A stretch of DNA of 64,000 nucleotides from Prorocentrum cordatum (GCA_963575745.1 CAUYUJ010000036.1:1-64000); one strand, 5' to 3'; counted from the first letter of the stretch, positions 1-64,000 are shown. Notes: generated by a model from the letters alone, not told the origin. Numbers and translations are program-made.

Positions 1-2796
1 GGAGAGCGAGAGGAATGCGGGGAGGCCAGAGGGAGAGGACGGTGGGGGGGGGCGTGACGGCGAGGGGAGAAACGGAGGGGAGGGACGTCGAGGCTGAAAC
101 CGAGGGGCGGCGGAGTGGCAAGGCCGACGGAGTAAGAAGGATCCGCTCTCCAAAGCGCCAGGTACGCGCAGGATCACCTCACGAGTATCAGGCTGAGCAC
201 AATGAACAATCAAAAAACAACCTCATGGGCTCGACATATCGGTTTAGGAAAGGCGAAAGGATCATCACGATAAGCCACCGATAACTATATATATATATGT
301 CCCAGTCGTGCGCAATGAACTACACGGTTCCGATATTGAAGCGTTTGCCAACTATCGCACACATCATGACGAACATGCATTTCTTTGCTGAGTTCTCGAC
401 GTGGAATTGTCCCCGTCCTTCATGATTATGAGAAGCTCGTCGAACAATATCATGGAGCGCCTCGGGTTCTCCGTCTGTCTGCTGCAGCTCCTGTTGCACT
501 GTCTCCCAAGCATCGTGAATGTGCTCGCGCTCGGGATCCAGTCCAAAACTCTCCTGGTGCGCACCCTCGTGGGCGTCTACCCCCACAGGGGACCGTCCTG
601 AAGTGCCACGAAAACTGGCAAGGCACTCTTCTTGTCCACTTGGCTTGATACGAGCTTGATGGGAGCTGGAAGAAAGGAGAGTGAGGACGAGGACGAGGAG
701 AACAGGGGATCAACCAGGAGGGAGGAGGGAGAAGGAGGGTGGGGACGATGGAGGGAAGGAGGGAGATTGGAAGAAGAGGGGGTAAGTCGTGGTCTCCAGG
801 AGTCAGTCGCTGGAAGCCTCTTCTCCCAAAGCTCCAGTGCGTGTCCTCCGCCTGCGGGTCCGTCTGGACCGCACCTCCGTGCAGGGCCTGCGCCGAGTGG
901 CGCTCCCCGAGGCCCGTGGCGGCGGCCCGGTCTTCCTTCGACTCGAGCTCCCCACCCATCGTTCTGACGACACATTGCGATTCTGCTCAAGACATGCTGG
1001 GGCATTCTGTCAGGTCGTACTGGTGCCACGCGCTGCCATCGCTGGACGGCTAGACCTGCGATCCGAGGCGCAGGGTCTTCCGGACCTGCTGCCCATGGGG
1101 ACCTGCTGTCGCTGAAGACTTCCTCCGGCAGGGCCACCTTTGCTGGCGTCCCTTCCTCGGCTGTCTCTGCCTGCCGCTGCCTGCGGACTACGAGTCTTCA
1201 ACAGCCAAATGCCCACAGAAGGCCAAAACTGGAAACCTGATGGGCTGCATGCGAAATGTGTTGGTTGTTGTTCGAACTCGTCGTCTTCTCTAAGGGCTCC
1301 AATCATTTGCTGTCTTGCTGTCTTGCTGTGAACATCGTCCAACTTACCGTGTATTGAACATGCGTCCCAGCTGCAGAGGGAACGGGGGGATGACCTCCGC
1401 AATGATACGTAAGCTGTTGGTTTATGCTATTCGGGCGTGAGCGCGGCGAATTCTTACTCTTCTTTCAGCGCTCGCAGAGGTCACACAGAGAGGCAGCACA
1501 CTGCTGAGATTCATGGCCACCTTACGTGGCGGGCAGGGTAAGCAAGCACGGGTACTGGATGCATGGCCTCCTCTCCTCCTAGCCTCAAGAAAGACTGCAA
1601 GCCCTGAGGTCCTTAGGGGGGAAGCGGGTAACCCCCCTGGCGGGTCGATGGCCTCTCGGTCCGTCCCGTGGCGACCCAAGAGAACCCGGAGGAAAACGAG
1701 GGGGGGGGGGAGCTCTCACCCCCCTGACGGGTCGATGGCCTCTCGGTCCGTCCCGTGGCGACCTAACAGAACCAGGAGGAGGACGAGGAGGAGGAGGAGA
1801 AGGAGGAGGGGGAGGGAGGAGGAGTAAGCAGGAGGGGAGGGAGGACTGAGTCAGGCTAGGGAGGAGTGCGAGTGGAGTGGGCGAATTAGGGAGAGCGAGG
1901 AGGAGTACGCAAAGGAGGAGGAGGTGAGACGGACGACGGGGTGAGACGGACGATGAGGATAGGAGATGAGGAGAGGATAGGAGATGAGGGAGGAGGCGAT
2001 GGAAAATGGGTGGAAAAGGGAGGAGGGATTCGATTCAGAATGCATCACGAGTTAGAGGCAGGAGGAGGAGTAGGAGGAGGAGGAGGGGCGGAGGTAAGGC
2101 GGGGGGAAACGGAGGAGGGGAGAATGGAGGAGTAAGAAGAAGGATACTATATATCAAAGACAACGACAAAAGCAAGAGGAGGAGAAGAGGATGAGGAGGT
2201 GGAGGCGGAGAAGGATGATGATGCATGCTGATGATGATTCTGCTGCTGCTGATGATGATGATGATGATAGATGATGGTGATGACGATGATGATGATGCTG
2301 CTGCTGATGATGATGCTGATGCTGATGCGATGCTGATAGATGATGCTTGCTTGCTGTCTGCTTGATGATGATGCTGATGATGATGGCTTGATGATGGATG
2401 ATGATGATGATGCATGATCTGAGATGATGTTATGATGATGATGTGATGATGATTGATGATGATGAGATGAGAAGAAGGAGGAGAAAAAGCAGGAGGTGGT
2501 GAAGAGGGAGCAGGGAGGAGAGAGACCCGGGGGAAGAGGAGGACGATGGAATGACGATGATGAGATTCTGAGAGGATGAGGATGAGGATGAGGAGGGAGG
2601 AGATAGTGATGAGGAGGGATGAAGAGGAGGAGAAGGAATGGAGGAGGAGCACAGGTAGGAGAGAGAGGAGGAGAACGAGGAGGAGAGGAGGAGGAGGTAG
2701 TAGGATGCTGAGGGATGGTAGGAGGAGGAGGAGGAGGCGTGGCCTCCGCGATGGGGCGGCAGGCTCAGCGGAAGGCTCCGCAAGGCGGCGCCCCGC

Positions 2797-2865
2797 CTCG
2801 AAGACGGGAAGCGCGATGTTCTTCATGGCCTCCGTGTACTCGACCCGCGGCACCTGCCTGATAAC
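2797..2865 (-). CDS. Exon of alveolin/IMC-like (VEVP-repeat) host gene: VIRQVPRVEYTEAMKNIALPVFE
   Basis: Acceptor ccagag|G and donor GAG|gc; 69 nt, phase 0; continues the 7624-7550 exon in frame (..LREE|VIRQVPRVEY..); V/E/P/R-rich alveolin-like pattern. Confidence 0.8.
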
Positions 2866-3319
2866 CTCTGGCCGGCGGCGGCGAGGGGAGGAGGGAGGAA
2901 AAGGAGGTGGTGGTGGTGGAGGTGGCGGTTTAGGTGGAGAGGAGGAGGAAGGAGGCGGAGGAGGAGGATGAGGGAGGAGGAGGAGTGAGGAGGAGAATGA
3001 AGAGGAGAAGGAGTAGGAGCAGCAGCGCAGGAGGGCGCAAGAGGTGGAAGGTTTGAGGAGGAGACTGTGGTGAGGAGGGGAAGAAGAGGAGGAGGAGGAG
3101 GTGGAGGAGTAGGAGGAGGACCCGCGGCACCTGCCTGCTGACCTCCTCCTCTTCCTCCTTCTCCTCCTCCTCCTCCTCCTTCTCCTTGCTCCCCTCTCCC
3201 CTCCTCCTACTCCTGCTCCTGCTCCTGCTCCTGTTCCTGCTCCTGCTCCTGCTCCTGCTCCTCCTCCTCCTCCTCCTCCTTCTCCTCCTCCTCCTCCGTC
3301 GCGGAACCCTCGCGGGCAT

Positions 3320-3690
3320 AGCATATTAGACCTGCAGGCGTCGGCAAGGTAGTCCCCTCTCGCCTCCACCTCATCCGCTGCGTGAGATTCCACCCCACCC
3401 ACTCCTTGAATCTAAGGCCAGGCGGGCAGCAAAGCGTGCGAATGTGTGTATGTTTCAAAAAGGAAGCACATAACAAAAAAACAAGATAGGCAAAGTGCGG
3501 ACTTGCGAAACACCTTCTGTGTGAACTGGTTGGGCCTGGAACGGCCCAGTGTGGCAGTGTCATGCCCACATGTCTGAATTGCTGCCCTAATCTAGAACGG
3601 GCGAAAACCAACTCAACGATGCTTTGCTAATGGTGCGGGCTGCGTCTAGGTATGACTGGCTCGGAGTGCGACTCAGGCTCAGTTTCCCTC
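3320..3690 (+). pseudogene. Decayed non-LTR reverse transcriptase fragment
   Basis: Ordered RT-like motifs with frameshifts: (GV)RQGSPLSP at ~3342-3365, NLERAKT, and RYDWLGVRL at ~3648-3674 (YxYLG-like). Confidence 0.55.
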
Positions 3691-4049
3691 GACTCCAACA
3701 CCTGCCCCTGATATGTACACCTCACCTCCTCCACCCATCCCTACCCTACAGTCGAGACGGCTTGATGTGACTGCTGCTGAGCAGACCAAGTAGGTTAGGA
3801 AATGTGCTGCACCAGAGCGTGCTTCGATGGACCGTGCCGGCTGAGAAACTCATGGCCGGCACATCTGTCTGGCTCGCCACATGGCCGGCAAACTGGGCTC
3901 CTCATCCTCCTCCTTCTGATCCTCCTCTTCCTCCTCCTCCTCCTCCCGCATCCTCCTCCCGCCCTCCTCCTTCTCCTCCCCCTCCTCCCTCTCCTCTTCG
4001 TCTTCCTCCTCCTCCTCCTCCTCCTCCTCCACTCCTTTCTTTTATGAAT

Positions 4050-5070
4050 AACTCCCCCCTCTGTCGCACCCCGAGACGTGTCGGTAGGTCGGACGGATGG
4101 AGGGCCAGATATTTTCAACATGTCGATCTCGCCCTAGCGCCGCGCACATTCGCAAGATCTTTACGGATGGAGGGCGGGTCATCTTCAAAATGTGGTTTTC
4201 GCCTTAGCGCCGCGCGCGCTTGCGTTTCAAAAGTGTGCAAGAGCTTCACGGATGGAGGGCAGGCCGTTTTCAAACTGTGGCTCTCGACTCAGCGCCGCGC
4301 GCATTCGTCTGAAAAGTGTGCAAGAGCGTCACGGGTAGAGGGCGGCTCGTTTTCAAAACGTGGCTCTCGACGCATGGCCGAGCGCGCATTCGCCTCAAAA
4401 GTGTGCAAGAGCTTCACGGATGGAGGGCAGGCCGTTTTCAAACTGTGGCTCTCGACTCAGCGCCGCGCGCATTCGTCTGAAAAGTGTGCAAGAGCGTCAC
4501 GGGTAGAGGGCGGCTCGTTTTCAAAACGTGGCTCTCGACGTATGGCCGAGCGCGCATTCGCCTCAAAAGTGTGCAAGAGCTTCACGGATGGAGGTCAGGC
4601 CGTTTTCAAACTGTGGCTCTCGACTCAGCGCCGCGCGCATTCGTCTGAAACGTGTGCAAGAGCGTCACGGGTAGAGGGCGGCTCGTTTTCAAAACGTGGC
4701 TCTCGACGTATGGCCGAGCGCATTCGCCTGAACAGTTTGCAAGAGGTTCACGAATGGAGGGCGGGTCGTTTTCAAAATGTGGCTCTGGCCATAGCGCAGC
4801 GAACGCCGCGCACATTCGTTTTAAGAGTCCTGCAAGAGTTTCACACATGGAGGGCGGGCGATTCACAAGATGTGATTCTCGCTTTAGCGCCGCGCACATT
4901 CGTCTTGAACAACTGCGAGAGTTTAACAGATTCTTATGGTTGACGTTCCAGACATGCTGTTCTGGCACATGGCATTCTGGCGCGATGCAGGACCGGCAGG
5001 ACGCAACTGTAAAGTTGATTCGCGGCGTTGAAGTCCGGGGAGTGGTGTTTTCGGTACGATTGTTCCCACG
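4050..5070 (+). mobile_element. (CCT)n-flanked composite non-autonomous element, copy 1 (expanded internal repeat, 3' end missing)
   Basis: Starts with CTGTCGCACCCC as in four other copies; contains ~84-bp TTTTCAAAA repeats followed by the second shared repeat block. Confidence 0.7.
4229..4740. repeat. 168-bp higher-order tandem repeat (dimer of ~84-bp monomers), three near-identical copies
   Basis: gagcttcacg recurs at 4241, 4409 and 4577. Confidence 0.9.
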
Positions 5071-5129
5071 GCTGTCTTCTGGCGGGGCACTTCCAGCAGT
5101 GACAAGAAAGTCTGGTAGGGACCCACAAA

Positions 5130-5315
5130 CCCAGACCCCCGACGTAATGATTTCTTCATTACGTCGACCCCCAGAGGTCCCGACCCCTTCCCCAGGACCA
5201 GTTTGTCATCCTGAGTCGTTTTCTGACGCGCCCGAGGCCCGGTGAGGGCCCCCAGAGGCCGAAAATGGCGAAAAACCTCCCGTCGTGATTTTTTCATTAC
5301 TCGAGGGGGTCTGGG
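5130..5315. mobile_element. CCCAGA..TCTGGG MITE (CMC/EnSpm-like), TSD AA
   Basis: Termini cccagacccc / ggggtctggg; shared family core GAGTCGTTTT..CCCGAGGCCCGG; aa on both flanks. Confidence 0.8.
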
Positions 5316-5492
5316 AAGGGGGTATGTCCTTGGAGGCAGGGTTGTTTGCCCGGCGAGGGCCCCTGGAGGCCGAACACGGCCAGACACCGGCCGCCGGAAC
5401 TCCGGGGTGTGGCTCCCGCCCCGTATCCTGACCCCCGGTTGGTGCCTCGTGCTTGGCTGTGGTGGGCCAAGGCGGGAGGCGACGACGACGAC

Positions 5493-5589
<97 letters not shown>

Positions 5590-5649
5590 CGACGGGGCGT
5601 CGGATTCTCTGGGCTGGGGTCGCCACCGCGTCGGCACGACACGAGCCCA

Positions 5650-5912
5650 CCCTGACTCCGGATCCGCCCTACTTGTGGGGAAATTCGCAAGCAGGGCTTG
5701 GCATGTCCGCCGTTCTTTTCACTAGCCCCGCGGATGCCAATGTCCGCCCTACTTTTCTGTGGCTGTTTCCGCCCTGCTTCCGTGGACTTCCGCCCTGGTT
5801 TATGCTGGGTGCAGACATTTCCGCCCCACTTTTTCGGCTTCTCATGGGTGGATTTCCGACGCAATTGCAAGTAGGAAACAAAAGCCAAAGTAGGGCGGAT
5901 CTGGAGTCAGGG
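5650..5912. mobile_element. CCCTGACTCC TIR element (second CCC..GGG family)
   Basis: ~25-bp TIR ccctgactccggatccgccctactt / aagtagggcggatctggagtcaggg; relatives at 54603 and 58085. Confidence 0.8.
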
Positions 5913-5926
5913 GACGGCGACGACGA

Positions 5927-5973
<47 letters not shown>

Positions 5974-6144
5974 GCGCGACGGGGCGTCGGATCTCTGGGC
6001 TGGGGTCGCCACCGCGCCGACACGACGCGAGCCCACCGCCACCCCCAGGAGCTCGGCCCAGCTGCTCACTGAATACAACAAGCCGCCTGCCCAACAGCGG
6101 CCGCTGTCGGTTTCGGACGGCACTTGTTGCTGGGCGTTGCCCAT

Positions 6145-6318
6145 CCTAGAGATCCGATTTCGTGATGGTTTGAATGCGGGGTCTCGACCCATTCCCCAAG
6201 ACCGGCTTCTCCTCCTGCGTCGTTTCTCCACGGCCCCGAGGCCCGGCGAGGGCCCCCAGGGGCCGAAATTTGCGACAATTTTTTGTTATGATTTTTGTCA
6301 ATACGTTGGATCTCTGGG
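6145..6318. mobile_element. CCCAGA..TCTGGG MITE
   Basis: Termini cctagagatcc / ggatctctggg with family core; TSD imperfect. Confidence 0.7.
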
Positions 6319-6608
6319 AATCCTGGCCTCCGAACGTCGGGTTCTTGACGCCCTCGGTCCCGCTCGGACCTCTGGAGGCCTGCACCAAGCCCACGGGGGA
6401 CCTCCGCAGGGACCTCCGCGGAGAGCTCTCGGGAGACCTCCTGGGGTTGGGACGCAGATGGCACGCCACAGGGACCAGGCGATCGCAAACATGGAGCAAA
6501 AGGGGGCGTGGAGTGGCGACGGGCGACGAGATTTGCGAAAAACCTCCGCCCCGATTTGTTTGTTTTCCATGCGTTGGACCTCACTTCGACCCTCGGCAAG
6601 GAGGCCCC

Positions 6609-6802
6609 CCCAGACATGCGGCGTCCTGATTTTTTCAGGACGGTGCCCCTGGAAGTCCCAACCCCTTCCCTGGGGCCGGGTCTTCATCCCGAGTCGTTTT
6701 TTCTGACGCTCCCGAGGCCCGGCGAGGGCCCCCCAGGGCCGAAAATGGCCAAAAAATGGCCCCCCCCGTCCTGCTTTTTTCTACGACGCCATCACGTCTG
6801 GG
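6609..6802. mobile_element. CCCAGA..TCTGGG MITE, TSD CC
   Basis: Termini cccagac / gtctggg with family core. Confidence 0.75.
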
Positions 6803-7124
6803 CCTGCATCCGTACGCCTGCTCGGGCCGTCGTCTAGCCCCCTACTCGGCGAGGAGGCCCCTGCCCCCGCCGCCCCCCGCCGGGCTGCCGCCGCCGGCCC
6901 CCCGCTCGCCCTCCCCGCCCGCCGGCCCTCCGCGGGCCCCCCCCGTCCGCCGGGCCCCCGGGGGGCCGGGGGAGGGCCCTCGCCGAGAGAGGCGGCCGCC
7001 GTCCCGCGGCGCGCCAGCTGCGCTCGGCCCTCCCGGGGTGGAGCCGGGATCTCTCGCCTGTCTTCTGCGTGGCATCCTCTCGCGTGCTTTGTCGTTCGCT
7101 CTCTTTCTCTCTGTTTGCTTATTT

Positions 7125-7178
7125 TTTCTCTCTCTCTCTCTCTCTCTCCCTCTCTCTCTCTCGCGCGCTCTCTCTCTC

Positions 7179-7239
<61 letters not shown>

Positions 7240-7408
7240 GTTTTTTGATAGATATATATATATATATACACATATATATATATATACATACACATATATA
7301 TAGATTGTTGTTGTGTGTTTTTTTTTGTTATCTCTCTCTCTCTCTCTCCCCCTCTCACACTGCCTCCCTCCCTCCCTCTCTCCCTCTCTCTCTTAGTCTG
7401 TCTCTCTC

Positions 7409-7447
<39 letters not shown>

Positions 7448-7460
7448 TTCTCTCCCTCTG
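7125..7460. repeat. (CT)n and (TA)n dinucleotide microsatellites
   Basis: Direct observation. Confidence 0.95.
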
Positions 7461-7549
7461 TCTCCCCCCGTCTCTGCTGGAACATGCGCACACACGTGCA
7501 AATGCCTGCGCATGTTGCCTCTGCAGCGGCACCCGGAACGGCGACCGGC

Positions 7550-7624
7550 CTCCTCCCTGAGGATCTCGGGGACCTCCACGATCCTCTCGTGGTAGCACAC
7601 CTGGGGCACCTCCTCGAGCATCTC
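7550..7624 (-). CDS. Exon of alveolin/IMC-like host gene: EMLEEVPQVCYHERIVEVPEILREE
   Basis: Acceptor gcgcag|G and donor GAG|gc; 75 nt, phase 0; EVPQV/ERIVEVP motifs typical of alveolin/articulin repeats; GC3-rich codons. Confidence 0.85.
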
Positions 7625-7867
7625 CTGCGCCAGCCCTACAAGAGGAGGAGGAGGAGGAGGAGGAGGAGGAGGAGGAGGAGGAGGAGGAGGAGGAGGAGGA
7701 GGAGGAGGAGGAGGAGGAGGAGGAGGAGAGGGAGGAGGAGGAGAGAGGGACCCAAACAAGAAGGAACGTCAACGGTACGGCGACGGGCGGCCTACACGAC
7801 ACGGAGGAACGGATCCGACACGCCAAAAAGGCGGCAAAACTCGAATCCGACCCGCGCCGAGCAGGGC

Positions 7868-10800
7868 TTACGAGCCCGAAGACGACTGCCAAAACTTGGC
7901 CTGCAAACGGGCCACGAGCGCATCCATTCGAGGATTCCGAATGATGGCAGCAGTGACGGAGGAGGAGGAGGAGACGTCCGCCCACCCAGCCGTCCCACCC
8001 ACCAACCGCCGAATGAGGTCGGACTCGAGAGGGGTCGGCGCCTGGAGGGTCTCCTCACGCCGACGCGAGTGCGGGTGAAGCCCAGCCTCCAGGCGCCGTC
8101 GATCATACGCCCGCTGGGGCGTCAAGGCAGGGCGACAAGTCTTGAAGAGGGCGCCACTCGACCTCTCCTCTGCATAGGCCCCGCATTTACAGCAATACAC
8201 TAGGACCTGATCGCGTGCCGTCCAGCACGCCCTCAGGACGTGGCCGCCCACCCCTTCACACTCACGCAACTTTACAAGGAGCGGAGGGGGGCCTGGGCAC
8301 TGATTGAGGGGTCGCTCGTCCTGCTCAGGGCAAGCCCCAAGGCACCGAGCACAACGCAACTTCCAACTCCCCACACGACACCACTCGTGCCACGACACAA
8401 CACGCGTTATGCTCGGCACCTTGATCTTCTTAAAGGATGGGAGCGGGAAAGCGGGAAGGACCGCCGCCGCCACACGAATGGCGGCGCGGAGGCGTTTGAC
8501 CATAAGCCCATGCAACTCCGAGGTGGCGGGAGGGGCACGGGGGTGGAGGGAAAGGGCATCCTTGGCTAACAAATCGGCCATCTGGTTGCCACGCGCGATC
8601 CTTTCCTCATCAGGTGGGAGCGCGGAGATGACTTCTTCAGAGCGATGGGCACGGGTATGACTAACGTGCCCGATGTGTGCGTGCCCTGGATGCTGGAGCG
8701 CACCACGGCGCAGACCAGCAAAAACTTGGGAACCGTTAAGCTGGGCGGGGGCAGGCTTTTGAGTCAAGCGCACAGCGCCCAAACAATCGGAAAACGGCCT
8801 CGTGGTCCCTGGGCCCCGTTGGAAGATGGAAAGCATAGCTAGGGCAAGGTGTTCGGCGGACGGCGCCGTCTGGGGTAAGGACTCCCAAACCACACCCTGC
8901 ATCCTACATCGGACTTCGCACTGCTCAGAATTCTCCAGAAAGACCGCGGCATAAGCCGCTCGATTGAGACGGGCGAATTCAGTTCGAGTTGCACTGCCGT
9001 CAACACAAACATCACATCCCGCGCTGAGCTCCTGGAAGGTCTCCTGGGACACAGGGTTGCCCTGGGCATCCTGGAAGACAGGGAACAACTCAGAGGAGGG
9101 AGGAGGGAACTCGTCGGGGCGAGGTTGGAACACCAGGAGCCTGGACCACAGGAGATCTCCGGGCTCCTCGCGCGCATCAGCTGCAATCTCTGCCGACGTC
9201 GCCTCATCCCTAGCGGCGGCCACAGCAGGGCAGCACCAGAGACGATGATGAATTGAATCTGGCTGGGAGCACAAGGGGCATAGACCTGTTGATTCAAAGC
9301 CATGCTGCACAAGGCGGTCCTCGGTCCACATGCCCCCAGCAAAGACGGAGGCTACAACATGCTTTTGCAGCGCCGAGAATTTCTTAGAACGGACAGCTTG
9401 GACAATCAAATCTGCGGCAACCTCCTGCCCCTGCCCCTGCGTTAGAGTGGCAGCAAAGCAACGGCCATGATGGCGAAGAATACTAGCATGCAACTGCTTG
9501 GCAAGCAAGGCAGGAGAGGTGAAAAACAAATCATGCTCTATCTGGTTGTCATCGAAGAAGGTCTTAAAGTTGGTGAACTTCCATCCTAGGCGATGCAAAC
9601 ACAACATGGCACGGTGAATGGGGCCTGCACTCTTATTCCACTGCGACTGCTGCAAGACTGGAGACTTCGCGGCTACAGCATCCCACGTCTTCTGCAAGAA
9701 CCTCCACGAGAGCACAACACGATCAGGATGCACAATTGAGTTCCATACTGCCTTGGAATATTGAATGACGGGCGCCACTGCTACCTTCCACGCTGGGTCA
9801 TCATACAGGAGCATACGAGCGGGTAGCGAGCCTCCTCGGAACGGGACGAGGGCACGTCGTAAAACCAACAACTCTCTCTCCGTCATGCCAGTGACGAGGG
9901 AGCCGTACGTAGTCGCAGGGCGCACTCCAGATATATATATCTTGTGAAGTCTGGCCTTGCCAACAGAGAGCCGTCGTCGTAGCGAACGCAGGAAGCCAAC
10001 ACGTCTCTTCATAGCTCGAAACCGTTTCTTCATCCGACACGTAGCGCCAGGCGCAGCACGAGGACGAGCAGGAGCAAAGTCAGCACCGAGCGCAGTGGCA
10101 GAGGTCGTAGCAGCCGCTGAGCGAGCACCGATACGAGCAAGCCGTCGATCGAGGTCACGAACGACATCATGGGAAGACCCAAAGACCACCGCCTTGTCGT
10201 GGGCGAGGCCAACCTGGAGCTCCTCCCTATAAACGGTGACGAGGTCCTGGGCGGCCTCCACGAGGGCTGGTACGAGGTCTTGTCGGGGGCCCGTCATGGA
10301 AACGCAGTCGTCATCAACGTACACGCCGAGGTCCAAGCGGGGGTGCCGCGCCACGAAACCATCTAGGGCCCCGAGGAGGTAGATCTGCACGAAGGCGTCA
10401 TTGAACACGTCGCCAGCTGGCAACCCAGAGCGGGCAAACTGCACAAGAGGACAGTGATGGGCTCCCAGTCGAACCAGGCGGGGCCCCCTCCAGAAGTTGA
10501 ACAGGACCTTGACTAGGGGCCGCGGGAGCCCGCACGCCAGCGCACGATCACGCAGGAGCTCCAAGTTAAACGACTCATAGAACTTGAGGCCATCCCACAG
10601 AAACCCCGCCGTCTCTTGGTCGATAGCCTGGCCACGTTCAGCGCGGACCGCCGCAAGCCACACTGCCTCCTCAGCTCCCCTGCCTTTTCCAAAGGACCAG
10701 TACTTGCGGGAGGACGCTTCCAGGAAGGGCTCCACAAGAGGGCGGCGTGCCTTTTCCCACACTCGCACAAAGGACGCGACGAGCAAAATTGGGCGGTAGC

Positions 10801-12598
10801 CGCCTTGCGGCTTCTCAAGCAGTGGAAAGAGGAGCCAGAGGAGCTGGGCAGGAAACAAGCCGAGGCGCTCCGAGCACGTGAAAATAATACTGAGCTGCAC
10901 GAGCGCTGTGTCGCTGAGCATCTCGACATGCCGTGGGTGAAAACCGTCTAGGCTTTGGGCCGTGGATTCCGAGAAAGTCCGAGCCGCCGCACGCAACTGC
11001 ACACACGTGAGAGCGTCCAGAGCCTCGCGATCGGGAATCCACGCCTCAGGAGGCTCCACCTCCGCATGCCAAAAACCTCCGAGCTTCACGGTCTCCTCCT
11101 GTACTAACTGACACGGCTCAGACGTAAACGACCCAGGGACCGAGGAGGAGACCGTGGGCTCCCACAGCTTCTTGATGCGGGTCAGGCGATGCATGCGCCT
11201 GGCCGAGCCGCTGAGCGCCAAGATGTGCCACTCCTTCCAGGAGCGGTCTCTGGCTTTGGAGTGCTCCGCCTGGACTTCATCACATTCCGTGGCGAGCTCC
11301 TCCGCGAGCGCATCAGCAGTATCCCACCACTCGCTGTCCCCAGGCAAATGCGGAGACCATTGAGTGAGCAGGAGGCGTACTGACGCCAGCGAGCGGTCCA
11401 GGCGGGCGCACAAGCCCTCCCCCGCGTGCGAAACTCGCACCGCCAGGAGATGGTGAGCGCCTTCACCCGAGACCCAATCAACATCATCACGACGCGTGAG
11501 AGACAAAAACTCACTGAGCATACCGCACATCCATTGCCAACAGTTAGCCACCAGCGTGCCATCATCGGGCTCCTGTCGGCGATGGACGATAGGCTCCCAG
11601 ACTGACTGCACGCGAGCTCCTCGCCACCCCGCACGGGTGGTGGGGAGATCGCAAACGTCAAGTAACTCCTGCTCGGCAGCATTGGCAAAGAGAGACCACA
11701 CTTCATTCATGAGAGCCCAGGCCTCCTGAGAGGAGCCATGCTCAGACAAAAACTGCAGCTTGGGCAGGAGGCGCTCTGACAACGCCCACGGGGGAGGGGG
11801 ACGAGGACAGCCGATCGGGAGGTGGGTGGGGATTCGACTGTGACGCCGAAAGACCAACTGACGGACCTGAAGTGCATTAGCACGCAGCTCAAGCAAAACA
11901 GGACGGTGCGGTCTAACATGCCACGTGCTGTCCACAAAGATGCTGGCAGCCAGCGTAGACAGAGCATGCCCTACAACGAAGAAATCAATCGTGGACGTAG
12001 ACGAACTGGTACGGCAGGTGATTGCAGCAGGCGCCATGATGACGGCCTTGACCTTCTGCACAAAGCCCGTGGCCTCGACGGCGGCAGGTGAGTTGTTCCA
12101 ATCTGCCGCAATGACCGTGAGCGGAGGCTGGATGATCTTGGCGCCGATCGCGCTGAGCATGGACAGATTCTTCTCACGCATGCCGTCATTGACGTGGAAA
12201 TAGGCACACACGATGTTGAACGAGAAACCAGGGAGGTCAATGGTAACCTGTATGGCACGATGTGGCACAATAGCCTTGCACGCTGGGTCAGTCCATCGCA
12301 AGCCAAACCCATCACGAACAAAAACTCCAACCCCAGCCGAGCACCTCTGCGTCGCGGGGTTGAAGGACGACTCACTGATGAGGAATCGCCAGCCCAGGGC
12401 GCGCACCGCGGCCAGGGACTGGGGCGCTGTGAGCTCGGACAAGCCAAGCTCCTGGGCGCACACGATGACACTGGTAGTCGTGGTGAGCCGCTCACGTAGC
12501 GTGGACCACCCAGAGCCATTGAAAGTCTCGATGAACTGTGTCGCCGTCGATGTCGGCGGCAACTTCTTCCTGCAAATCGGGGGTATTGGTAGCCTCAT
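7868..12598 (-). CDS. LINE ORF2: APE endonuclease, RT, CCHC zinc finger, RNase H and C-terminal Cys/His fingers (~1576 aa from the first in-frame ATG after ORF1)
   Basis: APE: TFNG, CAQE, GVGVFV, CAYF, ADWN, TIDFF, PHRPV. RT: LDGFHP, GYRPI, DGLKFYE, GLPAG, YVDD, ALG. Zn finger: CPLC..HHRLWCC. RNase H: VDGS, SAE, SDC, RAH, GNQMAD. Confidence 0.93.
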   Translation of the reverse strand: MRLPIPPICRKKLPPTSTATQFIETFNGSGWSTLRERLTTTTSVIVCAQELGLSELTAPQSLAAVRALGWRFLISESSFNPATQRCSAGVGVFVRDGFGLRWTDPACKAIVPHRAIQVTIDLPGFSFNIVCAYFHVNDGMREKNLSMLSAIGAKIIQPPLTVIAADWNNSPAAVEATGFVQKVKAVIMAPAAITCRTSSSTSTIDFFVVGHALSTLAASIFVDSTWHVRPHRPVLLELRANALQVRQLVFRRHSRIPTHLPIGCPRPPPPWALSERLLPKLQFLSEHGSSQEAWALMNEVWSLFANAAEQELLDVCDLPTTRAGWRGARVQSVWEPIVHRRQEPDDGTLVANCWQWMCGMLSEFLSLTRRDDVDWVSGEGAHHLLAVRVSHAGEGLCARLDRSLASVRLLLTQWSPHLPGDSEWWDTADALAEELATECDEVQAEHSKARDRSWKEWHILALSGSARRMHRLTRIKKLWEPTVSSSVPGSFTSEPCQLVQEETVKLGGFWHAEVEPPEAWIPDREALDALTCVQLRAAARTFSESTAQSLDGFHPRHVEMLSDTALVQLSIIFTCSERLGLFPAQLLWLLFPLLEKPQGGYRPILLVASFVRVWEKARRPLVEPFLEASSRKYWSFGKGRGAEEAVWLAAVRAERGQAIDQETAGFLWDGLKFYESFNLELLRDRALACGLPRPLVKVLFNFWRGPRLVRLGAHHCPLVQFARSGLPAGDVFNDAFVQIYLLGALDGFVARHPRLDLGVYVDDDCVSMTGPRQDLVPALVEAAQDLVTVYREELQVGLAHDKAVVFGSSHDVVRDLDRRLARIGARSAAATTSATALGADFAPARPRAAPGATCRMKKRFRAMKRRVGFLRSLRRRLSVGKARLHKIYISGVRPATTYGSLVTGMTERELLVLRRALVPFRGGSLPARMLLYDDPAWKVAVAPVIQYSKAVWNSIVHPDRVVLSWRFLQKTWDAVAAKSPVLQQSQWNKSAGPIHRAMLCLHRLGWKFTNFKTFFDDNQIEHDLFFTSPALLAKQLHASILRHHGRCFAATLTQGQGQEVAADLIVQAVRSKKFSALQKHVVASVFAGGMWTEDRLVQHGFESTGLCPLCSQPDSIHHRLWCCPAVAAARDEATSAEIAADAREEPGDLLWSRLLVFQPRPDEFPPPSSELFPVFQDAQGNPVSQETFQELSAGCDVCVDGSATRTEFARLNRAAYAAVFLENSEQCEVRCRMQGVVWESLPQTAPSAEHLALAMLSIFQRGPGTTRPFSDCLGAVRLTQKPAPAQLNGSQVFAGLRRGALQHPGHAHIGHVSHTRAHRSEEVISALPPDEERIARGNQMADLLAKDALSLHPRAPPATSELHGLMVKRLRAAIRVAAAVLPAFPLPSFKKIKVPSITRVVSWHEWCRVGSWKLRCARCLGACPEQDERPLNQCPGPPPLLVKLRECEGVGGHVLRACWTARDQVLVYCCKCGAYAEERSSGALFKTCRPALTPQRAYDRRRLEAGLHPHSRRREETLQAPTPLESDLIRRLVGGTAGWADVSSSSSVTAAIIRNPRMDALVARLQAKFWQSSSGS

Positions 12599-12642
12599 AC
12601 ACGACAACGGCAGGCCACAGACCCGCGGGTGTACTGCACCAT
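12595..12642 (-). CDS. 15-codon inter-ORF mini-ORF MVQYTRGSVACRCRV; its stop overlaps the ORF2 ATG (ATGA)
   Basis: ACCATGG start 8 nt after the ORF1 TGA; the codon walk ends gtA-TGA, overlapping the ATG at 12598. Confidence 0.4.
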   Translation of the reverse strand: MVQYTRGSVACRCRV

Positions 12643-12650
12643 GGTGAGGA

Positions 12651-13712
12651 TCACCCCCGCCGCTGCTTCTTGGTGACGAGGCCGAGGGACTTGAACAACT
12701 CCTGGAGCTCCCGTTTGTCACCAGCAAACTTGGTAGTGGAGATGACCTGGGAGATGCCTTCCTCGTCGACGTCAAGGTACACATCATCATCCTCAGGGAC
12801 GGGAACCGATTCACCATAGTCGGTGCCCTCATCCCCGACGGTTGGGCCAGCGGCGGCTGCCTGGGCGGCAGCAGCCGCACGCACAGCCTCCTTGAACTTG
12901 TCAAAGACAGGCGACTCCACCATGGCCTTGAGGTCGGCGTCGGCCTCCAGCACGGTGGTCGGGAGGTCGGGCAGCACGAAGGAGGTAGCATCACTCCCTT
13001 CAGGGCGCAGGTCCTTAGGGCAAGACTCGCGCAGCTCCTCCTGGAGGGTAGCCACCAGGTCCTTGGCGGCCAGCACCTTGGCCCTGAGCTCACGGAGGTG
13101 CTCCTCGGCGGCCTCGACGACCTTGACCTGCGCACTGACGTCGGACTCGAGCTTCTGATGGCGCTTGATCGCATCCTGCAGCTTGTGCCCGAGGGTGGTG
13201 TGGCGTGCAAGTTGTGGCTTGGCATCATTCCGAGCCTTGCGCGCCGCGGCCAGAGACTGCTCGGCACTGACACGGCTGGGGACGTCAGCGCCCAAGCCAG
13301 ACTTGGCGAACTGGGTAACGATACCTTCCCAGCGCTGTACCTCAAGATCGAGCGGATCGGGCGGAGGCGCAGGCACGGGAGTGGGCACGGCCTGGGACTT
13401 CTGGAGGGCGGCGTACTTGCGCTTGAGCTCGGCGAGCTCACGGGCGATGCCACCATCCACACTGCCTGGCGGTCCTGCCGCCCACGCACTCCCAGCACGG
13501 CGGCGACCACCTGCAGCCCCAGGAGCATGAGACGGCCCACCGGCTTCCATCTGCTTGGCCGCCTTGCGCGCCTTGTCTGCGACAGACTGCGGGGCAGGGC
13601 GGCCGCATCGGCACCGAATGCGCGATGCATAGTTGGCGGACGCGCCGCAGGACGGGCAGCCCCAGAAGGGGCGGGTCGGTCCTGGCAGCACATCATGAGC
13701 GGGACTGGCCAT
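12651..13712 (-). CDS. LINE ORF1 (353 aa): RanBP2-like zinc finger, coiled coil and acidic tail
   Basis: WGCPSCGASANYASRIRCRCG finger; long predicted-helical A/E/K/L-rich region; ends KKQRRG; lies directly upstream of ORF2. Confidence 0.85.
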   Translation of the reverse strand: MASPAHDVLPGPTRPFWGCPSCGASANYASRIRCRCGRPAPQSVADKARKAAKQMEAGGPSHAPGAAGGRRRAGSAWAAGPPGSVDGGIARELAELKRKYAALQKSQAVPTPVPAPPPDPLDLEVQRWEGIVTQFAKSGLGADVPSRVSAEQSLAAARKARNDAKPQLARHTTLGHKLQDAIKRHQKLESDVSAQVKVVEAAEEHLRELRAKVLAAKDLVATLQEELRESCPKDLRPEGSDATSFVLPDLPTTVLEADADLKAMVESPVFDKFKEAVRAAAAAQAAAAGPTVGDEGTDYGESVPVPEDDDVYLDVDEEGISQVISTTKFAGDKRELQELFKSLGLVTKKQRRG

Positions 13713-15318
13713 CCACCTGTGCGGGGGTGGATGGGAGCGAAAGAAAAGGCTCGCAGGCGCGCTGCCGCTCCGAAGAATGGCACCTGCAAGGCGCGCGAGA
13801 AACCTCGCGAGCCCGAAGCGGCTAGGAGGAGGAGGAGGAGGAGGAGGAGGAGGAGGAGGAGGAGGAGGAGATGGAGGAGGAGGCAGGAGGAGGAGGCCCC
13901 GCTCCAGCGCGGTGCGGTGCACAGCGTCTGCGGCCCTGGGTGCCGAAAACCATGCTCGGCGGCGGGCGATGGGGGGGGAAATGAGACGGGGCGGGCCTTG
14001 TCAGAGGGCTCGGAAGCCCCCCCCCGGCCTTCTGAGGAGTTCTCTGAACCTTCCCCGAAGACGCCAGAAGCCTCAGCAGGCGCGAGGGGTTCTGAGGAGT
14101 CCCGCCGCCCTCTTGAGAGGGCCTTCTCCCTCTCACCTCCCCCCCTCGCTCGCCGCCGATACATGCACCGTGCCACCGCGTGCACGACGGGCACCCTCTG
14201 CGACCGCGCCTTCCCCTCCTCTCTTCCAGGCTGCTTCTCGTCCCTCCCCAGCTCTGCCCCCCCCCCCCCCCTTCCTCCTCTCCTCCTCCTCCTCCTCCTC
14301 CTCCTCCTCTCCTCCTCCTCCCTCCTCCTCCTCCTCCTCCTCCTCCTCCTCCTCCACTGCCTTCCCTGTCCCTTCTTCTCCTTTTCCTCCTCCTCCTCCT
14401 CCTCCTCCTTCTGTTCCGCACTTCCCTGACCCTCCCACTCCGCGCCCTTGTGCCCTTGCTCCTCCTGTTCCTCCACCTCCCCCTCCTGCTGCCCATGTTC
14501 CTCCTTGTGCCAGTTCCATCCGCCTCATCAGATTCCTCCTCCTCCTCTTTTTCCTCCTCCTCCTCTTTCTCCTCCTCCTCCTCCTCCTCCTCCTCCTCCT
14601 CCTCCTCCTTCTCTTCCTCATCTTCCTTTTCCTCATGTCCCCTCCTCCTCCCTCCTCCTCCTCCTCCGCCTCTTCCTCCGCCTCAGTCTATCCCACCCAT
14701 GGTAGCGATTGCTGTACATCGAAATGTGCACGCCTGCTCCGCCACCTGGCCGGCCGACAGGACGTTCCTTCCCACCTGCCCAAGCAACGAAATAACAAGT
14801 CAAGCTTGTTCCGTCTCGACACGGACGGACATTGCGCCGTCCGTGTTGCAAAACGCGTGGCGGGAACGGGGCGGGTCGCACATCCCGCGCGAGAGGCCGA
14901 CACATCGCTCCCGCATCGGCGCCGCGCTCATCCCTCTAGAGGCTGAAGTCTGCCCGAAAGTGACGCTCCCGCCCTCGTGCGCGCTGCGCCGAGGAGGGAG
15001 ATCAGCGGCAGGGGGAGGAGGGGGAGGAGGGGGAGGGGGAGGAGGAGGAGGAGGAGGAGGAGGAGGAGGAGGAGGAGGAGGAGGAGGTGGAGGAGGAGGA
15101 GGAGGAAGGAAGGAGGAGGAGCCCCCGCGCCGGCGCGGCCCGCGCGGGCTTCGCTTCGCCGAGTCGTCGGTGAGGGGGCCGCACGCGAGCGCCCGATCTC
15201 AAGACGTGCCCCGCTCGAGTCCTCGACTGCGGGAGGGAGGGCGGGAGCAGGCGGGGCCCTCCGACTCTCGCTCGAGCTGGCCAGCTGGGCTCCCCGCGAA
15301 CTGGGCTCCCACTCCTAC

Positions 15319-15656
<338 letters not shown>

Positions 15657-16339
15657 CGGCTTCCTCCTGCTACCCCTCCTCTTCTTGTCCTCCCCCGCTC
15701 TCTGGCAACCTCCAGTGGGCGCCAAAGCCCGACGCAGGCGACGACGGCCCTTCCAGCTGCCCGTCCTGCACGTCATTCCCCATTGACCCCCTTCTCCTCC
15801 TGCTGATCCTCCAGCCCCTCCTACTCGCTCCTCCTCCTCCTCCTCCTCCTCCTCCTCCTCCTCCTCCTCCTCCTCCTCGTCTTCCTCCTCCTCCTCCTCC
15901 TCCTCCTCCTCCTCGTCGTCGTCGTCCCCCTCCTCCTCCACCTCCTCCTCCTCCACCTCGTCCTCATCCTCCTTCCTCCTTCTCCTCCTCCTCCTCCTCC
16001 GCCTCCTCCTCCTCCTCCCTCCTCTTCCTCCTCCTCCTCCTCCTTCCCTCCCCCTCCTCCTCCTCCTCCTCCACCTCCTCCTCCTCCTCCTCCCCTCCTC
16101 CCCCTCCCTCCCCTCCTCGCTTCTCCAGTTCCACCTCCTCCTGCTCCTTCATCTCCTCCTCATCCTGCGCTCCTCCTCCTCCTCCGCCTTCATCTCCTCT
16201 CGTACCCTTCTCCTCCTCCTTCTGTCTGCCTCCTCATCCTTCTTTCCCTCCTACTCCTCCTTCTCCCCTTCCTCCTTCCTCCTCCTCCTCCTCCTCCTCC
16301 TCCTCCTCCTCCTCCTCCATCCTCCTCACTGTCAGGGCA

Positions 16340-16700
16340 GGACCGGGGTTTCCCGTGATGCTTCCTCAAGGCCTGTGATCTCGAAGCTCGAAGCTTCCAA
16401 CGGCGAAATGCACTGTATGGAGCACGAGTGGCATTCAGCATGGGGTTCCGGTTCAAACCAAAGCTCTCGCTGGACACTCATTGAACGTGGCGACCCTCCC
16501 CTTCCCAGACCCCTGACGTCTCTCGTCGTGTTTTTTCCACAACGCGAGCAGGTCTGGGTTTCGTTCCTGAGATGCAGAAGGGGAAGTGCGAAGGCTTTAC
16601 AGAGCGGAGTCTCGCATAAGTGGCAGGCCCAGGTAGGGCGTTCGTCTGTCAAAGAGGGGGCGCCTCCCCCAGTGGAACGGCATACCTGCAAGGACCGAGG
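16340..16700 (-). pseudogene. Possible decayed LINE ORF2 C-terminal Zn-finger fragment
   Basis: WACHLC..HLRNETQTCSRCGKNTTRDVRGL resembles the CxxC / H..CxxCG tail of the intact ORF2. Confidence 0.35.
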
Positions 16701-16959
16701 AGGAAGGGGACTTGGGACACGACGGTGCGTTGCAATACCGTTGGTGCATCGTGGGTTTGCCGTGGTCCTCCTCTACGCCCTCGTTTCATCACGCTCTTCT
16801 CTTTCCTCCTCCTCCTCCTCCTCCTCCACTCCCCTTCATGGATCATCACCACCACCATGAGCATCATGCCCGTCACTGTCGTGTGGGGTCGTCCGGGCTC
16901 TGTGGTGGGGCGCTTTGGACCACCCGCTTGCCGATCAACGCTGCTAATCCCATCATGTC

Positions 16960-17290
16960 GGTGTGCTGCGAGGCTGTGATGCGTCCTGTTTTGTCGAGCG
17001 TGCGGAGGGTCTCTACATACCGTCCAGCCGCCACGCGTGCTGCAGGGGGCCCCGCCGGGCGCCCTCGAGAGCAGGGAGGGAGGTGCTGTCGCCACAGGGC
17101 ACGCACGGCTCCCCCGGCATTGGCCGAGCGAGTGGGCGGAGGGCGCCCTGCCCCATGGCAGGACCCCCCCCGCACAGCCCGCACAGCACGATAGAGCAGC
17201 GCATTCCGATCTGCCCTGCTACCAACTGCGCGATGCCAAGTACTTTCCCCGGCGTCGAGGGCGCAAACAAGAAACTGGAGCTCCAGGGGC
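16960..17290 (-). pseudogene. Possible decayed LINE ORF2 C-terminal fragment
   Basis: IVLCGLCGGG..GALRPLARP aligns loosely with VYCCKCGAY..SGALFKTC of the intact ORF2. Confidence 0.3.
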
Positions 17291-17339
17291 GGAAAGCCTG
17301 ATCGCACACACACCCCTCGAACCGCCCCTCGCTCTTCCT

Positions 17340-17672
17340 TCTCTTGTTCCTCCTCATCTTCTTCCTCCTCCTCATCTTCTTCCTCCTCCTCCTCCTTCTC
17401 CTCCTCCTCCTCATCCTCCTCCACCTCCTCCTCCTCCCCCTCCCCCTACTCCTCTTCCTCCTCCCTCTCCTCAACTCCTCCTCCTCCTCCCCTTCTCCTC
17501 TCTCACCTCCTCCTCCCTTCCTCCTCCTCCTCCTCCTCCTCCTCCTCCTCCTCCTCCTCCTCGTCTCGCTCTCCTACTCCTCCTCCTCCTCCTCCTCTCC
17601 TCCTCCTCCTCCGCCTCCTCCTCCTCCTCCTCCTCCTCCTCCTCCGCCTCCTCCTCCTCCTCCTTCTCCTCC

Positions 17673-17739
<67 letters not shown>

Positions 17740-18792
17740 AGCATCATCATTCTCATTATCATACTCATGATTATCAGCACCACCACCACCACCATCATCA
17801 TGATCATGATCATGATCAGGATCATCATCAGCACCATCATCATCATCATCATTATCATCATCATCATCATCATCAGCAGCATCAGCATCATCATCATCAG
17901 TATCATCATTGTCATCATCATCATCATCATCATCATGATCAGCATCAGCATCAGCATCATCGTCATTTTCATCAGCATCATCATGAGCAGCATCATCATC
18001 AGCAACATCATCATCATCATCCTGATCCTCATCCTCATCATCACCAGCATCAGTATCATCATCATCATCAGCAGCATCATCATCATCATCATCATCATCA
18101 TCACCATCATCATCGTCATCGTCATCAGCATCATCATCAGCAGCATCATCATTCTCATTATCATACCCATGATTATCAGCACCACCACCACCACCATCAT
18201 CAGGATCATCATCAGCACCATCATCATCATCAGCACCATCATCATCATCATCATTATCATCATCATCATCATCATCAGCATCATCAGTATCATCATCATT
18301 ATCATCATCATCATGATCAGCATCAGCATCAGCATCATCGTCATTTTCATCAGCATCATCATGAGCAGCATCATCATCAGCACCATCATCATCATCCTCA
18401 TCCTCATCCTCATCCTCATCATCACCAGCATCAGTATCATCATCATCATTATCAGCATAAGCATCATCGTCATCTTCATCACCATCATCATGAGCATCAT
18501 CATGAGCATCATCATCATCAGCACCATCATCATGAGCAGCATCATCAGCATCATCGTCACCACCATGATAAACGTTCTCCTTATCATCATCAACCACATC
18601 ATCACCACCGCCATCGCCAGCACCATCATCATACTCATCCTCATCATTAACATGACCATCATCAACATCATCATCATCGCCATGCTCATCTTTAACCGCC
18701 CTCACCAGCAGCAGCGACAGCAATATCCTCATTACCATCATCCTCAGCAGCAACAACACCATCACCATCATCATCATCATCATCATCATCAA

Positions 18793-18851
<59 letters not shown>

Positions 18852-19646
18852 GCACCATCACCGTCAACCGCAGCAGCAACCCGATCGCATGACGATCAAC
18901 ACCATCAAGAAAAGCAACACCATCATCACCATCATCATCAACTGCATCACCACACCCGCCACAAGCATCATCATCACCATCAGCATCATCATCATCGTCA
19001 TCGTGATCAGCAGCATCATCATCAGCATCATCATCAGCATCACCATCATCATCACCATCATCATAATCCCCAACACCATCGTCACCACCATCATCAGAAT
19101 CAGCAACATCATCATCACAACCACCATAGTCATTATCATCAGCATCACGATCACAATCAGCATTCCCAGATTTAGCATCAGCAACCTCATCATCATCCGC
19201 ATCCGCACCCTCAGTCTCCTCGTCCTCCTCCTCAGCAGCATCATCATACTCATCAGCAACCTCATCATCACCATCGTCAACATCATCATCAGCATCATCA
19301 TCATCACCATCAGCAGCATCATCACCAGGGTCACTATCATCAGCAGCATCAGCATCAGCATGATCAGCCCGATCATCAACAGCAGCAGCATCACCATCAT
19401 CATGCCATCCCCATACCATCCTCATCACCATCCTGAGCAGTACCAACGTCCTCCTCATCCTCCTCCTCCTTCTCCTCCCCCTCCTCCTCCTCCTCCACTT
19501 CCTCCTCCTTCTCCTCGCCACCATCGTCATCACCATCATCAGCAGCAACATCGTCGTCCTCCTCTCGCTCTCTCTCTCTCTTCCTCCTCCTCATCCTCCT
19601 CGTCCTCCTGCACCCTGCCTCCTCCTCACCATCATCATCACCATCG

Positions 19647-19715
<69 letters not shown>

Positions 19716-20765
19716 GCATCAGCATCAGCATCAGCATCATCATCATCCTCCTCCTCCTCCTCATCCCCCTCTCCTCCCTTCTCCCATCTCCCGTCTCATG
19801 TATCCCCTCCCCTCTCCTCTATTCCTCCTCCTCATCCTCCTCGTTTTGCTCCTCCTCCTCCTCCTTCTTCTCCGCCACCTCCTCCTCCTCCGCCTCCTCC
19901 TCCTCCTCCCTCCTCCCTCATCGTTCCTCCATCCGTCCTCCTCCTCCTCCTCCTCCACCTCCTCATCCTCCTCCTTTTCCCCCTCCTCCTCCTCCTCCTC
20001 CTCCCTCCTCCTTCCGCCTCCTTCCGCATTCCCATTGCCCCTCCCCCTTCCTCCTCCCTTCTCCTCATTCTCCTTCCCCTCCTCCTCCTTCTCCTCTCCT
20101 CCTCCTCCTCCTCGTCCTCCTCCGCCTCCGCATCTTCCTCCTCCTCCTCCTCCGCCTCCTCCTCCCTCTTCCCTCCTCCCTCTTCCCCCCGCCCTCCTCC
20201 CTCCACCCTCCGTCCCTCTGCCTCATTCCTCCTTCCTCCCTCCTCCCTCCTTCGTCAGTCCTTCGTCTCTCCACCCTTCTTCCCCCATTCCTCCTCCACC
20301 TGCCTCCTGCCTCCTTTCTCCTCCTCTTCTTTCGCTTTCCTCTGTCCTCAGTCTCCTCCTCCTCCTCCTCCCCTCATTCCTCCTCCTCATTCTCCGCAAA
20401 AATCCTTTCCTCCTCCTCGCTCCTCATCCTCCTCCTCCTCCTCTTCCTCATCCTCCTCCTCCTCCTCCTCCCTCCTCCATCCTTCCTCCTTCCGCCTTCC
20501 TCATTCCTCCCTCCTCATTCCGCCTTCCTCTCTCCACCATCCTCCTTCCCGCCTTCTTCATGTCCTCCCTCGTCCCCCCTTCCTCCTTCCTCCTGAATCC
20601 TCCTCCTCCCTCCCTCCCTCCCTCCCTCCCTCCCCTCCTCCCTCCAAGAAATCCCTCCCTCCCTCCTCCTCCTCCTCCTCCTCCTCCTGGGGGGGCTCCT
20701 CTCCTCCTCCTCCTCCTCAGCATCATCATCATAATCATCAGCAGCAGCAGCAGCATCAACAGCAG

Positions 20766-20798
<33 letters not shown>

Positions 20799-20806
20799 TC
20801 ATGCGG

Positions 20807-20837
<31 letters not shown>

Positions 20838-20960
20838 ATCATCATCATCATCGTCATCTATCTCATCATCATCATCATCATCATCAATCATCATCTCATC
20901 ATCAATCATCATCAGCATCATCATCATCATCATCATCATCCATCATCATCACATCATCTC

Positions 20961-20993
<33 letters not shown>

Positions 20994-21023
20994 CATCATC
21001 ATCACATCAGCATCATCATCATC

Positions 21024-21056
<33 letters not shown>

Positions 21057-21126
21057 GCATCATCATCATCATCAGCAGCGCAGCACCAGTACAGCATCAG
21101 CACAAGCAGCATCATCATCATCATCA

Positions 21127-21185
<59 letters not shown>

Positions 21186-21779
21186 CTCCTCCTCATCATC
21201 ATCATCCTCCCCCCTCCTCCTCCTGAATCCTCCGCATCATCATCATCCCTTTCATCCTTCTTATTCTCCTCCTCCTCCTCCTTATCCTCCTCCTCCTCCT
21301 CCCTCCTCCCTCCTCCCTCCGTCCTCCTTCCTCCTTCCTCCCTCCTACTTCCCTCCATATTCCCTCAGTGTTATCTCCTTCTTCCCTCCTCCCTCCTTCC
21401 CGCCCGTCCCCCTTCCTCCTGCCTCCTGCGTCCCTTCGATCCTACCACCTCCTCATCCTCCTCCTCCCCCCCCTCCTCCTCCTCCTCCTTCTCACCTCCT
21501 CCTCCTCCTCCTCCTCCTCCGCCTCCGCCTCATTCCTCTCCGTATCCCGCACATCCTGCTCTTCCTTCCTCCTCCTCCTCCTCCGCCGCCCTCTTCCTCC
21601 TCCTTCCCCTTGCCGTTTCATTCATCCTCCTCTCCCTCCTCCCTCCTCCTCCTTCTTTCCTCCTCCATCCGTCCCCCTTCCTCCCTCCAACTGCTCTGCC
21701 GCCTCCTCCTCTTCCTCATTCCCCTGCAGTCCGTGATCATCCTCTTCATCCGTCCGCCTCCTCCTCCTCCTCGTCATCG

Positions 21780-21821
<42 letters not shown>

Positions 21822-21858
21822 GCATCAGCATCAGCATCAGCATCAGCATCAGCATCAG

Positions 21859-21912
<54 letters not shown>

Positions 21913-22024
21913 CATCATCAGCATCATCATCATCATCATCACCATCATCATCAGCATCATCACCATCATCATTATCATCATCATCGGCAGCATCATCATC
22001 AGCAGCATCATCATCACCACCACC

Positions 22025-22061
<37 letters not shown>

Positions 22062-22133
22062 TCATCATCCTCATCATCAGCAGCAGCAGCATCATCATCA
22101 TCATCATCAGCCGCATCACCAGCCTCATCATCG

Positions 22134-22169
<36 letters not shown>

Positions 22170-22247
22170 GCCTCTTTATCGTCGTCGTCGTTGTCGTCGT
22201 TGTCGTCGACATCGTCGTCGTCGTCAGCAACAGCATCATCAGCATCG

Positions 22248-22283
<36 letters not shown>

Positions 22284-22299
22284 CCATCATCACCATCAC

Positions 22300-22358
<59 letters not shown>

Positions 22359-22776
22359 CCATCATCATCACCATCATCACCATCATCATAATCATCAGCG
22401 TCATCAGCATCATCATACTCCTCATCATCATCATTAGCATCATCATCAGCATCAGCATCATCATCACCATCACCAGCATCATCATCCTCATCACCAGCAT
22501 CATCATCACCAGTATCACCAGCATCAGCATTGTCATCATCACCATCATCATCACCAACATAATCAGCATGATCACCAGCAGCCGCAACAGCATCAGCATT
22601 AGCAGCACCATCAACAACACCATCACCATCAGCATCATCATCATCACCACCCCCATCATCATCATCATCATCAGCACCATCATCATCATCATCGTCAGCA
22701 TCGCCGTCGTCATCATCATCATCAGCACCAGCACCAGCATCAGCATCAGCATCAGCATCAGCATCAGCATCATCAG

Positions 22777-22858
<82 letters not shown>

Positions 22859-23260
22859 TCCTATTCCTCCTCCTCCTCCTCCTCCTCCTCCTCCCGCTTC
22901 TCCTCCCTCCTCCTCCTCCTCCTCTCCCGTCTCCCTCCTCCCTACTCCCTCCTCCCTCCACCCTCCTTCCTCCTGCCTCAGTCCTGTGTCCTCAGTCCTC
23001 CGTGCTCCCTCCTTATTCCCTCCTTCTTCCCTCCTTCTTCCCTCCTTCTTCCCTCCTTCCTCCTTCCCCCGCGCCTCCTTCCTCCTGCCTCTTGCCTCCT
23101 TCCTCCTTCCTCCTTCCTCCTCCTCTTCCTCCTTCCTCCTTCCTCCTGCCTCCTCCACCTCCTCCTCCTCCTCCACCTCCTCTTCCTCATCCTCCTCCTC
23201 CTCCTCCTTCTTCCTCCTCCTCCACCTCCTTCTTCCTCCTCCTCCTCCTCCTCCTCCTCC
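17340..23260. repeat. ~6-kb compound microsatellite field of alternating (CCT)n and (CAT/CAG/CAC)n blocks
   Basis: Direct observation; includes an internal diverged duplication (~17700-18100 versus ~18100-18480). Confidence 0.95.
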
Positions 23261-23283
23261 GCCCTCCCCCCAGCCGCCCCGTC

Positions 23284-23331
23284 CTGCACCTCCACGACGG
23301 GGACGCCCACGGGCACCTCGACGTACTCGAC
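23284..23331 (-). CDS. Exon of alveolin/IMC-like host gene: VEYVEVPVGVPVVEVQ
   Basis: Acceptor cagcag|G and donor CAG|ga; 48 nt, phase 0; unique GC3-rich island between microsatellites; joins the 7624 exon in frame. Confidence 0.8.
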
Positions 23332-23414
23332 CTGCTGCGCGCGCCCCCCCCCCCCCCCCCCCGTGCTACTACTCGGCGCGGCTCCAGGCGCGGAGCACGG
23401 CGGGATGGACGCCG

Positions 23415-23468
23415 AGGAGGAGGAGGAGGAGGAGGAGGAGGAGGGCACAGGATGATGATGATGATGAC

Positions 23469-23517
<49 letters not shown>

Positions 23518-23524
23518 CTGATGC

Positions 23525-23563
<39 letters not shown>

Positions 23564-23564
23564 C

Positions 23565-23617
<53 letters not shown>

Positions 23618-23950
23618 CGATGCTGATGCTGATGCTGCTGCTGCTGATGATGCTGCTGATGATGATGATGCTGATGCTGATGCTGATGCTGCTGATGCTG
23701 ATGCTGATGATGCTGATGCTGATGATGATGTTGATGATGATGATGTTGGTGATGGTGGCGATGACGATGATGGCGATGCGATGAAGATGATGATGATGGT
23801 GTTGATGATGATTATGTTGTTAATGATGAAGCTGATGATGCTGATGATGATGGTGATGATGATGCTGATGATGGTGATGATGATGATGCTGATGCTGATG
23901 ATGATGAGGAGGAGGAGGAGAAGGAGGAGCAGCAGGAGGAGGAGTAGGAG
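23415..23950. repeat. (GGA)n followed by (GAT/GCT)n microsatellite
   Basis: Direct observation; reverse-complement polarity to the field on the other side of the 23.3-kb exon. Confidence 0.95.
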
Positions 23951-24129
23951 TCAAGCTTGCCAGCTCGAGCGAGTCAAGCAAGGCATGCCCATTCCCACCC
24001 TCCCTCCCACAGCATAAAAAACAGTGCTGGCGCAACTGGGACCGAACTCAGATCGGCAAGGTGGTTTGCCACAGCTGATGCAGCCGCGATGGCGGTTACC
24101 GATTGGGAATCCCTGGCGCGTCTCAAAGC

Positions 24130-24365
24130 CTGCGCTGGCATAGGAAGCCCCAGCGAACTCCACGAAGCCCCAGAAAGCTTCAGGAGGGCCCAAGAAGCCC
24201 CAGGAGGTTCCAGGAGGCTCTAGGAAGCCCTGGGAAGTGTCAGGAAGCCCCGGGGAATCCCAGGAATCCCCAAGATGCCTCAGGAGGCCCCAGGAGGATC
24301 CACGAGGCCCTGGGGAAGCCCCAGGATGTTCCAGGAGACCCTGGGAGGCCCCAGGGGGCCCTAGG
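24130..24365. repeat. Degenerate ~10-bp minisatellite (CCCAGGAAGC-like)
   Basis: Direct observation. Confidence 0.8.
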
Positions 24366-24469
24366 CGCTCGACGAATTGGCGAGCGAAAAATGTGCGCCG
24401 CGCCTTAGCGGGAGCGCAACTTTCAGAAAACATGCGCGCGGCGCCGAAGCGAGAGTGACATTTCGCCCT

Positions 24470-24835
24470 GTCGCGCGCGATGTACACAAAGCCCCATTCC
24501 TGCCACGCGTTTCGCGAAGCCGACGACAAGAAAGTCCTCGTTGAGAAGAAGCATGTCGACTTTGTATTGACTTTTGAAAACCAAGCGTCCGCGCGCGATG
24601 TGCGCCGCGCCCCATTTCTGCTACGACTTTCGCATCATCGACGACGAGACAGGCCATGTTGAGAGGACAAACGGAGACCTTGTATTCATTTTTTACAGTA
24701 AGGATTGGAGGGCCCAGATTGACGTCCGCGCGCGACGTGCGCCGCGTCCTATTCTTACCGCGCATTTCGCATCGTCAACGACAAGGCAGGCAACCTTGAG
24801 AGGAACAGCGGACACTTTGTATTGATCTTTTACAA
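24470..24835. repeat. Three diverged ~120-135-bp tandem units
   Basis: cgcgcga(t/c)gt..tttcgc..cgac..ttgaga..ttgtatt..tttt recurs at ~24474, ~24592 and ~24729. Confidence 0.7.
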
Positions 24836-25439
24836 TCACGATGGGACCCCCCCCCGATGGGGTTGCTACCGGCCGGACAGATGGGAGGAGGAGGAGGAGG
24901 AGGAGGAGGAGGAGGAGGAGGAGGAGGAGGAGGAAGGGATAGAGGGATGAGAGAGGAGAGAGGTGCCGATGAGGGGCAGAAGGAGGGAGGAGGAGGAGGA
25001 GGAGGAGGAGGAGGAGGAGGAGGAGGAAGAGGAGGAGGAGGAGGAGGGAGAGGGAGGGAGGGAGGGAGGAGAGAGGAGAGAGGGATCGATGAGGAGGAGC
25101 AGGAGCGGGAGGAGGAGGAGGCGGAGGAGAAGCAGGGAGAAGGAGGAAGAGGAGGAGGGACTGCAGGAGGGGGAGCAGGAAGAGGAGAGGAGGGCTAGGA
25201 GGAAGGAGGGGATGAGGAATGAGGAGGGGAGGAGAGGGGGTTGCGGGAAGGAGCAGCAGAGTCAGAGGGGAGAAGCGAGAGGGTGCTGAATGAACACACT
25301 TGACGGCAGTTGGTGTTGTTAGCCCTGGCACCGCCTTTTGGCAGGCGGTGGGAAACTTCCACCTCCAAACTTCCCCCCCCCCCCCCTGGTCGTCCTCCCC
25401 CTCTTAATCCTCTTCCTTCCTCTCAGCAACAGAATCATC

Positions 25440-25947
25440 AGCATCCTCCCTCCTCCTCCTCCTCCTCCCCATCTTCCTTCTCCTCTTCCTCCTCCTCCTC
25501 CTCCTCCTCCTCTTCCTCCTCCTCGCTACCCACTCCTCATCCTCATCATCCTCCTGAACACCACCATCACCACCACCATCACCACCACCAGAACCACCGT
25601 TATCAGCACACTCATTCTCACCAACTGCTTCATCACCATCATCATCAAACTCACCATCATCGTCATCATCAGCATCAACAACAGCACCGTCAGCATCACC
25701 ATCATCATTATCGTCGTCATCATCATCATCATCATCAACATCATCATCTGCGTCATCACCATCATCATCACCACCACCATCACCATCACCATCACCTTTA
25801 CCGTCGCCATCACCATCATCATCGTCATCAGCATCATCAGCAGCAGCAGCAGTATCGTCATCCCCATTATTAGCATCATGACTATTATCATCATCAGCAT
25901 CAGCAGCATCATCATCGTCGTCGCCATCGTCGCTGTCATCGCCATCG

Positions 25948-25999
<52 letters not shown>

Positions 26000-26946
26000 A
26001 ACCATCAGCAAAAGCAGCATAATCATCAGCATCCCCATCATCAGCATCATCACCAGCGTAAAATCACCATCACCATCACCACCACCACCATCATCATCAT
26101 CACCACCATCACCATCACCATCACCATCACCACCACCATCACCAGCATCATCATCATTATCATCATCGTCATCGACATCGTCATCATCATCATTCACATC
26201 ATCATCAACATCATCCGCAGCATCAGCATCATCAGTATCATCAGCAACATCGTCATCATAACCATGACAAGCAGCATCATAACTATTACCGTTATCAACA
26301 TCATCTTCCGATCACCAGCATCGTCACCATCATCATCACCACCACCATCACCATCATCACCATCACATCCATCACATCCTCATCAGCACCACCACCATCA
26401 TCATCACCAGCATAATCTCTATCAGCACCATCATCAGCAACAACAGCATCACCGTCACCGCCATCACCACCACATCATCACTATCATCATCGTCACCACC
26501 ATCACCATTACCAACATCATCATCGATATCGGCTTCGTCGATTCCTCTGGGCCTTCCTGCGCCCGTGCGGCTCGCGGCCGTGTCGCCCCGAACGACCAAA
26601 ATAGTTACGCGCGGGTGGAGTGCAGTACTCCGTGTCTGCAGGCCGTGCGCTGTGCTTCCCCGCTGTGTTTGTAGCATCTTGATACTGTGCTTCGTCACAC
26701 GCCACCTGCAATCATCAGCATCAACATCAGCATCATCAGCAGCATTACCATCACCATTCTGATCAGCATCATCAGTTCCATAACCATGGTCATCGTAGCC
26801 GCCACCATCGACAACAGAAGCACCAATGTCACCAACATCACCACCTCAAACGTCAACATCCGCATCATCGTCCTCATCATCCTCATTATCTTCCTCCTCA
26901 TGACCATTGTAACAGTCACCAGCATCATCATCACCACCATCACCAG

Positions 26947-27026
<80 letters not shown>

Positions 27027-27114
27027 GCGTCATCATCATCAGCATCAGCATCAGCATCAGAATCAGCATCAGCATCAGCATCAGCATCAGCATCAGCATC
27101 AGAATAATAATAAT

Positions 27115-27168
<54 letters not shown>

Positions 27169-27170
27169 TC
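25440..27170. repeat. Degenerate (CAT/CAC/CAG)n field
   Basis: Direct observation. Confidence 0.9.
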
Positions 27171-27730
27171 CGCCTCTTCCTCCTCCTTCCCGTCCTCCTT
27201 GTCCCTCCTCCTCCACGGGCAAACGCAAGCCCCCCCCCACTGACGTGCGGAATCTCGCGGTAGACTGTGTGCATCTCGGTCCTCGCACCGCGGGGCGCCA
27301 GACATCGCGACCGAGAGACCCGGCACCCTTTGCCATCTCCTCCTCCTCCTCCTCCTCCTCCTCCTCCTCCTCCTCCTCCTCCTCCTCCTCCTCCTCCTCC
27401 CTTGCCCCCTTCTCCCTGATCCCTCCTCCTCATCCTCCTCCATCCTCCTCCCTCCTGCTCTCCCGCCTCCCCCTCCGCCCAGCTACTCCTTCAACTTCTC
27501 CCTCCTCCATCCCTCTTCCTGCAGGGCGTGCGTCACTTCACACGTTTCCTCTTCCACCTTCCCTCTTCCCCTTCGTGCAGGGGCCCACCCCTGTTCCTTA
27601 TTGGTAAGCACCCACTCCCCCAGGCGACCCGCCGCCAACCAGGATCCATGCTACCACCCCCCACCACCCTTGTCAAACATAATACGAAGTGGACTTTGAA
27701 GCAGAATCTTGCAGAACAAACTTCACAAGG

Positions 27731-27940
27731 CCGGTGATCCGGTGATCCGGTGATCCGGTGATCCGGCGATCCGGTGATCCGGTGATCCGGTGATCCGGTG
27801 ATCCGGTGATCCGGTGATCCGGTGATCTGGTGATCCGGTGATCCGGTGATCCGGTGATCCGGTGATCCGGTGATCCGGTGATCCGGTGATCCGGTGATCC
27901 GGTGATCCGGTGATCCGGTGATCCGGTGATCCGGCGATCC
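27731..27940 (+). repeat. (CCGGTGAT)n 8-mer array, ~26 units
   Basis: Direct observation. Confidence 0.95.
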
Positions 27941-28059
27941 TGTTAACAGGCGGAGTGCAACCGCAGGAGGTACGCCTGCGGCAATATGAAGCACGACCCG
28001 GACGTCTCTCGGCCAAGCCGACCGACAGAGGGCACGACGGCGTAGATCGCTCGGGCGGG

Positions 28060-28772
28060 CCGGATCACCGGATCACCGGATCACCGGTTCACCAGATCAC
28101 CGGACCCCTGGATCACCGGATCACCGGATCACCGGATCACCGGATCACCGGATCACCAGATCACCGGATCACCGGATCACCGGATCACCGGATCACCGGA
28201 TCACCGGATCACCGGATCACGGGATCACCGGATCACCGGATCACCGGATCACCGGATCACCGGATCACGGGATCACGGGATCACCGGGTCACCGGATCAC
28301 CGGATCACCGGATCACCGGATCACCGGATCACCGGATCACGGGATCACGGGATCACCGGGTCACCGGATCACCGGATCCACCGATCACCGGATCACCAGA
28401 TCCGCCGGATCGCCGATCATCGGGATCACCGGATTACTGGATCACCGATCACCGGATCACCGGATCACCGATCACCGGATCACCGATTCACCGGATCAAC
28501 ACGGATCAACCGGATCACGATCCACCGATCACCGAACACCGATCACCGATCACCGGATCACCGGATCACCGGATCACCAGACCACGGGATCACCGGATCA
28601 CCGGATCACCAGATCACCCGATCACCGGATCACCGGATCACCGGATCACCGGATCACCAGACCACCGGATCACCGGATCACCGGATCACCAGATCACCAG
28701 ATCACCGGATCACCGGATCACCGGATCACCGGATCACCGGATCACCGGATCACCGGATCGCCGGATCGCCGG
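28060..28772 (-). repeat. (ATCACCGG)n 8-mer array, reverse complement of the 27731 array, longer and more degenerate
   Basis: Direct observation. Confidence 0.95.
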
Positions 28773-28959
28773 GCGACCGGCGGGCGGGCGCCGAGTCGGT
28801 CGGCGGGACGGGCGGGTCGGGTCGGGCGGGTCGGCCGGCGATTGCCAATCCAGGGAGGCCCCGCCTGAGCGAGGACAGTATCGGTCATCCATGTTGATTG
28901 TTCGGTTTCGTGCCCCTCCCGCTGCCCACAGAGGCCCCCGACGCAGCGCGCAGAGGCCC

Positions 28960-29230
28960 CAGACGCAGCCTCACGGGTCCGCGCCACGCTACTCACACGT
29001 TTCGTGGCCCCCCATGGGGAGGCTCCGCCGCCCATGTCGGCATACCCCTCACACGTTTCGTGGGCCCCTGGGGAGCTCTACTTCAGATGCAGTGGCGCAG
29101 TTTGCCGGCATGGCCCTGACAAGTTTCGTGGACCAATGGGGAGCTCCACCGAAGATCCACTGGCGCAGTTTGCTTGCGTGCCCGCCGCTCACTTCGGCAT
29201 ACCTCTCACACGTTTCCGGGCCCAGGCCTG
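28960..29230. repeat. Diverged tandem units with core ctcacacgtttcgtgg..ggggag
   Basis: Core recurs about four times. Confidence 0.65.
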
Positions 29231-29926
29231 CGGTCACGGCCGCCGCCGCCGCCGTCGTTGTCGTCGCCGTCCTCGTCGCCGCCGCCGCCGTCCCCGCCGT
29301 CGCCACCGCCACCGCCGCCGCCGCCGTGATCGTCGTCGTCGTCGCCGTCGTTGCCGCCGTCGTGGCTGTCGTCGTCGTCGTCGCCCCCGACGTGCAAGGT
29401 TGAATGCGCCCATGGGGCCCATTCAGGCCCCGGGGTCCACAGACACGAGCCCGCGGAGCAATCGATATCGGAGACGGGTCGAGAGCCTCCGGGGAGCCGC
29501 CGGGAGCGTTGGTCGCGCCCGGGGCGGGGCGGCCCGCGCGGCCCCGGACGCAAGCGCCAAGGTCGGTGCGCCACAGCTCGGAAAACTGGTGCGCCGAACC
29601 CATGCGGGAGCCCTTCCCCGCGGGGCCGCCACATCATGTCAGTAATCCGAGCGGGTCGTTCCCAACCTTGTAACTGTCCTTACTTTTTTGGGCTTCTGAG
29701 CCTTGAATAGGGGGAGTATCAGGCGCGAGCCCCGCCCCAGATGTCAGGTCCAGCGCGGGCCTCCGAGGTTGAAAGCCCCGTTGTGTCCTGAGTAGCTCCC
29801 CCGGCCGCGTGCGGCGGTCAAGGGGGAGTTACCGGGTCGTGCTGGCGCAGAGCTTGCGTCACCACGGGAAGTGGCCACCTGTGCGTTTCCGATCCTCCCC
29901 TCCTGCTTCCAACCTTGTCGTCCTCG

Positions 29927-30754
29927 GCGGGAGACGGAACTTGACAGGGTTCACTCTCCCGCGTGCGTGTGGTCTGGGGAGGGAACTTGAAAAGGTTCCC
30001 TCTCTAGCTGCGGGAGAGGGAACTTGAAAAGGTTCACTCTCCCGCTTGCGGTCGGCCTGAAGGGGGAACTTGAAAAGGTTCACCCTTCAGTCGCGGGAAG
30101 GAGAACTTGCAAAGGTTCACTTTCCCGCTTGCGGTCAAACTGGAGAGGGAGCTTGAAAAGGCTCACTCTCCAGGCGTGGGAAAGGGAACTTGAAAAGGTT
30201 CACTTTCCCACTCTTTTGTTGGGTCTGGAGAGGGAGCTTGAAAAGGCTCACTCTCCAGGCGGGGGAAAGGGAACTTGAAAAGGTTCACTCCCCCCCTCTT
30301 TTCTTGGGCCTGGAGAGGGAACTTGAAAAGGTTCACTCTCCAGGCGGGGGAAAGGGAACTTGAAAAGGTTCACTTTCCCCTCGTTTCTTGGTTTGGAGAG
30401 GGAGCTTGAAAAGGCTCACTCTCCAGGCGGGGGAAAGGGAACTTGAAAAGGTTCACTTTCCCCTTCTTCTCTTGGGTCTGGAGAGGGAACTTGAAAAGGT
30501 CCACTCTCCAGCCGCGGGAAAGGGAACTTGCAAAGGTTCACTTCCCCCCCGGAGAAGGAACTTGAAAAAGTTCACTCTCCAGCCGCGGGAAATGGAACTT
30601 GCAAAGGTTCACTTTCTCGCCTGCGTTCGAACTGGAGAGGGAACTTGAAAAGGTTCACTCTCCAGGCAGGGGAAGGGGACTTGAAAAAGTTCACTTCCTC
30701 TCTCTTTTCTTGGATCTGGAGAAAAAAATAGGGAACTTCTAAAGGTTCACTTCT
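29927..30754 (+). ncRNA. Candidate structured RNA or retroposed element: 20 tandem stem-loops with core GAACTT-GAAA-AGGTTC
   Basis: Compensatory stem changes, a conserved U.G pair and GAAA/GCAA loops; followed by an A-rich tail. The repeat itself is certain; RNA function is inferred. Confidence 0.55.
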
Positions 30755-30762
30755 ACACACGA

Positions 30763-30845
30763 TTAATAAAAAAAAAAAATAAAAAAACAAAAAAAACTAA
30801 TAAAATAAAAAAAAAGAAATAAAAAAAAAAAGAAACTAGAAAAAA

Positions 30846-30888
<43 letters not shown>

Positions 30889-30890
30889 TA
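30763..30890 (+). repeat. ~125-nt interrupted poly(A) tract
   Basis: Direct observation; begins ttAATAAA; the only long A-tract in the window. Confidence 0.9.
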
Positions 30891-31081
30891 AGGTGTCCCG
30901 GAGGCTCCCGATTGAGATTCCATCGCAATCCACTCAGAGACGGGGCTCCCGCTCGAGACCCTGCACGGTGAGTACGTGAGTGTGCGAGTGCGTGAGTGAG
31001 CGAGTGAGTGAGTGAGTGAGTGAGCGAGTGAGTCAGTGAGTGATGATGGTGATGGTGATGGTGATGATTATGATGATGGTG

Positions 31082-31113
<32 letters not shown>

Positions 31114-31119
31114 GATGAT

Positions 31120-31150
<31 letters not shown>

Positions 31151-31239
31151 ATGATGATGTTGACGATTATGCTGACGATGGTGATTATGCTGATGAGAGA
31201 GAGAGAGAGAGAGAGAGAGGGGAAGGGAGGAGAAGGACT

Positions 31240-32230
31240 GCACGAGGGGGGGGGCCTCAGAAAGCAAGATGGAGGTCCCGGAGGTCCGCGGGGGGTTCCG
31301 GCTGCAGCTGCGAGGCTGTATGAGATGGCTTCCATTGAGAAAAGGAGGCATGATGGTAGGACCTTCTGTTGGTTAAGTGTGTGTTTCTATTGTTTTTCGT
31401 ACGTTTTTGGCGGATTCGGGAGTACTCCGGAGGTCACCAGAAATCTCCAGGTTGCCCGGGGGGCTCATGGATCTCCCGGTGCTGCGAGGAAGTGTTGTTA
31501 GCTTGTGCTTTTTTTTGTGTGTTTTCCGGGGGTCACGGCCAGGGAGTCCCCGGATTGCCCTCCGGGGGGCCCCAGGGGGGCCAAGACGTCCAAAGCGCAA
31601 AAAGCTTTCTCAAATCGTCCTGCATCCTCTCTCCGCTGTCGGCGGGGTCTCCGAGAGCTCTTGGGACGCCCGGGAGGATTCGAGACGTCGACTTCCTTGG
31701 CGTCTCCTCCCAGACTCCGGAGGTCACCGGAAGTCTCCAGATTGCTCCGGGGATCTCGCGGATCTCCCGGTGGCGCGAGGAACTGTTGTTAGTTTGAGTG
31801 TTTCTTGTATGTTTCCTTTTTAATACTTTCCAGAAGTCTCTGGAAATCGCCGAGACTCCGGAGGACCTCGGAGGCCCCAGAGGGGCCAAGACGTTCCACA
31901 AGCAAAAGGCCGTTCTCAAATCGTGTTCCCTCCCCCCTCCGCTTTCGGCGGGGTCCCCGAGACTTCTGGGAGGCCCAAGGAGGGCTTGAGACGTCGACAT
32001 CCTTGGCTTCTCTTCCTTCTTTCCCCGCCGGAGTCCTCGGAGGTCGCCAGGGGCCTCAGGCGTTGCGCGGCCCAACACGTCCAAAAACTTGAAGTTCGCC
32101 CCCTCCTCTCTCGGCGGAGTGTCCGGAGGGCCCAGAGGCCGCAGGAGGGACACATGCAGTGAAAGACCTGGAGCCTTCTCCCTCCTGCCTCGGTGGAGCT
32201 TCCGGAGGCTATTAGAAGGCCCACGCCGTC
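31240..32230. repeat. Diverged composite repeat (ctccggaggtcacc..tctccag and gagacgtcgac units)
   Basis: Two to three diverged ~290-bp cycles. Confidence 0.55.
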
Positions 32231-32240
32231 CAAGAAAGGA

Positions 32241-32622
32241 ATTATTCACGCTTCGCGTAACCCCGCCAGCCAATTCAGAAGCCCTGCCCATGAGAGCTGG
32301 CGGGAAATGGCAATACTAGACACATATAGTGAGTCAGAGTGAGCAAGGAGAGGGAGGTGATGAGGATGTTGAGCAATGCCGGGTGCCATTTTGGAGCATC
32401 TTCGCCCTCCTCCTACTCCTCCTCCTCCCTTTCCTCTTCCTCCTTCTTCTCCTCGTCCGCCTCCGCCTCCTCCTCATTCCTCCACCCCCTCGCGAAACCT
32501 TCCAAAACAATCCTGGGAGGGGAGGGGGGGGGTACCCTTCCCCGAAGGAAAGAGGGGTTTCTTTGGAAGAGGAAAGGGAGATCTCGTTAAACCGCCTGTC
32601 GCCCCAAAGGGCTGGCGGGATT
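32241..32622 (-). mobile_element. Helentron-like non-autonomous element
   Basis: Subterminal IR cccgccagcc / ggctggcggg; ACGC-GAA-GCGT mini-hairpin at one end and gccc-caaa-gggc hairpin at the other; no TSD. Confidence 0.6.
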
Positions 32623-32798
32623 CTCTTCCCTCCTTCCTCTGGAAGGTTTCCGTAAACTCCCGGAGAGCCTGCGGCTTCCTTTTCCTGCGTATCTTGCTTC
32701 CGCTTCCCCTTGCTTCGTCTCCCTCGGAACCATCGCCACGCAGGCTCGAGCACTCTCCTTGCTGTGGCACTCCTCGGCTTCTCTAGCACCGCCGGAAC

Positions 32799-34806
32799 AT
32801 GGGGAAATCGCAGAGGGAGCGCCGGGCGGCCGAGCGCGCCGCAGCACGCGAGGCCGGTGCCTCTGTGGCCGACGGCGTCGATGTGCGCGAGGCCGGGCCA
32901 GTCCGCGCCCCGCCTGTCCGCGCGATTCTGCCCGTGGGGCAGCTGGCCGTGGCTGCCCCGCCGTCGAGGCCGGCGTGTGCCGCGCAGCCGCCGAGGCCCG
33001 CGCGTGCCCCCAGGGTGCCGTGGGTCCCGCCCGCGACTCCTGTGGCCCCGTCTCCGGGGCCGCCGGCTGCGGCTGCTCCTCCGTCGAGGCCGGCGTGTGC
33101 CGCGCAGCCGCCGGGGCCGGCGTGTGCCCCCAGGGTGCCGTGGGCCCCACCCGCGGCTCCTGCGGCTTCTCCTCCAGTGAGGGCGGTGCCTGCGCCGTGG
33201 CGGGCGGCGCGGCCGCCGGCTCCGCGCGAGGACCGCTCTCGGGAGCGCACGCCGCGAGAGGCGGGGAAGGCCGGCGTGGCTGGGGCCCCCCGGCGCCCGA
33301 AGGCCCAGGCGCCTGACCTGGCTGCCCCTGAGGCGCTGCGCCAGGCGGACGCGCGCGACAACGAGGACGGGCACGCTCGGGAGCAACGAGAAACTCTGGG
33401 CGACATGCCGACGCCGCGTTATAACACTACCGTTTGTTTTCGCATGTCAGGCATGGCAGGCTCGGGCGCATGTTTATTGTTAGCCATCGGCGAGTCCAAG
33501 CCCTGTCCTGCGAACGTGGCCGACACTCCGCCGCAGCTAGGTGGCCTGGGCCCTCTGTCAGGGCTCGCGGCGCGAAGATGACCGCGTCTCGTCATCGGGG
33601 CACGCGACGCGAAGATGACCGCGCATCGCTCTCTGGGCCAAGGATTTGTTGGCACGCTCGCTGGGCCTATGTGCACCATCACGTATATTGAAGAAACAGG
33701 ATGCCGCCAGACAGTCAAAATGCCCAGTGCTTTTGAGGACACTTCCGGGGCCTCCGCGGACCTCAGAGATCCAGAGTGCGGCGCAAGCTATCGCGCCCCG
33801 GCCGGCCGCGTGGCCGATACCATCGGGCAAGCAGCGTGAGTGAGTGAGTGAGTAGGTTAGCTCTCTCGAAACCGACGGGCTGGCATCCCCCAAAACAGGT
33901 GCTCCAACTGTTGCGGGGCGCCGGCTGTTACGGGGGCCCCCCCTCGTGCCACGGAACGGATTCGGCTCCCAATCCTGTCAGAGCGCTGGGACCTTCTCGG
34001 CCGCAGGGCGGCTGGCTTCGGAGCGTGGTGCAAGCTATCGCGTCCGGGCCGAGTGGCCGATGAAAACCTTCCCGGGCTGGGCCCCCCCGGGGCTCTTCTA
34101 TATGTAGCCACTTCGGGGCTAGGCCCGGCGCCGGCCCCTGGAGCATCCAAGCGAGATTCGTTTGCTGCTGCAGCTTCCCCTGCCTCGCCAAACCTTTTGG
34201 GCGTTGTCCCCAGAGTTTCTGCGTTCGGTCCTTCCGAGCTCTCAGGAGTGGGGGGTGCTCCTCGAGACGTCGGAGCACGTGCGCGGGAAAACCGGCAAGA
34301 CTATCTTCAAGGTCAGCGGCGATTGAACTCGGGGGTCGGGGTGTCCAGCGGGGCCGCCTTCCGAGCCCGGGTGCGCCAATTGTGCAAGGTGCGCCCAGTG
34401 CCCGGTGCGCCGGGCGTCGAAGTCTCGCCAGGGGCGCCGTGCGTGCCTTGCCTGCGTCGGCCCCGGTCTTAATCACATGGCGACGCACGCTGCATCCCTG
34501 AGTTCGGTCGCCTGCAAGGCGCTCGTGCGCTGGGCTCCGAAGGCCAGCGTGTCCGCCGCGACCCTGAAGGCAGCGTTGGCCGACCTGGACTACAAGTTTA
34601 AGCGCACAGAGGTCACCTGCACAGAAAGGGAGCGGAAGATGCTGCAGAACTTCTTGGACGGGTGCCCGGGCCGCGTGCCCGTGGTCACCTTTGGCCGCGA
34701 GGTCCGGTGGCGCGAGCCGCGCTACGCGGACGAGGAAGGGTACAACGTCCACATCCTCTTCGGCGCGCGGCCGGCGCGCCCGGGCAGCTACGAGGTGAAG
34801 AAGTGA
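32799..34806 (+). pseudogene. Decayed CRESS-type Rep-like gene (HUH endonuclease plus SF3 helicase) with a Pro/Ala-rich N-terminal extension
   Basis: Ordered motifs VCFRMS (I-like), LVIG..HRSLGQGFV (II-like), RDPECGASY (III-like), IVQGAPGV(g)KS (Walker A with indels), ALADLD (Walker B-like) and LQNFLDGCPGRVPV; stops and frameshifts present. Confidence 0.45.
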
Positions 34807-36842
34807 CCGTCCTCGTCGTCCTCCGGCCGCTTCCCTTTTTGGTTTTTCTTCGGTATCCATCCCCTGGAGCGATCCGGAGGGCTCCGGCGAAATCGTGGGG
34901 GCGTGTTTTTGGGCGCCGTCAACCTCCGGAGGCCCTGTCATCGGGCCGCGCACTTCTTCTTGAGCGTCCAAATGACAAGCGGGGGGCGCGCCCCCCGCCG
35001 AAAGTGGTTCTAAGGCATAATAATATCCATGAATACACTCTCAAACGAGATCACAGAGATTGATGAAATTGGTTTTTGTTTGGACATCCGGGGGTGGGGT
35101 GCCAGCCTTGGGCTCTAACATCGTTGGCGGGGACTGCTGGCAATCGCGTTACAACGGGCTGTGGCGCACGCTATTCTCAATGAGCTTGCGGATCTCCCCC
35201 GCGCGCAGCAGGGGCCTACAGTGCCATTGGCTGATTTGGACATCATCTGATGCCCTCCTGCTGCTGCTGCTCCTCCTCCTTTCCTCCTCCTCCGCCTCCT
35301 CCTCCTCCTCCTCCCCCCCCTCCTCCTCCGCCTCCCCCTCCCCCTTCTCCTCCTGGGCTGCTTCGCCGCGCCGCCGCTCTGTCGAAGACGACGTTCTTCG
35401 GTTTCCTGGAGCCCCCGGTCGTTTCGCGCCGCGCCGGCGCCCAATTTCCAGACACGAGCTGCGCATGTGGTCGCAGCTGCCCCGCGGGGGAAAGCAAAAA
35501 CATCATTGGGTAAATATTTAGCAAACGCGCTCAGATAGCAACGCCCCCGCGCCGCAGACGGCGCCGTTTGAACACGAACCAAGACATGTTCGACTACCCC
35601 TCACTTCCTCGCACTCTTCCCTCTCCTTCCCAGTCCTCCCCGTCCATTCCGCTCATATCCACTCCGCCCCACTCCCCCGCATTCCTCCGCACTCCCCCCC
35701 ACCTCTCCGCACTCCTCCCCATTCCCTCTCCTCCTCACACTTTTCCAATCCATTCCACTGTACTCCACATCCCTGGCACTCCTACCCACTGAGTTTCACT
35801 TACCACTAGTTCATCCTGCCCCACTTCTTCCCAGGTCGGCACGTTCGTCCGCAATCCTCTTCATTCATATCATTCCTCCCTCGGTATCGTCTCCAACCAT
35901 TCCCCACTCCCTCCCCTCCCTCTCGTCTCCCCCCGTCCCTCCTCCATCCCCCCGGTTCGCTGGAAACGAATACGCCCCATCCATCCGCGTTGTATATCAG
36001 GAAGCCTCCGGCTCGAGCTGGGTCGTTCTCACTCCGGCTCTCTGGGCGGCGGACGTCTCCAGATGGGCTTCGGGGAAGGCTCCGAGCCAACGTCATCTTG
36101 GAATCGCTCCGGGTGGGCTCCAAAGCGGCTCAGAAGAAACCCAACATATGCACCCCTGAGAACCCTGAAAGCGTTCCAAGGAGCCCCTTGGAGGTCCCCG
36201 TGAGGCGCCCATAGGTCTTCAAGAACGCCCACAGAAATCGCTCCAGGTTGGCTCCAAAGCGGCTCAGGAGAGGCCCAACAGATTTTCCCCAGAGAACCCT
36301 GAAAGCGTTCCAAGGAGCCCCCCGAGAGACCCCCGTGAGGCGCCCATAGGTCTTCAAAAACGCCCGAAGAGGCTACCATACCACCCAAGACAGCTCCAAT
36401 AGGGCAGTCCAAGAGGCCCAAGAAGGCCCCAAGAGGCCCCCGAAATGCTCCCGGTAAGCTTTCAGAGGGCTCCCACGAGGGCCCGAACAAGTTAAAGAGA
36501 GCCCCAAGAGCCCTCGATGGCCCACGAGTTCCATCGTGGGTTGAAGGCGGAAAACCAACTCGACAGACCACCACAGCAGACCATCGCAATGAATCAATAA
36601 CATGTGTATGTGTTGGTCTGCTATGCGACGTTTGTTCGTATCTTTGACGTTCTCACCCAGCATTCTGACAAGGGGGAGAGGGACATTGTAAGAGGAAGCG
36701 CGCTAGCCCATCAACCCCTAGAGTGCGGGTTGATTTTGTTCGAAGGCAGTTTGGGATGTTCCAAGATATTTGGACGTCGTACTGCTCTAACCCGGGCTAC
36801 ACTGTGCCATAGTGGAGGTCATCTTGGACCATGCGATGTTAG

Positions 36843-38901
36843 ATTCTTCACGCTTCGCGTATCCCCACCAGCCCATCCCGAAACAACCGCCAGTCGAGTT
36901 GCCTTTGAAGAGGGAGGTTTAGCAGCACGCAATACAAAAGTGAACCACATCCTCGCGGAACGCCCCGTCCAGGTCCAGGGGAGGGGGTAGGGGGAGGGGA
37001 AAACCCGTCCCCTCAGGGGGAGAAGGGGTTGTGGAAGAGGAAAGAGGAATCTCGTTTAGACAACGTGGCCGCAAATCAGTCGCCAGGCGAGTTGGCTTGA
37101 TGATGATGTTGTCGCCAGGCGAGTTGGTGCCTCTTGGAGGCCTTTTGAAGCGTCTTGGAGGCCCCTTAGGCTATCTTGGGCCGTCTTGGGTGCATCTTGG
37201 CCCGTCTTGGAGACATCTTGGGGCCATCTTGGGCTCTCTTGGGACCATCTTGGCCGTCTTGGAGGCCATCTTGGACATCTTGGAGGCCTCTTGAGCCGTC
37301 TTTCTGGGCCCTCTTAGGGCCGTCTTGGGGGCCTCTGGGGCCGTCCTCGGGCCATTTTGGGGCCTCTTGGAGCGCTCTTGAGGCCACCTTGGAGGCCTCT
37401 TGGGAGCCTTGGAGGGCCTCTTGGGGCCATCTTGGAGGCGGTCGGTCAAACGAGGGGAGGATGTAGGAGGAGCCGTCGTCGTCGGAGTAGGAGGAAGAAG
37501 AGGAGGAGCAGGAGGAGGAGCAGGAGGAGGAGCAGGAGGAGGAGGAGGAGGAAGATAAGGAGGAGGAGATGGAGGACTGCGAGGAGGAGGAAAAGGAAAA
37601 GGAGGAGGAGGAGGACGAGGAGGAGGAGGGGGAGGGGGAGGAGGGAGGAGGAAGACAGAGAGGAGGAGGAGAAGGACAATGGCGAGCTTGAGGCCTCTTG
37701 GGCCGTCTTTGGGTCCTCTTGGCGGTCCCCGGGGCCTCTTGCGTATCTCGGGAGCCTCTTGTGGCCTCTTGGGGGTCTCTTGGGGGCCTCTTGCAGGCCT
37801 CTTGGGGGCCTTTTGGGGCCTCTTGGGGCCCTCTTGGGGCGCTCTTGGGGCGCTCTTGGGAGCCTTCGAGGCGCTCTTGGGGCCATCTTGGAGGAGATCT
37901 ATCAAAGAAGGGGGGGTCCCCAATTAGCGCTGCCCCTCTAGAGTGCCTCGAATCGCTTCTTGGGCCCTTCTTGAGGCCAAAATCTTTCCAAAACCTAGGT
38001 AAAATCAATGTTTTGTGTTTTCTCGACAACAACAAAAACATAGAAAGAGAATACATGCCACCACACCCGGCCGCCACGATACCGCGCCTAATATAGCACA
38101 ACCACATCCAAAACAACGCTGCCCGTCCCCTCACACCGCCTTTTCCTCTCTTTAGCCGACTTGGGCCGTCTTGGGAGCCTCTTTGGCCTCTTGTGGGTCC
38201 TCTTGGGAAGTTCTCCCTCCTCCCCTTTTCCTTTTGAGTCCTCTGGCGCCTTGGGCCAACTTGGGGCCGCTCTGGGGCGCTCTTTGGGCCTCATATGGGG
38301 AGCCTTACGGGGCGCTCTTAGGGCCATCTGGAGGACATCCGATTCAAAGAAGGGGGGGTCCCCAATTAGCGCTGCCCCTCTAGAGTGCCTCGAGTCGCCT
38401 CTTGGGCCCCCCCAAGAGGCCAAAACCCTTCCAAAACCTAGATAAAATCATTGTGTTTTCTGTTTTCTCGCCTTTTCGCTCTTGAAGCCGTCTTGGGCCA
38501 TCTTGGACTCTCTTGGGGCCTCTTGGGGGTCTCTTGGCAGCCTCTTGGAGGCTTCTTGGGGGCCTCTTGGGGTCTCTTGGGGCCCTCTTGGGGCGCTCTT
38601 GGGGCGCTCTTGGGAGCCTTCGGGGCGCTCTTGGGGCCATCTTGGAGGAGATCGATCAAAGAAGGGGGTACCTAAATTGGTGTCCCCCCCTCGGGGGCCA
38701 CGATCCCTGTGAGGGGTGTCAAAAAATAACCCTCCCAATGAGCGAAAAAGCGCCCTCTGACACCTCGCGACCCCCTCCGTCCAGGTCCAGGGGAGGGGGC
38801 AGGGGGAGGGGTAAACCCCTCCCCGAAGGGGAAGAAGGGGTTGTGGAATATGGAAGAGAGACATCGTTAGACCACCTGTCGCCCAGAGGGCTGGTGGGAT
38901 T
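36843..38901 (-). mobile_element. Helentron-like element or nest carrying a CTTGGGGCC-type ~11-bp minisatellite
   Basis: Ends attcttcacgcttcgcgtatccccaccagccc and gggctggtgggatt; same G-rich subterminal block as the 32241 copy; internal ~130-bp duplication (37904 and 38345). Confidence 0.55.
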
Positions 38902-38907
38902 AGAGCA

Positions 38908-40238
38908 ATTCTTTACGCTGCACTTATCCCCACCAGCCCATCCAGGAACGATGCCCAGGAGAGCTGACGGGCGAAGGGAGGAAGAGACGCACATCGTGAA
39001 ACAGCGCAGGCAACAGAGGTGAATTGGGAGATCTATGGTAGCGAAGGGTGCGGTTGCTGCTGCTGGTGATGTTGCTGCTGCTGGTACTCCTGTTGCTGGT
39101 GCTGCTGCTGGTGTTCCTGGTTCTCGTGCTGCTGGTGCTGCTGGTGCTGCTGCTGGTGGCGGTGGTGCTGCTGCTGGGCTGGTGCTGCTGGTGCTGCTGC
39201 TGGTGCTATTGCTGATGGTGGTGCTGTTGGTGGTGCTGCTGATGATGGTGCTGTAGATTGTACCACATCGCTGTTTAGCTGGTGCTGGTGCTGTGGAGGA
39301 CGAGGGGGGGGGGGAGGAGGAGGCCGAGGAGGAGGAGGAGGAGGAGGAGGAGGAGGAGGAGGAGTCAGAGGAGGATGCAAGAGAAGGCGACAATTGGACC
39401 AGACAGACTACTGCGGATCCTTTGCTCTGGGACTCTCTTGGTGGCCTTGATGAAATTCTGGCGCCATCTTGGATGACATCCTTCAAACACGGGGTCGACG
39501 CGGATTAGCGTTGCCCCTCCTTGGGGTAAAGCAAATCCACTCCTGAAACTTTCTTGAGCGCTTATTGGGTGCTCGTGGGGCTGTACTGGGGCCATTTAGG
39601 GGGCTCTCTTTGGGCTCTCTTGGAAGCTTTGGGGTCTTCCGTGGAGCTCCCTTGGAGGCCATCAATCAAAGAAGAGGGGGTCCTCCGGCCTTCTAAGTAC
39701 GTCGGCCGCTGGAGCCGCACACAAGCCGCCTCTTGGGGCCTTGGGGCGCTCTTTGGGCTCTCGCGGGCGCTCTTGGATCCGTCTTCTAGCCCATTTGGGC
39801 CTCTGTTGGGTCTCCCTCGGGCCCTCTGGGAGCCATCTTGAGGCTTGGGAGGGCCATCCGAAGCGAAAAACTGAAAAGCACACAAACGTTGATTGCATTC
39901 ACTTTGTGAAGGCTTTTGGACTCTCGGGCTCTCGAGGCTTTTCTTTGGGGAGCGCTCGAAGACCCCTTGGGCCCGTCTTGGGGCGTTCTCGGAACCTCTT
40001 CGAATGTCTTGAAAAGCGTCTTGACGCAATGTAGACAACCTTGAAGGTCATCTTCGGCTCTCTGAAGCCCTGTTGGCGCCACCTTCGGCCATTCTGGACG
40101 CTTCAACGGAGCGCGGCCCCTCATGTCCAGACCCAGGGGGGTAGGGCGAGGGGTAACCGCCCCCCCCCCCCGAAGGGAGAAAGGGAGGTTGCAAGAGGAA
40201 ACGCGCTAGACCACCTGCGCCTCGAGCGCGGGTGGATG
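38908..40238 (-). mobile_element. Further Helentron-like copy in tandem (right boundary uncertain)
   Basis: Starts attctttacgctgcacttatccccaccagccc; a related G-rich block plus gaccacctg..gggtggat lies at ~40130-40238. Confidence 0.4.
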
Positions 40239-40541
40239 TTGTTGGAAGGCATCCTTGGGATGCTCCAAGAATGGTCGGCGTCAGACTGATCGAACCCGGG
40301 CTACGCTGCGCCATATTGGTAGCCATCTGGGACCATACGGCGTTATCTCAGACTCATTTCGGGCCATTTTCGACGCTCTAACGCGCGGCGCTGCCCCGCT
40401 CCGCCCAAATCCAGGGGAAGATCTCATTCCCCAAACCACCTAGTGTGACTATCGGCTCTACAGCTTCTTTTGCCCAGCGCGAGTAAGAACAGACCTTGCG
40501 TCGCGCAGCGCGCCAGTAGTAGCTGCGTCGTGGTCGACGCC

Positions 40542-41872
40542 ATGGCCACCCTGTTCTCGGCGGTGCTTGTCGTGCTCGGAAGCGCGCTTGGAGCTACTGC
40601 TGCCCCTGGCCAACACTCTGGCAAGTTCAACGGCAGGGCTGGTGCACGGGCCCAGCGCCCAGACGAGCTGCCCTTCATGGAGACCGGGGCCGTGCGCTTG
40701 GCCTACCAGCTCATGGACAGCCTGAACCCGTTCCCTGTTGATGTCGTTCACGCTTCATCTCCACTTGCGTGGAGCGTGGCTGGCGCGGTTGGCAGAGCCA
40801 CTTCGCTGCGCCCATCTTGCGTGTACGTTCACTTGGTAATCCTCATGTCCCTCGTCTTGGACGCGGTGCAGGTCAAGTACGGGGGGATATTGGGCAAGTT
40901 TTCGAACCCTCTGATGATTCAACACGGCGCGCCAGGGGACGGGAAGTCGATCGCGTTGTGGCTCGTTTTCCAAATCCTCGCGTACTTCGACAAGATCCGC
41001 AACAAAGTCGCCAAGGCAGCCTACGATCAAAAAGTGAGAGACAAGAAAGACAAGAGGAGGCAAGGCCAGGGTCAGGCTGCCGAGGAGGAGGACTCCGCAG
41101 ATGAAGATCAGAAGCTGACGCCGCCCGCCGACGTGGATTCGATTTTCAACAAAGGCACGTTCATCGGTTTAGGGCAGTTCCTGAAGGGGCAGGGCGGAGT
41201 AGCTTACTTCGGGCTTCACGAGGGCAAGACGTTCATGACGGATCTCTTCGCGAGCGGCCCCGGCGGCGGCGTGGAGGACTTGAACCAGATCATGGACCAC
41301 GACTTGTGCAACCCAGCGAACAACCAGTCCAAGTTCAACGTGCGCAACGTGCACGTGGTCGGCTCCGTCTTCATGCGCCTGGAGGAGGTGGAACGCCAGG
41401 CCCGCCAGTCGGACTCGGTGGCAGGCCTTTCGCGGTTCTTGGTCGGGAAATTCCCCGTGGTGGTCCACAAAATCATGCCGGACCTCAACCCCGCGGAGGT
41501 CGAGCAGCTGTTCCAGGACGACCCGGATTACTTCAACAGCATGAACTACGACGACGTCGTCGGCGGCCTCGCTAATATTTTGTTCGCGGGGCGCCAGCTG
41601 TTCCAGAAAGACGCCCCCCCGTCGGTGCCGGCCACGGACGTGAAGCAAGTTTATTCGAAGATCACTGGTCTCCACACTCTGCCAATGAGCTCCGAGGTCC
41701 AGGAACACTTCCGCAAGTCGTACAACGATTCTGCCGACGCGATCCGGGACGACCTCGCCAACCTCGGTGGCCGGGCTTCCCAGCTGAGCAAGGACAAGAC
41801 CAGGCTGCTCCAATTCATCGCGCCCGTGCATCTCCTGGAGAAGACCATCAACTTCTTGCTCTCGAAGGCAGG
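40542..41872 (+). CDS. Intronless DUF3987/YfjI-like P-loop NTPase, truncated by an assembly gap
   Basis: GCCATGG start; over 440 open codons, GC3-rich; FPVD N-terminal motif, Walker A GAPGDGKS, GTFIGL, Walker B-like YFGLHE and GLSRFL arginine-finger-like motif. Confidence 0.7.
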
Positions 41873-41972
41873 NNNNNNNNNNNNNNNNNNNNNNNNNNNN
41901 NNNNNNNNNNNNNNNNNNNNNNNNNNNNNNNNNNNNNNNNNNNNNNNNNNNNNNNNNNNNNNNNNNNNNNNN
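41873..41972. other. Scaffold gap (100 N)
   Basis: Direct observation. Confidence 1.
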
Positions 41973-42355
41973 CTCCTCCTCCTCGGCCTCCTCCTCCTCC
42001 TCCTCCTCCTCCTGATCCTTCGCCTCCTTCTCCTCCACCTCCCCCTCCTCCTTCACAAGCGCCACCCTCGTGCCAGCTGTGCCGCAGTGAGCCTCGCCTG
42101 TGCCCCAGCGTCACCCGCCCGCAGCTCGGATCCGAGACGCCGCCGACAGAACTCGAGTAGGGGATCGACTGCAGAATCGATGTGCCCCAAGCTTGATTCG
42201 TTCGTCGCGTCCACGAGACATGCGCAGACCGTTCGTAGACCGGCGAACATTATACGTGTGCCTCGACGGGGAGATCAGCGTCGGGGTATAACATCAACTC
42301 TGTAGACGATCCCCTGCTTCGAGAAGCAACGCGTTGGCTCCCCCGAGCTCCGCAC

Positions 42356-42476
42356 CAGCGCGGAGCAGTCGGCCACCCACGCGTCGCAGATGCGGCGGCA
42401 CACGGGGACCGTGCGCCCGCTGGCGCAGCCCTCGAAGGCCATCAGGCAGATGAAGCTGCGCAGCGACGCCCGGCAC
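42356..42476 (-). CDS. Exon of Frizzled-type Cys-rich domain gene: CRASLRSFICLMAFEGCASGRTVPVCRRICDAWVADCSAL
   Basis: Acceptor gcccag|G in phase 2; Cys spacing C-x8-C-x6-C-x8-C-x3-C-x6-C matches the FZ CRD; probable donor CTG|gt (3' boundary uncertain). Confidence 0.75.
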
Positions 42477-42927
42477 CTGGGCGGCGAGGATCGAGGCGGC
42501 CAGGCTTTCGCCTCGCAGGCCTTCGACGCTTTCGAAGCTTCCGGTATTTCGGGGGTTCGCCGAACAGAACACTCGCGTTCGAAGTGGTTCGGTGTCGGTG
42601 TTCGGCTTCTCGTGCCTTGGCTGGCGCCTCGAAGTCTCGAGGTGTGCGGTCTCGGTGTTCGGGGTTTCGGTTTCCGGCCTCTGGAGTTTCAAACACCAAA
42701 GCTCGAGATTCAAAGTTCGAGGCTTTCGGGACCCGGAGTCGTGTCCCCCGAGGCTTCCCAGACTCGGGGTGCGTTTTCCAGCAGCTGCGCTTCGCTGAAC
42801 CGCCGCCCGAAGCCCGAGCTATGTGGCCCGGTTGCTGCCTGGAGTGTACACGTCGCGGCGTTTCTCCGCAGCTTCAGCCTCCGCAGGGGCCCTTTCTGGG
42901 GCCATCCACAGCGGGTCCGGGACGAAA

Positions 42928-43082
42928 CTAGGGAACCACATGCGAACCCTACCCCTACCCCCCACGATTTCTGAGGGGAGGGTGGGGTTCACTTCGTTCG
43001 GGAGCTCTCGAGCGGAGTGAACCCCACCCTCCCCCTCAGAAATCGTGGGGGGTAGGGGTAGGGTTCGCATGTGGCCCCCTAG
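42928..43082. repeat. 155-bp near-perfect palindrome centred on GAGCTC (MITE-like or hairpin)
   Basis: Arms ccacatgcgaaccctacccct.. / ..aggggtagggttcgcatgtgg; CTAG at both outer ends. Confidence 0.9.
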
Positions 43083-44954
43083 AAACACTCCCCCCCGGGG
43101 GAGGGGCCGGGGGACCTCCGGGGCCGCAAGCGGACAGAGAGCATGAGCGGGCAGCCTCAAATTGATATGCGTCGGATCGGATCGGACCGTGCGTCCCGTC
43201 GGGCCCTTCTCGGCAAGGAGTCGGAATCCGATCGGGCGGCGGCGCCAGGTTGCACAGCAGCGCATGGCAAGCGGGCAGCAGCGGATCGCCGGAGCACCAA
43301 ATAAGCCGACTCGGGTTCGGGCCGGTCGAAAGCAGCATCGATATCGGATCGGGCCGAGCGGATCGAAGCCCAGACGTCCGACGATGTAATTCCTGCTCTT
43401 CCTCCTCCGAGGAGGAGGAGAAGGAGGAGGGGGAGGGGGTAGGGGGAGGAGGAGGAGGAGGAGGAGGAGGAGGAGGAGGAGCGAGGAGGATGCAGGAGGA
43501 GGAGGAGGAGGAGGAGGAGGAGGCGGAGGAGGAGGAGGGGGAGCATGGGGAGGAGGAGGAGGAGGAGGAGCGAGGAGGAGGAAGGAGGAGGAGGAGGAGG
43601 AGGCAAGAGGAGGGAGGGGGAGGAGGAGGAGGAGGAGGAGGAGGCTGAGGAGGAGGAGGGAGGGGGGGGGGGGAGGACGGAGGAGGAGGAGGAGTGAAGC
43701 GGAAGAGGAGGAAAGAGAGGGAGCGAGGAGGCAGGCCGGAGGAGGAGGAGGAGGAGGATGAGCGGAGGAGGAGGAGGAGTGAGGGAAGAGAGAAGGAGGA
43801 GTAGGAGGAGGATGAGGAGGAGGAGAGGAGGAGGAGGAGGAGGAGGAGGATGTATGCCCCGGAAACGCAAACGGCCTCCAGAAGCCGAAAGTGTAGGCAA
43901 AGCGGCGAGACGGAGAAGGGGAATCCCGCGGTCACCTGGGAACGCCGCCGCCGCTGATCCAGGCATCCGGAAGGACGCGTGGGCAAATAGCAGACACAGG
44001 TTGTTTTGGTACACAGCGAGAGAAGGAGCGAGGATGGAGGCCCCCCGCACGCAAGGCAGGAGGAGGCGGAGAAGGAGAGGAGGAGGGGGCAAGAGGAGGA
44101 GGAGGAGAAGCTCAAGAATGGGCAGATGCGAGGAGAGAGGCGGAGAGAGGAGAGGAGGATGGAGGAGGAGGAGGAGGAGGCTTGGTGATAATGCAACGAG
44201 ACACCTTGCAGAGCAATCGCATGCGCACAGAGATTCGACTGTATGAGGAAAAGAGCGCATCAGGACTGTGAAGCATCTGGGAACGCACGCCGAGAAATCA
44301 CATCGGCGGATGTCTGGGACAGCGCAGTCGGCCCCCGTTTTTGTGTGGCTGCGCCGCCCGCTCATCCTCCGACGCCTCGGTATAATCCCAGGCCTCCGAG
44401 GGATTGCCTTTTTCAATCGCGGCGCTTTTCCTTCACCTCCTCCTCCTCCTCCTCCTTCTCCTCCTCCTCCTCTCCTTCCCTGCCTTTACCCTCCAACCTC
44501 ACCTCCTGCCTCCTCCTGCCTAACCATCCATACTCCTCCTCCTCCTCCTCCTCCTCCTGCTGGGGCTATCAGAAAACCAGCGCGGGAGGAAACGCCGGCC
44601 CTGAGGCAGGGGTCGAAAGAACGAGGGGCCGGGGTCTCGAGAAGATCGAGCCGCCGGACGTATGGGCACGCTGGCCCGCCCTGGCACCTGGCCGACGATG
44701 GAGACAGGAGCCTGACGCGAGAGGGCACCCCCTGAGATCCGACGTTGAAAAAAAATGAAACATCGCAAGAACTCACGACCGGAGCCCCGCACCTGTATCT
44801 TTCTGCGTCATTTTTGGAGCCGGATCCATCTGTGAGGGTCCCGGGGCCCGAAACTGGGCGAAAACGCCCGTTGTCAAAAAACTGCAGAGTCCTAGACATC
44901 CAGCGATGTGAGGCGCGTTCCTTCACTGCGGCCCATGGGGACGTTCTCGGGCAC

Positions 44955-45152
<198 letters not shown>

Positions 45153-45268
45153 CGGGTCCACGGCGTCTGTTTGCATTCGCGGTGCTTCTCCTGTGCATCT
45201 CGGCCTCCCGAAGGGCCTGTCTCGGGCGCCGGGCCCGGGACGAAAAAATGCCGCCCCCAGGAGGAGGA

Positions 45269-45299
<31 letters not shown>

Positions 45300-45609
45300 G
45301 AGGAGGAGGAGGAGGGGGCGGAGGAGGAGAGGAGGAGGAGGAGGAGCGAGGAGGAGGAGGAGGAGGAGGAGGAGGAGGAGGAGAGGAGGAGGAGGAGGAG
45401 GAGGAGGAGGAGGAGGAGGAGGAGGAGGAGGTAGCGAGGAAGGAGGAGAGGGGGAGGAGGAGAGGAGGAGGAGGAGGAGGAGGAGGAGGAGGGAGGAGGA
45501 GAGGAGAGGAGGAAGAGGAGGCAGGAGGAGGAGGAGGAGGAGGAGGAGAAGGAGAAGGAGAAGGAGGAGGGGGAGGAGGGAACTTCTGCCTCCGACGTCT
45601 CTAGAACTA

Positions 45610-46110
45610 GGGAGTTTGAAGGAAGACGAACGATGCTGCAACTTAGGCAACGCCGCGTCGTAATCCAACAGGCAAAGATGCATGTGTGATAGCGCATGTT
45701 GGATAGATAGATGCAGGCGTTGCGCAACCAATCGCACGGTTTCTCCCGCCGCGTATGTCGAACTGTATGCTTGCCGACTCGCGCGCTTGTTGTCACAGCG
45801 TCACAGCTTAGAATGAACTTCGACAACCTGCACTCAACGCTTAACGGTCTACCGGTAGTCGACCAGCAATATACCGACAGTCTACTGCCGAAGCGTCCCC
45901 TGCGCTTTGGTAATTTGCTGTAGCTGGGTTAGCTTTGCAGAACCCTTCAAGGTGCGCCTGGCAAATCAGAATATGACTTTGCATGCCCGTGTGGCTTGTA
46001 CCAAGTCTACACCGCCCGATGCTGGTGTTACAACCCCAGCACTGTAGAAGTGGCGCAGCGGATTGAGGTCCCGGGGCCGTCAACAAAAGATCAGGATCAA
46101 GCTCTGGCCC
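45610..46110 (-). pseudogene. Decayed non-LTR RT fragment (N-terminal RT motifs)
   Basis: Ordered TAPGPQS (APGPDG-like), GRPLSVECRLSK (RPISL..K-like) and QAYSSTYAAGETV..LCLLDYDAALPKLQH (D..AF..H-like), spread across frameshifts. Confidence 0.6.
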
Positions 46111-46413
46111 TTTGAAATCGGTCGACGCCCTCGCAAAATCAGCAACAGTGCAAGGGGAGGCTATTGCTTGACGCTCCTGGCGCCGCGAAAAAAGACGGCG
46201 CCTGGCGGCCGAAGAAGTGGCGAAACGCCAGCCGCCGCCACTTCTGTAGAGAGCAGAAGGTGCCCCCCCCTTCACAAGCACCCCGACAAGCGAAGCCGCA
46301 TAGTGGACGCACGCATGGAGGAAATCGAACAAGCCAGGGCTGTTGCGTAAGCGCCCAGGGCCGTGTCGTCAACGCCGGTTGTCGGGGTCGGGGTGCTTTT
46401 TCCTCCCTTGAGA

Positions 46414-46600
46414 CCCAGACCCCCGACGTTGTGATTTTTCACAACGTCGACCCCCAGAGGTCTGGACCACTTCCCAGGGACCAATTTTTCATCCTGAGTC
46501 GTTTTCTGACGGCCCCGAGGCCCGGGAGGGGCCCCCAGAGGCCGAATGAAGCAACAAACCTCCCGCCGCGATTTTTTTGCGCACCGCGAGGGGGCCTGGG
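46414..46600. mobile_element. CCCAGA..TCTGGG MITE
   Basis: Termini cccagacccc / ggggcctggg; family core. Confidence 0.7.
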
Positions 46601-47504
46601 GGCCTGTCGGAGCGGGGCCGGTTGAGACAACGGCAGCTCAAAATCGGTCCAGAGGAGGAGGAGGAGGAGGAGGAGGAGGAGGAGGAGAGGAGGAAAAGGA
46701 GGAGGACGGAAAAGGAGGAGGAGGAGGAGGAGGAGAGGAGGAGAGGAGGAGAGCTCAAAATCGGTCCCTGGACCCCGCCGCAGGTCAGACTGCACCGGCT
46801 GGGCCGAGCTGCGGCTGGCCGCGGGCGGCGAGGGGAGAGAAGCCCTCGCGCCCACCTCGGAAACCGGGCAGCGGACGAGGACAGAGGAGGAGAAGGGGAG
46901 GAGGAGGAGGAGGAAGGAGAGGAGGAAGAAGAGAGGAGAAGACGGAATAGGAGGAGTTAGAGGAGGAGTTAGTGAGGAGGAGGAGGAGGGAGGAGGAGGA
47001 GGAAGGAGGAGGAGGAGGAGGCGGAGGAGGGGAGGAGGAGGAGGAGGAAGAAGAGAGAAGAGAATGAGGAGAAAAGAGGAAGTGGAGGAGGAGGAGGAGG
47101 GAGGAGGAGGAGAGGAGGAGGAGGAGGAGGAGAGGAGAGGAAGAAGGAGAGAAGAGGAATAGGAGGAGGAAGTGGAGGAAGGAGGAGGAGGAGGAGGAGG
47201 AGGAGGAGGGAAGAGGAGGAGGAGGAGGAAGGAGGAGGAGGGAGGAGGAGGAAGGAGGAGGAGGAGGAGGAGGAGGAGGAGGAGGAGGAGGAGGAGGAAG
47301 AAGAGAGAAGAGGAGTGGGAGGAGGAGGAGGACAGGACAGGACAGGACGTCATCCGCATGAGGGGGTCACGTCGACACCTACGGAGGAGCTGTGGAGTAC
47401 GGCTAGCAAAATCCCCTGCGATTGGAATATGCCGGACCCAGACTTCTCATGGGGGCCGGCAGGGGGCATATCCGGAAGCTTCAAGGGGCGAACTCCGAGG
47501 AGAA

Positions 47505-48110
47505 GGACCAATGTAAACCCAAGAACCATCAACGATGTTGGAATAAACCCTTCCTTTCAAGCTCCCTCTTCATATGCCCCATACAACGCTTCATTCCCAC
47601 AGGGGGACCTGCCTCGTTGGAAGACAATCGTTTGAAGACCCTGACGTATGCCAAAACATTATTCTCGGTATTCCAACGCCACGGATAAACTTGACTGTTG
47701 CGTCTAGACGATCCTGAATCGCACCAGGACGCCGTTCCTGGGACTTCAACGCCGCGAATCATCGTAGCTGTTGCGCCCTCATAATCGTGAATCCTTCCAA
47801 AACACCATTTCTGGTACGCTGACAATGGGAATCCGCGAAACTCTTGAAACTGTTAAGTAAAGGAATCTGCGCGGAGCTAAAGCGAGAACCACGTTTTGAA
47901 AAGAATCCGCCCTCAACCCGTGAAACTGTTGCAACTGTCTGCAATGAGTGCGCGCGGCGCTAAGGCGAGAGCCACATTGTGAAGACGGCCCGCCCTCCAT
48001 CTGTGAAGCTGATGCCAATTAACAAAAAACAGGGACATAAGTGGTGAGGAAACCTGAGGCGAAACGCCTGGAACGTCCTTTCGACCAGCCTCGGGGTGCG
48101 ACAGGGAGAA
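47505..48110 (-). mobile_element. (CCT)n-flanked composite element, copy 2
   Basis: Ends ggaccaatgtaaacccaaga and ggggtgcgacagggagaa. Confidence 0.75.
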
Positions 48111-48526
48111 ATTGCTTATGAGGAAAAGAAGGAGGAGGAGAAGGAGGAGGAGGAAGAGGAGGAGGAGGAGGAGGAGGAGGAGGAGAAGGAGAGGGAGGAG
48201 AGGAGGAGGAGGAGGAGGAGGAGGAGGAGGAGGAGGAGGAGGAGGAGGAAGATGGTTCAGGAGGAGCAGGAGTAGAGGAGGAGGAGGGAGGAGGAGGAGG
48301 AGGAGGAGGAGGAGGAGGAGGAGGAGGAGGAGGAGGAGGAGGGGAGGAGGGAGAGAGGAGGAGGAGGAAGGAAGGAGGAGGAGGAGAGGAGGAGGAGGAG
48401 GAGGAGGAGGAGGTGAAGGGAGGAAGGAGGAGGAGGAGGACGAGGAGGAGGAGGAGGAGAGGAGGAGGAGGTGGAGGAGGACTCTCTGGCGACGCCCCGG
48501 GGTCCGGCGAGGGGCCCGCCGCCCGC

Positions 48527-48586
48527 CTGTCCGGAATCCAGCGCCGGCCCTCCTGCAGCTTGTCGAGGTACTGCGCCGCGACCCTC
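48527..48586 (-). CDS. Exon of Frizzled-type CRD gene: RVAAQYLDKLQEGRRWIPD
   Basis: Acceptor gccag|G and donor AG|gc; 60 nt, phase 2 at both ends; joins both neighbouring exons in frame. Confidence 0.75.
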
Positions 48587-48729
48587 CTGGCGGCGGGGGG
48601 GGAGGGAGGGAGGGAGGGAGGAGGGAGGAGGGAGGGAGGAGGGAGGAGGGAGGAGGGAGGAGGGAGGAGGGAGGAGGGAGGAGGGCAGGGCAGGAGCGCC
48701 TAGAACCTAGAACCGAATCGATGGGCTTA

Positions 48730-48926
48730 TGTCGGGCGTGTGTTCCCTACAGGGGGGAGCCTCGACGGAAAATACAAGATGTCCCAAGAATACACCAAAA
48801 AGGTAAAAGAGGAACAAAAAAAAATACTCAGAAAATAGTCCCCATACTATTTTCGTTTTTTATACTATTTTGGGGGTATTTCTTATTCTTCGTCGAAAAT
48901 CCCCATGTAGGGGGACAGGCCCGACT
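48730..48926. mobile_element. AGTCGGGCCTGTCCC TIR MITE (Harbinger/Tourist-like), diverged
   Basis: Imperfect TIR; flanks tta / tca. Confidence 0.6.
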
Positions 48927-49381
48927 TCACGATAGGTCGGATCCTCGATCGGCATGGATCGCATCGGCGGAACTCGGCAGCCGAGTGGGGAGAAGTCGAG
49001 TCGGAGGAGATCGACAGGCTGGTATGTCTTGGTGGAGGAGTCGGAGTCCAAAGCGGAGTCCGAAGTCGGATCGAATCGGAATGGGAGGCCATCGAAATCG
49101 AATCGAACCGAACCGGAGGAATCGGAACGAGCCCTGCAAGGGGCCTCCCCGGCCATCGGCACGCGTGCGGCGCCGAAGCGGGCCTGGTCATCCCAGACTT
49201 ATAGCTGCCCCAGGACACACAAATAAATACACACAAATAAAAAGAATCCCCATATTTTCCCATATTTTTTGAGTTTTTGTCTTCCCCACCACTTCCCATA
49301 TCTTCCCATATTTTCTGGGGAATCGAAGATTAATTGTGTCTGTGTGTTTCTTTTCCTCCTGAACGTATAGCTGCCCCGACA

Positions 49382-49666
49382 CCCAGACCCCCTCGCGCTG
49401 TGACAAGAAATCACGACGGGAGGCGTCTCGTGGTTTTCGGCCTCCGGGGGCCCTTCCCTGGCCCCAGGACCGTCCAGCAATCCCTGGCCATCGCTCGGAC
49501 GTCCATTCCCTGATTTTTTTCGGTTTCGTGCGTGGCTTCTTCGCCAAATGATCAAGGATGCTCCTCGAGGGTCCCCGCCGAAGGAAAAATGCACACGTCC
49601 GAGCGATGCCAAGATCCCAGGGGAGGGGTCCAGATACCTCCGCGGGGTCGACCGTGGGGGTCTGGG
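49382..49666. mobile_element. Longer CCCAGA..TCTGGG variant, TSD CA
   Basis: Termini cccagaccccc / gggggtctggg; ca on both flanks. Confidence 0.65.
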
Positions 49667-50241
49667 CAGTTTTGCTCGAGGCGCAGCATGCAGCCCGGGG
49701 CGCGCCGACACGGCGCTCAACGCACATAGAGACGGAACACGAAGGTCTGGCGCGAGGCGTTCGCCAAAACGCGGACCAGCGCGTGCCGAGCCAACGCTTT
49801 TTTGATCCGCGGGTCGAGAGCGCACCTCCTCTGGTCGAAGCTAAGCGGGCCGCGCGAAGCTTGAATTGGGCAGAGAAGAGGAGGGAGGAAGCGGCGGAGC
49901 CTCAGAGCGAGGCAACACGCAGCGTGCTGATGCGGACGTCTTGATTGCGGTACGCGTTGCGTTTCGAGGCGGGCGCAGCAGGACAGCTCAGATCCCCGAC
50001 AGTGCGCTTTTCGCTCCATCGCGGCGTGGCTCTTTGCCTTCGGCCTGTGGGTCCGGTTCCCTGGCCCCGGGGCGGTCAGAAATGGGCGCGGGACGAGGAG
50101 CTGCTCCCAGGGAAGGGGTCGTCACCTCCTCCTCGTCAGGCATCCAGGTTCTTGTCCGACAACCGGGAGGCCGCCGCGCGCCCGCGCCACGGGGGGAGGG
50201 GGAGGGGGATGAGGATGAGGATGAGGATGAGGATGAGGATG

Positions 50242-50275
<34 letters not shown>

Positions 50276-50500
50276 GGAGGAGGAGGAGGAGGAGGAGGAG
50301 GAGGAGGAGGAGGAGGAGGAGGAGGACGAGGACGAGGAGGCCGCGGGCCGAAGCAGAAACCTCCTCCTCTCGGATGCCTGGGGAAGCTCGCACCTCTTGC
50401 CTCGAGCCTCCCGCCATGCCTCCCGCGGCCCTCTCGGCGCTGCAGGGCTCTCGGTTCGTGTGAGGTAGAGGGAATCTCGAGGTTCGCCAGCGGTTTTTTA

Positions 50501-50652
50501 CGTCGGGGTTGTCCCCCTACAGGGGGATGTCGACACGAAAATAAAAGATACCCCGAAAATACTCCCAAATGGCCAAAAATACTCAAAAAAATTGTCCCAC
50601 ACTTCTTTGTCATACTTTTGAAATATTCTCCTGGTAGAGGACAGGCCCGACT
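50501..50652. mobile_element. AGTCGGG TIR MITE
   Basis: TIR ending gggacaggcccgact; flanks tta / taa. Confidence 0.65.
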
Positions 50653-51184
50653 TAATGCCAGGTCAAGGGGCGGCCACAACTACACAGAGCACAGCGATAC
50701 CGGGCAGGCCGGCTCATGGGCCCATCCTTGGCGCTTTCGCACCCTCCGGCCGCGCCCGCTTGGCAAATAGTCGCACGGCCTTCCAAGGGACCAGGGAGGG
50801 AGGGAGGGACATATCCTCCTCCTCCGCCTACCTTCCTCCTCCTCCTCCTCCTCCTCCTCCTCCTTCCCTTCTCCCCCTCCTCCTCTCCTCCGCCTCCTCC
50901 GCCTCCTCCTCCTCCTCCTCCTCCTCCTCCTCCTATCCTCATCCCTCCTACCTCACTCCTCCTCGCCCTCCTCCTCCTCCGCCTCCTCCTCCTCCTCCTC
51001 ATCCCTCCTCCCCCCTCCTCCTCCTCCTCCTCCTCCTCCTCCTCCACTCCTGTGGTTTATTATTACTATTATTAGTATTATTATTATTAGTACTATTAGT
51101 ATTAGTATTAGTATCATTAGTATTATTAGTAGTAGTATTATTAGTAGTAGTAGTATTATTATTATTAATAAGAACAAAACAACA

Positions 51185-51834
51185 TTTCTCCCTGTCGCAC
51201 CCACATGCCAGTTCTTAGGGCGGGCGGAGCGTTTCGCCAGAGCCTTCCTCACCATGTATGACCCTGCAGCTAAAAAATGACAACAATTTCACGGATGGAG
51301 GGCGGGCCGTTTTCAAAATGTGGCTCTCGCCTCAGCGCCGCGCACATTCGTTTTAAGAATTCGCCAGAGTTTAACGGATTGGGGGCGAGTGATTTTCAAA
51401 CTGTGGCTCTCGCCTTAGCGCTGCGCGCATTCCTTTTAAATATTTGCAAAAGCTTCACGGATTAAGGGCAAGTTGTTTTCAGAATGCGGTTGTCGCCTTA
51501 GCGCCGCGTACATTCGCTTTTCTTATAAGTTTAAGAGTTTCACTGACTGAGGGCGGTTCCTTTTCAAAATGTGGCTCTCGCCATGGCGCCGACGAGCTTC
51601 GTTTTAAACTTGACAAGAGTTTCCCGGAGGTCCATGATCAGCGCACTGGAAATGATATTTTGGAAGGATTCCGGAGCATGGGGTTGCAACGGGTATGTTG
51701 ATTCGCAGTTTTCAGAACCAACAGATGGCGTTCTGGCACGATTCTGGACCTTCAAGACGCAACAGTCAGGATGATCTGTGTGGGGGGAGGGTGTATTCCA
51801 ACATCGTTGATGACTCTTGGGTTTACACTGGTCC
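51185..51834 (+). mobile_element. (CCT)n-flanked composite element, copy 3
   Basis: tttctccctgtcgcaccc ... tcttgggtttacactggtcc running directly into (CCT)n. Confidence 0.8.
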
Positions 51835-53455
51835 TCCTCCTCCTCCTCCTCCTCCTCCTCCTCCTCCGTCTCCCCCTCCTCCTCCTCCGCCCTCCTCCTC
51901 CTCTTCCTCCTCTTCCTCCTCCTCCTCCTCCTCCTCCTCCTCCTCCCACAATTTTCGTCGGAACGTCGGATCTCTGGCCAGGTGCCTGGAGGGGGGGGGA
52001 ACCGAAACCCCCATGGCGTGTGCTTCTGACGGCATCCGGCCGAGGAAGAGGTGCCACCCTCTCGATATCCCTCGCGGGCGAGGCGGCGTTTTCCTGCCTC
52101 TCCTCGTCCCTCCTGCCCCGCCCCTTCCTCTCCTCCCCTCCCCCCCCTTCGCAACTGAGCTCGCGCAACTTTTCATCTGCCACTGCGCCGTGCGGGTGCC
52201 AGGCTTGACTCGACGCGACTTCGGCCCGGGGGGGCCCTCGCCGGGCCTCGGGACCGCCCCAAACCGACCCAGGATGCAAGGCCGGTCCCAGGGCGGTGCA
52301 GGCTGTCCCAGGGGGCCGCGGCGGCCTCCAGAGCCCCCCTCATGAGGCCCTGCGGGCCCCACCACCACCGCCGCTAATAGCCGTGCATCCGCGCGGACGC
52401 GTGGGCAAGTCACGCCAAACGCGCGCTCGTGCCAGGAGAGCAGACATACGCACGCCGAACGCGTCCGCGATGCGGTCTGCCAAGCTCCAGACTTCAGCGG
52501 AACGCCGGGGGGCACCTCGGGCCAGGAGGAGGAGGCGGAGGAGGAGGAGGAGGAGGAGGAGGAAGAGGAGGAGGAGGAGGGCGGAGGAGGAGGAGGAGGA
52601 GGAGGAGGAGGAGGAGGAGCAGGAGGAGGAGGAGGAGGAGGAGGAGGAGGAGGGCGGAGGAGGAGGCGGAGGAGGAGGAGGAGGAGGAGGAGGAGGAGGA
52701 GGAGGAGGAGGAGGAGGGGCACTCGGGCAGCAGCCCCCGAGATGGGGGGGGGCTCTCCGAGGGGCGCGCAGCGGGCTCTCCGGCGTCGGAGGCCAGGGGG
52801 CGGCCTCCACAGGCCCCCTCGCGGCGGGATGGCAGCTCACGACGTCGGGCCCTCCTCCTCCTCTCTCCTCCTCTCTCCTCCTCCTCCTCTCCTCCGCTCC
52901 GCCCGCCTCCTCCTCCCCCCTACCTCCTCCTCCCTCCTCCTCCTCCGCCCGCCTCCTCCTCCGCCCGCCTCCTCCTCCTCCTCCTCCTCCTCCTCCTCCT
53001 CCTCCTCCTCCTCCTCCTCCTCCTCCTCCCCCCCTTTTCCGTTCTCCCTCTGCCCCTTCCCTCCCAGAAAAGGGGGGCGGAGGCAGAGGGGGAGGGAGGA
53101 GGCAGAAGAGGAAGAGGAGGGCGCCCTCCCTCTCCCTCCTCGAGCCTCGACCCAGAGGCAGAAAAGGGGGGCCGAGGCAGAGGGGGAGGGAGGAGGGCGT
53201 CCACAGACCCCCTCGCGGCGTGACGGCAACTCACGACGTCAGGCCTCGAGACGCCCGAGATCGCTTTGCGCCTGGAGCTGTGGCCGACACGCTGCTCGCA
53301 CACAAAACGGTATCGATTGTATAACTTGTTGGCAGCACGAACTGCGAACCGCAGGCCATTGCCAAGGTTCAAACGGATTCCTCCCGGCGGTGAATGATAA
53401 ATGCATTGAAGGAAACGTCTGCTCTCTCTCTCCCCCCCCAAACAAAAAACGCAGT

Positions 53456-53638
53456 CCCAGAGGTCCGATGTCGTGATTTTTTCAATACGGGGTCCCCAGA
53501 AGTCTCGACCCATTCCCCAGGACCGGTTGTTCCTCCTGAGTCGTTTATCGACGGCCCCGAGGCCCGGCGAGGGCCCCTATAGGGGCCGAAACTTGCGAAA
53601 AGCCTCCGTCTTGATTCTCAGTACGTTGGATCTCTGGG
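53456..53638. mobile_element. CCCAGA..TCTGGG MITE
   Basis: cccagaggtcc / ggatctctggg. Confidence 0.75.
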
Positions 53639-53671
53639 TTCCTCCCCCCCCGAACGCAAACACCTCAGCAT

Positions 53672-53854
53672 CCCAGACAGCCGACGTCTCGATTTTTTCG
53701 AGACGCGAGCCCCCGACCTCCCGACCACTTCCCTGGGACCGGTTCGTCATCCCGAGTCGTTTTTTGACGGTCCCGAGGCCCGGCGGGGGCCCCGAGAGGC
53801 CAAAAACTATGAAAAACTTCTGTCTCGATTTTTTCGAGACGCCCGATGTCTGGG
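53672..53854. mobile_element. CCCAGAC MITE flanked by a 19-bp duplication
   Basis: ~21-bp TIR; aacgcaaacacctcagcat at 53653-53671 and 53855-53873. Confidence 0.85.
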
Positions 53855-53999
53855 AACGCAAACACCTCAGCATGGCGTCGGCCCGCGCGGGTGCTGGACC
53901 CACGACGGGCAGGCTTCTGCCACTCCCCGGCCCGTGGGGGCCCCTCTGCCAGGCACCGGGGCCCGTCCACGAGCGACTCGGGAGGCGGAGCTGCGGTCA

Positions 54000-54155
54000 A
54001 GTCGGGCCTGTCCCCCTACAGGGGGATTTTCGACGAAGAAAGAAGAATACGCAAAAAGTACTCCCAGATGGCCAAAAAATACCCCAACGAAAAGGTCCCC
54101 AGACTATTCTTCGTCTATCTTGGAGTGCTCCCCCTGTAGAGGGACAGGCCCGACT
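54000..54155. mobile_element. AGTCGGG TIR MITE, TSD TCA
   Basis: agtcgggcctgtccccctacagggg / cccctgtagagggacaggcccgact; tca on both flanks. Confidence 0.8.
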
Positions 54156-54602
54156 TCAGGCTGTGGTCCCGGGGAAGGGGCCACGACCTGTTGGGGGGAA
54201 GGAGGCGCGTCGTGAACACAGCACGACGTCGGGGACCCGAGTCAGAGGCCTCGCGCCCCCTCCAGAGAAGCCCACCCGCCTCCCCAGAGAGGCCGTCCAC
54301 TCGCCGCGCCCAAGACGATGCATCTTGGGCGCGGCGAGGATAGGGGGATGAGGACGGATGAGGACAAGGACGGATAAGACTACGAATGCCATGTCGACGG
54401 GCACTCTAACAATCCCATCCTTGAGTTATAAAATGTGTAAAACATGTCCTAAACATGTTTCAAGCATGTTACAGGCTTGAAACATGCTTGAAACATATTT
54501 CAGACACCTGGAAGCTATTTGGCAGCGTGCTCCCTCTCCATCTAGTCGACGTCCACACAGATAAGGACGATGGCCAGATGTGGATCCATCCGGATGAAGA
54601 CA

Positions 54603-54864
54603 CCCTGACTCCAGATCCGCCCTACTTTGGCTTTTCCAGCTTGAAATTGCGTCGGAAACCCTCCTATAAGAAGCCGGAAAAGTAGGGCGGACATTGCTGC
54701 ACCCAACATAACATAGGGCGAACATCCACAGAAGCAGGGCGGAAACAGCAACAGAAAAGTAATTAGGGCGGAAATTGGCATCGGCGGGGCCTGAAAAGTA
54801 GGGCGGAAATTCCAAGCCCTATACTTACGAATTCCCCCAAGGTAGGGCGGATCCGGAGTCCGGG
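54603..54864. mobile_element. CCCTGACTCC TIR element
   Basis: Same TIRs and internal tagggcgga repeats as the 5650 copy, in opposite orientation. Confidence 0.75.
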
Positions 54865-55017
54865 CCGGGCCTGGAAGACGTGCCGGGCGCCGCGGCCGTC
54901 CCAGAGCGCTGCAGAACGCTCCCTGCTCGAGAGCGCCCCCCCCGGGCGCTCTGACCGAGACTGCTGCCCGGCAGGCCTGCTCCCTTTTATAAGCCCAGAC
55001 AACCTCCCCAGAGACAT

Positions 55018-56047
55018 CCCAGACATGATGGCGTCGTAAAAAAAGCAGGACGGGAGATTTGGGGCTATTTTCGGCCCCTGGGGGCCCTCGCCAGGCCTCG
55101 GGACCGTCAAAAAACGACTCAGGATGAAAAACCGGCCCTGGGGAAAGGGTCGGGATTTCCAGGGACGCCGTCCTGAAAAAATCAGGACGTCGCATATCTG
55201 GGATCGGGCGTCTCGAAGAAATCGAGACAGAGGTTTTTCATAGTTTTTGGCCTCTCGGGGCCCTCGCCGGGCCTCGGGACCGTCAAAACACGACTCGGGA
55301 CAGACATCCGACGTCTCGATTTTTTCGAGACGCGGGCCCCCGACCTCCCGACCACTTCCCCGGGACCGGTTTCTCATCCCGAGTCGTTTTTTGACGGTCC
55401 CGAGGCCCCGCGAGGGCCCCGCGAGGCCCAAAACTATGAAAAAACCCTGCCTCGACTTTTTCGAGACGCCCGATGTCTGGGTCTGGGTCGTCTGCGACAA
55501 AAATCACGCCGGGAGGCCTGTCGCTGTTTTCGGCCTGGCCGGGGGGCCCTTCCCGGGACGAACAACCGGTCCCGGGCAGGGGGCCCCGAGATCCGAGTCG
55601 ACGTCGTGATTTTTTCAAGGCGCGGTCGACCCGGAGGTCTCGACCCATTCCCCAGGACCGGCGTTTCATCCTGAGCCGTTTTTTGATGGCCCCGAGGCCC
55701 GGCGAGGGCCCCCAGGGGCCGAAATTCGCGGAAAAACGCCGCCTTGATTTTTGTCACTTCGTTGGATCTCTGGGTCCAGACCTCTGGGGGTCGACGCTGC
55801 GAAAAGCGTGCCGCCGCCACGCTGGCACAAGGTGACGAAAAGCTGCCGGCATCACCGCTCCCTGCCCAGACATCGGGCGTCTCGAAAAAATCGCGACAGA
55901 AGTCGTTCATAGTTTTTGGCCTCTCGGGGCCCTCGCTGGGCCTCGGGACCGTCAAAAAACGACTCGGGATGAAAATTGGTCCCAGGAAAGTGGTCGGGAG
56001 GTCTGGGGCCCGCGTCTCGAAAAAAATCGAGACGTCGGATGTCTGGG
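55018..56047. mobile_element. Cluster of CCCAGA MITEs: 55018-55202 (TSD AT), partial 55204-55300, 55301-55481, 55584-55774 and 55865-56047 (TSD TG)
   Basis: Family TIRs and core, present in both orientations. Confidence 0.8.
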
Positions 56048-56387
56048 TGGACCTCTCCCAGGACCCGTGTTAGGTCGGGCACGTCCCCCTGCAGGAGAGA
56101 GCATCGGCACTGGCACGGTTCCAGACATCTGGCGACGTGATTCTTCGATCAATCCGAAGCACCTGAAGACCCTCAGATCCTGGCTTTGCAATTCTTGTCA
56201 CAGAGGGCATATTCGATCCGTTTCGGGCCCTGGGGGACCTCACAGATCGACCCGCCTCGAAAAACGACGCAGAAAGATGGGGTGATTTTTGCGATGTCGC
56301 TTTTTTGTTGCTCATAACGGCGGATCTCAAGGGGAGTCTGGACTCTGCCCCCCCCCCCCCCCGGCCCGGGAGGCAGGACTACTTTTA

Positions 56388-56540
56388 GGTCGGGCCTGTC
56401 CCCCTACAGGGTGAATTTGGACGAAAAATAAGAAATAGTCAAAAAATGCCCTGAAATATTCAAAAATAGTCAAAAAATCGTCCCCAGACTATTTTTTAAC
56501 TATTTTTGAATATCCCTCCTGTAGAGGGACAGGCCCGACT
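56388..56540. mobile_element. AGTCGGG TIR MITE
   Basis: ggtcgggcctgtccccctacagg / cctgtagagggacaggcccgact. Confidence 0.75.
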
Positions 56541-56787
56541 GAAGACTACTTCCTCCCAGCTCCCTGTCTGGTGGCCTCGGCGGGCCCGAGGGCGACTCCC
56601 CAGAGACCAAAATCCTTGGAAGTGCCCCTCAAGGAGGAGGAGGAGGAGGAGGAGGAGGAGGAGGAGGAGGAGGAGGAGGAGAAGGAGGAGGAGGAGGAGG
56701 AGGAGGAGGAGGAGGAGGAGGACGAGGAGGAGGAAGGAGGAGGAGGAGGAGGAGGAGGAGGAGGAGGATCTCTGGGCTGCCCCCCTG

Positions 56788-56970
56788 CCCAGACATCCGA
56801 CGTCCCGACTTTTTCGAGGCGCGGGCCCCCGGCCTCCCGACCACTTCCCTGGGACGGGTTTTTCATCCCGAGTCGTTTTTGGACGGTCCCGAGGCCCGGC
56901 GAGGGCCCCGAGAGGCCACAAACTATGAAAAACCTCTGTCTCGATTTTTCCGAGACGCCCGAAGTCTGGG
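56788..56970. mobile_element. CCCAGAC MITE
   Basis: Family TIR and core. Confidence 0.8.
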
Positions 56971-56985
56971 AGTGGCGACGAGGTC

Positions 56986-57066
56986 CTGTCGCGGTCGAGG
57001 AGGTCGGCGGAGGAGGCGTTGGCGACGACCAGCGGCACAAAGTCGGCGCAGTGCGGCATCTCGCTC
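56986..57066 (-). CDS. Exon of Frizzled-type CRD gene: SEMPHCADFVPLVVANASSADLLDRD
   Basis: Acceptor gcgag|G and donor AG|ga; 81 nt, phase 2; joins the 48586 exon in frame. Confidence 0.7.
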
Positions 57067-57417
57067 CTCGCTCTATAGCCGTGCCCCTGCTCCCGCCCAA
57101 GCCCCGCTCTTCGGATCCAGGCGCTGCCAAAGGGGCCCAGGGACACACAAAGAACTGCACACATATCCCAGGATCCCCCATATTTTCTAGTTGTTGTCTT
57201 GGCTTTCGTCCTCCCCGCACTTCCCATCTTTCCCACATGTTCTGGGGGATCGACGATTCATTGTGTCTGTGTGCTTTTTCCCCTCCTGAGCTGCAACAGA
57301 AGTCGTGACGGATGCCCTGTCGTCGTCTTCGACTTCCCGAGGCCGCTTGCCGGCCCCAGGACCGTCCACACACGACTCTGGCCGACACCGGGGACTCGGT
57401 CGAGCTCCTTGGCCCTT

Positions 57418-57600
57418 CCCAGACATCCGACGCCTCGATTTTTTCGAGACGCGGGCCCCAGACCTCCCGACCACTTTCCTGGGACCAATTTTTCATCCCG
57501 AGTCGTTTTTTGACGGTCCCGAGGCCCAGCGAGGGCCCCGAGAGGCCAAAAACTGTGAACGACCTCTGTCGCGATTTTTTCGAGACGCCCGATGTCTGGG
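57418..57600. mobile_element. CCCAGAC MITE, TSD TT
   Basis: Family TIR and core. Confidence 0.85.
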
Positions 57601-57697
57601 TTGGGGCCGACCTCCTGAAAAAATTGCAAAAAGCCGGAGGAGAAAGACGAGGGGCCGCAAGGGGCACGGACTACTCCCTGCCTTCTGGGAGGCCTCC

Positions 57698-57745
57698 CTG
57701 CTGGGGTCCGTGCAGGTGGGGTCTCCAAGGGTCGCGCCGACGTCC
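57698..57745 (-). CDS. Probable exon of Frizzled-type CRD gene: DVGATLGDPTCTDPS
   Basis: Acceptor gccag|G; supplies the first CRD cysteine; donor ambiguous (AG|gg at 57698 or GAG|gc at 57694). Confidence 0.5.
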
Positions 57746-57796
57746 CTGGCCGCCGACGGCGACGACGCCGCCGTCGGCGTGGAGAACATCGGGCTC

Positions 57797-57984
57797 CCCA
57801 GAGGTCCGACGTCGTGATTTTTTTTCGAGGCGGGGCCCCCGGAGGTCTCGACCCACTCCCCAGGACCGGCTTCTCGTCCCGAGTCGTTTTTGTCGACGGC
57901 CCCGAGGCCCGGCGAGGGCCCCCAGGGGCCGAAACTTGTGACAAACCTCCGTCGTGATTTTCGTCACTGCGCTGGATCTCCGGC
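57797..57984. mobile_element. CCCAGA MITE, TSD TC (decayed right end)
   Basis: Family core. Confidence 0.7.
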
Positions 57985-58084
57985 TCCGCATCGAGCCGCG
58001 CGGCCGATGGATGCATCGGGGCGACGCGGCGCGGCCCGGCGATCCCGCACGAGTGGCCTCTGACCCCGCTCGGGGGGAGGCCTG

Positions 58085-58713
58085 CCCTGACTCCAGATCC
58101 GCCCTTTTTTGGGCCGTTTTCTCCCACGAGGACGGGGACGAGGAGGAGGAGGAGGAGGACGAGGAGGACGAGGAGGACGAGGACGGGGGCAAGGAGGAGG
58201 AGGAGGAGGAGGAGGAGGAGGAGGACGAGGAGGAGGAGGAGGAGGAGGAGGAGGAGAAGGAGGAGGAGAGCCCTGACTCCAGATCCGCCCTACTTTGGTA
58301 GATTTCCCCACGTAAAATTGCATCGGGAATCCACCTATATGAAGCCGAAGAAGTAGGGCGGAAATGTCTGCACCCAAGATCAAATAGGGCGAAACTCCAC
58401 AGACATCGGGCGGAAACAGCAACAGAAAAGTGGGGCGGAACTTGGCATCAGCGGGGCTTGAAAAGTAAGGCGGACATTCCAAGCCCTACTTACGAATTTC
58501 CCCAAAGTAGGGCGAACCCAGACATCCGACGTCTCGATTTTTTCGAGACGCGGGCCCCGACCTCCCGACCACTTCCCTGGGACCAGTTTCTCATCCCTAG
58601 TCGTTTTTTGACGGTCCCGAGGCCCGGCGAGGGCTCCGAGAGGCCAAAAATTATGCAAAACCTCCGTCTCGATTTTTTCGAGACGCCCGAGGTCTGGGGA
58701 TCCGGAGTCAGGG
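58085..58713. mobile_element. CCCTGACTCC TIR element (TSD TG) with duplicated left end and a nested CCCAGAC MITE at 58517-58698
   Basis: Left TIR at 58085 and again at 58271; right TIR tagggcg|gatccggagtcaggg is split by the MITE. Confidence 0.75.
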
Positions 58714-58820
58714 TGGGCCTCTGGAGCCGAGCTCCCTGCCCGGCGCCTCCCTCGGAGAGCCGACGCCGTGCTTTCTGCGCAGTGCGGGCCCCCCGGAGAT
58801 CTCGACCCCTTCCCCAGGAC

Positions 58821-59003
58821 CCCAGAGATCCAACGCATTGAAAAAATCAAGACGGAGGTTTTATGCAAATTTCGGCCCCTAGGGGCCCTCGCTGGGCTTC
58901 GGGGCCGTCAAAAAGCGACTCAGGATGAGAAACCGGTCCTGGGGAATGGGTCGAGACTTCCGGGGGCACCGCATTGAAAAAATCACGACGTCGGATCTCT
59001 GGG
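58821..59003. mobile_element. CCCAGAG MITE, TSD AC, nested in a related element
   Basis: Splits ccccaggac|accggtt. Confidence 0.85.
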
Positions 59004-59121
59004 ACCGGTTCTTCGCCCCGAGCCGTTGCTGGACGGTCCCGAGGCACAGCCAGGGCCGCCTTTGTTTTTGTTTTCCGTTGCGTTGGACCAGTCTCTGCCC
59101 CCCCCTCCCCAGGGACACATA

Positions 59122-59305
59122 CCCAGACATCCGACGTCTCGATTTTTTCGAGACGCGGGCCCCCGACCTCCCGACCACTTCCCTGGGACCCGTTTCTCAT
59201 CCCGAGCCGCTTTTTGACGGCCCCGAGGCCCGGCGAGGGCCCCGAGAGGCCAAAAAATGATGCAAAACCTCCGTCTCGATTTTTTCGAGACGCCCGAAGT
59301 CTGGA
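59122..59305. mobile_element. CCCAGAC MITE
   Basis: Family TIR and core; flanks ta / ca. Confidence 0.8.
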
Positions 59306-60370
59306 CACACGCAGGTCGGAGGCGGCAGCAGCACGGGGGCCACGGTGCGCCCGCGCCGCGGCGACGCCGGCGCCTTCGGACGGCTTCCGGCACCGCGTGG
59401 GGCGCTCCGCCTCGAGCGCCGGCGGCCTCCCGACCGCGCACAGGACGCCGGCGCCGTCGGCCGGCTTCCGACACCGCGTGGGGGCGCTCCGCCTCTCGAC
59501 GGCCTTCCCACCGCGCAGCTCGCTCCCTGCCGCCCCACCTCCGGGCCACCGGCGGCGCCCGGCCTCGCACGCCCACGCTCTGGGGGCCGCGGCAGCGCGG
59601 CAGCGCGGCGCGGGCGGCCCGCCGCCACGCGCGCTGCAGCCCATCCGCCGATCCCCGACCGCCGATCCCCGAGCGCAGCTCGCCGATCGCCGACGAGGCG
59701 CCGCATCGCCGCATCGCCGGCCGCTCCGCCGCGGCTCGCGGCAGCCCGCCGCGAGGCCGCGCCGATCGCCGAGCGAACCGCCCATCTCCGAACCGATCGC
59801 CGAGGGAGCGCCGGATCGCCGGCCGCTCCGCAGCGGCTCGCGGCAGCCCGCCGCGAGGCCGCAGAGCGAGGCCATGCCCTCCGCGAGCCCCCGGGCCGGC
59901 GGGCGTGCTCGGCGGCCTCCGGCAGCCCTCGGCCAGCCTGGGCTGCCTCCGGCAGCCCTCGCCCTCGGCGGGCCTCCGCGGCCCTCGGCGACCGCCGGCA
60001 GCCGGCGGCGGCCATCTGCGGCCTCCGGCGGGTGAGCCGCAGCCAGCTCGAGCCGAGGCGGCTGCGGAGGGAGGACGGGGCCGGTCGGGGGATGACCGCG
60101 AGGGCCGTGGCTTTTTGGGGGGGGCGGGCTCTCGGCCCCTCTGGGGCCGTTGGAGCCGTCCAGAGGCCACCAGGAAGAGAGGAGGCGGAGGAGGAGGAGG
60201 AGGAGGAGGAGGAGGAGGAGGAGGAGGAGGCGGAGGAGGAGGAGGAGGCGGAGGAGGAGGAGAAGTAGGAGCAGATGGAGGAGGAGGAGGAGGAGGAGGA
60301 GGAGGAGGAGGAGGAGGAGGAGGAGGATGCGGATGCGGAGGCGGAGGAGGATCGAGGAGGAGGAGCAGGA

Positions 60371-61033
60371 GGACCAGTGTAAACCCAAGACGCGTCAGAG
60401 ATGTTGCAATAAACCCTCCCCAAAGTTCCCTCTTCATAAATCCCTACGAGAATTTGTTTTCATGGCGGTAAGCGCACCATTGGAGCACAACCGCTCTAGC
60501 ATCCTCAACCATGTCGGGAAACACCGCTACTGGGACTTCAGCGCCGGCAATCAACGTGGCTTCTGCGTCCTGACATCCCGAATCGTGCCAAAACACCGTA
60601 TTTGGGACTTCAACACAACGAATGAGCGTGACTGCTGCGTCCTGAAGATCCGAGATCGCACCGAAAAACTCCATTCCTGGGACTTCAACTATATAGACTC
60701 TTTACGCGCTCGCCAACTTCACAACGAATTCACGGGGCGCTACAGCGAGAGCCGCATTTTGGAGAACCGCCCTCAACCCGTGACAAAACTTAAGCAAAGG
60801 CGCGGCGGTTAGGCGAGCTACATCTTGAAAGCCGCCCGCCCACCACCCGCAAAGCTGCTGCAAGGTTTCAAAATGAATGCGCGCGGCGCTAAAGCAAGAG
60901 CCACATCTGGAATCAACCCGCCCTCCATCCCAACCCTGTTGTAGACTTCATGCTTCAGGATTGAAAAAATAAAGAAGTCTCAGGCGAAACGCCTGCTTCG
61001 CCATGCCCACACGTCTTGGGGTGCGACAGGGAG
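60371..61033 (-). mobile_element. (CCT)n-flanked composite element, copy 4
   Basis: ggaccagtgtaaacccaaga ... ggggtgcgacagggag. Confidence 0.75.
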
Positions 61034-61123
61034 GAGTTTTTGATAAGGAGAAGGGATGGAATGGGAGGAGGAGGTGGAGGAGGATGAGGAAAAGGAGGAG
61101 GAGGAGGAGGCGGAGGAGGAGGA

Positions 61124-61808
61124 GGACCAGTGTAAACCTAAGAGTCATCAACGATGTTGGAATAAACCCTCCCACCAGACTCCCTCCTCATAGGCCCCTA
61201 CAACGGTTCAGTTCCACTAACGGCACTGCCTGGTTCGAAGACAATGTTTGAAGGTCCTGAAACATGCCAGAGCATTGTTCTCGGGATTCCAACGCCACGG
61301 ATCAACCTGACTGATGCGTCTTGACAATCCTGAATCGTGCAAGGACGCCGTTCCTGGGATATCAACACCACGAACGAACGTAACTGTTGCACCCTCATAA
61401 TCCAGAACCGATCCCAAACACAAGTTCTGATACGCTGATCATGGGAACCCGTGAAGCTCTTGCATATTGGTTTTGAAAAGAATGCGCGCGGCACTAAGGC
61501 GAGAACCGCATTTTGAAAAGGAACCGCCCTCAATCCTTGACCTCCTTCAAATTTTGAAGGCGAATGCACGCGGCGCTAAGGGGAGAGCCACATGTTGAAA
61601 ACGATTCGCCCTCAATCCGTGACAATCTTGCAATGTTTAAACAAATATGCGCGGCGCCAGAGCGAGAGTTACATGGTGAAAACGACCCGCCCTCTATCTG
61701 TGAAGCTGTTGCAACTCTTTAACCTTCAGGGTCACCAATGGTGAGGAAGTCTCAAGCGAAACACCTGGCCCGCCCTAAAACTGGCCTCGGGGTGCGACAA
61801 GGAGAAAT
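61124..61808 (-). mobile_element. (CCT)n-flanked composite element, copy 5 (head-to-tail with copy 4)
   Basis: ggaccagtgtaaacctaaga ... ggggtgcgacaaggagaa. Confidence 0.75.
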
Positions 61809-62399
61809 TATGAGCAAGGACAAGGAATGGAAGAGGGTAGGATGAGTAGGAGTAGGAGGAGTAGGAGGAGTAGGAGGAGGAGGAAGAAGAAGAAGAGGAA
61901 GAAAAGGAGGAGGACGAAGAGGAGGCGGGGTGAAATTGGCCCAGGGCCAATCCGAGACGGAACTGGCACTTTGGCACCCTCGCCCCCGGTGCAGAGCCAC
62001 CGCATCTGCGGGCCGTGGGCTATCTGCATGCAAGCCCACCCTGGGAACACTGCGGCGACGGCGACGGCGACGGCGACAGCAGCGGCGACGAGCCGGCGCC
62101 ACCGCCACCCTCGGCGCCCCCCGCGGGCGCGAGCGCAGCCCCGCGGGCGGGCAGACCCATGGCGGCCAGCGCATGGGCCTGATCGAAACCATCGCCGCCG
62201 CCGCCGTTGTCGCCACCGTCGTCGCCGACGCCGCCGCTGTAGTCGGCACCATCGCTGTGCCCTCCTCGTCATCCCCCCCATCCCCGTGTCAATCGCGCTC
62301 AGCTTGCCTAGATGCTGTCGGCCATCCCTGAGGCCGGCGGGCAAGAGGAAGTCTGGGTCCGAGCCCTGCGTCTGGGAGTTCTGTCGGTGAAGACCTCGA

Positions 62400-62653
62400 G
62401 TAAGCTGGGCACGCTTTAGGCTCTTCTCGGTGGTAAGATATGGCCACCAGCTCGCGAGGTGGAGCTTGGCTATGCGAGCGGCAGCAAGTGTGATTTCTGC
62501 AGCGAGGCTGAGGGTACGCTTGGCCACCATTGGTACGATTTGAATAAGCTTTGGAAGGCCAGTGAGGACCCCGAGGTAGAGCCCCTCATGCCCGACTGCT
62601 GGATTGAAGCTCGTGGTCTTCGTCCTGACTTCGACGGTCTTAAGCTGGCGTAA
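62400..62653 (+). pseudogene. Decayed LINE ORF2 fragment (post-RT zinc finger)
   Basis: LLGGKIWPPAREVELGYASGSKCDFCSEAEGTLGHHWY aligns with VFAGGMWTEDRLVQHGFESTGLCPLCSQPDSIHHRLW of the intact LINE. Confidence 0.7.
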
Positions 62654-63050
62654 GGAATCTCCCTCTTCACTCCAGTCCCAGCCCACTAGGGCGGAGGAGG
62701 CCTCCTCCTCCTCCTCCTCCACCTCCTCCTCCTCTTCCTCCTCTCCTCCTCTCCTCCTCCTCCTCCTCCTCCTCCTCCTCTCTCCTCCTCTCCTCCTCCT
62801 CCCTCTACATCCTCCTCCTCCTCCTCCTCCTCCTCCTCCTCCTCCTCCTCCTCCTCCTCCTCCTCTCCTCCTCTCCCTCCTCCTCCTCCTCCTCCTCCTC
62901 TGGGGCTTCTGGTTGCACACCGAGGGCCTCGCTGCGGGCCCCACTCCCGCCCCCCCCCGGCGCCCCTCAGAGTGGCACGCCACCGGGCGCAGCCGCGTGG
63001 CGCAGGCCAGACCACTGCTCTCCGCCTGGGACGCAGGGGAGGCAGAGGAG

Positions 63051-63234
63051 CCCAGAGATCCAACGCATTGAAAAAATCAAGACGGAGGTTTCATGCAAAG
63101 TTCGGCCCCTAGGGGCCCTCGCCGGGCTTCGGGGCCGTCAAAAAACGACTCAGGAGGAGAAACCGGTCCTGGGGAATGGGTCGAGACTTCCGGGGACACC
63201 GAGTTGAAAAAAAAAACGACGTCGGATCTCTGGG
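63051..63234. mobile_element. CCCAGAG MITE, TSD AG
   Basis: Near-identical to the 58821 copy. Confidence 0.85.
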
Positions 63235-63629
63235 AGCAGGAAGAGGAGAAGGCGGAGGCGGAGGCCGCCAGGCCGTCCTGCCAGCGACGGCGACTCCGCC
63301 GCATGCCAGGCCTGAGTCCCCTCACGGCCCCCCACGGCCGCAGCTCTCACCAGGCCACCGCACCATCTCCCTCTGGGCGCTCTCGGGGGCGCCCGAGAGG
63401 GGGGCGTCCAAGAGGGGGGGGCGCACATCTTGGCCGGCGGCATGTGAGCGGCCCAGGGGGGGGGGGCCAGGGACGCACTGACAGGAGAAGAGGCGCCAGG
63501 AAATCTGGGGAGATACCGTGGCCCCGCCATTATATCCACCCCCCCCAGCCATCACCCCCCTCTTGGCCGCCCCCGACGATCGCCGCGCACCTGATCCACA
63601 CCACGTAGGATCGACCTCCGACCCGCCCT

Positions 63630-63817
63630 CCCAGACATCCGACGTCTCGATGTTTCCGAGACGCGGGCCCCGGACTTCCCGACCACTTCCCTGGGACCGG
63701 TCCGGTTTTTCATCCCGAGTCGTTTTTTGACGGTCCCGAGGCCCAGCGAGGGCCCCGAGAGGCCAAAAACTATGAACGACCTTTGCCTCGATTTTTCCGA
63801 GACGCCCGATGTCTGGG
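63630..63817. mobile_element. CCCAGAC MITE, TSD CT
   Basis: Family TIR and core. Confidence 0.85.
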
Positions 63818-64000
63818 CTTGGACCCCCGGGGGCCTGCGGGAGACGGCCCCCGCCCAGGGCCGACACGCCGGGTGGCGGACACCAGGGCCTCGAGCTGCG
63901 CGCGCGCGAGCGCTGCGCTCTCCCTGCCGCGCGCCCTGGCCAGGGCAATTTGCGACTCGATCTGGCATGCGGCTTCCGTGCCCCCACGTTCCCAGACCCC

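What the first reader, a model, noticed from the sequence alone, without database searches (positions are those of the whole stretch)
29927..30890. Array of 20 covarying, mostly GNRA-capped stem-loops followed by an A-rich tail: candidate undescribed structured RNA or SINE
Seen: each unit folds as outer stem, G.A mismatch, then GAACUU[GAAA]AGGUUC, and two stem types alternate (CTGGAGAG/CTCTCCAG and GCGGGAAAG/CTTTCCCGC; ~85-nt dimer). Variation is largely compensatory: GAAC/GTTC becomes GAGC/GCTC in three units, CTGGAGAG/CTCTCCAG becomes CTGAAGGG/CCCTTCAG, GCGGG/CCCGC becomes GTGGG/CCCAC, and U.G becomes U-A in two units. 18 of 20 loops are GAAA or GCAA; the first and last units deviate. Established: GNRA tetraloops and G.U pairs are RNA-structure hallmarks and here work only on the + strand, which is also the strand carrying the ~125-nt A-tail. 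Inference: a multi-hairpin RNA (protein-binding scaffold or LINE-mobilised SINE) rather than a plain minisatellite. I do not recognise it as a described family.
Basis: partly seen in the sequence, partly recalled or inferred. Interest (0 to 1): 0.85.

Follow-up and report, generated by a model that had tools for sequence, protein, structure and literature searches.

The report
Tandem hairpin repeat of a dinoflagellate
This is a real run of twenty small hairpin-forming repeat units in a dinoflagellate-like genome whose stems are kept paired as they evolve, but it is not a SINE, and whether the hairpins act as RNA or only as DNA remains untested.

Summary
There are 20 units, all on the + strand at 29925-30760 (0 expected). 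Two stem types alternate in an 83-nt dimer. 18 of 20 loops are GAAA or GCAA, and a 130-nt tract with 111 A follows.

Pairing is kept more than chance allows, also under a unit-tree null: 92.6% of cells paired against 79.4±3.9 (0 of 2000 replicates).

The family is dispersed. A metagenome contig (L004) and 5 predicted peptides carry related arrays in other flanks, with the same four hairpin types in the same order. Between loci the hairpins are 250/276 identical and the linkers 43/71.

The SINE reading fails:
- no tRNA-like head
- no target-site duplication
- no A-tail in 0 of 3 other copies whose 3' flank is visible
- no shared 5' end

The claim that the fold works only on the + strand is weak. 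Single-sided changes give 12 G·U against 9 A·C.

The host is probably Prorocentrum-like.

My best reading is a hairpin-unit minisatellite family under a fold-preserving constraint, probably acting as + strand RNA. That last step is inferred: I obtained no read data. The main rival is a purely DNA-level repeat.

The parts
29925..30760 (+). Tandem array of 20 hairpin units. A-type (CTGGAGAG/CTCTCCAG) and B-type (GCGGGAAAG/CTTTCCCGC) alternate. Steps between cores are 37 and 46-48 nt, so the dimer is about 83 nt.
29925..29964 (+). Unit 1, the edge unit: loop GACA and a C/C mismatch at pair 11/30. The near-identical copy P0013 reads Arg where the window reads Thr at this codon. A G at this position, which would restore the pair, fits that but is only inferred from the peptide.
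29971..30130 (+). Units 2-5: a four-type block (A; B with GGGAGAG stem; A* with CTGAAGGG stem; B with GCAA loop). The same order occurs twice in metagenome contig L004 and in peptides P0014 and P0016.
30137..30514 (+). Units 6-14: A/B dimers, mostly with a pyrimidine-rich 11-13-nt linker (TCTTTTCTTGGGY type). The three GAGC/GCTC units lie here at steps of 85 and 168 nt, in line with amplification of a higher-order unit.
30512..30704 (+). Units 15-19: more degenerate units, two with GCAA loops and two with U-A in place of U.G. One junction has no linker.
30721..30760 (+). Unit 20, the edge unit: the outer stem is broken by an A-run, the loop is CTAA, and it folds at only -5.0 kcal/mol.
30757..30897 (+). 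A-rich tract (111 A in the 130 nt examined, interrupted by T, G and C). It is the only such tract in the window. It abuts the 3' end of the array on the strand that gives the more stable hairpins.

Best explanation
The region is one array of a dispersed tandem-repeat family, a hairpin-unit minisatellite, in a Prorocentrum-like dinoflagellate genome.

Anatomy. The unit is a 34-nt hairpin. Its inner part is nearly constant: a G/A mismatch, a 6-bp stem with one U.G, and a GAAA or GCAA loop. Its 8-9-bp outer stem differs between at least four old unit types but stays complementary in each. Two hairpins sit 2 nt apart, followed by an 11-13-nt linker, which gives the 83-nt dimer.

Growth. The array grows and shrinks by unequal exchange or slippage of dimers and higher-order blocks. 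This is inferred from the 83-nt and 253-nt periods and from the degenerate edge units.

Shown:
- The fold is kept beyond what the relatedness of the units explains.
- Between loci the hairpins change much less than the linkers.

Inferred. The constraint acts on a folded single strand. The most likely carrier is a + strand transcript in which the repeated, near-identical GNRA-capped hairpins serve as many binding sites for one protein, a multivalent scaffold or sponge.

The A-tract. At this locus the A-rich tract may be what is left of a poly(A) tail from a retroposed transcript copy. It is not a feature of the family, and the element is not a SINE.
For: - Array and hairpins are real.
- Pairing within the window: 92.7% of 300 cells pair, against 82.9±1.2 in shuffles (0 of 500) and 34-64% when the partner columns are slid.
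- Pairing across loci: over 28 units (20 from the window, 8 from L004) there are 346 Watson-Crick, 43 G.U and 31 unpaired cells, with 11 extra Watson-Crick pair types. Pair 4/37 shows all four types.
- Phylogeny-aware null, with substitutions re-placed on the unit tree in 2000 replicates: paired 92.6% against 79.4±3.9 (0 of 2000); extra pair types 11 against 4.75±1.7 (1 of 2000); summed mutual information 4.60 against 1.50±0.49 (0 of 2000). Paired columns changed on the same branch 11 times, and 9 of those kept the pair.
- Unit types predate the split of the loci: L004 units group with window units by type on the tree.
- Constraint on the hairpins. Mean pairwise identity is 0.94 for the inner stem and 0.87 for the loop, against 0.67 for the outer stem. 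Between the window's units 2-5 and the two L004 blocks, hairpins are 250/276 identical and linkers 43/71 (Fisher p 1.4e-8).
- The + strand RNA is more stable by 73 kcal/mol, and in 17 of 20 units.
- In the near-identical copy P0013 (152 of 165 residues the same), four amino-acid changes fall in hairpin codons. For three of them the single-base change I infer restores a pair, keeps a GNRA loop, or turns U-A into U.G (the DNA is inferred from the peptide).
- The only A-rich tract in 64 kb lies at the + strand 3' end of the array.
- A 2098-aa LINE-like ORF without stops lies in the same window.
- One relative, P0016, comes from a EukProt data set that also holds a peptide within 90% of a P. cordatum LINE protein. 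If that set is a transcriptome, which I did not verify, the array is transcribed.
Against: - I obtained no evidence of a transcript.
- The strand argument is thin. Apart from the inherited U.G at pair 17/24, single-sided changes give 12 G.U (tolerated on +) against 9 A.C (which would be G.U on -), so there is no bias.
- The - strand also folds at z -13.9.
- d(GAAA)-type loops are also stable in DNA hairpins (recalled, not tested here).
- Many covarying cells trace to few events: the A/B split, and the GAGC variant seen three times.
- The unit tree rests on 40 columns that include the paired ones, so the null is rough.
- The two L004 blocks are not independent, and one 10-nt insertion adds 10 of the linker mismatches.
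- Array ends differ between copies and the edge units are decayed, as in ordinary satellites.
- The surroundings are a patchwork of simple repeats. No Pfam domain was found in the 93 ORFs scanned, apart from one weak Fz hit below its cut-off about 12 kb away.
- No target-site duplication supports retroposition.
Confidence: 0.4

Rival explanations
1. A purely DNA-level palindromic minisatellite with no RNA role. The two arms of each unit are kept complementary by the mutation process itself, or by amplification bias. In the first case, template switching during replication, or hairpin-templated repair of quasi-palindromes, copies a change from one arm onto the other. In the second, units that fold well as single-stranded DNA slip and amplify more readily. 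The constant core then reflects homogenisation between units.
For: - Typical satellite anatomy: 83- and 253-nt periods, decayed edge units, and arrays with different ends and flanks.
- Both strands fold far better than shuffles.
- Single-sided changes show no strand bias, 12 G.U against 9 A.C.
- Some core changes perfect the palindrome: A29 to C in u02, and U.G to U-A in u16 and u19.
- Strand-switching duplications are visible nearby and in a relative. Octamer arrays lie head to head at 27731-27950 and 28059-28781. L004 has a 119-nt inverted repeat, 97% complementary, with a 35-nt loop.
- Template switching is reported to create and maintain hairpins with apparent compensatory changes (PMC8794818; I saw the search listing and the start of the abstract only).
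- 3 to 5 of the 11 double changes are transversion-type (G-C to U-A, C-G to G-C) and cannot pass through a wobble intermediate.
Against: - Template switching alone keeps arms complementary but lets their sequence drift. Here hairpins are 250/276 identical between loci against 43/71 for the linkers.
- The G/A mismatch stays in 19 of 20 window units and the U.G in 26 of 28 units across all four unit types, while neighbouring pairs underwent double changes. Arm-to-arm copying should erase them.
- An unrelated 83-bp satellite in the same window shows no excess structure, z -1.55. Hairpins are therefore not a general property of this genome's repeats.
Confidence: 0.33
2. A DNA element that acts in a folded or protein-bound DNA form. 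It could be an array of cruciform- or hairpin-prone sites, or quasi-palindromic binding sites (GAACTT n4 AGGTTC) for a dimeric DNA-binding protein. It would serve in chromosome organisation or replication in the dinoflagellate nucleus.
For: - The constant 19-nt core is a quasi-palindrome repeated 20 times at regular spacing.
- Hairpins are conserved against linkers.
- Both strands can fold.
- The region has no recognisable genes.
Against: - A duplex binding site does not explain why the outer stems covary.
- Nothing here shows cruciform extrusion or a binding protein.
- Only one array occurs in 64 kb. Very few relatives turned up in the collections searched: 1 of 70 metagenome loci and 6 peptides.
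Confidence: 0.12
3. One reading: a SINE or VNTR-composite retroposon, mobilised by a LINE through its A-tail. The hairpin array would be the body of the element.
For: - The only A-rich tract in 64 kb abuts the array's 3' end on the + strand.
- A 2098-aa LINE-like ORF with endonuclease and reverse-transcriptase similarity lies 16 kb away.
- Arrays occur in several unrelated flanks.
Against: - No tRNA gene, and no Rfam match at gathering score, in the window.
- No target-site duplication of 10 nt exact, 12 nt with 1 mismatch, 14 with 2 or 16 with 3, within 1.1 kb upstream. Control positions gave a mean of 0.85 hits.
- 0 of 3 other copies with a visible 3' flank carry an A-tail: L004 ends in mid-unit, P0014 runs into a T-rich flank, and P0016 into a GC-rich flank.
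- 5' flanks are unrelated.
- The resident LINE copy ends in (CTC)n, not poly(A).
- No relic of the recalled dinoflagellate spliced-leader motif lies upstream.
Confidence: 0.05
4. Arms or subterminal repeats of a foldback-type or other DNA transposon, whose ends are built of tandem short repeats.
For: L004 shows two arrays head to head around a 35-nt centre.
Against: - The window's array has no inverted partner. All 20 units are on the + strand, and the best covariance-model hit outside the array scores 14.1 bits.
- No transposase-like ORF turned up among the 93 ORFs scanned.
- The L004 palindrome could be an assembly artefact.
Confidence: 0.05

Closest known systems
Dyad-symmetric (palindromic) satellite and minisatellite DNA (recalled class; no specific family matched)
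   Same: Head-to-tail units with higher-order periods, decayed array edges, and arrays dispersed in different flanks. Each unit is an inverted repeat able to form a hairpin or cruciform.
   Different: A near-constant GNRA-capped inner hairpin with a conserved G/A mismatch and a U.G pair. Outer stems covary across at least four old unit types. Hairpins are conserved against linkers between loci.
Xist A-repeat and similar tandem hairpin modules in long non-coding RNAs (recalled)
   Same: Works like: many copies of a short conserved stem-loop separated by pyrimidine-rich linkers, which gives a multivalent protein-binding platform.
   Different: No sequence relation, and no evidence here of a transcript or a binding protein. 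The host is a dinoflagellate and the array sits among simple repeats.
SINEs and VNTR-composite retroposons such as SVA (recalled)
   Same: A tandem-repeat body followed by an A-rich tail, in a genome that carries LINE-like elements.
   Different: No pol III-type head, no target-site duplication, no shared ends, and no A-tail in the other copies.
Hairpins created and maintained by replication template switching (PMC8794818; search listing and start of abstract seen)
   Same: Apparent compensatory changes in the two arms of a hairpin can arise from one mutational event without selection.
   Different: That mechanism does not predict hairpins that are conserved against linkers, nor lasting G/A and U.G mismatches.
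Bacterial repetitive extragenic palindromes (REP/BIME, Correia-type; recalled)
   Same: Works like: short dispersed palindromic units, transcribed within longer RNAs, that fold as hairpins.
   Different: Eukaryotic host and long tandem arrays. 0 hits in 185,579 prokaryote species genomes to a two-core pattern.

Membership tests
SINE / LINE-mobilised retroposon | Pol III-type head derived from tRNA, 7SL or 5S | tested here: not met
   ARAGORN found 0 genes in the window. Rfam gave 0 matches at gathering score in the window. Only weak matches appeared in 29600-31100, best E 0.076, all far below their cut-offs.
SINE / LINE-mobilised retroposon | Target-site duplication flanking the 5' end and the A-tail | tested here: not met
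   No exact repeat of 10 nt or more. None of 12 nt with 1 mismatch, 14 with 2 or 16 with 3 within 28800-29940; control positions gave a mean of 0.85.
SINE / LINE-mobilised retroposon | Copies share a 5' end and a 3' A-tail | tested here: not met
   L004's similarity to the window is confined to the array. 0 of 3 copies with a visible 3' flank (L004, P0014, P0016) have an A-tail. Only 1 DNA copy and 5 peptides were available.
SINE / LINE-mobilised retroposon | 3' end matching that of a partner LINE | tested here: not met
   The LINE-like copy at 7868-14164(-) ends in about 110 nt of unique sequence followed by (CTC)n. By eye its 3' end shows no hairpin units and no poly(A), and no core motif occurs outside the array.
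Tandem repeat / minisatellite family | Head-to-tail copies with a defined period and higher-order structure | tested here: met
   TRF reports period 83 (9.4 copies, 81% matches) and period 253 (3.0 copies). Core steps are 37 and 46-48 nt.
Tandem repeat / minisatellite family | Arrays at several loci with different flanks and variable ends | tested here: met
   L004; peptides P0014, P0016, P0017 and P0019; P0013 is the same or an allelic locus. The whole genome was not available for a census.
Structured RNA (any class) | Covariation that supports the helices beyond phylogeny | tested here: met
   0 of 2000 null replicates reach the observed pairing or mutual information, and 1 of 2000 reaches the number of pair types. 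The null is home-made and the tree rests on 40 columns.
Structured RNA (any class) | A transcript of the folding strand exists | not testable with these tools
One relative comes from a EukProt set whose data type I did not verify.
Structured RNA (any class) | Substitution pattern specific to one strand (G.U tolerated, A.C avoided) | tested here: inconclusive
   12 G.U against 9 A.C cells outside the fixed pair 17/24.
Any Rfam family | Match at the family's gathering score | tested here: not met
   for the window. In L004 the only matches are miRNA-precursor models below their cut-offs, on its long inverted repeat.
Foldback-type transposon | Two inverted arrays of tandem repeats forming the ends of the element | tested here: not met
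   In the window all 20 units are on one strand and there is no partner in 64 kb. L004 does show head-to-head arrays.

The most novel reading that the evidence does not exclude
The family is a previously undescribed dinoflagellate RNA module. It is a polyadenylated + strand transcript, or a UTR or intron segment, that carries tens of near-identical GNRA-capped hairpins. Each hairpin has a conserved G/A mismatch and a U.G pair, and the array works as a multivalent platform or sponge for a specific RNA-binding protein. Copies such as this one, with its A-tract, would have spread by retroposition of the transcript.
Probability: 0.3. Interest if true: 0.75.

Novelty: new member of a known kind. 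Interest (0 to 1): 0.5.

Why it matters
Dinoflagellates regulate genes largely after transcription, and their huge genomes are mostly unannotated repeats. A repeat family whose hairpins are kept folded and conserved across loci is a concrete, testable candidate for a structured RNA or a structured-DNA element in these organisms.

It is also a clean case for separating selection on structure from template-switch mutation as the source of 'compensatory' changes.

If it turns out to be only a DNA-level satellite, it still warns that R-scape-style covariation in tandem palindromic repeats does not by itself prove an RNA.

Tried and rejected
Searches that gave nothing or could not run:
- Whole-genome search of the window's own assembly: none is held.
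- Sequencing runs: no RNA holder was listed. The best holders were X1 (0.40 of the words) and X2 (0.34), with marine metagenomes at small shares that I did not lay.
I therefore have no read-level evidence on expression, array-length variation or other copies.
- Viral contigs: 4 single chance hits.
- Prokaryote genomes: 0 hits to a two-core pattern.
- Metagenome scan: 70 loci, of which 69 are single chance matches to the 19-mer (29 bits or less with the unit model). Only L004 is a relative.

Tests against other readings:
- Spliced-leader relic (motif recalled): 0 matches with up to 3 mismatches for the 21-mer. For a 15-mer, 1 match far from the array against 1.82 expected.
- Bacterial-type promoter and terminator scan: run, but not meaningful for a eukaryote.
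- Coding reading: 83 is not a multiple of 3, and the ORFs across the array have no Pfam hit.
- Gene context: 93 ORFs around the array and 10 long ORFs gave only the LINE-like reverse transcriptase (below Pfam's cut-off) and a weak Fz hit.

Literature:
- The P. cordatum genome paper (PMC10666404, searched by terms, passages seen) has 0 occurrences of hairpin, palindrom or satellite.
- Searches for dinoflagellate, tandem repeat and stem-loop found nothing relevant among the 12 papers listed.
- The core motif as a text string occurs in 0 papers.
- CCMP1952 occurs in 0 papers.
- Taxid 281790, taken from the EukProt name, is an unrelated fungus, so that number is not a taxid.

Not available: Dfam and Repbase.

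Full report
**What is there.** Window 29925-30760 holds 20 copies of a 19-nt core. All are on the + strand and there are none elsewhere in the 64 kb; shuffles gave a mean of 0.00. Tandem Repeats Finder gives period 83 (9.4 copies, 81% matches) and a higher-order period of 253.

Each 40-nt unit folds in the same way: an 8-9-bp outer stem, a G/A mismatch, a 6-bp inner stem with one U.G, and a tetraloop. Two stem types alternate. The two hairpins of a dimer lie 2 nt apart, and dimers are joined by an 11-13-nt linker. Loops are GAAA in 15 units, GCAA in 3, GACA in unit 1 and CTAA in unit 20.

An A-rich tract follows at 30757-30897, with 111 A in the 130 nt examined. It is the only tract with at least 80% A or T over 40 nt in the window. 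A covariance model of the unit scores the 20 units at 36.8-64.2 bits; the best hit outside the array scores 14.1.

**Where it lies.** The window is eukaryotic, about 60% G+C, and packed with simple repeats; TRF returns 63 rows with score 150 or more, including a (CAT)n stretch of some 5 kb.

A 2098-residue ORF at 7868-14164(-) resembles reverse transcriptase: RVT_1 at E 2e-5, below Pfam's cut-off, plus a weak zf-RVT match. Its relatives carry PF00078 and PF03372. The best is 88% identical over 20% of the query and is named Prorocentrum cordatum by its source. The host is therefore probably a Prorocentrum-like dinoflagellate.

The 93 ORFs scanned around the array and elsewhere gave no Pfam domain, apart from a weak Fz hit about 12 kb away. 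The flanks of the array are unique within the window.

**Is the fold more than chance and more than relatedness?**
- Folding energy: the + strand folds at -458 kcal/mol (shuffles -322±8, z -17.4) and the - strand at -385 (z -13.9). An unrelated 83-bp satellite at 4152-4786 folds like its shuffles, z -1.55. Excess structure is thus a property of this repeat and not of the genome.
- Pairing in the window: 92.7% of 300 pair cells are standard pairs, against 82.9±1.2 in shuffles (0 of 500) and 34-64% when the 3' partners are slid by 1-3 columns. 8 of 15 pairs show changes on both sides.
- Pairing with L004 added: I added 8 of the 9 full L004 units; m3 was dropped because of a 4-nt insertion in its 3' arm. 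This gives 346 Watson-Crick, 43 G.U and 31 unpaired cells, with 11 extra Watson-Crick pair types.
- Control for shared ancestry: because units are copies of each other, I built a unit tree and re-placed each column's parsimony substitutions at random on its branches, 2000 times. No replicate reached the observed pairing (92.6% against 79.4±3.9) or the summed mutual information (4.60 against 1.50±0.49). One reached the 11 extra pair types (mean 4.75). Paired columns changed on the same branch 11 times, and 9 of those kept the pair.

This null is home-made and the tree rests on 40 columns.

**Relatives.** A scan of metagenome contigs for the core gave 70 loci, of which 69 are single chance matches. 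Only L004 (1224 bp) carries an array, with 8 full units on one strand and inverted units at its start. Its similarity to the window ends at the array borders.

Translating an open frame across the array (P0018) and searching two protein collections found six relatives in all:
- P0013 is colinear with the window's 5' flank and first eight units, 152 of 165 residues identical, so it is the same or an allelic locus.
- P0015 is the L004 peptide.
- P0014, P0016, P0017 and P0019 come from other contexts.

L004, P0014 and P0016 show the same order of four hairpin types as window units 2-5: A, B with a GGGAGAG stem, A* with a CTGAAGGG stem, and B with a GCAA loop. On the unit tree the L004 units group with window units by type. 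The types, and the compensatory differences between them, are therefore older than the split of the loci.

Between the window block and the two L004 blocks the hairpins are 250/276 identical and the linkers 43/71 (Fisher p 1.4e-8). The two L004 blocks are not independent, and one 10-nt insertion inflates the linker mismatches. Within all units the inner stem (0.94) and loop (0.87) are more conserved than the outer stem (0.67).

**Is it a SINE? No.**
- No tRNA gene and no Rfam match at gathering score anywhere in the window; only weak hits in the region.
- No target-site duplication, exact or with mismatches.
- No shared 5' end.
- No A-tail in 0 of 3 other copies whose 3' flank is visible. L004 stops in mid-unit, P0014 runs into a T-rich flank, and P0016 into a GC-rich one.
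- The resident LINE-like copy ends in (CTC)n and not in poly(A).
- No relic of the recalled spliced-leader motif lies upstream.

The A-tract is still notable, since it is the only one in 64 kb and sits exactly at the + strand 3' end. This particular copy may descend from a polyadenylated transcript, but that is a guess without a target-site duplication.

**RNA or DNA?** This stays open.

For RNA on the + strand:
- It is more stable by 73 kcal/mol overall and in 17 of 20 units.
- It has GNRA loops.
- The G/A mismatch and the U.G pair are conserved across all four types.
- In P0013, four amino-acid changes fall in hairpin codons. For three of them the single-base change I infer restores a pair, keeps a GNRA loop or makes a U.G (inferred from the peptide only).
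- One relative comes from a EukProt set that also holds Prorocentrum-like LINE sequence. I did not verify whether that set is a transcriptome.

Against:
- The strand features are inherited once and then copied. Independent single-sided changes split 12 G.U to 9 A.C.

The DNA-level rival is that replication template switching, or biased amplification of units that fold well, keeps the arms complementary (PMC8794818; listing and start of abstract seen). Strand-switch architecture nearby fits this rival: head-to-head octamer arrays at 27731-27950 and 28059-28781, and the 119-nt inverted repeat in L004. The rival does not easily explain why hairpins are conserved against linkers, or why the mismatches persist.

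**Verdict.** This is a real, undescribed-looking family. It has no Rfam match, and the core string occurs in 0 papers. The P. cordatum genome paper has 0 occurrences of hairpin, palindrom or satellite in a term search. Dfam and Repbase were not searched.

I file it as a hairpin-unit minisatellite under a fold-preserving constraint, and not as a SINE. My odds are:

| Reading | Odds |
|---|---|
| The hairpins act as + strand RNA | about 0.4 |
| Purely DNA-level repeat | 0.33 |
| Functional DNA structure or binding-site array | 0.12 |
| Retroposon | 0.05 |
| Foldback-type element | 0.05 |

The decisive data are strand-specific RNA reads and a genome-wide census of copies.

Noticed in passing
window 7868-14164 (-): A 2098-residue ORF without stops that looks like a non-LTR retrotransposon (reverse-transcriptase and zf-RVT similarity; relatives carry endonuclease and RT domains). 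It is 88% identical over 20% of the query to a protein named Prorocentrum cordatum by its source. Its 3' end is about 110 nt followed by (CTC)n, (GA)n and (TA)n, not poly(A).
   Followed up: partly
window 4152-4786, 51271-51628, 61569-61722 (inverted): A second, unrelated tandem repeat, also with an 83-bp period, present three times in the window. It shows no excess secondary structure, z -1.55.
   Followed up: partly
window 27731-27950 and 28059-28781: Octamer microsatellites (CCGGTGAT)n and its reverse complement lie head to head around a centre of about 110 nt. The arms are up to 221 nt long and 93-96% complementary.
   Followed up: partly
L004 1-119 and 155-273: The metagenome relative carries a 119-nt inverted repeat (97% complementary, 35-nt loop) that places two hairpin arrays head to head. 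It could be a real foldback or an assembly artefact. It draws miRNA-precursor models below their cut-offs.
   Followed up: partly
window 17673-22858 and many other places: Very long trinucleotide arrays: (CAT)n of about 1705 copies, plus (TCC)n, (GAT)n, (GAG)n and (AGG)n throughout. There is strong GC skew between 14 and 28 kb.
   Followed up: no
proteins P0016 and P0022 (EukProt set EP00959, labelled Pyramimonas sp. CCMP1952): This set holds both an array-derived peptide and a peptide in the 90%-identity cluster of a P. cordatum LINE protein. It therefore contains Prorocentrum-like sequence, whether by contamination or mislabelling. Its data type was not verified.
   Followed up: partly
window 42278-42688 (-): A weak Fz-domain match (E 8.4e-6, 26.8 bits, below the 32.1 cut-off). 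It is the only non-transposon domain hint among the ORFs scanned.
   Followed up: no
window 29038-29173: Two copies of a 68-bp unit (80% matches) about 750 nt upstream of the array, followed by a (GCC)n/(GTC)n run at 29239-29393.
   Followed up: no
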